DNA of 64,000 nucleotides from NCBI GenBank assembly GCA_963818475.1, contig CAWFSF010000005.1:608001-672000 (forward strand), written 5' to 3'. The notes under the pieces are model-generated. The model ran no database searches. It had not been told where the DNA came from and was given only the letters and a program-made list of their open reading frames with translations. Shown in pieces: positions 1-64,000 of this stretch. This DNA comes from Nitrospirota bacterium (lineage in GTDB: Bacteria; Nitrospirota; UBA9217). Each line of letters opens with the position of its first letter. Within the stretch, counting starts at the first letter, position 1. The position numbers and the translations under genes were made by a program.

Positions 1-417
1 AATGATACGACTCCCCGGATGAGGCAGCCGGGTGATGAGCGTTTCGAGCGCTGCCTCAGCATCACGGTGAACTCCCTGCACATCCGGCTGTCCTCCGGAA
101 CGGCCATATCCGCGGTAGTCGAAAATAAAGAGGTTGTAGCCCGCCTCGACGAGCCACCGGTCGAGCCGCACATGGGTACTGATATTCTCGACGTTCCCAT
201 GGCAGACCAGGATGGTGCCGCGGGCTTCCGGACGCGTGAAGTACCATCCAAAGAGCTTCACCCCGTCAGGCGACGTGAAATATACGTCTTCGGGAGATAA
301 TCGCTCTGTCGCCGGATCGTTTACGAACAGATTTCCGGGCTTGAAAAAAAGACCGGTACACCCCGCGAAGACCAGGAGCAGCGCCACCAACAGGATAAAA
401 TACAGATGTCGTTTCAT
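1..417 (-). CDS. Alpha/beta-hydrolase lipoprotein (YfhR-like), truncated at the window edge
   Basis: Manual translation from ATG 417: MKRHLYFILLVALLLVFAGC (lipobox)...DGVKLFGWYF...ILVCHGNVENIS...FIFDYRGYGRS. Confidence 0.8.
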   Translation of the reverse strand, partial: MKRHLYFILLVALLLVFAGCTGLFFKPGNLFVNDPATERLSPEDVYFTSPDGVKLFGWYFTRPEARGTILVCHGNVENISTHVRLDRWLVEAGYNLFIFDYRGYGRSGGQPDVQGVHRDAEAALETLITRLPHPGSRII

Positions 418-589
418 GCCGATACGTTGTCCGGTCATGAACCCTCCCGGGAATCGACCAGAACGGTCACGGGCCCGTCGTCCAGGAACCGAGGAAATTG
501 ACCTCCTATAGTCCCCTTATAAACGGTTTTACACTAAATGCATCAACGTATGAAAAAGTGCCAAAAGCTTTAAGTTTCTCATGATTTCA

Positions 590-1075
590 TTATTCTGGCT
601 GCGATAATAATTCGGTCAATCTATTTCTTGAAGGGTAAATAATATCGCTAATTCGCCATCCGCTTTTTGTATTTCTTAATTCGTAAATCAAGCTTTTGCG
701 ACTCAGATTTGTAAATGTAACTTTGAAACGTAATGGCGATTGTTTTGAGTTAATTTCCTTTATTTCTAAATTGAGCGGAGAGTTGCCATAATCTTGTGCA
801 TCAAATATAGGGTCCATATTGAGATTGCACACTTGGTGAGTCCGATTTGCACATTCCTCATTGCTCAGGAATAACACTGTTAAATCTTCAGTAAAATATC
901 TGCTCAGAGTTTTGTCATCGTCGAACATGATTTCTTTGCCATTCTGTGGCTGGTGTTCTTCGTAAAGCTTAAAGATGAGGTTTTCTGGCTTATTGGACGT
1001 CTTATTTCCGGCGTCAGCATAAACACAACTAAGGAAAAACATGAAGAAGGCCAAATAGATTATTTTGTTTTTCAT
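590..1075 (-). CDS. Secreted DUF3828/YbjP-like protein, putative orphan immunity protein
   Basis: Signal peptide MKNKIIYLAFFMFFLSCVYA; motifs C..C.L.MDPIFDAQD and GWRISDI; AT-rich; lies at the tail of an Rhs locus. Confidence 0.6.
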   Translation of the reverse strand: MKNKIIYLAFFMFFLSCVYADAGNKTSNKPENLIFKLYEEHQPQNGKEIMFDDDKTLSRYFTEDLTVLFLSNEECANRTHQVCNLNMDPIFDAQDYGNSPLNLEIKEINSKQSPLRFKVTFTNLSRKSLIYELRNTKSGWRISDIIYPSRNRLTELLSQPE

Positions 1076-1117
1076 GACATTCTTCCCCCTATCAATCATC
1101 TTTAGAGCTACCACTTT

Positions 1118-1861
1118 GGGGACGTACCACTTTGGGCGTTGTGTCCGTGCTGTCTTTTCGTAAAACTCAGAATTCAAGAGCGCCTCTTCGTCCGCGCAAT
1201 TGCCTTTGCAATGCTGGACGTATTCACCCCGACATGCCGCGCGATCTCGGCGAGCGGCGAACCCAGTTCATCAACGCATCGCTTGGGCTCACCTGTTTTC
1301 TTCGGCCGCCGTTCTTAAGCTCTGCACGCTTCGTTGATGATCGATGCGATGGTCTTTCCGCTTCGGCGGATTTTCAACTGGCGTTTTGTCTTTTCCTCGG
1401 TTTCCTTGAGGATAGCATTCACGAAATCGCCGCCACCAAGAATGCGCTCATCAGATTCTTCTGGTGTTCCCGTCCTTCGGGCAGACAGGACCTGGGACCA
1501 GCCGCCCTTGCTTCTGATCAGTCCGCCGCCGGTAAACTCCGGATTGTGCCCCATGCTCATGCCTTCCGCAATGAATCGGTGATATGCGTTTCGGGCAGCT
1601 TTCTGACCTCGTGAGGGACAATACAGGGCCTCTCATAGAACTTGAGAATCTGGATAAAGGATGCTTGGCGGCAACGGCACGCCGGATATTTATAACGCTT
1701 AGAGAGCAAGTTCGCTTTACGTGAGAAAATCGTCGAAGAAAATGCTGATGTCCGAACAGGACGCATGGGTGAAGTGCGTCTTCAAGAAAAACCGTCAGTT
1801 ATCGTATTGGAATTTCAGCGAAAGCAAGTTGCGCTTGACAAGGGGGCTATAGGATGTCCCC
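1118..1861. mobile_element. Non-autonomous Y1/RAYT-derived element with GGGGAC...GTCCCC ends
   Basis: Carries a degenerate transposase C-terminus on - (EFTGGGLIRSKGGWSQVL...DERILGGGDFV, homologous to 18532-19500); near-identical to 24240-25227 apart from internal deletions. Confidence 0.75.
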
Positions 1862-1871
1862 AAGTGTCCTC

Positions 1872-2536
1872 TTATTCACTGAAACGGTTAATTTCCTGGA
1901 TAACCTGTAGTAACCTTTTGATCGCTTGTTTTTATCTTCCGGACATTCTTCTTCAAGACTGCAACGTCCTTCGACTCGTATGAGTTTAAGACAATCGTAT
2001 GTTCCTTTTCTCTCGTTGACGTCTATCCGTGACAATGCAGTCACAGTGCTCTGGAGTTTTTTAGCGAACAGTTTGGCCGTATAATCACAAAATAGCTCAC
2101 TCACTGCGCCATCCGAATGAACAACACCGATCAAGATTTTTTCAATGGCTCTTTCGTTGCCCTTCAAAGCTATTTCCGCCCAGTGCGCTCCACTGACGTA
2201 TAAAAATCTTGGCGTAAAGCGTTTCAACTCAATATTTTCATATAGGTCACGCATGATCCCGTTAGAGTCAACAGGAAACTTGTCCACATATTGATCCTCA
2301 TATTTTTCAGAAGCCGCCAAATAAAGAGCCAGAGAGTATGCTCTTGTAAGAGTTGAATTGTTCAATCTCTCGATCTCTATTTTCAAACTTTCTAATGCCT
2401 GTACGTTACGAACTTTGGCATAATTAAATACTTTTGCCAGATAAGTATCCGTTTCATTCGACTCCGTCTCGCCATGCGCTAATTGCAAGCCGACTAACAT
2501 GCAAAATAACAAAGTAAGTAAAATAATCGTTTTCAT
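1872..2536 (-). CDS. Putative periplasmic immunity protein for the upstream Rhs tip (probable frameshift near the 3' end)
   Basis: Signal peptide MKTIILLTLLFCMLVGLQLAHG; AT-rich; directly downstream of the Rhs C-terminus. Confidence 0.6.
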
Positions 2537-2572
2537 TTTTCCTCTCACCCTCTATACCATAAAGAGAGGTCG

Positions 2573-5500
2573 TCATACTAAAATGACGTAAGACGGTTGT
2601 ATAGTAATAGTTGTTGGCGGATCAAATTGCAATATATCCATAGCATCACATGTAGTTCTTACACAACCCTCTGTTCGAGCTTGTGGCCCGCCCCGATTAG
2701 CCCGTCCACAATGAAGTCCAACTCGCTGTTCTTGGGGTCAAACGTGGTGGAACAAGTGGTAAAATTATTGGTATAAAACCAGTTCCAAATGCAGAATTTG
2801 GATCATTCCCGGTAGGAATATAGTTTCGCCATGGGGAACGTATTTCCATAGGGGGCTGGACCTATGACTATTGGGGATTTAAGGATCGCCAATGGGGTTT
2901 ATTGTATTGTTCCTAGCTGGAAAGTATAGAATTGGTGCCAAGGGCGGCCTCATCTGTAATCAATTATAAGATCCTCCTAGCGAATTGGATCAACCATTAC
3001 ATCAGAAGAGACCGCTTCGGGTCTTTTCAGGTTCACCGGGTCGGATTCCCCACATACCCGAACAGATTCACATTCACCGCCGGCGAAATCGATTGGATCT
3101 TTTGCCATCCATCGGCTGATCGAGCCGGATCATAATCTCGAAACCCGAAGCGCACGAGGCCGGTATCTTTGTCATGCAACCCACCAGCGAACCCGAACGG
3201 CAACGCTGAATGATCGAATTACTTTCGTAGATTATAGCTACCGAATGAATCATAAAGCAGCTCTTTGACTACTGCTCCTGATGACATCCATCACAGCCCT
3301 CAGCGAACCAATCTGATCATAAAGCGAGATAGTACGTAACTCCGCTCTTCGTCATGGATACCGGCATGCGCCCATCAGCGTAAGTTAAAGCGCATCACAA
3401 GATTATTGCTGCCATCATAAACCGCCAGGAGACGGGTCATGTCCCTGCCAGAGATATTTCTCCGATAACCGTACCATTTACACGTTTCGCAATCCTTCTC
3501 CCCATCGGATCATGATCATAGCTGATGACCGTACCATTCGGCAGCATCGCGGCTAACAGCTCACCTCGTGAAGAGTAATTGAACGTCGTTGTTCCCTGCG
3601 GATGAGTTATCTTGCTCGTCAGAAAACCGTCTTGATCAAACTGATATCGTGTCGCTTCCCGCTGTCAGAACATGGTCCTCGGCTGAATAGGTGTACGTCT
3701 TATTTGTGTACCGCAGGTCATTGGTCTCTGTCAGCCTGTTGCCGTCCGCGTCGTACGAGTAGCTTTCAACGAGAGCATTATTCTGCTTCACCGTAGAAAG
3801 CCTGCCGAGTTCATCATCCCCGTAATCCCAGACCATGACGGCATCCTGCATATATTCGACCTTCCGCACGATGCGGCCTGCGTTGTCGCGGGCTACGGTC
3901 CAATCGTAGATCGGCGTATTGTTGGCGGAATAGGTGTTTCCATCCATTTCTCCGTATCCGTTAAATGTTCTGTTCACGGTAAGAGTACCATCACTAACGC
4001 TTTCCGGCAAGCCGTTTTGTGCGTTTCTCGCAACCGTGTATGTCCCTGCGCTGGTCAACAAACCGTCGTTGTCGTACCCGAAGCTCTGGCTTGCTCCGGC
4101 GTAGGTCATTGACGAAAGCTTGAATTCGTTGTTGTAGGTATAGCTGATGCTCTGGCTGAGGGTGCCGGTTCGCGTGTCGGTTTTCACGAGCGTGCCGTCG
4201 TAGGTAAAGGCGTTGCTCTCTCCGCCCCTGGTCACGCTGGACAGGTTGCTTCCGCAGCCGTAGGCATAGCTGATCGCGCCTTCTGGCGTTGCCGTGTTCG
4301 TGAGCAGGCCATGCGTGTAGGTGTTGCTGATCATCTTCCCGGACGGGAATGTAATGGTCTTGAGCTTTCGTTCCTTGTCATAGCCATACTGATAGCTGCC
4401 CGAGAGCGGCGTGGTCCAGATATTTCGCTGTTTGGTGGCGGTATAGCCGAAGGTGTTGGTGACGCTCATGGGATTGGTCAGCACGGTCATGCTGCCGTTC
4501 AGATCGTAGTCGTATTGAATCAGCGACCCATCGGGCCGCTGGAGAGTGCGCAGCCTGCCCATAACGTCATACGTGTAATCGACTTTTTTATTGTCTGGCG
4601 AAATGATGTAATCGTAGTAGCCGTTCGTGTCGTAGGCAACCGTGGTCGTCCTCTGGCCGCCGCCGGCCACGGTCTTGATCGTTCGGACATCGTTTACGCT
4701 TGTCGATCCGTCTCCTTTAAACAGGGTCATCGGATCCCAGGGACTCAGATAATGATGAGAAGAAAGGGTCCATCCGTCAGCGATAGAGCTGAATCCACGG
4801 TTCAAGGTTACACGAGTGTTTTTCCAAACAATAGCTTCTTCCCTCCCGATGACAGCTGTTGAACCGCTACCGATGCGTTCCCATGCCCGGTACCAGCCGC
4901 CGGCCGCCGAATAATAAACCACCCGGTAACCGTATCCTATGCTGATATCGGCCACCCTCGAACCAACCACAGGCCTTCCGAAGCTGGTCAAGCCCGTCCC
5001 ATATGAATTCTGTCTTCTGATGCGGACCAGGCGGAAGAACTGTTTGGAACACTCGCCCCGAACCTCATCCTGACTATAATCTTGGCGAGGCTCGCCGGTA
5101 CCGTTTGACCGCTTGCGGGTATCGTCACGACTGTTTTGTAACCCCGAACCCTGCTGGTTGCGTAATGGAGCGTCATGCTCGTGCCGGGAATGGGGAGCTC
5201 TTCATGAACGACGCGAGTCTGGCGCTCGCAGTACGATCCGTTTTTCATCCGCATTTCCAGTTCCGCAGGTAACAAATTGCGGCGGGTCCTTCTTTTTTTG
5301 CTGATCCACAATCGGTTCCCCATCTGGGTTAGGCCCTACGGCATCGCCCGGAAGACCTGCCTCCGGCCAGTTGAAATCCCACGGGGTGAAATGGTCCACC
5401 TTTATACGCCAAAAAGTGGCATTGGGTCTGAACTGCACAGGATCGGCAAGGCCTGGTGCAGTAAATTCATCGGGCTGCCCGTCGCCGGTCGTGTCCAAAG

Positions 5501-7564
5501 CATCGGTGATTCCGTCGCCGTTCGTATCGAGCAGTTTCACAACGACACCGTTGTCCGAGGCCATCCATACGCCCTTGGTCCGGTGTAATATCCCACAGGA
5601 ACAATTTCTCCCACATTGAACCCGAGGAAGTTATCAACGTATGTTGTCACGGGCTTATCGAACTTCACGCTCCTGCGCCGTCCACGGATAGTTCGGAACA
5701 GTAGGTAAAGGTCGATGTAGGTGGCAGTTTGGCAGGCATGCTCTCCGGCGTCTCGATCTCCGTTGCCCGGGTCGTGATGGTCGTCATGACGGTCTGATTA
5801 CCGTTTGCATCTGTTACCGTGGCCCGGTTGTCACCCGCAAATACCATGGAGAGCGCTCGGCTGCCGGACTCATCTGTTACCGTCGAGCTGATATGGACCA
5901 TTACTGTTGACGGGTTCCCATCAAAAGTAATGGTGGTTCCCTTCGTGTCTTCGGCAAGCATAGTGACCGGTTCGGTATTTATCGTATCGTTCCAGGGGGT
6001 ATTGACTTGTCTGTGACTTGTGATCAAACCGCTTTTTTCGAACACAACCGTAACTGCGCCGCCGCCGTCCACGGGTATTGAATATCTGCTTGTACCATCC
6101 GTCTTTGCTGACCGATATTCCGGAAGTCCGAGGAACGAGACTTTGATATCGGATACTGGATTCTGACTCCTGTCTTGAACAAGACGGTTACTACAGCGAA
6201 CCGTTTCGCGGTATAGGCCGGTATGGTGGCGTCAAGGGGGATGAGGTCTTCGTATTGCTTGCCAAAGGAACCTGCGGCAAGTGGCTCGACCGTCGTGTTG
6301 GCAGGCTGGGACACGGTTAGTATAAAGTACTGAGTTTCGCCGCCTCCGGAACCGGGGTTGATGACGTTTACTGGATATAAGCCGGAAGTCGTCAAGAGCG
6401 AGGCAGGAATGGTGGTTTCTATCCGGGTTTTGTTCACAAACTGTGTTGCATAAAGTTGTCCATTAATGTACACGGTGGAACTCCTGACAAAGTTGTCGCC
6501 TGTCAGGACCAGCGAGGTATCTGCGCTGTTTGCCTTGATCATTGAAGGATCTATGGAAGAAAGGGACGGAGCGGGATTTTGGACAGTGACAAAGCTGCTA
6601 TCGACAAGCCGCCGCCCGGCTTGGGATTTGCAACGTTGATGTCGAGATAGCCGCCGTTCGGTTGAAAGAAGAGAGTACGATATCCTTCTGTCTGTTCGGC
6701 AATATAAAAGATGCCTTGATTGCTCCCGTTAATCCGTCCAATACCTGGAGCCATGCTTTGTCTTCGCCTCCGACTATCGAGAGCGTATTCAAACAATCAT
6801 TGTACGCAAGGGCTTTCGGATGTTTTTGCACGGAAAACGTTCCGGTCACAAGACGCGTGCCAGATCGATCGTCGGTGACCGTATCGCTCTTTTCATTTGC
6901 GACGGCTGCCTGGTGAGTGGACGCGTTGATCGCGATATCGACGAGGGAGTTGCCTGCTTGAAGGATTTTGACTACGGAAAGCGTGTTCAGGTCGATGATA
7001 GTAATGTTGTCATACGCTCCGCTGTCCTGTCCGTCGTCGTCTGTGTCGATTTCGTGGGCGATCACGGCTATGCGGAGCCCGGGATCCACGGCAACTGAAA
7101 CAGGTTTCTTCAACACCTAGATCGTAGTGATGGTCTCGTAGGTGACGAGATCAATTATGGAGACAATGCCCTGCTTATGGGTGATAACTGCCTGTCCGGC
7201 GTCTGTGTCGATGGCTATGGACGTAGGGTCGCTGGTGATTTTGATGTTTTGCAGTATGTCGTAGGTATCTACTGACAGGATGTGAAGTTTTCTTTCTCCA
7301 GCCGCTGCTACTATCCGCCTTTGACTGTCCACGGCAACGGCCAATATCTCCTTGTCGCGAAGAATGGTATTCGTAACTGTTCTGGTTTTACCATCAAGAA
7401 CGTCAATGCCTTCATGTTCCATTGATAGCAAAAACCTTTGTAGTGGAGGAACTGATTGCCAGTGAGCTGTAGACGGCCTTCGTGCTCGAATGGCTGGTAT
7501 GAGCGCCTAGAACCAGGATAACCACTGCGACGACCGACATGACTGCATATCGGGATTTTTTCAT
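2573..7564 (-). pseudogene. Large teneurin-like YD/Rhs protein (signal peptide, YVTN propeller, IPT/TIG, YD repeats, Rhs core, toxin tip), heavily frameshifted
   Basis: Consecutive ORF pieces 7412-7621, 7117-7431, 6598-7116, 6024-6542, 5665-6072, 5202-5564 (HFTPWDFNWP), 4988-5323 and 3636-4991 (YD repeats); Rhs core motifs PFGFAGGL.D.DTGLVRFGFRDYD near 3130-3200. Confidence 0.75.
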
Positions 7565-7695
7565 GAGCTCCCGGCTACCAGAAGTTTGCCTGATCTCAAT
7601 ACCTATTAATTTTGAGCGCATTTTTGTGAAACTCTCAAATTGTTTCCTTAAATGTTATTGCAATATTCAGAGGGACAGCTTACAATTTATGCCTG

Positions 7696-8778
7696 ATGCA
7701 GGACATCCCATTCACCATGAACAACGATAAAGAACGCAGGGACCTCAAAGGTCTCACGCCAAAGGACATCGACCGCTTTTGCACGGAAACGATGGGGCAG
7801 AAACCGGGCCAGGGAACGCGGGCGGCCGTCTGGTTGTTCCGGAAAAGGGTCGAGGACTTCGATCTGATGACGGACTTAAACCGCCCCTTTCGCGAACAGC
7901 TGAAGCGGCATTGCCGGATCTCGCAGCTTGCGATCGAACAGCAGAGTACGTCTGAGGACGGGACCGTGAAGTTGCTTTATCGGCTGGATGACGGCAATAC
8001 GGTAGAAGGTGTGCTCATCCCCGGCCCCGGCAGGCTCTCACTCTGCGTCTCCACCCAGGTCGGCTGCGCATCAGGCTGCGCATTCTGCCGAACCGGCGAG
8101 AGCGGGCTGAAGCGCAATCTCTCTGCTGCCGAGATCGTGAACCAGGTCTTTGCAGCACAGAGGGTCGCTGTTGCCCCGATCACGAATATCGTGCTCATGG
8201 GGACCGGCGAGCCGCTCAGCAATTATGACGCGGTAAAGACATTTGTTCAGGCAGCAACGGACCGGTACGGCATGGGGTTCTCGAACAGAAAGGTGACGAT
8301 CTCCACCTGCGGACTTGCGCCGATGATCGAGAAGATGGCTGAAGACAAGGAGATGGATGCGAGCCTTGCCGTGTCTCTGAATGCTGCCACGGACGCGGTG
8401 CGTGACCAGATCATGCCGGTGAACAGAACCTACCCCATAGCGCGGCTCATGCAAGCCCTTCATCATTACGGTAAAACAACGGGCAAGACCGTGACGATCG
8501 AATATGTTCTGTTTAAGGGATTGAACGATTCAGACGAGGACGCGGGCCGTCTCATGGAACTGCTCAAAGGACTTCCTTGCATGATCAATGTGCTGATGTT
8601 CAACCCCTTCCCGGGTGCCCCCTTCCAGAGGCCGGACGAAGAACGGGTCTATGCGTTCAGGAACATTCTTTTGAACCACGGATTCGTTGCGGTGGTCAGG
8701 AACAGCCGGGGCAAGGACATCAATGCCGCCTGTGGCCAGCTCAGGGCAGTAGCCGACAGTCAGCCCTCGCGGTCATAG
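7696..8778 (+). CDS. rlmN: 23S rRNA/tRNA m2A methyltransferase RlmN (radical SAM)
   Basis: CVSTQVGCASGCAFC, MGTGEP and C-terminal INAACGQL. Confidence 0.9.
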   Translation: MQDIPFTMNNDKERRDLKGLTPKDIDRFCTETMGQKPGQGTRAAVWLFRKRVEDFDLMTDLNRPFREQLKRHCRISQLAIEQQSTSEDGTVKLLYRLDDGNTVEGVLIPGPGRLSLCVSTQVGCASGCAFCRTGESGLKRNLSAAEIVNQVFAAQRVAVAPITNIVLMGTGEPLSNYDAVKTFVQAATDRYGMGFSNRKVTISTCGLAPMIEKMAEDKEMDASLAVSLNAATDAVRDQIMPVNRTYPIARLMQALHHYGKTTGKTVTIEYVLFKGLNDSDEDAGRLMELLKGLPCMINVLMFNPFPGAPFQRPDEERVYAFRNILLNHGFVAVVRNSRGKDINAACGQLRAVADSQPSRS

Positions 8779-8782
8779 AAAT

Positions 8783-8810
8783 AAAAAAAGGGGCGGCAAG
8801 CCGTCCCTTT
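8783..8810. terminator. Intrinsic, probably bidirectional terminator
   Basis: AAAAAAAGGGGCGGCAAGCCGTCCCTTT hairpin between convergent genes. Confidence 0.7.
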
Positions 8811-8837
8811 ACATGATCTTCCGTTTACCGGCAACTG

Positions 8838-9812
8838 TTAATAGTTCGCCACATCCCCGCCGGCTTCCAAGAGGTCCTTCATCACATCGGCGCGCCTGAT
8901 GACGATCAGGGATTTGGTCCATCCCAGTGAATAGCGGTCAATGATCATTTCGCGCGCCGTGTCGGAGGCACTTTTGTCTTCGCGCTTCTGGCATGCGCCG
9001 TTCAAGCAGACCTCCAACTCTCTTTTGCTGGTCCCGGTCGGCGTGATCCCGTTAAAGACGATCTCGCGCCACCGCACCAGGAAGGCATCGCTTTTCCCGG
9101 TCTCATCGGTGTACACAAAGGTCGACGACCACTCCTTCTTGCATGGACCGGTCTCGCAGAGCAGCATGCCCTGTTTGGTCCGGTAGTATTTTCCCGACTG
9201 GTCCTTGGTTTCCGAGTACTTGGTGATGACCTGCCGATTGACCTTGCTGGTGACATGAAGCTCGGGCACCTCGGTTTCCGGGTAGACCTTGATGATGTTC
9301 AGGTGCAGGTCGCGGAACGCTTCTTTCGGGTTCTTCGTTTCTGCTTTTTTCGGCTCGTGTTTTTTTATTTCTGCTTTTTTCGGCTCCGGTTTTTTGGGCT
9401 CTACCATCGCCTTTTTTTGCTCTTCCGCCTTTGCAGCCTCTGCTTTTTTCTTGCGTGCCGCCTCTGCGCGCTCAGCATCAGTCGTGTCGATGAGTTGCTG
9501 TTCGTCAAACCGCGCTTCCAGCCGCAGCGTCTCGTTCTTCACCACGCTGAACGTTCCTGAAACCACCTTGCCTTCTGTCCGGCATGACACCATATGATCC
9601 CCGACCGGCACGCTTTCGATCAACGTATTGACCCTGCCGCTCGCGATTTCATCGATGAACACCTTTGCATCAAGAACCGCGCTTTTGACCATTACTGAGC
9701 CATATCTCGCAATAACAAGCTCAGCCTCCTCACTCCCTGCCATTGGCACCTGGCCCGGAGCCAGAGAGAATCCTACCAGGAACACCGCCAGATAAAAAGC
9801 TCTGCATCGCAT
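8838..9812 (-). CDS. Exported hypothetical protein (PEGA-like N-domain, Lys/Ala/Glu-rich linker)
   Basis: Signal peptide, AKVFIDE...G.H.V segment and KKPEPKKAE linker. Confidence 0.6.
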   Translation of the reverse strand: MRCRAFYLAVFLVGFSLAPGQVPMAGSEEAELVIARYGSVMVKSAVLDAKVFIDEIASGRVNTLIESVPVGDHMVSCRTEGKVVSGTFSVVKNETLRLEARFDEQQLIDTTDAERAEAARKKKAEAAKAEEQKKAMVEPKKPEPKKAEIKKHEPKKAETKNPKEAFRDLHLNIIKVYPETEVPELHVTSKVNRQVITKYSETKDQSGKYYRTKQGMLLCETGPCKKEWSSTFVYTDETGKSDAFLVRWREIVFNGITPTGTSKRELEVCLNGACQKREDKSASDTAREMIIDRYSLGWTKSLIVIRRADVMKDLLEAGGDVANY

Positions 9813-9949
9813 TGTCGCACTGCCCTCCCGTTACAAAAGGTAACCACTTGCCGACATCGTGCCGGATTTCTAAAATACTATAGCACAAAAAATCCACCGT
9901 GCTGACAAAAAACTCACTAGCGTAAACTGCAGATTATAAAACAGAACCA

Positions 9950-10891
9950 CTACACCGGCGACCGAAGCCGTTCGATGATCCCTGCCATGTCCTGCGGCGG
10001 CGGGACACTAAAGGTCATGGGGTGGCCGGTTTCCGGGTGAAACAGCGACAGCGACGCTGCGTGAAGCATCTGGCGAGGGACGGGAAGCTCGCCGATTTTG
10101 GCGATCTTCGCGCCTCCGTAGGTACGGTCGCCGAGCACCGGGTGGCCGATATGCGCCATATGCACACGGATCTGATGCGTTCGCCCGGTCTTGATCTCGA
10201 CCTCGACCAGCGTTGCCTGCTTGAAGCGTTCTTTGACCCGGTACAGGGTAACGGCTTCCCGCGCCTTGTTCGTATGCACGCTGATCTTTTTCCGCTCCCG
10301 CACATGCCTGCCGAGAGCGACATCGATAGTGCCCGATCCCTTTTTGATCACGCCGGCGACCAGCGCCAGATACCGCTTCTGCACCGACCGGTTCTTGAAC
10401 TGTGCCGACAGGGAGCGAAGTGCCGACAGGGTCCGGGCGATCGCCAGGACGCCCGATGTGTCCTTGTCGAGCCGGTGCACGATGCCGGCACGTTCCCGTT
10501 CGGCTCCCGGCAGACCGGCCGAGGGAAGGCTTCCGTAATGATGCAGCAGCGCGTTCACCAGCGTACCCGTGAAGTTGCCCGGCGCCGGATGCACCACGAT
10601 ACCGGGCGGTTTGTTCAGGATGATCAACTGGCGGTCCTCGTAGATCACGGAAAGCGCGATCGGCTCGGCCAGGACGTCATGGACCTTTTTCTCGGGCAGA
10701 TCGACTGAAATGCCTTCCCCGAGCTTGACCTTGTAGCCGGGCTTCTCGCTCCTGCCTTGGACAAGAGCCATGCCGTCCCTGATCAGCGTTTGGATGCGAT
10801 TGCGGGACACGTGCGGCTCGTAATGCCCGATGTAGATGTCAAGGCGCTTGCCGACGTGCTTGTCAGTGACGGTGTGCGTTATGATGGGCAT
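9950..10891 (-). CDS. rluD: RluA/RluD-family pseudouridine synthase
   Basis: S4 domain, NKPPGIVVHP, HRLDKDTSG, TGRTHQIRVH. Confidence 0.9.
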   Translation of the reverse strand: MPIITHTVTDKHVGKRLDIYIGHYEPHVSRNRIQTLIRDGMALVQGRSEKPGYKVKLGEGISVDLPEKKVHDVLAEPIALSVIYEDRQLIILNKPPGIVVHPAPGNFTGTLVNALLHHYGSLPSAGLPGAERERAGIVHRLDKDTSGVLAIARTLSALRSLSAQFKNRSVQKRYLALVAGVIKKGSGTIDVALGRHVRERKKISVHTNKAREAVTLYRVKERFKQATLVEVEIKTGRTHQIRVHMAHIGHPVLGDRTYGGAKIAKIGELPVPRQMLHAASLSLFHPETGHPMTFSVPPPQDMAGIIERLRSPV

Positions 10892-10975
10892 GAGCAATTT
10901 AAGGCAGCGTGCAAGACGAAAACCGATGCAAGTGCCGACGGCAACCGCCGACTCACCCTTTGCACGCTGCATTTT

Positions 10976-11776
10976 TCATTTTTCAACCGGGGCCCTGCGC
11001 AATTTCCAGAGCATGAAGAGCGACAGGAAGACCATGCCGATGGCGATGATCTGCGACGTGGAGATGATCCCGCCGAAGTAGAGGCCCCGCACAACGTCCC
11101 CGCGATAGAATTCGATGATGAAGCGCAGGACGGCATAGAAGAGCGGATAGAACCAGAATACCTGCCCGTCGTATTTCCGGGCGCGCCGCACCAGCAGCAG
11201 CATGCCGAAGATCAGGAACTCGCCGCCCGATTCAAGCAGCTGTGTCGGAACGAGCGGTACGCCGAGCGGCGCCAGGGAATGAGGGTCGCTGAAGGTGATG
11301 CAGAAGGGGCCGCTGCAGGGAGCTCCGAAACAGCAGCCGGCGAAAAAGCAGCCGAGCCTGCCGAAGCCGTGTCCCAGGGCGATGTAGGGGGCCATGATGT
11401 CTGCAGTTTTCCAGACCGGCAGCGCGTGTTTACGCACATACCAGATGCCGGTCGGCACTGCCGCGAGCAGGCCGCCGTAGAATACGAGGCCGCCTTTCCA
11501 GATAGCGAAGGCGTCCAGCGGGTTCCTGCCGAACTCCTGCAGATTCGTGAGCACATAGAGGATGCGGGACCCCACGATGGCGGCGAGCAGCAGGTACACG
11601 CCCATGTCGAGGATCCTGTCCGGATCAAGCCCTTCTTTCCGCGCCTGCCGCGAGGCCAGATACATGCTGACCAGGAAACCGATGCCGATCATGAGACCGT
11701 ACATCCTGATCGGGATAGGCCCCAGGACCCAGTTGCCAAAGTCGATTTTCGGTATTTCAAATAAGATGGGATGCAT
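10976..11776 (-). CDS. lgt: Prolipoprotein diacylglyceryl transferase
   Basis: MYGLMI, GGLVFYGG, GRLGCFFAGCC, PTQLLE, RFIIEFYR. Confidence 0.93.
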   Translation of the reverse strand: MHPILFEIPKIDFGNWVLGPIPIRMYGLMIGIGFLVSMYLASRQARKEGLDPDRILDMGVYLLLAAIVGSRILYVLTNLQEFGRNPLDAFAIWKGGLVFYGGLLAAVPTGIWYVRKHALPVWKTADIMAPYIALGHGFGRLGCFFAGCCFGAPCSGPFCITFSDPHSLAPLGVPLVPTQLLESGGEFLIFGMLLLVRRARKYDGQVFWFYPLFYAVLRFIIEFYRGDVVRGLYFGGIISTSQIIAIGMVFLSLFMLWKLRRAPVEK

Positions 11777-11792
11777 AACTTCCTTTCGGAAA

Positions 11793-11892
11793 AAATCCTA
11801 AAACATAATATCTAAACTCTAAACAACGGTGAAAATTTGAACATTTAGATTTCGAGATTTATTTAGGATTTCGATATTAGGATTTAGAGCTT
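11793..11892. repeat. Inverted array of about 7-bp AAATCCT/AAATCTA-type repeats
   Basis: Left arm aaatcctaaaacataatatctaaactctaaac; right arm tttagatttcg...tttaggatttcgatattaggatttagagc, overlapping the lspA stop. Confidence 0.6.
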
Positions 11893-12368
11893 TCTTCACG
11901 CTGTTTCGTAAACAGCATATCCACGATCAGCAGAACCACGCCCACGGAGATCGCTGAGTCTGCGATGTTGAACGACGGCCAGTAGAAGTCTTTCACGTAC
12001 CACTGAATGAAATCGACGACCTCGGAATAACGCAGCCGATCGACCAGGTTGCCGACAGCCCCTCCCGCGATCAGGGAGAAGGCGATGATCTGCAGGCGCT
12101 CTTTTGTGCTCCTGATGAGGAACGCAATGACGGCCACAGCGATGATCGTCACGGAGATGAAGAACATGCTCCGCCAGATACCCGGCACGCTCGCAAGGAT
12201 GCCGAACGCCGCACCCTTGTTCCTGACATGCGTCACATTAAAGAAACCCGGGACAACCGTGATTATCTCATACAGACGGATGTGCTTTTCGATGAGGTAC
12301 TTCGTTGCCTGATCGAGGATGAGGATAAAACCAGTAATAGAACCGACCCAGAAATATTTATTCTTCAA
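11877..12368 (-). CDS. lspA: Lipoprotein signal peptidase II
   Basis: DQATK, NKGAAFG, GGAVGNLVDR, VVDFI, FNIAD. Confidence 0.95.
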   Translation of the reverse strand: MKNKYFWVGSITGFILILDQATKYLIEKHIRLYEIITVVPGFFNVTHVRNKGAAFGILASVPGIWRSMFFISVTIIAVAVIAFLIRSTKERLQIIAFSLIAGGAVGNLVDRLRYSEVVDFIQWYVKDFYWPSFNIADSAISVGVVLLIVDMLFTKQREESSKS

Positions 12369-12420
12369 TCAAAACTCCCCGTCAAATTGTTGTTTTTCCG
12401 CATTCCGCATTCCGAACTTA

Positions 12421-15201
12421 CTACAGGTTTCCCGCGCATCTGCCGCAAAGCTCAGGATGGTCCTTCACCGCGCCCACGGTCTCGCTGTACATCCAGCACC
12501 GGCCGCACTTCACGCCTTGTGCCGGGCCGGCCGCGATCCGGAGCCCTTTCACGGTCTCGCTCGCATAGGCGTCTGTTGGAGCGTCGGCTTCGTTCGCGAT
12601 CGTCACCGAGGAAACAATGAAAATGAACGCCAGGTCGTTCGCATAGCTGTTCAGGAAGGCCGCAAGCTCCGGTGCTGCGTAGAGCGTGACCGCGGCATCC
12701 AGGGAGTGGCCGATCTTCTTGTCGCGCCGGAGCGCCTCGAGCACCTTGGCTGCTTCGCCGCGCACCGCAAGGATCCGGTCCCAGCGCTCGGCGAGCGCGG
12801 GATCCAGGTATTTTTTCTCGACCACGGGAAAGGACGCGAGGAACACGCTCTTGGCGACCGAGCTTTCCTTCATATAGCCCCAGACCTCGTCTGCCGTGAA
12901 CGAGAGCACCGGCGCCATGAGCCGCACCATGGACGAAAGGATGGCATGCATCGTGGTCTGGCCCGAGCGGCGTTCCGAAGACTTTGTTTTCGCCGTATAC
13001 AGACGGTCTTTCAGGATATCGAGGTAGAAGGAGCTCATATCCACGGCGCAGAAATTATGGAGCGAGTGGAACACGACATGGAACTCGAAGTCATCATAGG
13101 CCTTTTCCACGCGCTGCACCAGCAGCTGCAGCCGATGCAAGGCCCATCGGTCGATCTCGAGCAGGTCAGCATCGGCGACCTTGTCGGCAGAAGGATCGAA
13201 GTCGGACAGGTTGCCGAGCAGGTAGCGGCTGGTGTTCCTGATCCTGCGGTACGCTTCCGCCAGATGCGTCAGGATCTCCTGCGAGATCCTGATGTCGTCG
13301 CGGTAGTCCGCCGCCGACACCCAGAGCCTGAGCACCTCGGCGCCGTACTTGTCGATCACCTCCTGCGGCGCGACCACGTTGCCCGAGGACTTGCTCATCT
13401 TCTTGCCCGAACCGTCCACGGTAAATCCATGCGTCAGCACGGTCCGATAGGGGGCCTGGCCCGTTGTCGCGACCGAGGTGAGCAAGGACGACTGGAACCA
13501 TCCCCGGTGCTGATCGCTGCCTTCGAGATACATATCAGCAGGCCAGGAGAGCTCCTTGCGCTGCCGGAGCACCGCCGCATGGCTCACACCGGAATCGAAC
13601 CACACATCAAGGATGTCCATCTCCTTGGCAAGCTCCCTGCTGCCGCACTTCTTGCATGACGTGCCCGCGGGAAGCAGTTCCGCCGGTGTCCGGACGAACC
13701 AGGCGTCGGCACCCTCTTTCTCGACAATGTCCGCAACATGGTCCACGACCTTCTGGTCGAGCAGCAGTTCGTTGCACTGAGTGCAGGTAAAAGCGATGAT
13801 CGGCACGCCCCAGGCCCGCTGGCGCGAGATGCACCAGTCCGGCCGGTTCTCCATCATGCCGAGGATGCGGTCCTTGCCCCAGGTCGGAACCCAGTTCACG
13901 GTCTGGATGTTCTCCAGGGTCTTTTTGTGGAGGTCGTTCGTCTTCATCGAGATGAACCACTGCTCCGTGGCGCGGAAGATCACCGGGTTTTTGCAGCGCC
14001 AGCAGTGCGGATAGGAGTGCGATATCTTCTCCTCGGCCATAAGCGCGTTTTTAGCCGCGAGCAGTTCGATGATCCCCTTGTTCGCCTTGAACACGTACTG
14101 TCCCGCGAAATCGCCCGCCTCTTTCGTGAACACGCCTTTATGGTCAACAGGGGCATAGATGTCGAGGCCGTACTGCAGCCCTGCCTCGTAGTCCTCCTGT
14201 CCATGGCCCGGCGCCGTATGCACCGCGCCGGTCCCTGCCTCGAGGGTCACATGATGGCCCGTGATCACGAGGGAATCGCGCTCGATGAACGGGTGGCGCG
14301 CTTTCAGCCCTTCGAGCTTTTTGCCTTTGAACTTCTCGATGACCTTGTGGCTTTTCACACCAAATTTTTCGAGCGACTGCTGCAGAAGCCCTTCAGCAAG
14401 GATCAGCACCTCTGTGCCGGCCTCGACGGCAACATAGTCGAATTCGGGATGGAGCGCGACAGCCAGGTTCGCGATCAGCGTCCAGGGCGTCGTGGTCCAG
14501 ATGACGATCGATACTTTTTTCCCTTTGAGCGACGGCAGCGCCTTCTCCGCTTCAGGCAGAGCGAAGCGCACATATACCGACGGCGACTCGTGGTCCGCGT
14601 ACTCCACCTCGGCCTCGGCCAGCGCGGTCTCGCAGGAGCCGCACCAGTAGACTGGCTTCTTGCCCTTGTACACGCCCTTGTTCCCGACGAACTTGCCGAA
14701 CTCTCGCACAATGGCTGCCTCATAAGCAAAGTTCATCGTAAGGTAGGGATGGTCCCAGTCGCCGAACACGCCGAGCCGCTTGAACTCCTCGCGCTGGATG
14801 TCGATGAACTTCTCGGCATATTCGCGGCAAAGCTTGCGGATCTCGTTCTGGCTCATACTCTCTTTTTTGGAGCCGAGGTTCTTCAGCACCTGGTGCTCGA
14901 TCGGCAGACCATGGCAGTCCCAGCCCGGCACGTAGGGGCTCTTGTAGCCGCTCATGGACTTGAACTTGACGATGACGTCCTTCAGGATCTTGTTCAGCGC
15001 ATGGCCGATGTGGATATGACCGTTGGCGTAGGGCGGTCCGTCGTGCAGGATGTAGTTCTTCCTGTCTTTGGCCTGCTCCAGCATGAGATCGTAGGTCTTT
15101 TCCTGCTGCCACTTCCCGATCATGCGCGGCTCAAGGTCCTTGAGGTTCGCCTTCATCGGGAAATCGGTCTTTGGCAAATTCAATGTTGTCTTATAATCCA
15201 T
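12421..15201 (-). CDS. ileS: Isoleucine--tRNA ligase
   Basis: HDGPPYANGHIHIGH, WCISRQR, KMSKS, C-terminal Zn finger. Confidence 0.97.
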   Translation of the reverse strand: MDYKTTLNLPKTDFPMKANLKDLEPRMIGKWQQEKTYDLMLEQAKDRKNYILHDGPPYANGHIHIGHALNKILKDVIVKFKSMSGYKSPYVPGWDCHGLPIEHQVLKNLGSKKESMSQNEIRKLCREYAEKFIDIQREEFKRLGVFGDWDHPYLTMNFAYEAAIVREFGKFVGNKGVYKGKKPVYWCGSCETALAEAEVEYADHESPSVYVRFALPEAEKALPSLKGKKVSIVIWTTTPWTLIANLAVALHPEFDYVAVEAGTEVLILAEGLLQQSLEKFGVKSHKVIEKFKGKKLEGLKARHPFIERDSLVITGHHVTLEAGTGAVHTAPGHGQEDYEAGLQYGLDIYAPVDHKGVFTKEAGDFAGQYVFKANKGIIELLAAKNALMAEEKISHSYPHCWRCKNPVIFRATEQWFISMKTNDLHKKTLENIQTVNWVPTWGKDRILGMMENRPDWCISRQRAWGVPIIAFTCTQCNELLLDQKVVDHVADIVEKEGADAWFVRTPAELLPAGTSCKKCGSRELAKEMDILDVWFDSGVSHAAVLRQRKELSWPADMYLEGSDQHRGWFQSSLLTSVATTGQAPYRTVLTHGFTVDGSGKKMSKSSGNVVAPQEVIDKYGAEVLRLWVSAADYRDDIRISQEILTHLAEAYRRIRNTSRYLLGNLSDFDPSADKVADADLLEIDRWALHRLQLLVQRVEKAYDDFEFHVVFHSLHNFCAVDMSSFYLDILKDRLYTAKTKSSERRSGQTTMHAILSSMVRLMAPVLSFTADEVWGYMKESSVAKSVFLASFPVVEKKYLDPALAERWDRILAVRGEAAKVLEALRRDKKIGHSLDAAVTLYAAPELAAFLNSYANDLAFIFIVSSVTIANEADAPTDAYASETVKGLRIAAGPAQGVKCGRCWMYSETVGAVKDHPELCGRCAGNL

Positions 15202-15220
15202 TCAGGTTCCTTCCGCTTCA

Positions 15221-15256
15221 AAATCCGCAATCCGCAATCCGAAATTCGCAATCGCA
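15221..15256. repeat. Heptamer tandem repeat (ATCCGCA)n; related arrays at 12396-12416 and 63043-63068
   Basis: atccgca atccgca atccgaa attcgca atcgca read directly. Confidence 0.7.
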
Positions 15257-15268
15257 GTAGTTGATCGT

Positions 15269-17743
15269 TTAGTCTTCCGCCTCTTCCTGTTTTTTCTTGA
15301 CCGGCGCTGCCTCTTCACCCTGGTCGAGCAAATAGAACTGGCCGGCCTTCGGGCTGTTATTCACGTCAGCAAACTGAGTCGGTTCCGTGCCCTTGCGGAA
15401 CACATCGTTGACGGCATCGGCGGCGTCTTCACGCGCCAAAAGCCCGCTCGCGGGATCGATTTTCACGAATACCACATCCTCGGGCGCCGCAAAATCCTCG
15501 GCCGGTTTGCCCGCCAGCGCCCGGGCCATGACCGGGACCCAGATCGGGAGCGCCGCGCGGCCGCCGGTCTCCTTGTCGCCCAGGGACGCCTGGGAATTGT
15601 CATACCCGACCCACACACCGGTCACCATGCTCGTCGCGTAGCCCACGAACCAGGCATCCACATAGTTGTTCGTAGTGCCGGTCTTGCCTGCCAGCGGCTT
15701 TCCAATCACTGTTGCCCCGCGCCCCGTGCCTTCTTCCACCACGCTTTTTAAGAGGCTCGTGACCAGGTAGGCCGTGGTCGGATCAAGGGCCTCCTTGGGC
15801 TCAGGCTCGTAACTTTCGAGCACAACGCCATTCCCGTCGACAATGCTCTTGATGATGATCGGCGCCGCGCGCACCCCCTGGGAAGCGAAAGTCGCATAGG
15901 CTGAGGTGAGTTCCAGCGGCGTCACCGCCGATGAACCAAGGGCGGTCGTGAAATCGTAGCTGATCGAGCTCGTGATGCCGGCCTTCCGTGCGAAATCAAT
16001 GGTCTTATCCAGCCCGATCTCTTCAAGCAGACCGACGGTCACTGCGTTCCGCGACAGGGCCAATGCTGTTCTCATCCGCATGGGGCCCATGAACCGATCG
16101 TCGTAGTTCGTCGGCTTCCAGGTCTTCTTCTCGAACTCGCTCTTCTCGTGGATCACCGGCAGATCCATGAGGATCGAGGCCGGCGTGAACCCGTTCTCGA
16201 GCGCAGCGCCGTAAATAAAGGGCTTGAAGGAAGAACCGGGCTGGCGCATTGCTTCGGTGGCATGGTTGAAGCCGCCTTCCACAAAATCATACCCGCCGAC
16301 CAAGGCCCGCACGTAACCCGTATAGGGTTCGATGGAAACCACGGCGCCCTCGACGAGCGGCGTCTGATCGAGGACGAACGTTGCCAGCTGTTTCTTTTTG
16401 TCAAAGTCCTTCAAGCGGACCTTGACGATGTCCCCGGGCTGAAGGATCTCCTTGGGCTTCTTGAACTCGTCAGGATTGTACTGGTTCTTTTTGGGCTTGA
16501 CGAGCGCCCAGGCCATGCTGTCCTGCATGATGTAGCCGATCATGCCGCGTCCCTTGACCGTAATATAGTAATCGCCGACCTCGAGTACCTGGGCGTTGAA
16601 GATCTCGCCGGGTTTCACCATCACCCGGATCGCGCTCACCTGGAGAGCGTTGGGTTTAAGCGCCTTAAAACCCACCTTGCCGCGGAATCCCTGACGCTTG
16701 TCGAGGGCGCGCAATCCTTCTTTGAGCGAGGTCATGGCAGCGCGCTGCAGGTCCATATCAATGGCGGTATAGACCTTGATCCCGCCTTCATAGAGCCGGT
16801 CTGCGCCGTATTTGGCCTCGACATACTTGCGAACGTAGTCGACCACATGCGGCGCCGGATCTTCCTGCGCACGCAGGTTCTCCAGGCTCAGCGGCTGGTC
16901 ATAGATCTTCGTGCTCTGTTCCTCCGTAAGGTATTTCTCGTCTACCATGCGCTGCAGCACCTGGCGCTGGCGGAGCTTCGTCAGGTCCACATCGCTGTAG
17001 GGCGAATAGACCATGGGCGCCTTGGGCAGGCCGGCGAGGAGCGCGGCCTCGGCCTGGTTGATCTCCCAGATGTTCTTGCCGAAATACGTTTTGGCCGCCA
17101 TCTGCACGCCGTAGGCGCCGTGGCCAAAATAAACCTTGTTGAAATAGAGCTCAAGGATCTCGTCCTTCGAGATCTCCTTCTCAAGCCGACGGGCAAGGAT
17201 CACTTCCTTGATCTTGCGCGTAAAGCTCCGCTCCGACGAGAGGAACACCACCTTGGTGAGCTGCTGCGTGATCGTGCTGCCGCCCTGTTTGAGCCTGACC
17301 GCAATGATGTCCTTGAGCGCAGCGCGCAGGATGCCGCGATAGTCAAGGCCCGTGTGCTGGTAGAACCGCGGGTCCTCGGTGGCAAGCAGCGCGTCCTTCA
17401 GGAACTTCGGGATGCGCGAAAGCGGCACATAGGTGCCCTTCTCGATCTTGATCTGGCCGAGCACCCGCCCGTCCTCGGCCAGGATGACCGTGCCGGCGCT
17501 CGGCTTGTAGTCCTTGAGCGATTCAACGGTCGGCAGTCCGAAGGAGAAGAAGAAGAACATAAGCGCGACCAGAAGAACACCGGCGACGAAGGCGATCCCT
17601 AAGAGCTTCAATGCTTTTTTGGGTGTAAAGGCATTGATCCAGGGCACCGCGACCGTGAACCAGAACGCTTTGAATTTCTCCCGGGCGGACAAGGCGAACT
17701 TCTTTATAGATTCAATGATTTCCATGAACTTTTGTTTCAACAT
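15269..17743 (-). CDS. mrcA: Penicillin-binding protein 1A
   Basis: Transglycosylase EDPRFY and GGSTITQQL; transpeptidase SSFK, SRN, KTG. Confidence 0.92.
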   Translation of the reverse strand: MLKQKFMEIIESIKKFALSAREKFKAFWFTVAVPWINAFTPKKALKLLGIAFVAGVLLVALMFFFFSFGLPTVESLKDYKPSAGTVILAEDGRVLGQIKIEKGTYVPLSRIPKFLKDALLATEDPRFYQHTGLDYRGILRAALKDIIAVRLKQGGSTITQQLTKVVFLSSERSFTRKIKEVILARRLEKEISKDEILELYFNKVYFGHGAYGVQMAAKTYFGKNIWEINQAEAALLAGLPKAPMVYSPYSDVDLTKLRQRQVLQRMVDEKYLTEEQSTKIYDQPLSLENLRAQEDPAPHVVDYVRKYVEAKYGADRLYEGGIKVYTAIDMDLQRAAMTSLKEGLRALDKRQGFRGKVGFKALKPNALQVSAIRVMVKPGEIFNAQVLEVGDYYITVKGRGMIGYIMQDSMAWALVKPKKNQYNPDEFKKPKEILQPGDIVKVRLKDFDKKKQLATFVLDQTPLVEGAVVSIEPYTGYVRALVGGYDFVEGGFNHATEAMRQPGSSFKPFIYGAALENGFTPASILMDLPVIHEKSEFEKKTWKPTNYDDRFMGPMRMRTALALSRNAVTVGLLEEIGLDKTIDFARKAGITSSISYDFTTALGSSAVTPLELTSAYATFASQGVRAAPIIIKSIVDGNGVVLESYEPEPKEALDPTTAYLVTSLLKSVVEEGTGRGATVIGKPLAGKTGTTNNYVDAWFVGYATSMVTGVWVGYDNSQASLGDKETGGRAALPIWVPVMARALAGKPAEDFAAPEDVVFVKIDPASGLLAREDAADAVNDVFRKGTEPTQFADVNNSPKAGQFYLLDQGEEAAPVKKKQEEAED

Positions 17744-17911
17744 GAATGTAACCTCAGGATATTCCGTTTGTTTTAGGCAGTGTCGGGGATATTAGCATCT
17801 GGGCAGGATAAAATCAAACGAAAAGTTTTTTGCGACGGTGTTGCGTGGAGGCGGAAAAGGGCAAAAAGCCGTGCATGACAGGGTCGTTCCTGTACGCAGA
17901 AAAGCGCCGGA

Positions 17912-18451
17912 CTATCCTATTGCTGCAAATTCGGCCTTAAAAAATTCAAACGCTTCCTTATCTACAATGCAGAACTCGACCAGTTCGAGGGTCGTCCCGG
18001 GATTGCTTTTCAAAAAACCGACGCTCCCGTCCACCAGGATCTGTGCGCACCGGTCCTTGGGGAATCCGAAGATACCGGCGCTTATGGCAGGGATTGAGAT
18101 GCTTTTGAGCCTCTTGTCTGTGGCGAGCGCCAGCACGCTGGTGATGGCTTTTCTGAGCTTTGGATCCTCATCTCCTTCCCCCATCCTCGGCCCAACCGCG
18201 TGGATCACGAACTTCGCCTTCAGCCTTCCTGCGCCCGTGATCGCCGCCCCGCCCACGGGAACGTACCCGATCCGGTCGCTTTCGTCCTGGATGATCTGCC
18301 CGCCTTTTCGCACGATCGCGCCGGCCACTCCGCCGCCGTGCTGGAGATGAGTGTTCGCAGCATTTACAATGGCATCAACTTCGCGCTCCGTGAGATCCGC
18401 GGAAACGAGCCGCAGGGTTGTGTGGTTGACCTTCTTTTCGAGCATGTCCAT
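17912..18451 (-). CDS. Macro-domain protein (YmdB-like O-acetyl-ADP-ribose deacetylase)
   Basis: DAIVNAAN..L.HGGGVAGAI, VIHAVGP, PAISAGIFGFP. Confidence 0.9.
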   Translation of the reverse strand: MDMLEKKVNHTTLRLVSADLTEREVDAIVNAANTHLQHGGGVAGAIVRKGGQIIQDESDRIGYVPVGGAAITGAGRLKAKFVIHAVGPRMGEGDEDPKLRKAITSVLALATDKRLKSISIPAISAGIFGFPKDRCAQILVDGSVGFLKSNPGTTLELVEFCIVDKEAFEFFKAEFAAIG

Positions 18452-18531
18452 GGGACTCTCCTATCCTGAAGCGTAGCAAAAAACGAACATCGGGGACGTT
18501 GTTGCTATTTGATACATGAATCTCACATGGT

Positions 18532-19500
18532 TTATTTCGACCGTTCCATAGCCTTCGTGATCGCCGACGTACCGACTCCTACATAACGGGCGATCGCAGC
18601 CGCCGACAGCCCCAGTTCGTCTCTGCCGCGCCTGGCAATGGTCGCCCTCGTACTGCTAACCTCCCTGCGCCTACCGCCGCCCTGCAATTCAAGCGGATTG
18701 ATGCCGCTCCTGCGGCACTCCTCCTCGATAATCGTTCGTATGGTTTTCCCTGCTCGCTTATGCTTGAGTTGACGCAGGTAAAGCTTTTCTGTTTCTTTCA
18801 GCACCTGGCTGACGAATTCGCCGCCGCCCAGGATGCGCTGATCAAAGTCCTCTTGCTGCCCTCTCCGTCTCATGCCCAGCACCTGCGACCATCCGCCCTG
18901 GCTCCGGAGAAGACCACCGCCGGTCAGTTCCGCGAGTTGTCCCTGACCAACGCCCTCCTGCATAAATCGGCGATATCCCTTGAGGGCCTTGCTGCGGGTG
19001 CCTCCGAATTGCGCCAGAACGTTTGCGATATCCATCCAGGGATATTCCGCCTTGCCGATGATCGCCCGGTGGCCACTCCAGGGATAGCGGTCCAGTTCCT
19101 CGATCATTTTGACGATGCCGGCCCGGATGGGATTGAGATGGATATAGCGGACAAGAGCCAGCAGGTAGTTATCTTCATCGCACAGGATGGACTTGTATCG
19201 GTTCTCAAACAGGTGACCTGTGCGCTGATGGCGTCGGTTGAAGTATTGTGCGTACCAGGTGAGGAGTTTGCGCATGACGCCGGATATGCCGTTCTTTCCG
19301 CTTTTGAAAAGGAGATGGACATGATTGTTCATGAGGACCCAGGCGTAGACACTGCTATTCCCCTCGCACACATTCAGGCCAAGTCGCTCAAGGAACAGGC
19401 GCCTGTCCTGGTCGTCCACGAAGATGTCGGTCTTATTAATTCCGCGTATCATGATGTGGTGCAAGGCACCGGGGACATCGAGTCGAGCTTGTCGTGGCAT
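18532..19500 (-). CDS. REP-associated-type tyrosine transposase (Y1_Tnp) with C-terminal HTH (DnaA_C-like)
   Basis: MPRQAR, HHIMIRG, LMNNHVHLL (HUH), GHLFENRY, YIHLNP (catalytic Tyr), YPWSGH. Confidence 0.9.
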   Translation of the reverse strand: MPRQARLDVPGALHHIMIRGINKTDIFVDDQDRRLFLERLGLNVCEGNSSVYAWVLMNNHVHLLFKSGKNGISGVMRKLLTWYAQYFNRRHQRTGHLFENRYKSILCDEDNYLLALVRYIHLNPIRAGIVKMIEELDRYPWSGHRAIIGKAEYPWMDIANVLAQFGGTRSKALKGYRRFMQEGVGQGQLAELTGGGLLRSQGGWSQVLGMRRRGQQEDFDQRILGGGEFVSQVLKETEKLYLRQLKHKRAGKTIRTIIEEECRRSGINPLELQGGGRRREVSSTRATIARRGRDELGLSAAAIARYVGVGTSAITKAMERSK

Positions 19501-19506
19501 GTCTGT

Positions 19507-19535
19507 ATACTATGGAAATGCGGGGCTACTGTCAA
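19507..19535 (-). promoter_or_regulatory. Sigma70 promoter giving a probably leaderless transposase mRNA
   Basis: TTGACA-17 nt-TAGTAT-6 nt-ATG. Confidence 0.7.
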
Positions 19536-19574
19536 GCATTATATCAATTAGCAACAACGTCCCCAAAGTTCTCC

Positions 19575-20459
19575 GATCTCTTCCGTGAGCCTGTTCCCCT
19601 CGGAGTCATAGGTATAGTTGATGCTGTTTCCAAGACTATCACTGATGCTGGCGAGATTGCTGTTGGCATCATACCCGTAGGCTATGGTGTTGCCTTCCGG
19701 CAGGGTAATATGATCGATCTTGTTCGCCCCTCCGCAGGACGTGCATCCTCCCGCGACGTAGACATATTGCGTAGGGCTGGCGTCACCTGCTGCCGTGACC
19801 GTAAGCACCCGTCCGCTATCGTCATAGGTATAGGCAGTGCTGTTGCCGTTCGGGTCAAGGACGTTTCGGGGGTTGCCGAGAGCGTCGTGGTTGCTGTAGG
19901 TCGTTGTGCCGATAATGGGCTGGGTCGTTGAGGTCAGAAACCCTGTCATGAAGTCATAGACATAGCTCGTAACGTCCGTCACATCGGTCCTGGGGCCGTC
20001 GATGCTCGTGAGCTTGCCGTTGGTATAACCATAGGTCGTGGTATAGGAGTAGGCCGTGCCGCTGCCCAGAAGCCCGGCGTCGGTCGTGGTCAGGAGATTG
20101 CCGGTGGTATTGTCATAGGTGTTGGTGACGATCTTGTTTTGATTCGGGTCGACAACGCTTGCTACGATCTCCTGGGCCACCTTGTGGAACGTGGCCGCTG
20201 TAGCTTGCGGATCGATCTCATACTGGTAGATGTACGTCGTGGTCTTCTGAATAGCAGCCCAATCACTCGGGCTGGGTTTGCTTGCCTCTGTTTTGGTCTT
20301 CAGGTTGCCGTAGGTGTCGTAGGTGAAATCAGTGGCTGATCTGAGCACAAGGACCGGCACGGACACCGTTCCCGTGTTTTCCCAGTATTCTTCGCGGGTG
20401 ATTTTTGTCAGGGCATTCCGGGTATAGATTATGACATTGCCCCGGGAGTCGGTCTCTTT
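19575..20459 (-). pseudogene. Orphan Rhs core fragment, cut at the transposase TIR
   Basis: Highly similar to about 28000-28887 of the full Rhs; similarity ends at ...RLTEEI, 10 bp from the TIR. Confidence 0.85.
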
Positions 20460-20632
20460 AGGAATCGGAGGAATTTATTGTAGTCGGCAGTTTCTCTGAA
20501 GATCTGCTGGCGCTGGTTCCCCCCCGCGTAATCACGTGGTAGAAGGCACCTTCAAACTCGATGCGGGGTTTCCGTGGCATGCGGAGAGACAATCACTCGA
20601 AGGGGAGAATGTCAATTCTAAAGTCTGACCCC
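20460..20632 (-). mobile_element. Left end of a second Y1 transposase element (GGGGTCAGAC terminus plus the first ~40 codons)
   Basis: MPRKPRIEFEGAFYHVITRG.NQRQQIF...; near-identical to 24053-24223. Confidence 0.8.
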
Positions 20633-20680
20633 AATACCTCCCAATACCTCCCGGCGACGGGATGATTCGGGGAACTCCAG

Positions 20681-21028
20681 CTATTTTAATTCTCGTTGAA
20701 GCATTGCTTTCTTGTAGGTTACCTCAATATAGCCATCTATTAAGTACAGTCTAAAGCAGCCACCGTTCTTACACTTCTTTGCGTAACCATTGCTTATATT
20801 ACCAGCGCCGATATTATCTTTAAGTTCAGCTAAATCACAATTGATGGATATTGTATTTACTTCCTTAAAAACAAGTTTGTGATATACCCTTTTTGTTGCG
20901 TCGTCGGAATCAGGATAAACATATACTTCAACAGTCATATTCTGCAACATGCGTTTCCTGTCACTGAATGCCAGCGAAATGCCGTACAGTACTCCATCAT
21001 GCCAGACAATATCATCAATTGTTTTCAC
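20681..21028 (-). CDS. Putative cytoplasmic immunity protein (Imm50-like WHD motif)
   Basis: Follows the orphan Rhs tip; AT-rich; no signal peptide; N-terminal VWHDGVL. Confidence 0.6.
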   Translation of the reverse strand: MKTIDDIVWHDGVLYGISLAFSDRKRMLQNMTVEVYVYPDSDDATKRVYHKLVFKEVNTISINCDLAELKDNIGAGNISNGYAKKCKNGGCFRLYLIDGYIEVTYKKAMLQRELK

Positions 21029-21059
21029 AAGCTCTCCTTAACACTTCTGTCTTAGCTCT

Positions 21060-24052
21060 TTAAAAAGCAAACACAACTACAGCAGGGGGATATAAAACAC
21101 AGATTCCAATTGCAACAGCTGCACCCCCTATGACTATACTTCTCTGACAATTAGTGCCACACCTAGCCGGCTCTGGCTGTCGATTTGGTTCTGGTTGGAA
21201 TCCATTTCTACGAGCGCAATCCAATATTCCTCCCGGGGCATCTCCATAATTACCACCATGTGAGGTGCCGCCAAATTCACCCATTGCACCACTTGATCCA
21301 CGACACTCCCAGTGCAGATGACGTCCGTTACCAACAGCATCACCGTCAATTCTTATCCTGCAGCCGCCGCCACAACTAATCCATTGTCCACTACGATGTG
21401 CAAGACCTTGCGGATCGGCGAAATTAACGGGGGCATTTTCCACATAAACATACAGATGCTTGATATCGTCAAGATGGTTCGCCGGGTTAGGGTCGCTATA
21501 TTTATATGTAAATGTGGAATAGACACCAGTGCTTAGTGGGTCAGCCTCGATGTATTCTACCGATCACCTGGTTATAGTCACGATTAAGGTTATAATTTAG
21601 CCCCGTCTCAGCGTCGTAGTACTGCCCTGGGAATCTCAGGTTATTTGTGATCGTGCTGACCGTGATCGTCGCTTCTCCGAAGGGTTTGTAGTCCGCAGAC
21701 CAAACGACCGTGCCGGAAGCGTCCGTCATCTTCTGCGGGGTGGCAAGATGATCGTTGTGATAGTAGTACGTATTCGCCCCTTCCATCTTAGCCAGCGGTT
21801 GACCATTGAAGTATACATATTCTACTGCGATTGTACCAGCACTATTCGACTCTGCAATGATCTGTCTACTCAGGCTGTAATGGAATATCGTGGTTGCTCC
21901 ATTCACGACCTTCTTCACCCGCTGCCCGTTGCCATTGTAAGTGTAGTTGGCCGTCGTTGCCCCGTCATTCACCTGGATCAATCTCTGGTTCTGATTATAG
22001 ACATACTGCCGAGCAGCTTCTGTTGTCGTATTCCCGTTATTATCGTATCCAAAGGACTTTCCATTGGCTGTGTTCAGCTTGTTTGTATTCTGGATAGTAC
22101 GTATAGGCACCTGCATTTTCAGTCTGCCTGTTCCCTACCCCGTCATAGGTCCAGGCCAAACTGCCCCATATGCCCGATGATGTGGCTGTCCAAAGTCGAT
22201 CAAGATTATCGTAGCTGAAGCTCTTGTTCTTTGAAGCATCGAGGCTGTCCGTAATGGCCGTTATGTTCCCATTGCTGTCATATCCGGTATAGCTGAGGCT
22301 CAGTACCGACCCTGCTGTTACGGAACTGACCCGATACTGGTTGTCGTATCCGATGGTGCCGCTCAAGCCATTGCCATAGGTGATCGCATTCATCCCGCCA
22401 AAGGGCTTGTAAGTGATATTCGATGCGAGATTGGCTGCACCGTTCAGAACGGTCACTGCGCGGTCGTTGGTGTAGTTGTACGTAATGACCTTGCCTGACG
22501 GATAGGTCATGGTCTTCAGGTTCCCGTTCATGTCGTAGGTGTATTGCGTGACGTACTGAACGCTGTCGATGGCCTTGGTCTCTTTTTTGACCTGCCCCTT
22601 TGGGGTGTACTCATAGGCAGCCGTGCCTGCTGCATCGGTCATGCTGAGCAGAGACGGCCCTTGCCGTTCGCGCAGGTGTCATAGGAATAGACCGTGTCAG
22701 TGTCAGACGGATAAGTCGATTGTCGTCAGTCGATTCAACGCATCATAGACATAAGTGATGGTTACGCCATTCGCGGCGGTCTTTGAGATCAGGTTCCCGG
22801 CGGGATCGTAGCCGTAGGTCGTTGTGCCGGTGTCGGGCGAGATGACCTGGTAGACTCTACCTTTGTCGTCGTAGATGTAGGTGGTGGCATTGTTGTTGGC
22901 ATCGGTTACCGTGGTCAGGTTGTTGTTGGAGTTGTAGCCGTAGCCGGTAGTAATCGTGCCGGGCTGGATGGTTGCTATCAGCCGGCTCAGCGCGTCATAC
23001 GAGTACGTTGTGAGCGTCGAGTTCGGAGTTCGGAAAGAGAGCCTATTGCCTCTGGAGTCATATGAGTATTCGGTATAGCTGGCATCGGGATTGGTAGTCC
23101 TCTTCAGCCTGTTCAAAGCATCATACTGGTAGCTCAGGCTCCTCTGGAGGCTGTTGCCCGCATCCCTGATCTCTTCCGTGAGCTTGTTGCCCTCGGAGTC
23201 ATAGGTATAGTTGATGCTGTTTCCAAGACTATCACTGATGCTGGCGAGATTGCTGTTGGCGTCATATCCGTAGGTTATGGCGTTCCCTTCCGGCAGAGTA
23301 ATATGATCGATCTTGTTCGCCCCTCCGCAGGAGGTGCAGCCTCCCGCGACGTAGGCATATTGCGTGGAGCCGGTGTCGCCTGCTGCCGTGACCGTAAGCA
23401 CCCGTCCGCTATCGTCATAGGTATAGGCAGTGCTGTTGCCGTTCGGGTCAAGGACGGTCCGGGGGTTGCCGAGAGCGTCGTGGTTGCTGTAGGTCGTTGT
23501 GCCGATAATCGGCTGGGTCGTTGAGGTCAGGAACCCGGTCATAGGGTCATAGGCATAGCTCGTAAGGTCCGTCACATCGGTCCTGGGACCGTCGATGCTC
23601 GTGAGCTTGCCGTTGGTATAGCCATAGGTCGTGGTATAGGAGTAGGCCGTGCCGCTGCCCAGAAGTCCTGCCTCGGTCGTGGTCAGAAGATTGCCGGTCG
23701 CATTGTCATAGGTGTTGGTGACGGTCTTGTTCTGATTCGGGTCGACAACGCTTGCTACGATCTCCTGCGCCAGTTTATGGAACGTGGCCGAGGTGGCTTG
23801 TGGGTCGATCTCATACTGGTAGATGTACATCGTGGTCTTCTGAATGGCGTCCCAGTCGCTCGGGCTGGGTTTGCTTGCCTCGGTCTTGGTCTTCAGGTTG
23901 CCGTAGGTGTCATAAGTGTAATCGTTGGCTGATCTAAGCACAAGGACGGGTACGGAAGGACTTCCCGTGTTTTCCCAGTATTCTTCTCGGGTGATCTTGG
24001 CCTGGCTGTTTCTTGCATAGGTCGTGACATTCCCGAGGGTGTCGGTCTCTTT
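21060..24052 (-). pseudogene. Orphan Rhs module (core plus a distinct toxin tip), frameshifted and lacking an N-terminus
   Basis: ORFs 22703-23941, 22040-22642 and 21541-22116 match the full Rhs core; tip follows PVNFADPQG (21060-21443). Confidence 0.85.
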
Positions 24053-24223
24053 AGGAATCGGAGGAATTTATTGTAGTCGGCCGTTTCTCTGAAGATCTGC
24101 TGGCGCTGGTTCCCCCGCGTAATCACGTGGTAGAAGGCACCTTCAAACTCGATGCGGGGTTTCCGTGGCATGCGGAGAGACAATCACTCGAAGGGGAGAA
24201 TGTCAATTCTAAAGTCTGACCCC
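24053..24223 (-). mobile_element. Left end of a Y1 transposase element fused to the Rhs core
   Basis: GGGGTCAGACTTTAGAATTGACA terminus; ATG 24171 MPRKPRIEFEGAFYHVITRGNQRQQIFRETADYNKFLRFL. Confidence 0.8.
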
Positions 24224-24239
24224 AATATGCCTTGCCTGA

Positions 24240-25227
24240 GTGTCCGTGCTGTTTTTTCGTAAAACTCAGAATTCAAGAGCGCCTCTTCGCCCGCGCAATT
24301 GCCTTTGCAATGCTGGACGTATTCACCCCGACATGCCGCGCGATCTCGGCGAGCGGCGAACCCAGTTCATCAATGCATCGCTTGGCTATGTTCATCCGAA
24401 GCACGCTCACCTGTTTTCTTCGGCCGCCGTTCTTAAGCTCAACAGGGCTTATCTGCGCCTTTCACACCTTCGTCGATGATCGATGCGATGGTCTTTCCGC
24501 TTCGGCGTATTTTCAACTGGCGTTTAGTCTTTTCCTCGGTTTCCTTGAGGATCGCATTCACGAAATCGCCGCCACCAAGAATCCGCTCATCAGATTCTTC
24601 TGGTGTTCCCGTCCTTCGGGCAGACAGGACCTGGGACCAGCCGCCCTTGCTTCTGATCAGTCCGCCGCCGGTAAACTCCGGATTGTGCCCCATGCTCATG
24701 CCTTCCGCAATGAATCGGTGATATGCGTTCGGGCAGCTCTCTTGCGCGAGCCAAACTGGTTCAGGACGTAATCCGTGTCCATCCATTCGTGATTTGTTTT
24801 GCCCATGACGGCCCGATGGATAAAGCACGTTTTCTTGAACGGCTCGGCCAGAACGTCATAGATGGACAATCTCGACCCGAAATACCTCAACCAGGGGGTT
24901 AGTAAGGCATAGGCCGGACTGAAAATTGAATTTCGACGTAGAGAGCCCGGGACACAACGTTGAGGCGAATGACCTCGTGAGGGACAATACAGGGCCTCTC
25001 ATAGAACTTGAGAATCTGGATAAGGGATGCTTGGCGGCAACGGCACGCCGGATATTTATAACGCTTAGAGAGCAAGTTCGCTTTACGTGAGAAAATCGTC
25101 GAAGAAAATGCTGATGTCCGAACAGGACGCATGGGTGAAATGCGTCTTCAAGAAAAACCGTCTGTTATCGTATTGGAATTTCAGCGAAAGCAAGTTGCAC
25201 TTGACAAGGGGGCTATAGGATAACCCC
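24240..25227. mobile_element. Degenerate Y1 transposase element (longer version of 1118-1861)
   Basis: Transposase C-half on - (HRAVMGK..WMD...GGWSQVL), short N-terminal piece on + (DKARFLERLGQNV), and a shared ~255-bp segment ending in AACCCC. Confidence 0.75.
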
Positions 25228-25240
25228 AAGATGCGCGTTA

Positions 25241-25532
25241 CTCGCAGCGAGAGTTTGCCGCCGAGGTTGGGATATCTCAAAGGATGGTGGTCTACTACGA
25301 GAAGGCGAGCGAACGCATACCGCTGCAGCTGCTGCCGGTGTTCGCTAAAGTGCTGCGGGTTTCTTCAGATCAACTGTTTGGGATCGAAACGGTGAAGGGC
25401 AATGGCCGGACGCACGATAACCGCCTCTGGCGGCGGTTCAGCCAGGTGGAAAAGCTGCCGCCGCCGAAGCGTAAACAGATCGTGCAGATTCTCGATGCGT
25501 TCCTGGAAAGTGAGAAGGTAAAGAAGGGGTAG
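25241..25532 (+). pseudogene. XRE-family HTH regulator, 5'-truncated
   Basis: YSQREFAAEVGISQRMVVYYEK...LAKVL-like helix, then LPPPKRKQIVQILDAFL; upstream part replaced by the element end. Confidence 0.7.
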
Positions 25533-25560
25533 GGGCTGAAATAACGCACCGTGTTTGCTT

Positions 25561-26010
25561 CTATTTTTTCTCATTATTGTTTGAAAACCACTTCATCATG
25601 ATCACTTGAACGCAGCCCTGTTCATTTCTATCCAGCGAAATCGTTAGTTGATCAGAAGAAACACGCCAAACCTTCGGTCCAATCTTTTTATTGTTCAACT
25701 TATCTACCGCCCACTTTCCATAAAGACTATCAATTTCACTTTTCACAACTTCAAACTTCACTTGTTCGCCAAACGTAAACATTAAGCCAACAACTATACC
25801 TTCTCTCAAATCAATGGATATTTCATCTGGAAAAGCAGCATGTGCTTCTTGATTCCTCTTATCGAAGAATGAAACACCTTCGGCTATTTTAGAGCCAATT
25901 ACGCCAGGATTTGGTAAAAAAAGGGCGTCAGCCGCAATAGCCATCTTATTAGCTAAAAATAATCCCAATATAGAGAGCAGTATAGCTGAACGCTTGATTA
26001 CTATTTGCAT
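25561..26010 (-). CDS. Putative periplasmic immunity protein of the Rhs
   Basis: Overlaps the Rhs stop; signal peptide; AT-rich. Confidence 0.65.
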   Translation of the reverse strand: MQIVIKRSAILLSILGLFLANKMAIAADALFLPNPGVIGSKIAEGVSFFDKRNQEAHAAFPDEISIDLREGIVVGLMFTFGEQVKFEVVKSEIDSLYGKWAVDKLNNKKIGPKVWRVSSDQLTISLDRNEQGCVQVIMMKWFSNNNEKK

Positions 26011-29000
26011 GCCTTATCGCATCCTTTCTCACACCATTTTTTTGCATCGCCTTCAAGCGAATCGCAGATGCAATGACATAAAGCTACATCCTTCATTGGA
26101 TTCTTCGCAGAAAAGCAAGCATTACATTTTTTCAAGCACTCATCAAAATCTGTAATAGGTTGGCAATAGCAATAACATCTATCGTTACTGTTCGGGAATT
26201 TATTACATCCCTGCATGTAGGCAGTAACAGAGTTTCTTCCATCGGGATCAATTTTGTTTAGTGGATTATTTTCTGTGTACAGATAAAGACTTAAATCACT
26301 AATAATTCCCGGATGGGGACGACGAAGACTGAGTCTTAAACGTGAAGCAGTCATCTGAATGAGGCCCGTATTCCAAGGGTCCGGTTCGACGTATCTTCCA
26401 ATTACCGGATTATAGTCTCTGAAGTAATTGTAGTGCAGTCCTGTTTCAACATCGAAGTACTGCCCAGGGAACCGGAGGTTATTCGTGATCGTGCTGACCG
26501 TGATTGTCACTTCGCCGAACGGCTTGTAGTCCGCCGACCAAACAACCGTCCCGGAAGCATCCGTCATCTTCTGCGGTGTGCCTAAATGATCGTTGTGGTA
26601 GTAGTACGTATTCGCCCCCTCCAGTTTTGCCAGCGGCTGACCATTCAAGTATACATATTCCGCTACGATAGTTCCAGCACTATTCGACTCTGCAATGATC
26701 TGTCCACTCAGGCTGTAATGGAATATAGTGGTTACTCCGTTCACGACCTTCTTCACCCGCTGACCGTTGCCATTGTAAGTGTAGTTAGCTGTCATTGATC
26801 CGTCATTCACCTGAATCAATCTCTGGTTTTGGTTGTAGACATACTGGCGAGCAGCTTCTGTTGTCGTATTCCCGTTGTTGTCGTACCCGAACGCTATTCC
26901 ATTGGCAGTGTTCAACTTGTTGGTATTCTGATAGTACGTATAGGCATTCGTATTCTCGGTCTGCCTGTTCCCCACTCCATCGTAAGTCCAGGTCAAACTG
27001 CCCCATATGCCCGTCGATGTGGCTGTCCAAAGCCGGTCAAGGTTATCGTAGGTAAAGCTTTTGTTCTTTGAAGCATCGAGACTGTCCGTAATGGCTGTTA
27101 TGTTCCCATTGCTGTCATATCCGGTATAGCTGAGGTTCAGTACACCCCCTGCTGCTATGGAGCTGATCCTATACTGGTTGTCGTATCCGATCGTGCCGCT
27201 CAGGCCATTGCCGTAGGTGATCGCATTCATGCCGCCGAAGGGCTTGTAAGTGATATTCGATGCGAGGTTGGCGGCACCATTCAGAACACTGACTGCCCTG
27301 TCGTTGGTGTAGTTGTAGGTGGTCACCTTGCCTGACGGGTAGGTCATGGTCTTCATGTTCCCGTTCATGTCGTACGTGTATTGCGTTACGTACGTCACAG
27401 TGTCGATTACCTTGGTCTCTTTTTTGACCTGTCCTTTTGGCGTGTATTCGTAGCTGGTCGTTCCTGATGCATCGGCCATGGAACAGAGACGGCCCTTGCC
27501 GTTTAAGCAGGTGTCGTATGAATAGACCGTGTCTGTATCTGCCGGATAGTTGATGGTCGTCAACCGATTCAGTGCGTCGTAGGTATAGGAAATCGTGACT
27601 CCCTTTGCGTCGGTTTTAGTCAGGAGATTCCCTGCCGGGTCATACGAGTATGTCGTCGTACCGGTGTCCGGGGAGATGACTTGATAGACCCTACCTTTGT
27701 CGTCGTATACGTAGGTGGTGGCGTTATTGTTGGCATCGGTGACCGTGGTCAGGTTGTCGTTTGAGTTGTAGCCGTAGCCGGTAGTGACCGTTCCGGGCTG
27801 GATAGTTGCTACCAACCGGTTCAGCGCGTCATACGAGTAAGTTGTGAGCGTTGAGTTCGGAGTTCGGAGTGAGAACCTATTGCCTCGTGAGTCATAGCCA
27901 TACTCGGTGTAGCTGCTGTCAGGATTCGTGGTCCTTTTAAGCTTATTCAGGGCATCGTACTGGTAGCTCAGGCTCTTCTGGAGGCTGTTGCCTGCGTCCC
28001 TGATCTCTTCCGTGAGCCTGTTCCCCTCGGAGTCATAGGTATAGTTGATGCTGTTGCCAAGGCTGTCGCTGATGCTGGCGAGATTGCTGTTGGCATCATA
28101 GCCGTAGGTTATGGTGTTCCCTTCCGGCAGGGTAATATGATCGATCTTGTTCGCCCCTCCGCAGGAGGTGCACCCTCCGGCGACGTAGACATATTGCGTA
28201 GGGCTGGTGTCACCTGCTGCCGTGACCGTAAGCACCCGTCCGTTATCGTCATAGGTATAGGCAGTGCTGTTGCCGTTCGGGTCAAGGACGTTTCGGGGAT
28301 TGCCGAGGGCGTCGTGGTTGCTGTAGGTCGTTGTGCCGATCAGCGGCTGGGTCGTTGAGGTCAGATACCCGGTTGTCGGATCATAGGCATAGCTCGTAAG
28401 GTCCGTCACTTCGGTCCTGGGGCCGTCGATGCTCGTGAGCTTGCCGTTGGTATAACCATAGGTCGTGGTATAGGAGTAGGCCGTGCCGCTGCCCAGAAAC
28501 CCGGCATCGGTCATGGTCAGGAGATTGCCGGTCGCGTTGTCATAGGTGTTGGTGACGGTCTTATTCTGATTCGGGTCAACTACGCTTTTTTCGATCTCCT
28601 GGGCCAGTTTGTGGAACGTGGCAGTTGTGGCTAACGGGTCGATCTCATACTGGTAGATGTACGTCGTGGTCTTCTGAATAGCAGCCCAGTCGCTTGGGCT
28701 GGGTTTGCTTGCCTCTGTTTTGGTCTTCAGGTTACCGTAGGTGTCGTAGGTGTAATCGTTGGCTGATCTAAGCACAAGGACGGGTACGGAGACAGTTCCT
28801 GTGTTTTCCCAGTATTCTTCCCGGGTGATCTTTGTCTGGCTGTTTCTTGCATAGGTCGTGACGTTGCCTACGGTGTCGGTCTCTTTTACGACCTGTCCGT
28901 TCTCGCCGAATTCTACGGTCCGAATGTTCGTGTTCAGGACCGTGCCGGAGCTGTCTTTGATCGTGGTCGTGACTTTTGTCTTTGTATAAGGCGTGATGTA

Positions 29001-29978
29001 CTCGAAGTCGATTACGCCTGTTCCGTGGGTCTGTTTGGTCACCCGTCCGTTGGTATAGGTATTTACATACTCGCCCTTTCCTTCGTCCACGCTCGTCATG
29101 AGATGCATGTTGTTGGGATTGGTATATCCGTAGGTGATGCTTGCCTCGGGGCCGGTGACGGAGGTAAGGTTGCCGATGTTGTCGTGGCCGTAGTTAACTG
29201 TCCTTCTGCTGTCGGTGATGCTGCTGAGCCTGCCGTTAAGGTCGTATGCGAAGGTTACTTGCGCGCCGGTCAGGTTCCCGGAGGCGTTTTTTTCCTCTAT
29301 TTTGTAGATCTTGTAATCGTAAGCCACGATGAGCGGGGTCGTCCCGACATTGTAGAGCAGAAGGCCCATGAGACCGTCACGGACCTGGGCGGTATAGGTG
29401 ATCGTGATGGAGGCTCCTGTTGCGTCTATAAGCTGGATAAGCCGGCCCTGGGGATCATAAATGTCCCTGGCCCCGCTTTTGTCGGTGAAGGTGTAGCTGT
29501 CGTCAGCGTTCTGGACAAGGGTGCCGCTTTCGCCGAGGGGAGTGATGTAGCCTCCTACGCTCCAGGTGAACCGCCGTTTCCAGCCGCATTCTTTTCTGAG
29601 GGTGACGGAGCCGTCGGGGTAGGTGTAGAGTCTGCGGTCGTAGTTAACTGCCCAGCCGTAGCCCAGGGGGCTGTCGTAGCCGGAGCGGCTGTTGTAGATC
29701 CGCCGAACCGCGATGGGGTAGAGGTTTCCGATGGTAAGATCGGTGCGGGAGGTGGTTTCAGCGCCGGCCAGCAGGTTGATGGGTTTGCCGGCAAGGCCGG
29801 GGATATAGCCGTTCATGCTGGGTGCAGGGTCGTCTGCGCAGGCGGCGATGTCGTCGGTGTCATTCATGACGGCATCCTGCCTGGTGGCGCTTTCCGAAAC
29901 CGCTAGTGCATGGGCAACATCCGGGACATAACCCGAAATGAGAACTGCAAGCAGCAATAAACCTGTCAACCTACGCAT
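26001..29978 (-). CDS. Rhs/YD-repeat polymorphic toxin with Sec signal peptide, DUF6531-like domain and Cys-rich tip
   Basis: MRRLTGLLLLAVLISG..AHA; GKPINLLAG; YD repeats; LRFPGQYFDVETGLHYNYFRDY; PLNKIDPDG cleavage motif. Confidence 0.92.
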   Translation of the reverse strand: MRRLTGLLLLAVLISGYVPDVAHALAVSESATRQDAVMNDTDDIAACADDPAPSMNGYIPGLAGKPINLLAGAETTSRTDLTIGNLYPIAVRRIYNSRSGYDSPLGYGWAVNYDRRLYTYPDGSVTLRKECGWKRRFTWSVGGYITPLGESGTLVQNADDSYTFTDKSGARDIYDPQGRLIQLIDATGASITITYTAQVRDGLMGLLLYNVGTTPLIVAYDYKIYKIEEKNASGNLTGAQVTFAYDLNGRLSSITDSRRTVNYGHDNIGNLTSVTGPEASITYGYTNPNNMHLMTSVDEGKGEYVNTYTNGRVTKQTHGTGVIDFEYITPYTKTKVTTTIKDSSGTVLNTNIRTVEFGENGQVVKETDTVGNVTTYARNSQTKITREEYWENTGTVSVPVLVLRSANDYTYDTYGNLKTKTEASKPSPSDWAAIQKTTTYIYQYEIDPLATTATFHKLAQEIEKSVVDPNQNKTVTNTYDNATGNLLTMTDAGFLGSGTAYSYTTTYGYTNGKLTSIDGPRTEVTDLTSYAYDPTTGYLTSTTQPLIGTTTYSNHDALGNPRNVLDPNGNSTAYTYDDNGRVLTVTAAGDTSPTQYVYVAGGCTSCGGANKIDHITLPEGNTITYGYDANSNLASISDSLGNSINYTYDSEGNRLTEEIRDAGNSLQKSLSYQYDALNKLKRTTNPDSSYTEYGYDSRGNRFSLRTPNSTLTTYSYDALNRLVATIQPGTVTTGYGYNSNDNLTTVTDANNNATTYVYDDKGRVYQVISPDTGTTTYSYDPAGNLLTKTDAKGVTISYTYDALNRLTTINYPADTDTVYSYDTCLNGKGRLCSMADASGTTSYEYTPKGQVKKETKVIDTVTYVTQYTYDMNGNMKTMTYPSGKVTTYNYTNDRAVSVLNGAANLASNITYKPFGGMNAITYGNGLSGTIGYDNQYRISSIAAGGVLNLSYTGYDSNGNITAITDSLDASKNKSFTYDNLDRLWTATSTGIWGSLTWTYDGVGNRQTENTNAYTYYQNTNKLNTANGIAFGYDNNGNTTTEAARQYVYNQNQRLIQVNDGSMTANYTYNGNGQRVKKVVNGVTTIFHYSLSGQIIAESNSAGTIVAEYVYLNGQPLAKLEGANTYYYHNDHLGTPQKMTDASGTVVWSADYKPFGEVTITVSTITNNLRFPGQYFDVETGLHYNYFRDYNPVIGRYVEPDPWNTGLIQMTASRLRLSLRRPHPGIISDLSLYLYTENNPLNKIDPDGRNSVTAYMQGCNKFPNSNDRCYCYCQPITDFDECLKKCNACFSAKNPMKDVALCHCICDSLEGDAKKWCEKGCDKACK

Positions 29979-30021
29979 GAAATCCTCCTACTAATAATTG
30001 GTGGTACATAATACGCTGTTT

Positions 30022-30591
30022 CTATTCCTTGCACTGGCCGCAATCAGTATCGCCGCAGCACGGGTCGGGATTATTGCAACAAGAGTCTTTACCGCAGCAA
30101 GGATCAGGACTTCCACAACAAGGGTCTGGATTTTCACAGCACCTATCAACGCTCGGATCACAAGGGCATCTCCATTCATCAATCGACAGAACAACCGCGA
30201 TTAAGCCAAAAGGTGAACCATTTGTATTCCAACAGTTCGAGAGATCGATATTGGCGTTACCGCATGTTCCTGTATGTCCGGGTGTATAATCGGGTTGCAC
30301 TACACACCAGCCACTGGGATCCGGACAAATGCGCGTTCCCGGTTTAACTCGAGATCGGTCGATTACAGCGGTCCACGTAGTTTTTATAGAACCATTAGTG
30401 TAAGTGCCGTTTGTTACACCGCACGAATTAGTCCATGCATCATTAACACGTTCTAATGTTGCGGTATTTGTGCATATTCTTTCCCATTGACAGCTATCAG
30501 CGGCCATAGCAGAAGATGCAACTATGAATAAATAAGACACGGCGAGAAATAACGCGATTAATTGGTTTATAATTTTAATTCTCATTGACAA
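30022..30591 (-). CDS. Secreted Cys-rich protein with (P)DPCC-repeat tail
   Basis: Signal peptide ending SAMA; tail CPCDPSVDRCCENPDPCCGSPDPCCGKDSCCNNPDPCCGDTDCGQC. Confidence 0.75.
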   Translation of the reverse strand: MSMRIKIINQLIALFLAVSYLFIVASSAMAADSCQWERICTNTATLERVNDAWTNSCGVTNGTYTNGSIKTTWTAVIDRSRVKPGTRICPDPSGWCVVQPDYTPGHTGTCGNANIDLSNCWNTNGSPFGLIAVVLSIDEWRCPCDPSVDRCCENPDPCCGSPDPCCGKDSCCNNPDPCCGDTDCGQCKE

Positions 30592-30700
30592 GCCTCCAAA
30601 TTCATAATCACAACAAAAAGCTTATTAAAATTGAAATAAACAGCCCTCACTTCGACAATAACTATAATGATTGATTCAAATATTCATAGGGGCATCTATT

Positions 30701-33700
30701 CTAATTAGTGATCGTCACCGTTGCCCGAGCTTCACCAATCGCACCACTGACAGGATTAGTAGCACGAATCAGCACAGTATTAACGCCAGAGTACCGCGTC
30801 GATATTCTTTTTTCTGTCGTGTCTGTCGCATCAAGCATATTCCAGATAACATCGTGATAACCAGCTGCTTGAAGTTCATCATCCACCACAGTAACTGCAG
30901 AACCACTCTGCGGTGATACCGTAATCGTTACTCTTGCCTCACGAGAGAGGTTATACTGAAGGTGTGTTAATTGTCCATAAATGGGGTCTAGAGCGTAAGG
31001 ATCCGTTTTAGCTTGAAGTATTTTCGGGGTGTCTCCTGTTGTAATAATATAGTTCTCACTCATAATTGATGGCATAAAGCAAGCTGCCACACCACATCCA
31101 TTAACAATAGAGCCGTTTGTGTCTCGCACGTCCCAGTCAAAACTATAAGTTCCTGGCGCAAACGCAAGACCACTAATCAAATTATAATTTGCATTTTGCC
31201 CTAAAATATTTAAATAAACCCTTCCAGGCTGATTTAGTGTGTAGGTTACAGTCAGTGGATCGTTTTGCACTGGATTACAGCTGCTATCTTGAGAACATAT
31301 AATCGTCCCTGCGTGATATAGTGGCGCTGGATCGTAAGTTGCACTCGTTTCGCCATCTCCCGCAGATAAAACATATAAATATGCTTCATCCGGAACGATA
31401 TTGCCAAGGCTATCGTGACCATCCCAGGTAAAGGGGTACACTCCACCCGCAGGACAGTTCTTGGTGTCCTGGTAGACCGGCGCACCTGTTGACCCCTTGC
31501 TCTCGGGAATAATCTTGATGGTAGCTGTAGCGGCCCGGTTCAAGGTAAAGTAGATCGTTGAAGACTCTGACTTTTCCGTATTTATGACATTGTTGCTGAT
31601 ATTAACGGACAAAATTACTATCGCCTCCAGCCTTATCAACGATGAAGCAGGCGTCGTATTCCCCGCGGTGTCTTCTGCAGTGGCCACAAATAAGTTGTCA
31701 CCCGCTGCTAATTTAGTTATTGAGCAGCTCCAGGTCGTCGGCGTCGGATAGGTGACCGGTCCCACTACAGCAGGGGTATCTACCGTGATCTTAATTATCG
31801 CATTAGATTCCATGGTCCCGGTTATCGTCTGACTTGCGGTATATGTCGGGGACGTCACGGGATCCATGCTGAGCATAGGCGGAACCGTATCAACCAGGAA
31901 ACCTGCTTCGGCGAAGCCCAATTTACCGATGCTGTTCACCGCTTCTACTCTTACGGTGTGCGTCCCGGAGGATAAGAGGTCAAGATTGCTTCCGGACACT
32001 TTTGACACGACGGTTCCATCGACTTTGACCATGACGGTGCCGTTGCTTACTGAATAGTTTAAGAGCGGTGCATTTTGGTTCGTTGCTCCCACTGGGGAGA
32101 CGATATATACTGACGGCGCAATTGCGTTATAACCGGCTGTAATTTCCTCATCGGTCAAAGCTCGGTTATAAACAGCGACTTCATCGATGAGACCGTTGAA
32201 ATATTGCCCAGCGCTGCCCAGCGTGCCGATCCGAATCTCACCATTATGTGTATCTACCGTGCCAGTGGGACTCGACTGTACAAACTGGCCGTTCATGAAA
32301 TATTTAACGGTGCCAGCCCCATCATAGGTAAATGCCACCTGGTTCCATGTATTTAGTGCAGCCACTGATCCTGTGGTCTGAGCAGTATTAAACGGCATCA
32401 TTTGCAAATGTAGCCGTCCGGAGGAATTGACATAGAACAGTTCGACGTAGTTGATATTCTGTTCTCCATAAACGAATATCCCGTTATAGCTTTTGTTAAT
32501 GAATGGCTTGACCCAGGCCGTAAACGTCCGTGGGCTGTTACCAATAGGCAAGTTTTTTCCTAATGCGCGATACAAATATTTGACTGATCCATCGAACTGC
32601 GCGGCAGCAGTGCCATCTCTTTTATCGCCATTACCGTTGCTAAATATTGAGCCAACCACCGTCAGGTTATTGCCGTTGCCGGATGCGTCGAGCCCATCCC
32701 CGTCCAGGTGCCAGAACGCGACAAGGCTTCTATTAAGCGTTGCGAACACGGATGTCGTGTTTCCCGCCATGTCTGCAGCCACGGCAGTAACAACATTCGT
32801 CCCGAGCGCCAAACCAGTTATGGTGCAGCTCCACGTTGTTGCCGTTGGATAAGAGACCGGACCGGCTAAGGCGGTGGTGTTTACTGACACCGATATGGTC
32901 GCACCCGTCTCCATTATGCCTGTTACCATATACGTAGTCGAAATGACTGAATTGATCTGATCTATGCTCACAAAAGGCGCGGTTGTATCGACGGTGAAAC
33001 TCACCTCGGCAAAGCCGGGGTTTCCAGCGGTGTCCGTGGCTTCCACGCGGAGCGTATGCGGGCCGTCGAGCAGCGGATCCAACGTAGCCCCGGACACTTT
33101 TTGGACGACTGCTCCGTCCACCATTACAATAACGCTGCCATCGCTCACCGTGTATGAGAGAAGCGGCGTTTTATTATTAGTTGTCCCCGCGGCAGGAGAC
33201 GTAATGATAACTTCGGGTGCGGCCCTATCCAGTGTAATCGTAGCGGCATATGCGCCCGACCAGTTTCCCGCTGCATCCTTGAACATCACCGAGACGGTCT
33301 TAGTCCCGTCTTCCGCCGAGAGCGTCCAGGTCTTTGTTGTCGCATAGGGCTCTGGAACGGACCATGCTGCGTCCTCATTTCTAAACTGCATCTCGGCGAT
33401 ATTGCTCGCATCCAGTGCTGTCAAGCCGAGGGTCACCGTTGCATTGTTTGTGGCAATCGCTCCATCGTTGATCACAATATTCCCTGATGCGATCTGATAC
33501 GGCGTCGTTTCCCTGGAGATTACGCCATTCCCAAGCTGGCCTGACGCGTTATAGCCCCAAGCCCAGAGCGAACCGTTGGATTTTCGCGCTACGGTGTGGT
33601 ATTGACCGTTCGCAATAGACACCCACACATTTTCAACTCCAATCCGGGTCGGTACATGCTTGTCTGTGGCGGTGCCGTCTCCCAGTTGACCATAACAATT

Positions 33701-35953
33701 ATTGCCCCACGCCCAGAGGGATCCGTCTGATTTGAGTGCTGTGGTGTGAAACTGGCCTGCGACAATATGCGTCCACGCGGCATCGGTCCCGATTTGCACC
33801 GGGGCAAGCCTGGTTGTTGTAGTGCCATCGCCCAATTGACCGTTGGCGTTGAGGCCCCACGCCCAGAGCGTGCCATCCGTTTTCAATGCAACTGTATGGG
33901 CCGCGCCGGCGGCGATCACTGACCACGTTGTCTCGCCGCCTATGCGAACAGGGGAAAGTCTCTGAACGTTGGTTCCGTCTCCAAGCCGTCCGCTCGAGTT
34001 GACGCCCCACGCCCAGAGAGACCCGTCTGATTTGAGTGCGATGGTGTGGTAAAGACCAGCTGCAACATGCGTCCATGTTGTATCTGTGCCTATTTGGGCT
34101 GGAGTAGCCCTGTTCGTCGTGGTGCCGTCGCCCAATTGACCGTTGTTGTTCTGCCCCCAGGTCCAGAGTGTCCCGGATTGCAATGCTACGGTATATGCCG
34201 TCCCCGTTGAAACAGCTGACCAGTTGTCGGCAAGCCCTACTTGCATGGGCGAGGTTTTATCAATATTCGTGCCGTCACCCAGCTGTCCATTCGCGTTTTC
34301 ACCCCATGCCCATAGCGTACTGTCCGACTTCAACGCCATTGTGTGTGTGCCCCTTGCCGAGATCACCGCCCAGTTCGCATCGCTCCCGATCTTGACCGGA
34401 ACAGTTCGCTTAGTTCTCGTGCCGTCTCCCAACTGCCCAGAGTCGTTATTTCCCCACGACCACAATGTTCCATCGTTATTTAAAGCTGTGGTATGTGCCC
34501 CCCCTGCTGCGGCCATGGACCAGGAAGTATCAAATCCTATCTGAACAGCAGTAGAGCTATTGGCGCTGGTGGCCTTACCTAACTGCCCGTAGGAATTATC
34601 ACCCCAGACGGATAGGGTGCCGTCGGTTCTTAGGGCGATGGTATGCCAGTTCCCTCCCGAGACCGCAGTCCACGTCATCCCAGTACCTACCTGTACCGGC
34701 GTGCTGCTGTTCGTCGTGGTGCCATTGCCCAGCTGCCCCGCATTATTATACCCCCAGGTCCAGAGGGTGTTGTCTGACTTCAAGGCCGTAGTATAACCAC
34801 TTCCCGCTGCGACGAAGGACCACGTCGTCCCGCTCCCGACCTGCACAGGGAAATATTTGTTTACGTTGCTGCCGTCGCCCAGTTGGCCCGCATTGTTATA
34901 ACCCCATGCCCAGAGGGTGCCATCCGATTTTAGCGCGATACTGTGAGAGCCTCCAGCCGCGATCGAAATCCAGGTGCTGTTGGTCCCGACCTGGACCGGT
35001 GCATTTATTGCTACTGTCGTGCCGTCGCCCAGTTGCCCGGCATTGTTATACCCCCACGCCCACAGTGTCCCGTCCGATTTGAGGGCCAACGTGTGCTGTC
35101 CGCGTGTCGAGATCGCCGACCAATTGGTGTCACTCCCGATTCTGACCGGAGAATTTCGATCAGTAGTCGTGCCGTCGCCCAGCTGCCCTGCATTGTTATA
35201 CCCCCACGCCCACAGCGTCCCGTCCGTCTTCAAGGCGACTGTGTGTGCGCCTCCTGCCGTAATCGCCGCCCAGTTTGCATCGTTTCCGATCTTGACCGGC
35301 GCGGTCCTCTGCGTTGAGGTGCCGTCTCCCAAGCGACCGTTTGCGTTCCCCCCCCACGCCCATAAAGTCCCATCGGATTTCAACGCGATTGTATGTGCGC
35401 CCCCTGGCGAGATTGCCGTCCAATTCATATCGTTCCCGACCTGCACAGGGAAATATTTGTTTACAATGCTGCCATCGCCCAGTTGACCGTTACCATTGCT
35501 TCCCCAAGCCCACAACGACCCATCGGACTTTATAGCCGTGGTATGATACGCGCCGGCGACTATCTTTATATAAACGTTCTCTGTCGGCGGCGTGGCATCA
35601 ACAGTAAACGTGACTTCTGCGAAACCGGTTTCTAAAGATGCATTCGTAGCCTCCACATGGACGGTATGTGGGCCGTCGGGCAGCGCATCAAGATTGTCTC
35701 CTGAGACCTTTGATACAACGGCGCCACCAACTCTGACAATTGCTGTACCGTCACTGACACTGTAAGAGAGCAACGGAGTATTATTGTTCCCGAGGGTTGC
35801 TGTCGGTGAAGTAATTAAAACAGACGGCGGGCTGGCGAATACGTTTGTGGTAAAAACCGGCAGGAGCATCAGGAGAGTGGTCAATATTACCATCACAATT
35901 GACTTCCGCGTGGGACGCGTTACAAAGTCATTTCGCATTCTGAGATCCGTCAT
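30701..35953 (-). CDS. Large secreted protein: 14 RCC1/BLIP-II repeats, Ig-like domains, LamG, C-terminal FlgD-Ig-like domains
   Basis: 14 copies of LWxWG.N..GQLG; FNGLIDEVAVYNRAL; FTWDG.D..G.IV. Confidence 0.85.
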   Translation of the reverse strand: MTDLRMRNDFVTRPTRKSIVMVILTTLLMLLPVFTTNVFASPPSVLITSPTATLGNNNTPLLSYSVSDGTAIVRVGGAVVSKVSGDNLDALPDGPHTVHVEATNASLETGFAEVTFTVDATPPTENVYIKIVAGAYHTTAIKSDGSLWAWGSNGNGQLGDGSIVNKYFPVQVGNDMNWTAISPGGAHTIALKSDGTLWAWGGNANGRLGDGTSTQRTAPVKIGNDANWAAITAGGAHTVALKTDGTLWAWGYNNAGQLGDGTTTDRNSPVRIGSDTNWSAISTRGQHTLALKSDGTLWAWGYNNAGQLGDGTTVAINAPVQVGTNSTWISIAAGGSHSIALKSDGTLWAWGYNNAGQLGDGSNVNKYFPVQVGSGTTWSFVAAGSGYTTALKSDNTLWTWGYNNAGQLGNGTTTNSSTPVQVGTGMTWTAVSGGNWHTIALRTDGTLSVWGDNSYGQLGKATSANSSTAVQIGFDTSWSMAAAGGAHTTALNNDGTLWSWGNNDSGQLGDGTRTKRTVPVKIGSDANWAVISARGTHTMALKSDSTLWAWGENANGQLGDGTNIDKTSPMQVGLADNWSAVSTGTAYTVALQSGTLWTWGQNNNGQLGDGTTTNRATPAQIGTDTTWTHVAAGLYHTIALKSDGSLWAWGVNSSGRLGDGTNVQRLSPVRIGGETTWSVIAAGAAHTVALKTDGTLWAWGLNANGQLGDGTTTTRLAPVQIGTDAAWTHIVAGQFHTTALKSDGSLWAWGNNCYGQLGDGTATDKHVPTRIGVENVWVSIANGQYHTVARKSNGSLWAWGYNASGQLGNGVISRETTPYQIASGNIVINDGAIATNNATVTLGLTALDASNIAEMQFRNEDAAWSVPEPYATTKTWTLSAEDGTKTVSVMFKDAAGNWSGAYAATITLDRAAPEVIITSPAAGTTNNKTPLLSYTVSDGSVIVMVDGAVVQKVSGATLDPLLDGPHTLRVEATDTAGNPGFAEVSFTVDTTAPFVSIDQINSVISTTYMVTGIMETGATISVSVNTTALAGPVSYPTATTWSCTITGLALGTNVVTAVAADMAGNTTSVFATLNRSLVAFWHLDGDGLDASGNGNNLTVVGSIFSNGNGDKRDGTAAAQFDGSVKYLYRALGKNLPIGNSPRTFTAWVKPFINKSYNGIFVYGEQNINYVELFYVNSSGRLHLQMMPFNTAQTTGSVAALNTWNQVAFTYDGAGTVKYFMNGQFVQSSPTGTVDTHNGEIRIGTLGSAGQYFNGLIDEVAVYNRALTDEEITAGYNAIAPSVYIVSPVGATNQNAPLLNYSVSNGTVMVKVDGTVVSKVSGSNLDLLSSGTHTVRVEAVNSIGKLGFAEAGFLVDTVPPMLSMDPVTSPTYTASQTITGTMESNAIIKITVDTPAVVGPVTYPTPTTWSCSITKLAAGDNLFVATAEDTAGNTTPASSLIRLEAIVILSVNISNNVINTEKSESSTIYFTLNRAATATIKIIPESKGSTGAPVYQDTKNCPAGGVYPFTWDGHDSLGNIVPDEAYLYVLSAGDGETSATYDPAPLYHAGTIICSQDSSCNPVQNDPLTVTYTLNQPGRVYLNILGQNANYNLISGLAFAPGTYSFDWDVRDTNGSIVNGCGVAACFMPSIMSENYIITTGDTPKILQAKTDPYALDPIYGQLTHLQYNLSREARVTITVSPQSGSAVTVVDDELQAAGYHDVIWNMLDATDTTEKRISTRYSGVNTVLIRATNPVSGAIGEARATVTITN

Positions 35954-36054
35954 GAAGTCCTCCGGGATATAAAAGCATATTCATTGAACTATTTATTTAG
36001 ATCTTTTACAGTGCGTACAATAAAGCGGAGGCAGTGGAATAATGGGCTTGTAAC

Positions 36055-36345
36055 GCTGTGCCAGGGAGGCACGGTAGGGCGGATATGCAGGAATTCTGAA
36101 TTACGATAGAACTACTTTGATCCCGAATGGTCAGATGGACCGATGCCTTTTCTAGACGATGCGGATAATAATATAACTGCATCTTTCTGTCAATAACAAT
36201 AGTCCATTTACTCGGGGTAATTTCAGGGGATGTGTCAAAGTTGCAACAGATGAGGACTCTAGTGCACAGGAAGGTTACTTAGTGCAACAAGCTGCTCACT
36301 TCTTCGGCAGGTAGGAAATAACAGGTGATAATAACAGGGCTAAGG
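36055..36345 (-). promoter_or_regulatory. Promoter/leader shared with 60370-60665
   Basis: TTGACA -35 at 36188-36193; exact 22-mer TCGGGGTAATTTCAGGGGATGT at 36212-36233 and 60533-60554. Confidence 0.65.
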
Positions 36346-36658
36346 GTGATCGAAAAAATGACTAAAAACCGCCTATTGTTACAAGCCAACGATTCCAGAC
36401 CTCTACGTTCCTGCTTTATACTTCCTTACGGCCATTTGCAACGCTTTGCCCGCATCCCGCTTCAGCCAGAAAACACAAAAGACCGATGCAGCAACCACCA
36501 CAGCAAGACCCTTTTCGCCCCGCTGGATCATCGCGGGACGTCCCACGGCGACGTAGTTGCACCCGTTGCGTGGCGGTTTAGTAGCATCATCATGCCACCG
36601 TCTCCGATCTGATGAGCGCCCGTGTGACGATCGAAGTACACGCCAAGGTTCCGGGCGG

Positions 36659-38113
36659 TCACTGCCTGCTCTTGAAACTCGCCTTCTTCACCGCCATCTC
36701 AACAATGGGGATGGTCGGCACGTGCTTCAGGCCGTAGGTCTTTTCCAGGCTGATGTCCGCAGGCACTTCCTCGAGCAGTTTCATGGCAACCTTCTGATCG
36801 GCCTGGCGGTACCGGAGCTTCACCTCGACCGCCACCATGCCCGGTTTCTTCGTGGGCCCGACACCGAAGTAAAAGTCCTTGTACCCGCGCGGCGGGATCG
36901 TATCGTGGCGCGAGAAGGCGGTCACGGCCCAGGGGTCGATGGCAAAGTGAAGGTCCTTGCCCATGCCCTCGGAGTTCATGACCCGCGTATCGGGAATGAG
37001 GATGCCCGGATTCTGAAGCCCGCCGCTGGCGAGCACCACGCTCCCTGCGGCGTCTTTCGCGATAACTTCGAGCCACATCTCGCGCACATTCGTGAGCGAG
37101 GTCGTCAGATTATGGCCGGCGCGGACGTTCTTGACCCGCACCTTGATCTCCGCGAGCGCGCCTTTTCGGTAGACGGGATAGACCTCGAGCTCGGCCGCTG
37201 CCCTGAGTCGTGCAATGGCGGCATCGAACTTCTTATGGATGTTCACGGCAAGCGGTTCGTCCCCTGCCTTGCGCGCCGCCGCCTCGGCAAGATAGAGCAG
37301 GAGATAGTTGGCGCCGCTGAAGCTGTGGCGGTACTCGGAGCGCTGCGGTCTGGTGAAGGTGTCGGCCGTGCGGATGAAGGTCGCCGTATCGACCATGTGA
37401 CAGTCCTGGCACTGGATCCCCTGCTGGGCGTAGGGGCCGTGCTTCCATTCCAGGTAGGTCGATTCAAGCGGGAAATGGTTGTCGTAATGGTACACCTGGT
37501 GGCATCCGGCGCAGAGGTCCGCCTGCAGATGAAGCGGAGACTCGACGCAGTCGTGGAATCCGCCGCCGCATCCTTCCTCCGGTTTGTTCGGCCCCCGCTT
37601 GATAAGCTTCGCACCCACGCCGGGAGTGAGGATGAAGGAGCCGTTCTCAGGCTCGTGCGTCGGCGTCTGCCAGTGGGTCACCCCGCTGATGGAGTGGCAG
37701 ATGTCGCAGGAGACGCCGGCCAGTGCCAGGGGGCTCAGGCCCGCAAGGCCCGGCCCTTTGATCTCGCCGGTGACCACGCCCGCAGGCGAATGGCAGCCCT
37801 CGCACTGGCGCGTGACCTCATGCCCCACGGCATGAAAGCCCTTGTTCAGCTCTCCCTGGTAGAGGGGGTCCTGGAAGGCCAGGGCATGGACCGATCCTGT
37901 CCATTCTTCGTACTGCTGCGGATGGCATCCCGCGCATACCTCGGGAGCGGTAAAGCCCGCATTCGACTTGTTCCATTTAATAAGCGACGGATAGTAGGGA
38001 TAGAACTCGCGGTCCACAGGGAAATAATCCGTTCCGGCAAAGCCGGGCGCTGCGAGGAACATACCGGCAGCCAGTACACAAAAGCATAGAGCGATAATGC
38101 CATACTGCTTCAT
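36659..38113 (-). CDS. Periplasmic multiheme cytochrome c (c554-like, 5 CxxCH)
   Basis: CAGCH, CEGCH, CDICH, CAGCH, CQDCH; signal peptide. Confidence 0.85.
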   Translation of the reverse strand: MKQYGIIALCFCVLAAGMFLAAPGFAGTDYFPVDREFYPYYPSLIKWNKSNAGFTAPEVCAGCHPQQYEEWTGSVHALAFQDPLYQGELNKGFHAVGHEVTRQCEGCHSPAGVVTGEIKGPGLAGLSPLALAGVSCDICHSISGVTHWQTPTHEPENGSFILTPGVGAKLIKRGPNKPEEGCGGGFHDCVESPLHLQADLCAGCHQVYHYDNHFPLESTYLEWKHGPYAQQGIQCQDCHMVDTATFIRTADTFTRPQRSEYRHSFSGANYLLLYLAEAAARKAGDEPLAVNIHKKFDAAIARLRAAAELEVYPVYRKGALAEIKVRVKNVRAGHNLTTSLTNVREMWLEVIAKDAAGSVVLASGGLQNPGILIPDTRVMNSEGMGKDLHFAIDPWAVTAFSRHDTIPPRGYKDFYFGVGPTKKPGMVAVEVKLRYRQADQKVAMKLLEEVPADISLEKTYGLKHVPTIPIVEMAVKKASFKSRQ

Positions 38114-38190
38114 ATTGATCTCCTTTATTCCATACTCTGTCTCTGAGCGTCCGGATCAGCAGGCCGCTCCGGGAAGATGCCCGGAGCATA

Positions 38191-38523
38191 CTAGGCCTTC
38201 TGCTTTATTTCCATTCTCAGGAAATAGCTCAACACGGTCCGGACGGCAACGGTCGAGGCCAGGATGCCGACGCGGTCCCAGGTCGGACTGGCCACGGAAC
38301 TGATAATGTCTGCGGCAATAAAGATCTCGAGCCCCAGGAGGAGATGAGCGCCGAGCCGCTGGCGGATTTCCTCGCTCCGGCCGATCGGGTCTTTCGCACC
38401 CCGCGATACTTTCATGACCAGGAAGGCGGCTGCTGCGTCGACGACGCCCCAGAGCACGATGATCGCGCCGGTGATGCTGATGGCCATGATCACGACCTGC
38501 AGAACGCCATGAAGATTCTCCAT
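38191..38523 (-). CDS. DUF1622 membrane protein
   Basis: RQRLG..LLLGLEIFIAADII; VAVRTVLSYFL..E. Confidence 0.85.
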   Translation of the reverse strand: MENLHGVLQVVIMAISITGAIIVLWGVVDAAAAFLVMKVSRGAKDPIGRSEEIRQRLGAHLLLGLEIFIAADIISSVASPTWDRVGILASTVAVRTVLSYFLRMEIKQKA

Positions 38524-38688
38524 GAGCAGCCCCTTTCTCGCGCGGCAAAGCCAACCCCGACTCCGGAAGCGCTCTTGCCTTGCATAATCTTATGCTATGA
38601 GTATATCAGAATGCGGTAAAAATCAAAAACCTCTTTTCTTTTTTAAGAGGGCATTGACAGGCGCAGTACCGCTCATTGTGCGCAGCTC

Positions 38689-39019
38689 CCACCTGTGCTA
38701 TACTGGATTCACTATGAATAGACCGAACCTCGCCGGACTGCCGACTGTCGTGGCAGAAAAGATCGCTCCCATGCTGGATGACCTCCTGGGGCACCAGGCA
38801 GCAGGCATCCACTCGATCCATATCGTCGGCAGCGCCGTGATCTCCGACTACAACGAAAAGCTTTCGGACATCAACTCCGTGGCTTCTATCCCGCGTACAA
38901 GGCCTCGCTCCTGAACCCCATTGATGCGCTGCGGTATGAGTAACGTTTACACTTGTGTGCTAACCTGCTGCCGGGCATCAATAAAAAAGCGGAGCACCCT
39001 CTAAGGGCACTCCGCTTTT
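38689..39019 (+). pseudogene. Deletion-collapsed copy of the 45331-57777 operon (first gene start fused to last gene end plus terminator)
   Basis: 38689-38882 matches 45331-45524; 38881-39019 resembles 57662-57777. Confidence 0.85.
38983..39019. terminator. Bidirectional intrinsic terminator
   Basis: AAAAAAGCGGAG...CTCCGCTTTT. Confidence 0.7.
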
Positions 39020-39142
39020 CTGTTTTTTCCTACTGGAATCGCTCCCGCTTAATACTGCAGCTCTTGCCCTCAACACAACTGCTTTAGCGGGCCTCCGGTT
39101 GTTGAACCGCGTTAGAAGAAACCAGTCAAACGCATGCCAGTA

Positions 39143-42100
39143 TCAGGGTGTGACAACGTCCGTCAACCACCGGGCGGCCTCGAATGATGCCTCACTCCCC
39201 ACGTTTCGCACGTAGACCCGGATGCTGTAAGTCCCGGCGTTCGTTGGAGTATAGGGGAAGGTGTTCGACGGCCCGTAAGGCTGGATCACGGTCATCACTC
39301 CGCTTACCGGGTCCTTCACGGCAAACTGGTACTCCTTGCTCTCTCCACCATCCGTTGCGGTAGCCGTGAAGGTCACCGGCGTGTTTACCAGCCGTGGGCT
39401 AAGAGGGCTGGCGGATAGAGTCGCTCTCGTAACAGGAGCGCTCGCAAGAACATTGTCGGTTAACCACTGTACCGCCTCGTATACTGCGGCGCTCCCTTCG
39501 TTCCGCACGTAAACCCGGATGCTGTAGGTACCAGCGTCCGTCGGGGTATAGGGGAATGTGTTCGAAGGCCCGTAGGGCTGGAGCACGGTCATCACTCCGC
39601 TTGCCGGGTCCTTCACGGCAAACTGGTACTCCTTACTCGTGCCACCGCCGGTCGCCGTTGCTGTGAACGTCACCGGCGTGTTCACCAACCGCGGGCCTGC
39701 AGGGCTCGCGGCCAGGGTCACGCTTGTGACCGGAGAGCTCGTAACAACATTGTCGGTGAACCACTGTACCGCCTCGTATGACGCCGGGCTCCCCACGTTC
39801 CGCGCATAGACCCGGATGGTGTACATCCCCGCAGCCGTCGGGGTATAGGGGAAGGTGTTCGACGGCCCGTAAGGCTGGATCACGGTCATCACTCCGCTTA
39901 CCGGGTCCTTCACCGCGAACTGGTACTCCTTGCTCTCTCCACCACCGGTGGCCGTAGCTGTGAAGGTCGCCGGCGTGTTCACCAGCCGCGGGCCTGCAGG
40001 GCTCGCGGCCAGGGTCACGGTTGTGACCGGAGAGCTCGTAACAGCACTATCGGTGAACCACCGCGCCGCCTCATATGAGACCGGGCTCCCTACGTTCCGA
40101 ACGTAAACACGGATGGTATACGTCCCCGCAGCCGTCGGGGTATAGGGGAAGGTGTTCGAAGGCCCATACTGCTGGAGCACGGTCATCACTCCGCTTACCG
40201 GGTCCTTCACGGCAAACTGGTACTCCTTGCTCGTTTCACCGCCGGTCGCCGTTGCTGTGAACGTCACCGGCGTGTTCACCAGCCGCGGGCTCGCGGGACT
40301 GGCCGTGAGCGTTACCGATGAGACAGGGACCAAAGTCGTAACGTTGAAAACAGCTGAGACGCTGCCGATTGTGAGGGACGCCGTGGTCGTGGTCGAGTAA
40401 TTTTGAGACGATGTCTGACGGACTCGCACGCTGTACCCATTGTTCACGGTCCCCGTAGCACTGGTCCATATTCCGCTGCCATTGACCTCGTACTCGCCGC
40501 CGGCAATCGAGATCGCGACAGCGCTGTTGATGCCGGTCACGGTTATGGTATTCGACATGACCTGCGTGTTCACTGCGATGCTGGTTTGAGCGATAAAGCT
40601 GAAGGAATCCGGCATTGTATCGTATGCAACAATCTTTCGGATACGGCTGTTACTCATGTCGGCAATATAAACATTTCCTGTACTGTCAAAAGCAACACCA
40701 GAAGGATTGTTGATGTTTGCCGCAGTGGCAGGGCCGTAGTCACCTGCAAAACCGAAGGTTCCGCTTCCTGCTATCGTAGTGATTAATCCGGTTATTGCAT
40801 CTACCTTCCGGATACGGTGATTATAAGTATCAGCAATATATATATCCCCGCTGATAGTTACGCTCACCCCAAACGGCATATAAATTGCGGCGGACGTGGC
40901 AGCAACATTGTCACCGGAATATCCGGATGCTCCATTTCCCGCCACAGTCGTTATCACTCCTGTCGTTGCATCTACCTTCCTGATACGGTTATCATTTGTG
41001 TCCGCAATATAAATATTCCCTGAACCATCTACCGCTAGTCCACGCGGACTAGCAAGGCCTGTTGACGTAGCAGAGCCATTATCTCCAAAATAACCGTAAG
41101 CTCCACTACCAGCTACTGCAGTGATCACACCTGTTGTTACGTTTACTTTTCGAATACGGTAGTTATTGGTGTCCGCGATATAGATATTGCCTGCACTATC
41201 AAGGGCAATTCCTCGGGGAGCGCTGAGCCACGCTGACGTAGCCGGCAAATTGTTTCCGTAATATCCGGACGATCCAGTTCCCGCCACGGTCGTGATCACT
41301 CCTGTTGTAGCATCGACCTTCCGAACACGATTGTTATTTGTGTCCGCAATATAAATATTTCCGTGACTGTCGACCGCTACGCCAGCATACTCGCCGTCAG
41401 TGATCGTTACAGGTGCAGCGGCCTCCAGGCCGGACACCGTAATGCTATTCGAGGTAATCAATGTATCGACTGTCACGTTCGTCTGGCCCGCAAAGGCGAA
41501 TGGATCGGGTATGGTATCAGGCACGAGGGTGGTGACGCTGAAGGTGTCGGACACGCCTCCGATGGTAAGTGTCGTATCGGTCCTTGTACCGCCAACGGGA
41601 GACGAGACCTGGCGCACACGAAGCACATCGTTATACACAACCGTCCCGCTCGCGCTCGACCAGACTCCACTCCCGTTGACCTCATACTCTCCATTGGTGA
41701 TGGCAACTGACGTCGGCATGCTAATGCCGGTTACAATAATGCTGTTTGAGGTGATCAGTGTGCTCAACATCACGTTCGTCTGGTCGATAAAGACGAACTG
41801 GTCATCTGGCACGAAGGTCGTGATACTGAAGGTGTCGGACACTCCTCCTATGGTGACGGCCGTGTCAGTCCTCGTCCCATCGAGCGGCGAAGAGACCTGG
41901 CGCACACGAACCGTGTCGTTATTCGCAACAGTCCCGCTCGCGCTCGACCACATGCCGTTTCCGTTTATCTCATATTCCCCGCCAGATATATATATCGTGG
42001 CCGGCGCTTCGATGCCGACGACGATGATGCTGTTCGAGGTAACAAGTGTACTCGTAGTAACGCCTACCTGATCAACGAAGGAGAACGGATAGGGGGTAGT

Positions 42101-44611
42101 TCTTGCGGCCCGCGTCGTGACTTGGAAATCCGCGGATTTCCCACTAATAGTCAGCTTCGTTGTGGTCATCGTGCTGAAGTTCGGTGACGATAATTGCTTT
42201 ACACGCACCACATCTCCGGCCGTCACTGTGGAAGGCGTTGTTGTTGAATAGGGGCTGAATGAAAGACCACCGTCCGTTGAGACCGAATACCAGCCGCCTG
42301 TAATCGATATAGGGACAGACGTATTGATCCCGCTGACGGTTATCGATAGCGAAGTGACCTCGGCATTTCGCTCCGCATTGGTCACGCTATAAAGGTAAAA
42401 TACATCCGGCGTTACATCGGCATTAATTAAAATCATAACGCCATCATCACTAGTAACGGCCAGGTCGATCCTTCCATCTTTGTCAAAATCGCCGGCGGTC
42501 AATCTCCTGATGTAATTACTTCCCCAGACCATATCCTGCCCGCGGGTAAAAGTGCCGTCTCCATTTCCCTGCAATATTGAAAGCTCATGGGCGGAGCTGG
42601 ACGTCACTGCCAGATCCAGTTTGCCGTCTCTATTAAAATCACCGGTGACGATGGACTCCAGTGAACTGTTCGCGGCGATATAGTCGGTATGCGGGCCGAG
42701 CGTTCCGTCACCATTGCCCATAAGAATGGAAACATCTGCAGCATACGAACTTGCTGCTGCCAGGTCCAGTTTGCCGTCGCCGTTAAAATCACCAACCGTG
42801 ATCGCTGTTGGCGCATTTGCCGTCACATATGGGGCCGTCGCTTGGAACGTTCCATCTCCATTCCCGATGAGAACTGAAACAGCATTTGAACCACGATTCG
42901 CCACTAACAGGTCTATTTTACCGTCCCGATCGAAGTCTCTGGCGATAACGTCAAAAGGACCTGCGCCTGCTCCATAGCTTACGGCCGCAAGGAAACTGCC
43001 ATCTTCCTTTCCAAGCAAGATTGAAACATCATTGCTTCCACTATTCGCCACCGCCAAGTCGGCTATGCCGTCCCCGTTGACATCCGTTGATAGAAGCGCT
43101 CTGCAATATGACCCTGCTGCATAGTATACAGATGGCTGGAAAGTACCGTCACCAACGCCGAAACGAACGGATATGTTATTGTTGCTGCCATGTGCAACGG
43201 CCAGGTCGATCTTCCCATCTCTATTGAAATCGCCAGTGGCAACACCACTTCGATACGCCGCAGATGCCGTGATGGAAGCTGAGAAAGTTCCATCGCCGGT
43301 TCCCGATAAAAGGGAAATGTTGTGAACATTGTCGTTATAGTCTGCCACAACAAGATCCAGGCTGCCATCTTTGTTAAAGTCTGCCGCGGTAATAGCTTCA
43401 CTGTAGATATAAGGATAAATTTCGGACTGCACAAGAAACGTGCCGGACGGCTCGAGCACAGTCGTGTTCATCGCAACAGCTATCTTATTGCTTGCGGCAT
43501 ATGCCACCACAATGTCCGTCTTCCCGTCACCATTCAGGTCATCTGCAACCGCTGCGACGACCCCGTTGTTTTCTACTTGAAGTCCATTTCCCCATGGAAG
43601 AGTTCCACCCTTGCCATTTCCATAGTAAATCATTGCATTATACAAACTCACATCCCGCGTCACTATATAATCTACATTGCCGTCTCCATTAAAGTCCCCT
43701 GTTGCCAAAAATGTTGGATAATTGCCCACACCATTGTTCAAAATCGTCTGGAAGGTGCCGTTGCCATTCCCCTTTAAATGAGAAACCCATCCGCTTCCAT
43801 AGCTCGCGACCAGGAGATCCAACTTCCCGTCGCTGTCGAAATCGACAATAGCAACAGCCCTCGGCCCGCTCCTCACGCTCGTAGTGGCCGCTGCCTGGAA
43901 CGTGCCGTTACCATTCCCGTTCAGTATAGAGATGGTGGCATCATTCTCATTGGTCACCACCAGGTCAAGGCTGCCATCGCCGTTAATATCGCCAATCGCG
44001 ATCGATGATGGAGCGTTGCCTGAAGCGTAAGTGATCGCGGTTTGGAACGTAGCATCCCCATTCCCCAGAAGGATCGAGACATTGCCGCTCCCCCCATTAG
44101 CGACAGCCAGGTCAGGCTTACCATCACGGTTAAAATCACCGACGGCAATAGCAGCAGGTGCGTCGCCTGCAGCATAGTTTGCAGCGGCCCGGAACGTTCC
44201 GTCCCCATTCCCCAGTAATACAGAAATAGATGCGCCCGCAGCCGCGAGATCGGTCTTTCCATCGCCGTTAAAATCTGCTGCAAGGATCCCAACCGGACTT
44301 GCAGCGACGGCATAATTTACTGCAGGATTGTACGAGCCGGTCCCTGTTGATAGGAGTATTGATATGTTGTCGCTATACCGATTCGCCGTGGCAATATCGC
44401 GTTTTCCGTCACGATTAAAGTCGGCGATTACTATTGCGTTAGGACCAGATCCCGTTCCAAGATGGTTCGGTGAAGCGAAGACCGCCAGTCCTTCAGCTGA
44501 AGCTGACGACGTGATACTTAGAAGTGCAAAAATCAAGACGAAAGCGATGGAAAGCTTTTTCTTCTTAATAACGGAACTGGGAAGAAGATGGGACATAAGC
44601 ATTTTTATCAT
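39143..44611 (-). CDS. Large secreted adhesin-like protein: FG-GAP/VCBS repeats, Ig-like repeats, NHL repeats, four 99-aa C-terminal repeats
   Basis: GDFNxDGKxDL repeats; GNIYIADT.N.RIRK repeats; 297-bp DNA periodicity at 39309/39606/39903/40200. Confidence 0.88.
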   Translation of the reverse strand: MIKMLMSHLLPSSVIKKKKLSIAFVLIFALLSITSSASAEGLAVFASPNHLGTGSGPNAIVIADFNRDGKRDIATANRYSDNISILLSTGTGSYNPAVNYAVAASPVGILAADFNGDGKTDLAAAGASISVLLGNGDGTFRAAANYAAGDAPAAIAVGDFNRDGKPDLAVANGGSGNVSILLGNGDATFQTAITYASGNAPSSIAIGDINGDGSLDLVVTNENDATISILNGNGNGTFQAAATTSVRSGPRAVAIVDFDSDGKLDLLVASYGSGWVSHLKGNGNGTFQTILNNGVGNYPTFLATGDFNGDGNVDYIVTRDVSLYNAMIYYGNGKGGTLPWGNGLQVENNGVVAAVADDLNGDGKTDIVVAYAASNKIAVAMNTTVLEPSGTFLVQSEIYPYIYSEAITAADFNKDGSLDLVVADYNDNVHNISLLSGTGDGTFSASITASAAYRSGVATGDFNRDGKIDLAVAHGSNNNISVRFGVGDGTFQPSVYYAAGSYCRALLSTDVNGDGIADLAVANSGSNDVSILLGKEDGSFLAAVSYGAGAGPFDVIARDFDRDGKIDLLVANRGSNAVSVLIGNGDGTFQATAPYVTANAPTAITVGDFNGDGKLDLAAASSYAADVSILMGNGDGTLGPHTDYIAANSSLESIVTGDFNRDGKLDLAVTSSSAHELSILQGNGDGTFTRGQDMVWGSNYIRRLTAGDFDKDGRIDLAVTSDDGVMILINADVTPDVFYLYSVTNAERNAEVTSLSITVSGINTSVPISITGGWYSVSTDGGLSFSPYSTTTPSTVTAGDVVRVKQLSSPNFSTMTTTKLTISGKSADFQVTTRAARTTPYPFSFVDQVGVTTSTLVTSNSIIVVGIEAPATIYISGGEYEINGNGMWSSASGTVANNDTVRVRQVSSPLDGTRTDTAVTIGGVSDTFSITTFVPDDQFVFIDQTNVMLSTLITSNSIIVTGISMPTSVAITNGEYEVNGSGVWSSASGTVVYNDVLRVRQVSSPVGGTRTDTTLTIGGVSDTFSVTTLVPDTIPDPFAFAGQTNVTVDTLITSNSITVSGLEAAAPVTITDGEYAGVAVDSHGNIYIADTNNNRVRKVDATTGVITTVAGTGSSGYYGNNLPATSAWLSAPRGIALDSAGNIYIADTNNYRIRKVNVTTGVITAVAGSGAYGYFGDNGSATSTGLASPRGLAVDGSGNIYIADTNDNRIRKVDATTGVITTVAGNGASGYSGDNVAATSAAIYMPFGVSVTISGDIYIADTYNHRIRKVDAITGLITTIAGSGTFGFAGDYGPATAANINNPSGVAFDSTGNVYIADMSNSRIRKIVAYDTMPDSFSFIAQTSIAVNTQVMSNTITVTGINSAVAISIAGGEYEVNGSGIWTSATGTVNNGYSVRVRQTSSQNYSTTTTASLTIGSVSAVFNVTTLVPVSSVTLTASPASPRLVNTPVTFTATATGGETSKEYQFAVKDPVSGVMTVLQQYGPSNTFPYTPTAAGTYTIRVYVRNVGSPVSYEAARWFTDSAVTSSPVTTVTLAASPAGPRLVNTPATFTATATGGGESKEYQFAVKDPVSGVMTVIQPYGPSNTFPYTPTAAGMYTIRVYARNVGSPASYEAVQWFTDNVVTSSPVTSVTLAASPAGPRLVNTPVTFTATATGGGTSKEYQFAVKDPASGVMTVLQPYGPSNTFPYTPTDAGTYSIRVYVRNEGSAAVYEAVQWLTDNVLASAPVTRATLSASPLSPRLVNTPVTFTATATDGGESKEYQFAVKDPVSGVMTVIQPYGPSNTFPYTPTNAGTYSIRVYVRNVGSEASFEAARWLTDVVTP

Positions 44612-44624
44612 GTTGATCTCCTTA

Positions 44625-44976
44625 AATCTGCGGCAACAGTCGAAGTGGCATTTGTAGCCCCGTCAATGACACTCACGCTAGCGTTGCCTCTATTTCCCAC
44701 GTATATTTTTTTCGTTCAGGATTCACTGCCACAAGCCCTAGGCTCAGCCCCACCGCAACAGTGACGGTGTTCGTCTTACCGTCTATCACGGTCACATTTT
44801 GTCTGTCGAAATTAGTCACGTATGTCCTGTTGATGACTAAGGTTCACCGCTACTTCTATAGGATTCAATCCGACGGGTATGGTAGCAGTCACATATTCGG
44901 CTTGCGCTGCCAGGCTCCCCACGTTCCAGGCGCTCACCTGAATGGTGAAAACCATGTCCAAATCTTTGCTATGCAT
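44625..44976 (-). pseudogene. YVTN beta-propeller remnant
   Basis: Across frames: ATIPVGLNPIEVAVN..RTYVTNFD..VTVIDGKTN..KIYVGNRG..VSVIDGATN. Confidence 0.65.
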
Positions 44977-45355
44977 AATGAATGGAACGCAACCGTAGCT
45001 TAAAAGCGTAGGATAGCCCGGGAGAGAAATGCAGCCGTTAGTGAAAAAATGTAAATTTTTCCAATAGGGCCATGCAATTTTGAATGGTCGCAGTATAGAT
45101 GCAGTATCCTGCAATGTACATTAAAAAATCAGGGTAATTTAAGGGTAATGGGTTTTAGCTTGACAAGACAACTATTTTCAGATGCAACAGCTTTTCACAC
45201 TCGCCAATATGCCAATTTAACAGTGTTCTACGGGAACCCCAGAAATCCATCCGAACGCTGCGCTGAAAGATCAAACTTGCAGCGATTCAACCTTTGGCCC
45301 TGACCCGCTCCCACATATTGTACCGACCGGCCACCTGTGCTATACTGGTTTCACT

Positions 45356-46103
45356 ATGAATAGACCGAACCTCGCCGGACTGCCGACTGTCGTGGCAGAA
45401 AAGATCGCTCCCATGCTGGATGACCTCCTGGGACACCAGGCAGCAGGCATCCACTCGATCCATATCGTCGGCAGCGCCGTGATCTCCGACTACAACGAAA
45501 AGCTTTCGGACATCAACTCCGTGGTCGTGCTGCACCAGATGGACCTTGAGTTCATCGAGTTCCTTGCCCCGCTCGGCAAAAAATACGGCAAGAAAAAGAT
45601 CGCGGCCCCGCTCGTGATGACGCCGGTTTATATCGAGGACTCGCTCGACGCCTTTCCCAGTGGAGTTCCTCGATTTCAAGCTCATCCACAAGACCATCTA
45701 CGGGCCGGACCTGTTCACCGGCCTTCAGATCCTTCCCGCGAATCTGCGGCTTCAATGCGAACGGGAGATCAAGACCAGGCAGATCCATCTGCGCCAGGGC
45801 TATATCTCGTCGCTCGGGAAGAAAGAGCACCTCTCCGCTCTGCTCGTCCGGTCCTTCACCGGGTCCATGGCGCTCTTCCGCGCGATCATCTCACTGCTCG
45901 GCAAAGAGCCGCCCATCCCCCGTCAGCAGGTCATCCGTCTCTTTAAGGAAACAACCGGCGTGGACACTGCCGTATTCGAAAAGATCCTCCTGCTCAAGTC
46001 CGGGAACGTCAAGCTTTCGGAACAGGACCTGCGCTCCTTGTTCGAACAGTACTACAACGCGCTCGAAGCCTTTGGAAAGACCATCAATGCTCTCCCGCAC
46101 TAA
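45356..46103 (+). CDS. Nucleotidyltransferase-fold protein of the LemA/TPM cluster (frameshift near 45659)
   Basis: GSAV..DY....SDIN.VVVL, then FP/EFLD...YGPD, LRLQCERE in the second frame. Confidence 0.7.
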
Positions 46104-46872
46104 CAAGCTCATCATCCTGCTGCCACTCTTCCTGGCGCTCATTGCCCCGCTCGCTACGGCATCGACACCCAAGCCTCCGGCCATGCCGCGCGACTACGTG
46201 GTCGACCTGGCCGGGGTCATGGACGGAAACTCCAGCGTACGGTTGAACGCATTGCTTCGGGAACTGGAACAGAAGACCACGGCGCAGGTGCTGGTGCTGA
46301 CGGTCCAGAGCCTTGACGGAGAGAGCATCGAGGAATTCGCCCTCACGACCAAGGAAACCTGGAAGCTCGGCCAGAAGGGCAAGGACAACGGCGTGCTGAT
46401 CGTGGTTGCGGTGCAGGACCGGAAGTACCGCATCGAGGTCGGCTATGGCCTGGAAAGCATCCTTCCCGACAGCATGGTCGGCACCATCGGCAGGGAGTAC
46501 CTGGTCCCCTATTTCAGAAAGGGCGACTACGGAGGCGGGGTCTCGGCTGCCGCCCTCGCCATCATCCAGACCATCGCGGCCAGCGAAGGCGTCCAGATCA
46601 CGAACATGCCCGAAGTCAGGCAGCCGCGGGGCAGCGTACAAACCAGGCCGCTCGGCAAATTTCAAACGGTCATGATGGTCATTTTATTTATTGTGGCCGT
46701 CATTCTGTTCATAACCCATCCCGGCCAGTGTTTCCTTCTTATACTGGCCTCGTCCATGGGCGGCCGCGGAGGCGGCTGGTCAGGAGGCGGTGGCGGCTTT
46801 GGCGGTGGCGGAAGCTTCGGCGGAGGAGGCGGCGGTTCCGGAGGAGGCGGCGGAGCGTCCGGAGGGTGGTAG
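46087..46872 (+). CDS. TPM-domain (YgcG-like) protein
   Basis: VVDLAGVM, WKLGQKGKDNGVL, RIEVGYGLE, Gly-rich tail ending GGW. Confidence 0.9.
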   Translation: MLSRTNKLIILLPLFLALIAPLATASTPKPPAMPRDYVVDLAGVMDGNSSVRLNALLRELEQKTTAQVLVLTVQSLDGESIEEFALTTKETWKLGQKGKDNGVLIVVAVQDRKYRIEVGYGLESILPDSMVGTIGREYLVPYFRKGDYGGGVSAAALAIIQTIAASEGVQITNMPEVRQPRGSVQTRPLGKFQTVMMVILFIVAVILFITHPGQCFLLILASSMGGRGGGWSGGGGGFGGGGSFGGGGGGSGGGGGASGGW

Positions 46873-46892
46873 AATAATACCAGGAACGACCA

Positions 46893-47013
46893 TTGGCGCA
46901 GATCGACGCAGATGTTCGCAGATAAAACGAGACATTCAGTTTGAAAAGGTCCTTCACTAAAGAGTTTTTTAATCTGTGTTAATCCGCGTTCATCCGACGT
47001 TATCTGCGTCCAA
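46893..47013. repeat. Palindromic array of 10-bp-period CGCAGAT repeats
   Basis: ttggcgcagatcgacgcagatgttcgcagat ... atctgtgttaatccgcgttcatccgacgttatctgcgtccaa. Confidence 0.7.
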
Positions 47014-47050
47014 GTGCTTTTTTAGATTTTAATAAAAAATGGAGGATACC

Positions 47051-47629
47051 ATGAGCAACGGAGTAAAAACAGTACTGATCATTCTCGGCATCATCGCGGT
47101 GGTCGCCATCGGCATGGTCCTGTACGGAGTGGGCCAGTACAACCACGTCGTGACCATGGACGAGCAGGTGAAGTCCCAATGGGCGCAGGTGGAGAACCAG
47201 TTAAAACGGCGCTACGACCTGATCCCGAACCTGGTCAATACAGTCGCTGGCTATGCCAAGCACGAAAAGGAGCTCTTCGAGAATCTTGCCAACGCGCGGA
47301 CAAAGTATTTCCAGGCGCCGACGCCGCAGGGAAAGATCGCTGCCTCGCAGCAGCTCGAAGGCCTGCTGTCGCGCCTTCTCGTCCTGCAGGAAACCTATCC
47401 CCAGCTGAAGGCGAACGAGGGATTCCTGAAACTGCAGGACAGCCTGGAAGGCACCGAGAACCGGATCGCTGTGGAGCGGAAGCGCTATAACGACGACGTA
47501 CGGACGCTGAACACCTACCGCAGGTCGGTCTTCGGAAGGTTCTTCGCGTCCCTGGCCGGCGTCGGTGAGGCAGCCTACTTCGAGATCCCGGAAGCTGAGA
47601 AAGAAGCGCCCAAGGTAATGTTCCCGTAA
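47051..47629 (+). CDS. lemA: LemA family protein
   Basis: RRYDLIPNLV, YPQLKAN, LEGTENRIAVER.RYN. Confidence 0.92.
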   Translation: MSNGVKTVLIILGIIAVVAIGMVLYGVGQYNHVVTMDEQVKSQWAQVENQLKRRYDLIPNLVNTVAGYAKHEKELFENLANARTKYFQAPTPQGKIAASQQLEGLLSRLLVLQETYPQLKANEGFLKLQDSLEGTENRIAVERKRYNDDVRTLNTYRRSVFGRFFASLAGVGEAAYFEIPEAEKEAPKVMFP

Positions 47630-47666
47630 CCTTCGACATCATGCTTGCTTTGCGTTTCCTTGACGG

Positions 47667-47711
47667 CCGGGACGGAGTCGAAATGACCCCTCCCGGTCTT
47701 TTGTTTTTTTT
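47667..47711 (+). terminator. Intrinsic terminator after lemA
   Basis: CCGGGA...GTC GAAAT GAC...TCCCGG followed by a T-run. Confidence 0.55.
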
Positions 47712-47807
47712 CCGCCGTCGTCAAATGTGTCCGCGCTGCTTCACCCGGCGGCATCGTCATAATGAACTCGCGCAACGCATTCCTTGGACACGGCCTGTAA
47801 AAAGGGC

Positions 47808-47852
47808 TTGCTTTTATTGCCTACCTGGGCTAATGTAAGTGCCTGCTTACAT
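47808..47852 (+). promoter_or_regulatory. Promoter plus palindromic TetR operator overlapping the start codon
   Basis: TTGCTT-17-TAATGT; palindrome ATGTAAG-N6-CTTACAT at 47833-47852. Confidence 0.65.
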
Positions 47853-48450
47853 GAAAAAAACCGATACAAAAAAACGATTGCTCGAGGCCACGCTCAAACT
47901 GATCTCCGACAAGGGCTATATGGGCGCCACCACGCGCGAGATCGCCCGGGAAGCGGGCGTGACCGAACTCACCCTGTTCCGGCATTTCGGCTCAAAGGAA
48001 AAACTTTTTAAAGAGCTGCTCGGCAGCTATACCTTTCTTCCCAAGCTGAAGGAACTGCTGCCCGAGCTGGAGGGCCTTTCGAGCAGGGAAGCACTGGAGC
48101 TCATTGCCACGCGTTTTCTGCTGACCCTGAAAGAGCGGAAGTCCATGGTCAAAATCATGTATTCCGAGTACACGTCCTACCCTGAGAATATCAGGGAGGT
48201 GTATAATAAATTTGTGCAGGAGATGCGGACCACGGTGGCGTCCTTTTTTGAAGGCCTGCAAAAACGTGGCGTGCTTCGAAAGAACATATCGCCCGCCATG
48301 ACGGCCCGAATGTTCCTCTGGATACTTTTATCCTATTTCAGGTCCGAGGAGATCATGCAGTCTTCCGGCATGAAAAAGGCCTCCATGGAAAAACACATCC
48401 GCGAGATGATCGACATCTTCATGTCCGGGACCATGATTGACAACACGTAA
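47851..48450 (+). CDS. TetR/AcrR family regulator
   Basis: TTREIAREAGVTELTLFRHFGSKEKL. Confidence 0.92.
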   Translation: MKKTDTKKRLLEATLKLISDKGYMGATTREIAREAGVTELTLFRHFGSKEKLFKELLGSYTFLPKLKELLPELEGLSSREALELIATRFLLTLKERKSMVKIMYSEYTSYPENIREVYNKFVQEMRTTVASFFEGLQKRGVLRKNISPAMTARMFLWILLSYFRSEEIMQSSGMKKASMEKHIREMIDIFMSGTMIDNT

Positions 48451-48475
48451 CGAAAGCACGAAACAGGAGGGCATT

Positions 48476-49867
48476 ATGCGAAAACTGCACATCTTCAGTC
48501 CCCTGATCACCCCCGTTACCGCCCTATCCGCATTGCTGTTGTTCATAGCGCCCGCCTTTTCAGAGGAACCGGTTCCGCCGGTGAGCCAGGAGGAAAAGCC
48601 GTCGCGCGCTCAGCAGCCTGAAATAACGACGGCCGCAGACACCGGGCAGATCCTGCAGGGAGAGATGATCACCCTCGCGCGGAGCATCGGGATCGCGCTT
48701 AAAAAGAATCCAGCTATTGTTGCGGCCTTCAACGTCGTCGAGGCCGGCAAGGGCCGGGTCGGCGTGGCGCGGTCGGGCTATTACCCGCAAATCTCCGCGC
48801 AGGGCGGGTACACCAGGATCAGCCCCATGCAATCGACACCAACCGGGACCTTCCTGCGACTGAACAACTATGACCAATACAGCGGCAGCGTGTCAGCCAG
48901 CCAGAACCTGATCGACTTCGGCAAGACCTCGTCCCAGGTCAACATCTCGAAATACAACCTCGAAGCGTCACGTTCGGACCTCAACACTACATCGGACCAG
49001 GTCATTTTCAACGTCAAGCAGTCCTACTACAACGTGTTGCAGGCGCGGCGCAGCCGTGACGTGTCTGCTGACATCGTTAAGCAGTTCCAGCAGCACCTCG
49101 ATCAGGCAAAGGGATTCTATGATGTCGGCACCAGGGCAAAGATCGACGTGACCAAAGCCGAGGTCGACCTGAGCAACGCCCGGTTGAACCTGATCAGGGC
49201 CGAGAACGCCCTCAAGATCTCCTGGGTCGTCCTGAACAATGCCATGGGCATGCCTCAAGCTCCGGAGTACACACTCGAGGACGACCTGGCGATCCATAAG
49301 TTCGAGATCTCTTCTGAAGAAGCGCTGAAGCGCGCCTACGAAAACCGTCCCGATCTCAGATCGCTCATTGCGAAACGCGAGGCGGCAGAGGAGGCCATCG
49401 GCCTTGCGCGCACCGGCTACTATCCGGCCCTGACGGGAAGCGCGAGCTACGGCATGTCCGGCGAGGATTTTCCGCTTGACCATGGCTGGAGCGCCGGCGT
49501 GGTCCTGACCATCCCCCTGTTCAATGGTTTTTTGACCTCCCACCAGGTCGCGGAAGCAAAAGCAAACCTGTACGCGCTGAAAGCAAATGAAGAAACGCTG
49601 CGGCAGCAGGTGCTGCTCGACATTCAACAGGCCTACCTGAACCTGCAGCAGGCGAACGACAGCATCGCCACCGCGGAGCTCGCCGTACAACAGGCCCGGG
49701 AGAACCTGGACCTCGCGAACGGCCGCTATGCTGCGGGCGTCGGCAGTCCCATTGAGGTCACTGATGCTTTTGCAGCCTATACCAATGCCCAGGCATCATA
49801 TACGAACGCGCTCTACAGCTACAAGATCGCACAGGCAAGCATCGAGCAGGCCATGGGCGCGCGATAA
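48476..49867 (+). CDS. TolC-family outer membrane efflux protein
   Basis: Signal peptide; repeated YYP..S motifs; RYAAGVGS.IEV. Confidence 0.9.
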   Translation: MRKLHIFSPLITPVTALSALLLFIAPAFSEEPVPPVSQEEKPSRAQQPEITTAADTGQILQGEMITLARSIGIALKKNPAIVAAFNVVEAGKGRVGVARSGYYPQISAQGGYTRISPMQSTPTGTFLRLNNYDQYSGSVSASQNLIDFGKTSSQVNISKYNLEASRSDLNTTSDQVIFNVKQSYYNVLQARRSRDVSADIVKQFQQHLDQAKGFYDVGTRAKIDVTKAEVDLSNARLNLIRAENALKISWVVLNNAMGMPQAPEYTLEDDLAIHKFEISSEEALKRAYENRPDLRSLIAKREAAEEAIGLARTGYYPALTGSASYGMSGEDFPLDHGWSAGVVLTIPLFNGFLTSHQVAEAKANLYALKANEETLRQQVLLDIQQAYLNLQQANDSIATAELAVQQARENLDLANGRYAAGVGSPIEVTDAFAAYTNAQASYTNALYSYKIAQASIEQAMGAR

Positions 49868-49886
49868 ACATCCGGAGAGGAGCAGC

Positions 49887-51108
49887 ATGAAGAAAGGCAG
49901 CAACCCCAGATGGTCCGCTACTACACAGATATTCCTGATGACGCTCCTTGCCGTGGCCGCGTCACCTGCCTGCTCCAAGGCAAAACAGCCTCCGCCGAAG
50001 GTCGTACCCGTGGTCGCCGAACAAGCTGACCGGAAAAACATCCCCTTGCAGGTCAAGGCGATCGGGAACGTCGAAGCGTTCAATGCCGTATCGATCAAGA
50101 CCCTGGTCGGCGGGGCCGTGGAGGGAGTGTACTTTCGGGAAGGACAGGATGTTGCCAAAGGCTCGCTGCTGTTCAAGATAGATCCCGCCCCTTACGAGGC
50201 CGCGCTCAGGCAGGCTGAGGCGAACCTCGCGCGCGACCTGGCACAGTCAAAAAATGCCGAGGAGCAGGCCAGAGCGGTACGCCATCCTGGTGGAGAAGGA
50301 TTACGTTGCCAAGGACCAGTACGACCAGATCCGGGCCAATGCCGACGCTCTGGCAGCCGTGGTCGACGCGGACCGGGCCGCTGTCGAGAACAGCAGGCTC
50401 CAGCTGTCCTACTGCACCATCAAGGCGCCCATCAACGGCCGCGCCGGCAGCGTGCTTGTCAATGCGGGCAACATCATCAAGGCGAACGATCTCGCGCTCA
50501 CGACCATCAACCAGATCGTGCCGATCTATGTCGCCTTTTCACTGCCGGAACAGAACCTCGCGGACGTCAAAAAATATTCTGCACGAGGCGAGCTCCAGGT
50601 CGAGGCGAGCATCCCCGGCGATGAAACGCGGCCCGTCCGGGGAGAGCTCACCTTTATCGACAACGCCGTGGACAGGACGACCGGGACCATCAAGCTCAAA
50701 GGGACCTTCAAGAACCTCGACAAGCGGCTCTGGCCGGGACAGTTCGTGGACGTTATCCTGACGCTGACCACGGAGCGAGACCGGGTCATCGTGCCGTCGC
50801 AGGCCGTACAGACAGGCCAGCAGGGCCAGTACGTCTATGTGGTCAAGGATGACCTGACGGCCGATCTCCGCGTCGTGTCGCCCGGCAGGACCTATCAGAC
50901 CTGGACCATCATCGAAAAAGGCGTAGACGCGGGAGAAAAGGTCGTGACCGACGGGCAGCTCCGGCTGGTGCCGGGGGCGAAGGTGGAGATCAAGAACGAG
51001 AAGCAGGAAAATGGCAAGCAGGAATCCAGGTCGGAAAATTTGAACCACGGAGGCACGGAGACACGGAGTAAGGAAGAACCGAAAACACAGAACTCCAAGC
51101 CGAAGTGA
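49887..51108 (+). CDS. RND periplasmic adaptor (MdtA-like), frameshift near 50273
   Basis: FREGQDV.KG..LF.IDP, then IKAPING, IDNAVD..TGTI, LWPGQF. Confidence 0.85.
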
Positions 51109-51200
51109 TTTTCTGTAAGCGAAAAACAGCACAAGCGTATTTCGGTAAAATTTCATGGCCGCGGTTTATTGTTTCCTCCGTGACTCCGTGCCTCCGTGGT
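51044..51200. repeat. 25-bp inverted repeat built of CACGGAG units
   Basis: 51044-51068 versus reverse complement of 51176-51200: 24/25 identical. Confidence 0.8.
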
Positions 51201-51214
51201 GAAGGATTTAATTG

Positions 51215-54200
51215 ATGAATATTTCCGAACTCTCCATACGCCGTCCGGTCATGACCACCCTGGTCATGCTCTCGATCCTGTTCGCGGGCATCGCCGGGTA
51301 CCGGCTCTTGCCGGTGTCCGACCTGCCGAACGTGGACTTTCCCACGATCCAGGTGACCGCGAACGTGCCAGGCGCTTCCCCCGAGACCATGGCCTCTGCC
51401 GTGGCCACGCCGTTGGAGAAGCAGTTCTCGACCATCGCGGGCATCGATTCCATGACCTCGACCAACGGCCAGGGAAGCACCCGGATCACGATCGTATTCG
51501 ACCTCAGCAGGGACATCGATGCCGCGGCCCAGGACGTCCAGTCGGCCATTGCTTCCGCGGCGCGCCAGCTGCCGGAGGACATGCCGAGCCCGCCGTCGTT
51601 CCGCAAAGTAAATCCGGCCGACTCGCCGGTGCTCTACCTCGCCCTCAGTTCTCCCACGATGCCGCTCTCCGCAATAGACGATTACGCGCAGACCATTATT
51701 TCCCAGCGCATTTCCATGGTGAGCGGCGTGGCCCAGGTCCAGGTCTACGGATCACAGAAGTACGCCGTTCGCGTTCAGCTCAATCCCCGCTCCCTGGCAA
51801 GCAGGGGGATCGGCATCGACGAGGTGGCGGGCGCGGTCTCACGCGCGAACGTGAACCTTCCGACCGGCACGCTTGAAGGCGCAAACCAGGCGTTTACCAT
51901 ACAGTCAACAGGGCAGCTCCTGGACGCAAAGGCATACCGTCCGGTCATCGTGGCGTACCGCGGCGGAGCGCCCGTGCGGCTCCAGGAACTGGGCAACGTG
52001 ATAGACAGCGTGGAGAACGACAAGGTCGCCGGCTGGTTCAAGGACACCCGGGCGATCATTCTCGCCATTCAGCGCCAGCCGGGCACGAACACGGTCGAGG
52101 TCGTGGATTCGATCAGGAAGCTCATTCCGACGTTCCGCCAGCAGATCCCGGCCTCGGTGAACCTCGAGGTCCTGTTCGACCGGTCGGAATCCATTCGCAA
52201 CTCGGTTCATGACGTTCAATTCACCCTGGTCCTGACGGTTTGCCTGGTTGTGCTCGTGATCTTTCTGTTCCTCCGCAACCTCTCCGCTACCGTCATCCCG
52301 AGCCTGGCGCTCCCCATGTCCGTGGTGGGCACCTTTGCCGTCATGTATGTCCTCGACTTCAGCATGGACAACATGTCGCTCCTGGCGCTCACGCTGTCCG
52401 TCGGATTCGTGGTGGACGACGCCATCGTGATGCTCGAGAACATCATCCGGCACATGGAGATGGGCGAGCCCGTCATGGAAGCCGCGCTCAAAGGCTCCAA
52501 GGAGATCGGCTTCACCATCCTGTCCATGACCATCTCGCTCGTGGCGGTCTTCATCCCCGTGTTCTTCATGGGCGGCATCATGGGACGGCTGCTGCATGAG
52601 TTCGCGGTCACCATCGGCATGTCGATCCTGATCTCCGGTTTTGTCGCCCTGACGCTCATCCCCATGCTGACCTCCCGCTTTGTCCGGCCCCACGGGAAGG
52701 AACAGCACGGCAGACTGTACCAGGCGTCAGAGCGCTTCTTCGCCAACATGCTGCATTTTTATGAGCGGACACTGACCATCGTGCTCCGGCACCGGCTGAC
52801 CACGATGCTCGTCTCCGGGGTCGTTCTTCTCGCGACCGGGTTCCTGTTCTGGTACATGCCGCAGGGTTTTCTCCCGAGCGAGGACACGGGCCAGTTGGCC
52901 ATTGTCACGGAGACAGCGCAGGGCACCTCGTTTGATTCAATGAAACAGCACCAGCAGGCCGTGGCCGCCATCGTGCTGAAGGACCCGAACGTGGATGCCT
53001 TTATGTCGAGCGCAGGCGCGGGCGGCGCCAGTTCAGCCGGGAATCAGGGCCGTTTCTTCATCCGGCTCAAACCGCGCTCCGAGCGAAAACTGCACGTGGA
53101 CCGGGTGATCCAGCAGCTCAGGCCAAAACTCGCGCAGGTCCCCGGGATCATGGCGTTTCCGCAGAACCCGCCGCCGGTTCGCCTGGGCGGGACGATCACC
53201 AAGAGCCTCTACCAGTTCACGCTTCAGAGCCCTGATATCGACGAGCTCTACGAGAATGCCCCGAAGCTTGAGGCGAAGCTGCGCGAATCGCCGATGCTGC
53301 AGGACGTGACGAGCGACCTGCAGATCAAGAACCCCCAGGTGAACGTGGAGATCGACCGCGATAAAGCGTCAGCCCTCGGCATCACCGCCACGCAGTTTCA
53401 GACAGCGCTCCAGGCCGCATACAGCAGCCAGCAGATCACGACCATTTACGCCCCGAACAACCAGTACCGGGTCCTGATGGAACTGGAGCCGGAGTACCAG
53501 CGGGACCCGGCCTCGCTCTCCCTGCTGTACATCCGCTCGTCAGACAACCAGCTCGTCCCGCTCCGGACCGTGTCAAAGCTTTCTCAGAGCGTGGGGCCTC
53601 TGTCGGTGAACCACCTGGGCCAGCTGCCGGCGGTCACGCTCTCGTTCAACACCCGTCCCGACGTGTCCCTCGGGACCGCGGTCGATGCGGTGAACAAGGT
53701 CGCCCGGGACACGCTCCCGGCGTCGATCACCACGAGCTTCCAGGGCACGGCGCAGGCGTTTGAGGAATCCATGCAGGGGCTGGGCATGCTGCTTCTCGCC
53801 GCGACGCTCGTGATCTACATCGTGCTCGGCATCCTGTATGAGAGCTTCATCCATCCGCTCACGATCCTGTCGGCGCTGCCCTTCGCGGGCTTCGGCGCGC
53901 TCGTGACGCTGCTCATCTTCGGGTCCGACCTGAACGTCTATGCTTTCGTGGGCGTGATCCTGCTCGTCGGGCTCGTGAAAAAGAACGGCATCATGATGAT
54001 CGACTTCGCTCTCGATGCGCAGCGCAGGGAGGCGGCAACGCCCCACGATGCCATTTTCAAGGCCTGCATCATCCGGTTCCGGCCGATCATGATGACCACC
54101 ATGGCCGCGCTTCTGGGCACCCTGCCGATCGCCCTCGGTTTCGGAGCAGGGGCTGAATCACGCCGCCCTCTCGGCCTTGCCGTGGTCGGCGGGCTGCTCT

Positions 54201-54322
54201 TTTCGCAAACACTGACACTCTATGTCACCCCGGTCGTGTACCTCTATATGGACCAGCTCCAGCGGAAGCTCAATTCGCTGCATATATTTCAGGCGCGAAA
54301 AAAAGCGAGTGGCCATGAGTAG
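51215..54322 (+). CDS. RND efflux transporter permease (MdtB/C-like)
   Basis: IRRPV, GFVVDDAIVMLEN, KKNGIMMIDFAL, RFRPIMMTT. Confidence 0.93.
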   Translation: MNISELSIRRPVMTTLVMLSILFAGIAGYRLLPVSDLPNVDFPTIQVTANVPGASPETMASAVATPLEKQFSTIAGIDSMTSTNGQGSTRITIVFDLSRDIDAAAQDVQSAIASAARQLPEDMPSPPSFRKVNPADSPVLYLALSSPTMPLSAIDDYAQTIISQRISMVSGVAQVQVYGSQKYAVRVQLNPRSLASRGIGIDEVAGAVSRANVNLPTGTLEGANQAFTIQSTGQLLDAKAYRPVIVAYRGGAPVRLQELGNVIDSVENDKVAGWFKDTRAIILAIQRQPGTNTVEVVDSIRKLIPTFRQQIPASVNLEVLFDRSESIRNSVHDVQFTLVLTVCLVVLVIFLFLRNLSATVIPSLALPMSVVGTFAVMYVLDFSMDNMSLLALTLSVGFVVDDAIVMLENIIRHMEMGEPVMEAALKGSKEIGFTILSMTISLVAVFIPVFFMGGIMGRLLHEFAVTIGMSILISGFVALTLIPMLTSRFVRPHGKEQHGRLYQASERFFANMLHFYERTLTIVLRHRLTTMLVSGVVLLATGFLFWYMPQGFLPSEDTGQLAIVTETAQGTSFDSMKQHQQAVAAIVLKDPNVDAFMSSAGAGGASSAGNQGRFFIRLKPRSERKLHVDRVIQQLRPKLAQVPGIMAFPQNPPPVRLGGTITKSLYQFTLQSPDIDELYENAPKLEAKLRESPMLQDVTSDLQIKNPQVNVEIDRDKASALGITATQFQTALQAAYSSQQITTIYAPNNQYRVLMELEPEYQRDPASLSLLYIRSSDNQLVPLRTVSKLSQSVGPLSVNHLGQLPAVTLSFNTRPDVSLGTAVDAVNKVARDTLPASITTSFQGTAQAFEESMQGLGMLLLAATLVIYIVLGILYESFIHPLTILSALPFAGFGALVTLLIFGSDLNVYAFVGVILLVGLVKKNGIMMIDFALDAQRREAATPHDAIFKACIIRFRPIMMTTMAALLGTLPIALGFGAGAESRRPLGLAVVGGLLFSQTLTLYVTPVVYLYMDQLQRKLNSLHIFQARKKASGHE

Positions 54323-54363
54323 CGCGTTACGAATAATTTCCAAGTAAACTGACAAAAAATATC

Positions 54364-54470
54364 GCCACGAAGGCACGAAGACACAAAGAACGTCTGGAAT
54401 ATTATCAGCGGCAATGATTCTGAACCCAAAGACACTCAGGCATCTCTTAGTGCCTTCGTGTCTTCGTGGC
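54364..54470. repeat. 26-bp inverted repeat built of CACGAAG units
   Basis: 54364-54389 versus reverse complement of 54445-54470: 23/26 identical. Confidence 0.8.
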
Positions 54471-54505
54471 AAATTGGTTCCGGTTTGTCCGAGTTAGGAC
54501 TTCAT

Positions 54506-55639
54506 ATGATAAAACAAAAAATTATCCTCAGCCTCATCGTCACGCTCCTGTTCAGCTGCAAAGGGGACGCGCCTTCGTACAAGACCGAACCCGTGTCCCG
54601 CGGCGATATCCAGCAGAGCGTGACCGCAACGGGAACGGTCAATGCCGTGACAACCGTCCTGGTCGGCACCCAGGTGTCGGGCACGATCAGGAATCTTTAT
54701 GTGGATTTCAATTCCCGGGTCACCAAAGGCCAGTTGATCGCCCTGATCGATCCCGAAATGCTCGAAGCGCAGGCAGCCCAGGCGCGGGCGAATGTGGAAA
54801 AGGCCGATGCGACCTACCGCGATGCCGACCGGACGCTGAAACGAAACCGGGAGCTCTTCACCAAAAACCTGATCCCCCGCAGCGATCTCGACACGGCGGA
54901 AACCAACTTTGACAGCGCCCGGGCGCAGCTGGAGCAGGCTAAAGCCGCCCTCAGGGTGTCGGAAACGAACCTCCGGTACACCCGCATCCTGTCCCCTGTG
55001 GACGGCATCGTGATCTCCCGGAACGTGGATATCGGCCAGACCGTTGCGGCCAGTTTCCAGACGCCGACGCTCTTCACCATCGCCCAGGACCTTACCAAGA
55101 TGCAGATCAATACGAGCATCGCGGAGTCCGATATCGGCGTCGTGAAGGTCGGACAGGCGGTGGAGTTCACCGTGGATGCCTATCCCGATACCCTGTTCAA
55201 AGGAACGGTGTGGCAGAAGCGGCAGGCGCCCATAACCGTGCAGAACGTGGTCACCTATGATGTGGTGATCAAGGTCGACAACCGCGACCTGAAACTGATG
55301 CCCGGGATGACCGCCAATGTTTCGATCATCATCACAACGCAGCGCGATGTACTCAGGATCACGAATGCAGCCATGCGGTTCCGGTTCACCGAGCGAACAA
55401 GAACTGCCCCCGCCCCGGGTGCGGCAGCAAAAGCCAATGCCGGCGCACAGGAGAAAAAGGGACCAGCCGTCTGGGTCCTGGAGAATGGAAAGCCCCGGCG
55501 CGTCGCCATAGAACCCGGCATCAGTGATGGCAACTATACTGAGATCGTGTCCGGGGACCTCAAGGAGGGGCAGGCCATTATCGTTGAAGCGGTGAGAAAG
55601 AACAAAACGCAGACCCAGTCCGGTCCGAGGATGTTCTAA
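54506..55639 (+). CDS. MacA-like periplasmic adaptor lipoprotein
   Basis: Lipobox LFSC; VGTQVSG; GQTVAASFQTP; LMPGMTANV. Confidence 0.88.
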   Translation: MIKQKIILSLIVTLLFSCKGDAPSYKTEPVSRGDIQQSVTATGTVNAVTTVLVGTQVSGTIRNLYVDFNSRVTKGQLIALIDPEMLEAQAAQARANVEKADATYRDADRTLKRNRELFTKNLIPRSDLDTAETNFDSARAQLEQAKAALRVSETNLRYTRILSPVDGIVISRNVDIGQTVAASFQTPTLFTIAQDLTKMQINTSIAESDIGVVKVGQAVEFTVDAYPDTLFKGTVWQKRQAPITVQNVVTYDVVIKVDNRDLKLMPGMTANVSIIITTQRDVLRITNAAMRFRFTERTRTAPAPGAAAKANAGAQEKKGPAVWVLENGKPRRVAIEPGISDGNYTEIVSGDLKEGQAIIVEAVRKNKTQTQSGPRMF

Positions 55640-55649
55640 GAACTTTCAA

Positions 55650-55730
55650 CCCTCCCCAACCCCTCCCATGTAAGGGAGGGGCTACTGCTAACATCCTTTC
55701 CCCTGGTGGGAGAGGGCTGGGGTGAGAGGG
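55650..55730. repeat. REP/REPIN-like nested palindrome (CCCTCCCC...GGGAGGGG doublet)
   Basis: Two inverted hairpin units at 55650-55681 and 55695-55730. Confidence 0.65.
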
Positions 55731-55736
55731 AGGATT

Positions 55737-56462
55737 ATGGCGCTCATCGAAGCACAGAAGATCAGCAAGGTATACCGGCTCGGCGACATCGATCTGCGCG
55801 CGCTGGACCATATATCTTCGACCATCGAAAAAAGCGAGTTCGTCGCCATCATGGGCCAGTCAGGCTCGGGCAAATCAACGTTCATGAACATCCTCGGCTG
55901 CCTTGACACACCAACGGAAGGACACTACTTCCTTGACGGCATCGATACGGGTCAGCTTTCCCGGGACGATCTTGCCGAGATCAGGAACAAAAAGCTCGGC
56001 TTTGTGTTCCAGGGCTTCAACCTGCTGTCGCGCACCTCGGCCCTGGAGAATGTGGAACTGCCCATGCTCTACAACGGATTCCCTGCGCACGAGCGACGGG
56101 ATCGGGCCCGGCAGGCGCTCAAGAACGTCGGGCTCGAAGGCCGCGAAGGCCATCATCCGAACCAGCTCTCCGGCGGCCAGCAGCAGCGCGTTGCCATCGC
56201 CCGCGCGCTCGTGAACGAAGCGCCCATCATCCTGGCAGACGAGCCCACGGGCAATCTCGACACCAGAACAAGCCAGGAGATCATGGAACTCTTCGTGCGC
56301 CTGAACCAGGAGTCCGGCATCACCGTGATCCTGGTGACCCACGAACAGGATATCGCGGCATACAGCAAACGGATCATCCGGTTCTCAGATGGACATATTG
56401 TGAGTGATAAAAAGCAGGGTACAGGGGACAGGGTCCAGGGGCCAGGAAAACCGAATCTTTAA
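55737..56462 (+). CDS. MacB/LolD-type ABC ATPase
   Basis: GQSGSGKST, LSGGQQQRVAIARA, ADEPTGNLD. Confidence 0.93.
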   Translation: MALIEAQKISKVYRLGDIDLRALDHISSTIEKSEFVAIMGQSGSGKSTFMNILGCLDTPTEGHYFLDGIDTGQLSRDDLAEIRNKKLGFVFQGFNLLSRTSALENVELPMLYNGFPAHERRDRARQALKNVGLEGREGHHPNQLSGGQQQRVAIARALVNEAPIILADEPTGNLDTRTSQEIMELFVRLNQESGITVILVTHEQDIAAYSKRIIRFSDGHIVSDKKQGTGDRVQGPGKPNL

Positions 56463-56487
56463 CCCCGAACCCTGTACCCTGGACCCT
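56415..56487. repeat. Inverted heptamer array CAGGG(T/G)N / NACCCTG
   Basis: cagggta cagggga cagggtc caggggc ... aaccccg aaccctg taccctg gaccct. Confidence 0.7.
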
Positions 56488-56494
56488 ATTATTT

Positions 56495-57724
56495 ATGATC
56501 AATCTTCCTTCCACCTTCAAGATCTCCTTCCGGGCGCTCCGCGTGAACAAAATGCGCTCCGGCCTCACCATGCTCGGCATTATCATCGGCGTCGGCGCCG
56601 TGATCGCCATGGTCGCCGTGGGCGCAGGCGCGACGCAGCAGATCGCAGCGCAGATCTCCAGCATGGGCAGCAATCTGCTCATGGTGCTTCCCGGTTCTAC
56701 CACCTCGGGGGGCGTGCGGATGGGGGCGGGAACGCAGCCGACGCTCACCATGGCCGATGCGGAGGCTATCCAGAAGGAATGTCCGGCGGTCGCCGAGGCC
56801 GCGCCGATCCACAACGGGGCCGCCCAGGTCATGTTCAGCCATATGAACTGGTCGACCGGCATCGTCGGCACGACGCCGAACCTGCTGATCGTGCGGGACT
56901 GGCGCCTTGCCGCAGGCCGGTCCTTTACCCTGCAGGACGTGAAGAGCGCCACCAAGGTCTGCCTGCTCGGTCAGACCGTGGTGGACAATCTTTTCGGCGA
57001 ACAGGACCCCCTGGGGCAGGTCATACGGATCAAGAACGTGCCATTCACCGTGATCGGCGTGCTCGACCGGAAGGGCCAGGATGCCCGGGGACAGGACCAG
57101 GACGATACGATCATGATCCCGCTGACCACGGCCCAGAAGAAGCTCTTCGGGACCCAGTTCCCCGGCATGGTGCGGATCATCACGGTCAAGGCAAAGAGCG
57201 CGGAAGACCTTGAGGCGGCTGAACAGCAGATCACGGAGCTGCTGAAACAGCGGCACCGCATCGGGCAGAAGCAGGAGAATGATTTCACGGTCAGGAACCT
57301 GACGCAGCTCATGCAGGCCCGCGAAGAATCCACCAGGGTCATGACGCTGCTGCTCGGCGCCATTGCATCGGTCTCGCTGCTCGTCGGCGGGATCGGGATC
57401 ATGAACATCATGCTCGTATCCGTGACCGAGCGTACCCGGGAGATCGGCATCCGCATGGCCATCGGCGCCAAGACCTGGGACATCCGTCTTCAGTTCATCA
57501 TCGAAGCGCTCACGCTCTCCCTTATCGGCGGCATTATCGGGACCATCGCCGGCGTAGCCACATCAGCCATCATTTCTTCCGCCTCAGGCTGGCCCATCGT
57601 GGTCTCGCCCCTCTCGATCGTGCTCGCCTTCGGCTTCTCGGGATTCATCGGTATCTTCTTCGGCTTCTACCCCGCGTACAAAGCCTCGCTCCTGAACCCC
57701 ATCGATGCGCTGCGGTATGAGTAG
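56495..57724 (+). CDS. MacB-type ABC permease
   Basis: LTMLGIIIGV, GIMNIMLVSVTERTREIG, P.DALRYE. Confidence 0.92.
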   Translation: MINLPSTFKISFRALRVNKMRSGLTMLGIIIGVGAVIAMVAVGAGATQQIAAQISSMGSNLLMVLPGSTTSGGVRMGAGTQPTLTMADAEAIQKECPAVAEAAPIHNGAAQVMFSHMNWSTGIVGTTPNLLIVRDWRLAAGRSFTLQDVKSATKVCLLGQTVVDNLFGEQDPLGQVIRIKNVPFTVIGVLDRKGQDARGQDQDDTIMIPLTTAQKKLFGTQFPGMVRIITVKAKSAEDLEAAEQQITELLKQRHRIGQKQENDFTVRNLTQLMQAREESTRVMTLLLGAIASVSLLVGGIGIMNIMLVSVTERTREIGIRMAIGAKTWDIRLQFIIEALTLSLIGGIIGTIAGVATSAIISSASGWPIVVSPLSIVLAFGFSGFIGIFFGFYPAYKASLLNPIDALRYE

Positions 57725-57741
57725 CAGCCGCGGGTGTCGAT

Positions 57742-57777
57742 AAAAAAAGCGGAGCACCTCTGTGGGCACTCCGCTTA
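57742..57777. terminator. Intrinsic terminator (homolog of 38983-39019)
   Basis: AAAAAAAGCGGAG...CTCCGCTT. Confidence 0.65.
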
Positions 57778-57956
57778 TCTGCTTCTTTTCTCTTCTACAC
57801 GGGAACCGTTGCTTGACCCTGCAACTCACGGTCTTCAATGAAGGAAACTGAGGTCACCAATTTAACCGTATAAAGGGCACCTCCTATTAAAACAGCAATA
57901 AAAACCCCTCTCCGCGAAATAACAGAGAGGGGTCTACATAGCCGAAAAGGCGATGC

Positions 57957-60262
57957 TTACTTGAACTCGATGTCGTCCACCCAGGTTGTTTCTGGCGGGG
58001 ATGTATAGTTAAAATTCCTTTCATAACACCACTGGAACTTGAAGGTCGTGCCGTTGTATATCGTTGTATCGTAGAAGACCCTCCGCCACGGCGTCGTGCC
58101 ATTCCAATATCCCAAAGACAACATGCCGCCTCCGTCGATGCTAATATAGGCATGAATCATATTCGATGCATCGGTGCTGAAGCTGAAAGCCATCGAATTG
58201 GGCTTCGCCGCCGGAGTGTAGTCAAAGCACGTTGAATAGAAATAGTTTATCGGACCATTCATCATGCTAAACTTACCGGTGCCCGCCGAATTGAGGCTGT
58301 CGATGCCCCACTTCCATTGGTTGCCGTTCAAGCCCCCAGAATTGGTTAGGTTGAAACCGGCAGGAACAAGCCCATCCTCGAAATTCAAGCATTCGACTGC
58401 GCTTCCGCTGCAGCCCGCTGCCGGGTCGAGCGGCGTCACCGTCAGCGCATAGGTGCTTGCGGCGTTGTTATAGTTGCTGACCTTAAGATAGTAGGTTGTG
58501 CTGGCATTGAGCACGGGAGCAACGTAGGAACCCTGCGTGGAACAGACCTCATCGGTGGTATCGTAATGCGCGGTGCAAGATACAACCTGGTAGCTGAACC
58601 CCGAGTCGGAGTAGAGCGTCCAGCTGAGGTCGGTCTGCATGTTCGCGAGACTGATAACGTAGGTCATGGAGCTGCTGCCCGTGGTGAAGCTGTAATAGCT
58701 GTAGCCGTATTTGATCGCGCCGCCGGTGTGCGTCAGCCCCGAGATAAGCATCGGGTTGGTCATCGATCCTTCGCTGCCGCCGCCTGTCGCCACAGCGACG
58801 CCGTAGGTACTCGTGCCTGTCGACTCATAATTGAGGACTTTCAGATAATAGGTTTTGCTTGCATTAAGATTGGTCGTAGCGCAGCTCTCGTCGCCGGTGC
58901 CTGTTGTCGTTACGTTGTTGCAGCTTCCCAAGGAGGACGTGAACGCCGCATCGTTGTACAAAGTCCAGCCGAGGTTCCTTTGCGTGTTCGCAAGACTGAC
59001 CGTATACGAACCGCTGACTGTTGTTGTCTGGAAGGAGTAGTAGGAGCTCCCGCTCGCATCGATGACGGCGTTGTGCGCCAAGGCATCGACGGTGAGCGCC
59101 ACGGGATCGTTTGTTGAACCCTCTGTCACACCCTGGGCGACCGCAATCTGGTACGCAACAGAGCTGGAAGTCGAATTCGTTATTTTGACGTAATAGGTCC
59201 TCATGGCGTCGAGACCGTAGAGTTTGCACGGCTGGCTTGGCGAACAGGAGCCGATCGAACCCGTGGAAAAATCAGAGCCTGAATAGACATAGAGGTAGGG
59301 GGCTGTGGATCCGCTTAGCGTGAGAATATATTCCCCCGCAATCTCGGTGGTCGTGAATTTATAGGAGCTGGTACTGGTGGCGTCCACTGCGCCGTCATGC
59401 GCCGGAGCGCCCACGATCAGTTCGAGCGGGGCGGAGAGCGACCCTTTGCTCAATCCTTCGGTGACCGTGATGTCGTAACGCACCGCGCTGAAACTATTCC
59501 CGTCAACCTCGACATAGTAGTATGAGCCGGCGGAAAGCCCGTTGACCGTGCAGCTCGGGTTATACGTATTTCCACAGGTCTTCAGCAGAACAGGTGAAAC
59601 CGAAGTAAAGTCCGTTGAGTAGACCTTCCAGGTGAGCCCCGAATAGTTGGGGACGGAATTACTGATCGCGATAGTATGGGCCGCGGAATTCACCGGTTGG
59701 AAACGGTAATAGCTTATGCCCGAGAGGCCTACGGTTCCGGCATGCGGTGTCCCTACAGTAAGATCGATGGGCGAAGTCGTGGAGCCTTCGCTGGTAATCA
59801 GGCTGATCGTGAGCGTAAACGTCCCGGTAGAAAACGAAAATTCAGAAACCCTGAGGTAATAGGCCTTGCCGGCCTGGAGGGTCGCTGTACACTGCTCGGC
59901 GGCCGTGGACCAGTAATTGTCGCAGGAGGCGATCGACCCTGTAAAATCCGCATTTGAATAAAGATCCCAGGAAACATCGGTCGTCGGGTTGGTCAGGCTG
60001 ATAACATAGGTCCCTGCAGTTGTTGTAGTGAAGGTGTAATGGCTGTCGTCAAAACTGCCAACGGTGCTGCAGCGAGGCGTATTGAGAGCCACTGCAATGG
60101 GGCTCGTAGATGAGCCCTCGCCGCCGGTGAGGACGGGGGGGGGATATCGGGAGGCGCCGTAGGCGGCGTGCTGCCCCCGCCTCCGCCGCCGCCGCAAGCA
60201 ATGACGACAGACAACGCAAAAAACAAAGCTATCAATTTCATTCCGACGCGTTTCGAAACCAT
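57957..60262 (-). CDS. Surface lipoprotein with about 6 PPC-like Ig repeats (frameshift in the G-run near 60140)
   Basis: MKLIALFFALSVVIACGGGGGGG lipobox; repeats EGS..P...SYY.F...YYL.V. Confidence 0.75.
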
Positions 60263-60369
60263 GTAGCCCTCCTTGTGTAGTTGAATTCACAGCGCATCTG
60301 CTGCGCGTGAAAAACACGTCCTGCGATCACGATAGTGACGTATGAGAATTTGTATATGTGAGTGAGAAT

Positions 60370-60665
60370 ACTGTGCCCAGGACGGCGCGGGAAGGCGGAT
60401 ATGCAGAAAATTCTTATTAGGAAGGTGCAGATTCGCCCCCGAATGTTCAAATCAGACGTAATACTTTATTATTACGAATGAATAGACAGCAATATAACTG
60501 AATCTTTCTGTCAAGAAAATAGGAATACCGAGTCGGGGTAATTTCAGGGGATGTATCAAAACTGCAACACAGAGGAATGCAAAATTAGAATAGCTACTTA
60601 GTGGAACAAGTTGTTCGTTTCGGTAGGAAGTAGAAAAATATACACACAAATTATCAGAGCTAACA
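60370..60665 (-). promoter_or_regulatory. Promoter/leader shared with 36055-36345
   Basis: TTGACA at 60509-60514; conserved 22-mer; conserved GGCGGATATGCAG leader block. Confidence 0.65.
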
Positions 60666-60700
60666 ATAGTAGAAATGAAAAAATGAGATGAGGGTGCAAG

Positions 60701-62353
60701 TCACCCCTTCTTCGCCGCTTCCGCAACCGTCTTCTCATCACCAACCATGCCCGAAATATCCTCAAACGCGCTCATGGCGGCCGTCGATCCCTGGCCCACG
60801 GCGACGACGATCTGCTTCAAGCCGCCCGTGATGTCGCCGGCAGCATAGATGCCGGGCACGGACGTCCGCATCGTGGTCAGGTCCACCTTGACATACCCTT
60901 CTTCGTCGAGCTCCAGACCGAGGTTCTTTGCGATCTCGTTGTTCGGCACGTAGCCGATCGCGATGAACACGCCGTCGACCTGCATATCCGTGAGCGTCTT
61001 TGCTGTCTTGTCCTCGATCTTGACTGACTTAACGATCTTGTCTCCGATGATCTCGCGCACCTCGCTGTTCCAGAGGACCGGAATGCCGGACTGCTTCAGA
61101 CTTTCCTGCAGACGCGCTTCGGCCTTCAGCGTCTCGCGCCAGTGCACCAGCGTTACTTTGGCGCCAAGGTTGTGCAGGTAGAGCGCGTCGGCCACGGCCG
61201 TGTTCCCGCCGCCGACCACGATCACCTTTTTGCCGTCCTTGAAAAAATAACCGTCGCAGGTGGCGCAGTAGCTCACGCCCCTGCCATAAAAGCGCTTCTC
61301 GCCCGTCACCCCCAGGACGCGGGGGTCGGCGCCGGTAGTGAGCAGGACTCCTTTGGCAATATAGATGGCCCGGCTCGTTTTGACGTGAAAGCCGTCGGCT
61401 TCGCGCGCGATCTCTTTCACGATCTCTCCGACATGGATATCGGCGTACTGCGCGGCCTGCTGGGCCATAAGGTCCACCAGGCTTTTGCCGCCGATCCGCA
61501 TATAGCCGGGATAGTTCTCGACAACAGGCGTGATCGCGACCTGGCCACCCAGCGCGGTCTTTTCAAGAACGATGGTCTTAAGACCCGAGCGCACGCTGTA
61601 GATCGCTGCGGTGAGCCCTGCCGGTCCGCCGCCGATGATCACCAGGTCTTTTTTTACGGGCTCGCCCGGCGTCAGCTCTTCGGTCATATAGACCGGCTCC
61701 TTCAAGGTCATCAGGGTCTCTACGAAGATCTCTTCGGGCTGGAGCCCTGCGCCGGTGAACGTGCTGTTGATGAAGGTCTGCGGTACGGCAAGCGAACCGA
61801 GCGCTTCCGCCAGGTCCTGGTTCTCGTAGATCTCGACCGCGTCGGCCGAGATCATGGCCGGATTGACGATCGCTGCGGAAAAGGCGGACAGGACCTGCTG
61901 CGGACAGTAGGGGCAGGTGGGGCTCACGAAAACCTGGATGTCCCGTTTTTCTTTAAGCCCGGAGATCTTTTCCATGGCCTCTGCGGAGAGGATAGTCTTC
62001 CCCGTCGAGGCCATCATGATCGAGATCAGCAGGGAGCGCCCCTCTTCGCCGTGCGGGGTGCCGGTATAGCGGAGCCGGTACTTGTCCGGCGCGATCAGGA
62101 CCGTGGGGGACCGCAGGGCATTGCGCTTGACCGACAGTTCATCTCCCACGACGTGGAAGCTCGCCTTGATCTTGTCGGTCAGCCCTGCCAGGACCTTGAT
62201 GAGCGCAACCGTTGCGGAGTTGAACTGGTCGTTCACGCCTCGCAGCGTATAGACCTCGATCAGGACCTCGTCCTTCAATTCCTTGAAAAAGGTCTCTTTG
62301 ATGGCGTTCTGTACGTCAACAGGGATCAGTTCTTCAGCCATGATGTTCACCAC
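60701..62353 (-). CDS. Thioredoxin reductase with N-terminal AhpF-like thioredoxin domains
   Basis: CPYC; GGGPAGL; GVSYCATCDG; GGGNTA; AAGD. Confidence 0.88.
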   Translation of the reverse strand: MVNIMAEELIPVDVQNAIKETFFKELKDEVLIEVYTLRGVNDQFNSATVALIKVLAGLTDKIKASFHVVGDELSVKRNALRSPTVLIAPDKYRLRYTGTPHGEEGRSLLISIMMASTGKTILSAEAMEKISGLKEKRDIQVFVSPTCPYCPQQVLSAFSAAIVNPAMISADAVEIYENQDLAEALGSLAVPQTFINSTFTGAGLQPEEIFVETLMTLKEPVYMTEELTPGEPVKKDLVIIGGGPAGLTAAIYSVRSGLKTIVLEKTALGGQVAITPVVENYPGYMRIGGKSLVDLMAQQAAQYADIHVGEIVKEIAREADGFHVKTSRAIYIAKGVLLTTGADPRVLGVTGEKRFYGRGVSYCATCDGYFFKDGKKVIVVGGGNTAVADALYLHNLGAKVTLVHWRETLKAEARLQESLKQSGIPVLWNSEVREIIGDKIVKSVKIEDKTAKTLTDMQVDGVFIAIGYVPNNEIAKNLGLELDEEGYVKVDLTTMRTSVPGIYAAGDITGGLKQIVVAVGQGSTAAMSAFEDISGMVGDEKTVAEAAKKG

Positions 62354-62401
62354 CCTCCCAACTCCGAATTCCTGACAATCGACCCTTGCTACTTGCTACT
62401 A

Positions 62402-62963
62402 TTACTTAATCCTCTGCGATACCTTTTTAAACTCATCGGTGCCCGCCACTTTGAGCAGCTGGAACAGCACCGTCTCGGTGCAGGTAATGACCGCCCCTGC
62501 TTCGCGCATGAATTCGATGCCCGTTTTCCAGTTCGCTTTCGTGCGCGAACAGATCGCGTCCTGCACCACATGCACGTTCATGCCGCCCTTCAGCAGCCCG
62601 AGGCAGGTCTGCAGCACGCAGATGTGCGTTTCCATGCCGGTGAGGACCACGGTGTTCCGGTTGTGGTCTTTCAGCTCCGGCAGGAAGGTCGGCTGGCCGC
62701 AGCAGTCAAAGGTCATTTTCTCGATTGGCCGGTAGTAGGGCAGCGTTGCCTGGAGCTCCGGCACGGTCTTGCCGAGGCCCTTCGGATACTGTTCGGTCAC
62801 CACCACCGGGAGGTCGATCATTTTGGCAAGCTCGATCAGATGCTGGTTGTTCTTCACCACCTGCGTCTTTCTGTCCCATTACCGCTGCCAGCCGCTCCTG
62901 GATATCGACGATAAGCAGCACCGCATTTTCCTTCTCAAGCGAGAACTTATCGAGTAATTGCAT
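62402..62963 (-). CDS. Isochorismatase-family hydrolase (frameshift near 62865)
   Basis: LLIVDIQERL; TEQYPKGLG; GMETHICVLQT. Confidence 0.85.
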
Positions 62964-63195
62964 CTCATCCTTTCCTGTTTAAACTTGTCCTGTCGGGAAT
63001 TCCCGGCGGTTGAAACAGCCGCCTGCCTTTCGGACGTTATTACGCAATCCGCATTCCGAAATCCGCATTTTTAATATTATCACAGCTGAATTCGGAGCAC
63101 AACCGGTATGTATTTCATGATGAAAGTCCCGGCATTTTCAGGTACAATCATACTCACGCGATGGAACTAATTACGATACCAGGCTGTCTAATAGA

Positions 63196-63807
63196 ATGAG
63201 CGGGCAAACACCAACGGACGATGACGCCGAACTGGTGGCCTTGTCCCAAAAGGGCGACCTGGGCGCATTCGAGCAGCTCGTGCGGAGGCACCAGAAGAAG
63301 ATGTTCAACATCGCCTTCAGGATAGCCGGAGACCACGATGATGCGTCCGAGATCGTGCAGGACGCCTTTGTGGCCGCTTTCCGGGGCATCGGAAAATTCC
63401 GCGGGGCTTCGCGCTTTACGACCTGGCTCACCACGATCACCATCAATCAGGCGCGGAACAGGCTGAAACAGGTGCGGTCACGCCGGCTCCATGAGGTCAA
63501 TTCCCTGGACCGCCCCATCGAAACAGGAGACGGACCGATCATGGCCGACCCGCCGTCACAGGCAGCCTCGGTCCTCGATCAGCTGGAGCAGCGCGATCTG
63601 CGGGAAAAGGTGCAGGAGTGCATTGCAGCGCTCGAACCGGATTTCCGGGAAGTGATCGTGCTCCGGGACCTGCAGGAATTTTCCTATGACGAGATCGGCA
63701 CGATGCTCACGGTTGCTGCCGGGACAGTGAAGTCCCGGCTCTTCCGGGCGCGCGAAGCAGTGAAGGAATGTTTGAAAAGGGCATGGGGAGCATTCAATGA
63801 ACCATAG
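63196..63807 (+). CDS. ECF RNA polymerase sigma-70 factor
   Basis: DASEIVQDAF, FTTWL, SYDEI..GTVKSRLFRAR. Confidence 0.92.
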   Translation: MSGQTPTDDDAELVALSQKGDLGAFEQLVRRHQKKMFNIAFRIAGDHDDASEIVQDAFVAAFRGIGKFRGASRFTTWLTTITINQARNRLKQVRSRRLHEVNSLDRPIETGDGPIMADPPSQAASVLDQLEQRDLREKVQECIAALEPDFREVIVLRDLQEFSYDEIGTMLTVAAGTVKSRLFRAREAVKECLKRAWGAFNEP

Positions 63808-64000
63808 CGAAATCCGTCATATGCTGTCCGAGTATATCGACGACGCTGTCTCACCCGGGGACCGGACTGCTATTGAAGAGCACCTCAAGACCTGCGAGAA
63901 ATGCAGCGCCGCGCTCAAGGAACTTCGGCAGACCGTTGCCGTCATCAGGTCCGTAGAAGAGATAGACCCTCCGGCCTGGATGACGCAGAAGATCATGGCA
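63797..64000 (+). CDS. zf-HC2 anti-sigma factor, partial
   Basis: MNHSEIRHMLSEYIDD...EEHLKTCEKC (HxxxCxxC), overlapping the sigma stop. Confidence 0.85.
   Translation, partial: MNHSEIRHMLSEYIDDAVSPGDRTAIEEHLKTCEKCSAALKELRQTVAVIRSVEEIDPPAWMTQKIMA

Follow-up and report, generated by a model that had tools for sequence, protein, structure and literature searches.

TIRYT (TIRtron) elements carry, in the excerpts of the papers that describe them, a RAYT-like HUH/Y1 transposase, a C-terminal HTH region (Bac_DnaA_C, HTH_23 or HTH_28, in subclass 2.1; Quentin et al. 2018, PMC6006769) and terminal inverted repeats (TIRs) that begin with GGGG and follow the motif GGGGWSAS (Di Nocera et al. 2013, PMC3733652); copies of the TIRs also occur solo, in doublets and in clusters. 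The elements found in the Nitrospirota locus analyzed here share the RAYT-like HUH/Y1 transposase and TIRs that begin with GGGG. They are set apart by the concentration of their copies in arrays of Rhs genes and by tandemly repeated units of flank and terminus that precede many of their left ends, neither of which is mentioned for TIRYT or TIRtron elements in the excerpts of PMC3733652 and PMC6006769.

Repeat-targeting elements of the IS1111/IS110 kind offer a second comparison: according to excerpts of their descriptions, IS4321 and IS5075 target the TIRs of Tn21-family transposons, and IS621, ISPa11 and ISPpu9 target REP sequences (PMC11208160, PMC11187229, PMC8450116). The IS110-family element of this locus has in common with them a DEDD transposase, a lack of TIRs, a longer non-coding region downstream and an insertion that is specific for the terminal repeat of another element; it differs from them in its target, a TIRYT terminus.

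Orphan rhs-CT/rhsI and cdiA-CT/cdiI modules are displaced by homologous recombination. Like the orphans found here, they lie downstream of an expressed gene and consist of 5'-truncated cores with other tips and immunity genes; unlike them, the present orphans are truncated at a fusion to the left end of an insertion sequence that is common to three copies. HUH enzymes of IS91/ISCR elements capture adjacent genes by a one-ended rolling-circle process. In their ability to move flanking DNA from one end they resemble the mechanism that an earlier note had proposed for this locus; they belong to a different protein family and have a different end structure, and evidence of read-through capture was not found here. 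H-rpt sequences, finally, are ISAs1-type elements. They lie in the C-terminal tips of E. coli Rhs elements (excerpts of PMC3032704), which resemble the present locus in their displaced partial cores, in tips with IS-like DNA and in the lack of demonstrated transposition. H-rpt is of the DDE type, whereas the debris found here is of HUH/Y1 and IS110-family origin, the two being nested in each other.

The Rhs array

The window, a stretch of 64 kb, belongs to a metagenome-assembled genome whose nearest named relatives are Nitrospirota and that is 91% complete with 6% contamination and in which misassembly of repeats is possible. A complete Rhs toxin gene (1325 aa; 26001..29978, minus strand), comprising DUF6531, RHS repeats, RHS core and a unique C-terminal tip, is followed directly by a candidate immunity ORF (149 aa; 25561..26010, minus strand), which matches no family and is so named for its position only. 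On the plus strand lies an XRE-type HTH gene (25228..25532) that lacks about 20 codons at its 5' end and is intact, as a 146-aa ORF, in the same-genus relative G003. An orphan Rhs core (21538..24052, minus strand), 87% identical to 26377-28886, is split into three ORFs (412, 200 and 191 aa); its C-terminal tip (21060..21540, minus strand) is unlike the main tip and is reached only after a change of frame. A candidate orphan immunity ORF (115 aa; 20681..21028, minus strand) has no family match. The last of the cores is a core-only fragment (19575..20459, minus strand), about 91-93% identical to the other cores and cut off by the insertion sequence T1. The earlier note had listed a full Rhs gene, an orphan with a different tip, a core fragment and a truncated HTH gene, and all of these are as it described them. 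The region reads as an Rhs polymorphic toxin array with 5'-truncated orphans that bear other tips, its toxin and immunity roles being predicted. The stretches 20683-20699 and 30572-30588 resemble each other over 17 nt, which on closer inspection was put down to chance.

One intact and two fragmentary TIRYT subtypes

T1 (18485..19571, minus strand) is a TIRYT insertion sequence in intact form: its TIRs are 30 nt long, and it carries a promoter-like site and a gene for a 322-aa Y1 transposase. The arms (18485-18514 and 19542-19571) are 90% complementary and enclose a perfect inverted 16-mer, GGGGACGTTGTTGCTA, at 18492-18507 and 19549-19564; the ORF (18532-19500, minus strand) matches Pfam Y1_Tnp with E 5.3e-11 (43 bits against a cut-off of 23). 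An intact Y1 transposase between TIRs at 18492 and 19564, as first proposed from inspection, is borne out by the 16-mer, the arms and this match. The translation contains HUH as H60-V-H62 and Y119 within RYIHLNP, which we take to be the catalytic motifs. Against the NCBIfam equivalog model of REP-associated tyrosine transposases (NF047646) the protein reaches 68.4 bits where the cut-off is 80, and T1 is flanked by TIRs instead of the REP hairpins of a RAYT proper; the possession of long TIRs likewise separates it from IS200/IS605 elements, which have none and carry subterminal hairpins at their ends. The TIR-flanked arrangement of the gene is repeated in three paralogs and in the relatives examined. 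The C-terminal region of T1 has no Pfam HTH match at E<=0.01; an 80%-identical paralog matches HTH_23, and the homologs of T1, which their sources label RayT, in many cases contain PF08299 or PF13384 (Bac_DnaA_C or HTH_23). The end of T1 reads GGGGACGT, which matches GGGGWSAS at positions 1-6 only and, unlike the elements in the published excerpts, departs from it at positions 7-8. A promoter scan found a promoter-like site in the T1 left end (19535-19507), and nothing clear in T3. By these features T1 is classed as a RAYT-like HUH/Y1 transposase element of the TIRYT/TIRtron kind.

Of a second subtype, T3, this genome holds left ends: a search of it found neither an intact copy nor a right end. 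The sequence GGGGTCAGAC occurs exactly at 20623-20632 and 24214-24223, in both places at the start of 172 nt that match the left end of an intact G003 element with 88-89% identity. One fragment, at 24053..24223 (minus strand), retains 172 nt from the start of a TIRYT element, with its 26-nt TIR and the beginning of its transposase gene, and is fused to the Rhs core. The other, at 20460..20655 (minus strand), consists of 20460-20632 and, preceding it, two tandem decamers GGGAGGTATT at 20633-20655, and shows the same T3/Rhs junction. All three copies share that junction exactly, and over 116 nt the left end is 100% identical between copies; an exact scan of metagenome contigs for the junction gave 0 matches. 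The T3 end, GGGGTCAG, fits GGGGWSAS.

The third subtype, T2, is represented by a decayed transposase gene (24240..24871, minus strand) corresponding to about amino acids 144-322, frame-shifted, with five in-frame TGA codons and a truncated right end. A T2 remnant in the second Rhs locus (1118..1604, minus strand) retains amino acids 172-322 at 1186-1596 together with the right end, where the terminus plus its flank is duplicated (GGGGAC at 1118-1123). The transposase remnant recognized earlier is a composite of this decayed Y1 gene at 24240-24871 and, adjoining it at 24872-25221, a right-end fragment of an IS110 element. Three TIRYT/TIRtron subtypes are present: T1 intact, T3 as its first 172 nt and T2 as a decayed gene.

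A TIRYT terminus as the target of an IS110-family element

Two intact copies of the IS110-family element (1753 bp) are 98.6% identical to each other and encode a 430-aa protein that in both matches DEDD_Tnp_IS110 (PF01548, E 1.8e-19) and Transposase_20 (PF02371, E 5.9e-16). Both (2 of 2) are inserted between CAACGT on one side and CCC[CT]GAGTC on the other, and the flank of one of them matches 19 nt of a T1-type TIR. All six right-end fragments abut a GGGGAC or GGGGTT half-site. One, IS1111-like and 98% identical to the intact copies, lies at 24872..25221 (plus strand; positions 1393-1742 of 1753), next to a six-base TIRYT half-terminus (25222..25227, minus strand) that was left behind by IS110 integration and reads AACCCC, the canonical form being GTCCCC. 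In the second Rhs locus another (1604..1865, plus strand; positions 1491-1752) adjoins GTCCCC at 1856-1861, again a half-terminus. What had been taken for ends of Y1 elements, the caps at 25227 and 1861, are instead half-termini abutted by an IS110 right end. For the same reason GGGGACATCCTATAGCCCCC is no left end of a Y1 element and defines no second Y1 family: it is an IS110 right end joined to a half-terminus. In contigs from public runs, which are those of relatives and not of the source population (the best run contained 0.11 of the sampled words), the IS110 sequence continues intact at 24872 in three of four runs.

The junctions show site-specific integration of an IS1111-like IS110 element into the TIRYT terminus, CAAC[GT]CCCC. 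With that terminus as its target, IS110 accumulates wherever TIRYT ends occur, and the co-occurrence of these two repeat types therefore has an explanation of its own. The non-coding region is about 320 nt downstream of the transposase gene and 140 nt upstream; an Rfam scan of the element for a guide (seek/bridge) RNA yielded no credible family, and the 3' non-coding region matches the target over 7 nt only. A TIRYT terminus is a new class of target for an IS1111-like element, and the two are a candidate for a natural guide-RNA/target pair.

Short motifs and extended ends

All seven coordinates at which the earlier note had placed element ends hold what it described, including AACCCC at 25222-25227, GTCCCC at 1856-1861 and GGGGAC at 1118-1123. 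As for the hexamer itself, GGGG[AT]C occurs 47 times on the two strands of the window, at 0.61/kb in 18492-29978 (n=7) and 0.85/kb in 1-4700 (n=4), against 0.75/kb in the rest of the window (n=36) and 0.755/kb in the whole genome, so that neither Rhs locus has an excess. With up to one mismatch, GGGGTCAGAC has 3 matches where 4.0 are expected, and 71 of 100 shuffles reach 3, which is not above chance. Enrichment of the bare motif at Rhs loci is rejected by these counts, and the statement that housekeeping blocks are free of such elements holds for extended ends only, not for the hexamer, with its 36 occurrences elsewhere in the window. The same densities and shuffles would suit the proposal that the caps are random G-rich hexamers without shared origin. 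That proposal is already refuted, and its chance of being right is next to nil, because each cited cap is part of a longer and specific match, be it to the 30-nt TIRs, to the T3 left end of 172 nt or to 262-350 nt of IS110 right end. Only the extended matches, not the hexamer, are informative. For T1 and T3 they confirm that ends at the module boundaries are genuine ends of Y1 (TIRYT) transposons; the "GGGG(A/T)C end" corresponds, by sequence comparison, to the published motif GGGGWSAS and is no new signal.

Relatives and distribution

In G003, T3 is intact, with a transposase of 316 aa and TIRs of 26 nt, and is accompanied by a 98-aa ORF and an Rhs gene of 1440 aa. This arrangement, with T3 upstream of a full-length Rhs gene, preserves the precursor state of the orphan. 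The structural difference between the two genomes starts exactly at the T1 left end, in keeping with the expectation that cassette breakpoints coincide with element ends. The deletion that made the orphan goes against it: both of its breakpoints are off the element termini, one 172 nt inside T3 and the other inside the Rhs core. In a search for empty sites, synteny in G004 and G005 ended at the start of a macro-domain gene and diverged beyond it, which left no definable empty site.

Rhs loci together with 3 kb on each side make up about 1.9% of this genome, and into this part fall 5 of its 12 Y1 loci and all 6 of its IS110 right-end fragments. The elements are thus strongly concentrated at Rhs loci here, but the family is not Rhs-linked elsewhere: in other species an Rhs gene lies near only 1 of 52 loci of related transposases, that one being the ortholog, and near 0 of 10 metagenome loci with the T3 inverted repeat. 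G010 and G016 each have one Y1 locus near an Rhs gene, at 2.2 kb and 5.0 kb. Further copies of the TIRYT and IS110 elements are found in accessory or defence surroundings of other kinds, where they adjoin a Wadjet JetD gene, PIN and TIR-domain genes, and a restriction-modification-like cluster.

Origin of the orphan cassettes

Insertions nested in one another, together with deletions and recombination, probably built the array, a repetitive Rhs region that tolerates such events and acts as a sink for insertion sequences. Ahead of a second full-length Rhs gene there would once have been a complete T3; the loss of roughly 2-3 kb by an ordinary internal deletion would then have joined nucleotide 172 of T3 to the Rhs gene at about codon 365, leaving a 5'-truncated orphan. 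The T3/Rhs junction would later have reached three places, most likely through homologous recombination or gene conversion between Rhs cores that are 87-93% identical. Insertion of T1 would have truncated the last core fragment, and IS110 would have entered the T2 left end, a subsequent deletion taking most of both. On this account GGGG caps are found at module boundaries because each boundary is the scar of an insertion or a deletion. Element identities, junctions, target site, precursor state and local enrichment are directly supported. We infer the order of events, from two genomes, and the spread of the junction by recombination rather than by transposase chemistry. What had appeared to be a new transposase-linked toxin-cassette system becomes a documented nesting of known elements in an Rhs array, in which mobile elements scar and truncate toxin cassettes; the array may also serve as a worked example of how deletion from a second full-length gene, and not displacement, can produce an orphan Rhs cassette. 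Against accumulation in a sink stand the strong enrichment at Rhs loci, the module copy at 20632 with a left flank and tandem-decamer signature of its own, the coincidence of the G003 difference with the T1 left end and the Y1 loci near Rhs genes in G010 and G016.

The earlier note had inferred an active part for the TIRYT transposases, which would act on GGGG-capped ends to capture, duplicate or delete tip/immunity modules, either by moving a left end with adjacent cargo in trans or by deletions starting from an end. The module copy at 20632 begins exactly at a T3 terminus, with its own left flank and with the tandem-decamer signature seen at bona fide insertions, a pattern that mobilization from the left end would generate. 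The exact G003 breakpoint and the enrichment at Rhs loci in this genome are also as that mechanism would have them, and solo or non-autonomous derivatives exist, since several kinds of sequence other than transposase genes begin with T3-type inverted repeats. Yet the analysis found no cassette with an element end on both sides: no Rhs module is closed by a matching right end, in a genome that has neither an intact T3 nor a T3 right end. The orphan-making deletion lies off the termini on both sides, the cross-species counts (1/52, the ortholog, and 0/10) show no link to Rhs genes, the T3/Rhs junction is absent from the metagenome contigs scanned, and recombination between element copies or Rhs cores yields the same end-exact boundaries without a transposase. 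Active capture is accordingly unlikely. The elements might instead be passive and supply portable homology, recombination between their copies or fragments, and not only between Rhs cores, deleting, duplicating or reshuffling the cassettes between them; this is possible, if doubtful. Identical or nearly identical pieces do recur in three Rhs loci (IS110 right end, 98-99%; 116 nt of T3 left end, 100%), the variants at C5:187k, 609k and 632k are the same composite with differing internal deletions, and recombination between two T1 copies would be expected to leave just such a contrast with G003 at the T1 left end. No recombinant or hybrid element has been demonstrated, however, and the shared pieces are short (42-350 nt), whereas the Rhs cores, with about 2.5 kb at 87-93%, are by far the larger source of homology.

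A very unlikely variant of the active mechanism makes TIRYT left ends one-ended handles, a trans-acting transposase cleaving the GGGG terminus and moving or deleting whatever lies inside. If this were so, the T3 left end with its truncated Rhs core, tip and immunity gene would be a non-autonomous cassette carrier, and that chemistry would have left the tandem repeats (flank + terminus) at left ends as its footprints. These repeats are in any case a possible clue to the mechanism of TIRYT transposition.

Elements of the Rhs array

Self-comparison and genome-wide search resolve four elements: three types of Y1 transposase element with GGGG-starting terminal inverted repeats (T1, T2 and T3) and an IS110-family element. 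Read on the - strand, the main array opens with a full Rhs gene (29978-26001), a 149-aa ORF directly after it and a 5'-truncated XRE HTH gene on the + strand. A half TIRYT terminus (25227-25222), an IS110 right-end fragment and a T2 remnant follow, and then a T3 left end (24223-24053, - strand) and an orphan Rhs core in three ORFs (24052-21538, - strand), which after a frame change reaches a tip unlike the main one and then a 115-aa ORF. Tandem decamers lead to a second T3 left end (20632-20460, - strand), an Rhs core-only fragment (20459-19575), T1 and a macro-domain gene. Directly upstream of the operon, a 1750-aa protein (30701-35953, - strand) has RCC1-like repeats, Laminin_G_3, FlgD_ig and Big_13; Ig/FlgD_ig proteins resembling it sit upstream of the Rhs array at C5:197k (contig C5 of the same genome). 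A displacement model exists for the origin of orphan Rhs modules, and H-rpt is assigned to ISAs1-type elements. H-rpt sequences are linked to Rhs in a passage of PMC3032704.

T1 is the intact element of this array. Its ORF (18532-19500, - strand, 322 aa) matches Pfam Y1_Tnp (E 5.3e-11) and scores 68.4 bits against the NCBIfam REP-associated tyrosine transposase model, below the cut-off of 80. A perfect inverted 16-mer (18492-18507 / 19549-19564) brackets the gene within 30-nt arms of 90% complementarity (18485-18514 / 19542-19571); because Rhs homology, in alignment with paralogous Rhs cores, ends ~10 nt outside the GGGG, T1 extends over ~18485-19571. T1 has three paralogs with protein identities of 66-80% (C1:262718-263794, C5:529796-530877, C6:903234-904301), of which the 80%-identical one matches HTH_23. 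T1 homologs carry the name RayT in source records, and many have PF08299 or PF13384.

The Y1 elements of the window belong to a class already described in the literature. Di Nocera et al. 2013 (PMC3733652), in the relevant passages, name RAYT-like genes between TIRs 'TIRYT' and their elements 'TIRtrons', with the common TIR motif GGGGWSAS and TIR copies that are single, dimeric or clustered; the T3 TIR, GGGGTCAG, agrees with this motif, and that of T1, GGGGACGT, does so at positions 1-6. Most TIRYTs fall into subclass 2.1, with a C-terminal Bac_DnaA_C, HTH_23 or HTH_28 region, according to a section of Quentin et al. 2018 (PMC6006769).

T3 is the source of the GGGGTCAGAC caps: at both 20632 and 24223 they open a 172-nt stretch that shares 88-89% identity with the left end of a 1008-bp element, which is intact (26-nt TIRs, 316-aa transposase) in a same-genus relative, G003. 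T2 is a decayed transposase gene at 24240-24871 and 1141-1604; its copies correspond to T1 residues 144-322 and 172-322 and are broken by frame shifts and five in-frame TGA codons.

The earlier note, which proposed that a Y1 transposase family with GGGG(A/T)C ends may capture, duplicate or delete Rhs tip/immunity modules, had its bases right at every coordinate listed. As a boundary marker the bare hexamer gives no signal: its 47 occurrences in the window amount to 0.61 per kb in 18492-29978, 0.85 in the second Rhs locus (1-4700) and 0.75 elsewhere, near the genome-wide 0.755. GGGGTCAGAC at ≤1 mismatch has 3 matches against 4.0 expected. Short motifs alone are thus without signal.

Tandem arrays precede many TIRYT left ends, with 2-4 copies of a unit (10-15 nt) made of the immediate flank and the first 4-10 element bases, e.g. 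(GGCATCTT)n GGGGTCAGAC. They are seen at 20633-20655 and in extracted loci L029, L035, L036, L096-L105, L110, L111 and L115; in other species, a strict test finds them at 6 of 38 T1-like left ends. The T2 right end at 1118-1160 has terminus and flank duplicated (AAAGTGGTA-CGTCCCC-AAAGTGGTA), so the phenomenon occurs at right ends too, as also in L029, L031 and L035. The base immediately outside the GGGG is mostly T (YTT, then GGGG). These repeats may be a footprint of cleavage and joining chemistry.

An IS110-family element and its target

The candidate Y1 end that lies inside the caps at 25227 and 1861 proved instead to be the right end of an IS110-family element, 1753 bp long. Two intact copies, 98.6% identical (C2:737266-739018 and C6:868554-870306; loci L015 and L019), code for a 430-aa protein that combines a DEDD_Tnp_IS110 with a Transposase_20 domain. 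Both are flanked by ...CAACGT and CCC[CT]GAGTC, and the left flank of the C6 copy is a 19-nt match to a T1-type TIR; these flanks define the target, CAAC[GT]CCCC (reverse complement: GGGGACGTTG), and the element thus targets the TIRYT terminus. All six partial copies consist of nothing but the last 42-350 nt, adjoining GGGGAC or GGGGTT, and the outer flanks of the nine IS110 right ends all differ from one another. IS4321/IS5075 likewise target TIRs of Tn21-family transposons, and IS621 and ISPa11 target REPs, as cited in passages of PMC11208160 and PMC11187229. Non-coding regions of ~140 nt upstream and ~320 nt downstream of the gene constitute an IS1111-type layout, for which parts of the same two papers place the guide RNA downstream; an Rfam scan of the element found no family, and the longest target match in its 3' region is only 7 nt. 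A diverged relative (76%) lies at C6:907211-908762, close to a T1-type TIR. C5:529590-529754 contains an N-terminal fragment, with a T1 right end 42 nt away.

History of the orphan module

The locus G003:C8 shows the precursor state of the orphan: Rhs, the right-end fragment of an IS110 element and an intact T3 are followed there by a 98-aa ORF and then by a full-length Rhs gene (1440 aa). In the window's genome an internal deletion of an estimated 2-3 kb has fused T3 nucleotide 172 to Rhs codon ~365. Neither breakpoint of this deletion coincides with an element end; both lie away from any terminus. The junction is identical base for base in three copies (C5:187k, window 20460 and 24053) and therefore had a single origin followed by copying. 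Two copies have a common upstream flank, GGCATATT plus an IS110/T2 composite with differing internal deletions; the third, at 20632, has a flank of its own. In the orthologous region of G003:C5, which is 93% identical over 6.5 kb (98% for the transposase), T1 occupies the same site beside the macro-domain gene, its left end adjoins an intact HTH gene and the entire block 19572-25227 is absent. In three of four public runs aligned to the window, relatives' contigs continue at 24872 as intact IS110 sequence, which confirms a truncation point particular to this genome. The order of events is based on two genomes, the window's being a MAG (91% complete, 6% contamination) in which repeats may be misassembled.

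Association with Rhs and a proposed mechanism

Enrichment at Rhs loci holds in the window's own genome. Seven Rhs loci with 3 kb per side (~88 kb, 1.9% of the genome) contain 5 of 12 T1-protein-matching loci, 6 of 6 IS110 right-end fragments and 3 of 7 T3 TIR copies, the only ones extending past the TIR. The link there is real, but common descent of several of the copies leaves fewer independent events, perhaps four. Outside the lineage the enrichment vanishes: 1 of 52 T1-relative loci in other species' genomes (686 kb in total) has an Rhs match, the orthologous locus of a same-genus relative, and among 10 metagenome loci that contain the T3 TIR exactly, 0 have one within 3.5 kb (transposase in 1 of 10). 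Of the long-contig relatives, G010 carries a single remnant at a distance of 2.2 kb from an Rhs gene, G016 a Y1 gene 5.0 kb away, and G011 no Y1 locus within 20 kb of Rhs.

Capture of the IS91/ISCR kind is known. That the TIRYT transposase itself moves Rhs cassettes accords with the module copy at 20632, which begins exactly at a T3 terminus and bears the tandem-repeat signature typical of T3 insertions; yet no module is closed by a right end, a genome-wide search finds no intact T3 in this genome, and the Y1 family elsewhere lacks the Rhs link, so that we consider transposase-driven movement rather improbable. Passive nesting is the account we favor as probable: the array would be a tolerant, repetitive region where elements accumulate, the IS110 element being drawn to TIRYT ends by sequence and TIRYT elements tending to insert next to existing ends. 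At both C6:903k and C1:303k, for instance, an IS110 right end has a T1-type left end 42-47 nt within it. Deletions and recombination between 87-93% identical cores, possibly between element copies too, would then shape the cassettes, and end-exact boundaries are a trivial outcome of insertion, or of recombination between two element copies.

TIRYT ends at other sites

Non-Rhs copies occupy other accessory contexts in this genome: after Wadjet JetD, beside PIN and TIR-domain genes, and beside a restriction-modification-like cluster. A solo T3 TIR at C2:844759 (locus L016) lies 47 nt past the stop of a Wadjet JetD gene, which places at least one TIRYT end in a defence island. Solo T3-type TIRs at C6:289449, C6:290914 and C6:872539 are followed by common non-transposase sequence and then LysE-type translocator genes (C6:289613-289942, C6:872706-873245); a further LysE gene, C6:874619, comes after a T1-like 16-mer with 3 mismatches. 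Close inverted doublets of T1-type TIRs, 54-62 nt apart (C2:794126/794180, C6:1941194/1941256), look like MITE-like or REPIN-like non-autonomous derivatives. A second insertion-sequence graveyard lies downstream of a toxin gene at C6:896000-909000 (locus L027). The gene encodes an Rhs-repeat protein of 1387 aa that matches TcdB_toxin_midN; after it come an ORF of 175 aa, the right-end fragment of an IS110 element, an intact element of T1 type, a fragment of an ISL3 transposase and a second relative of IS110.
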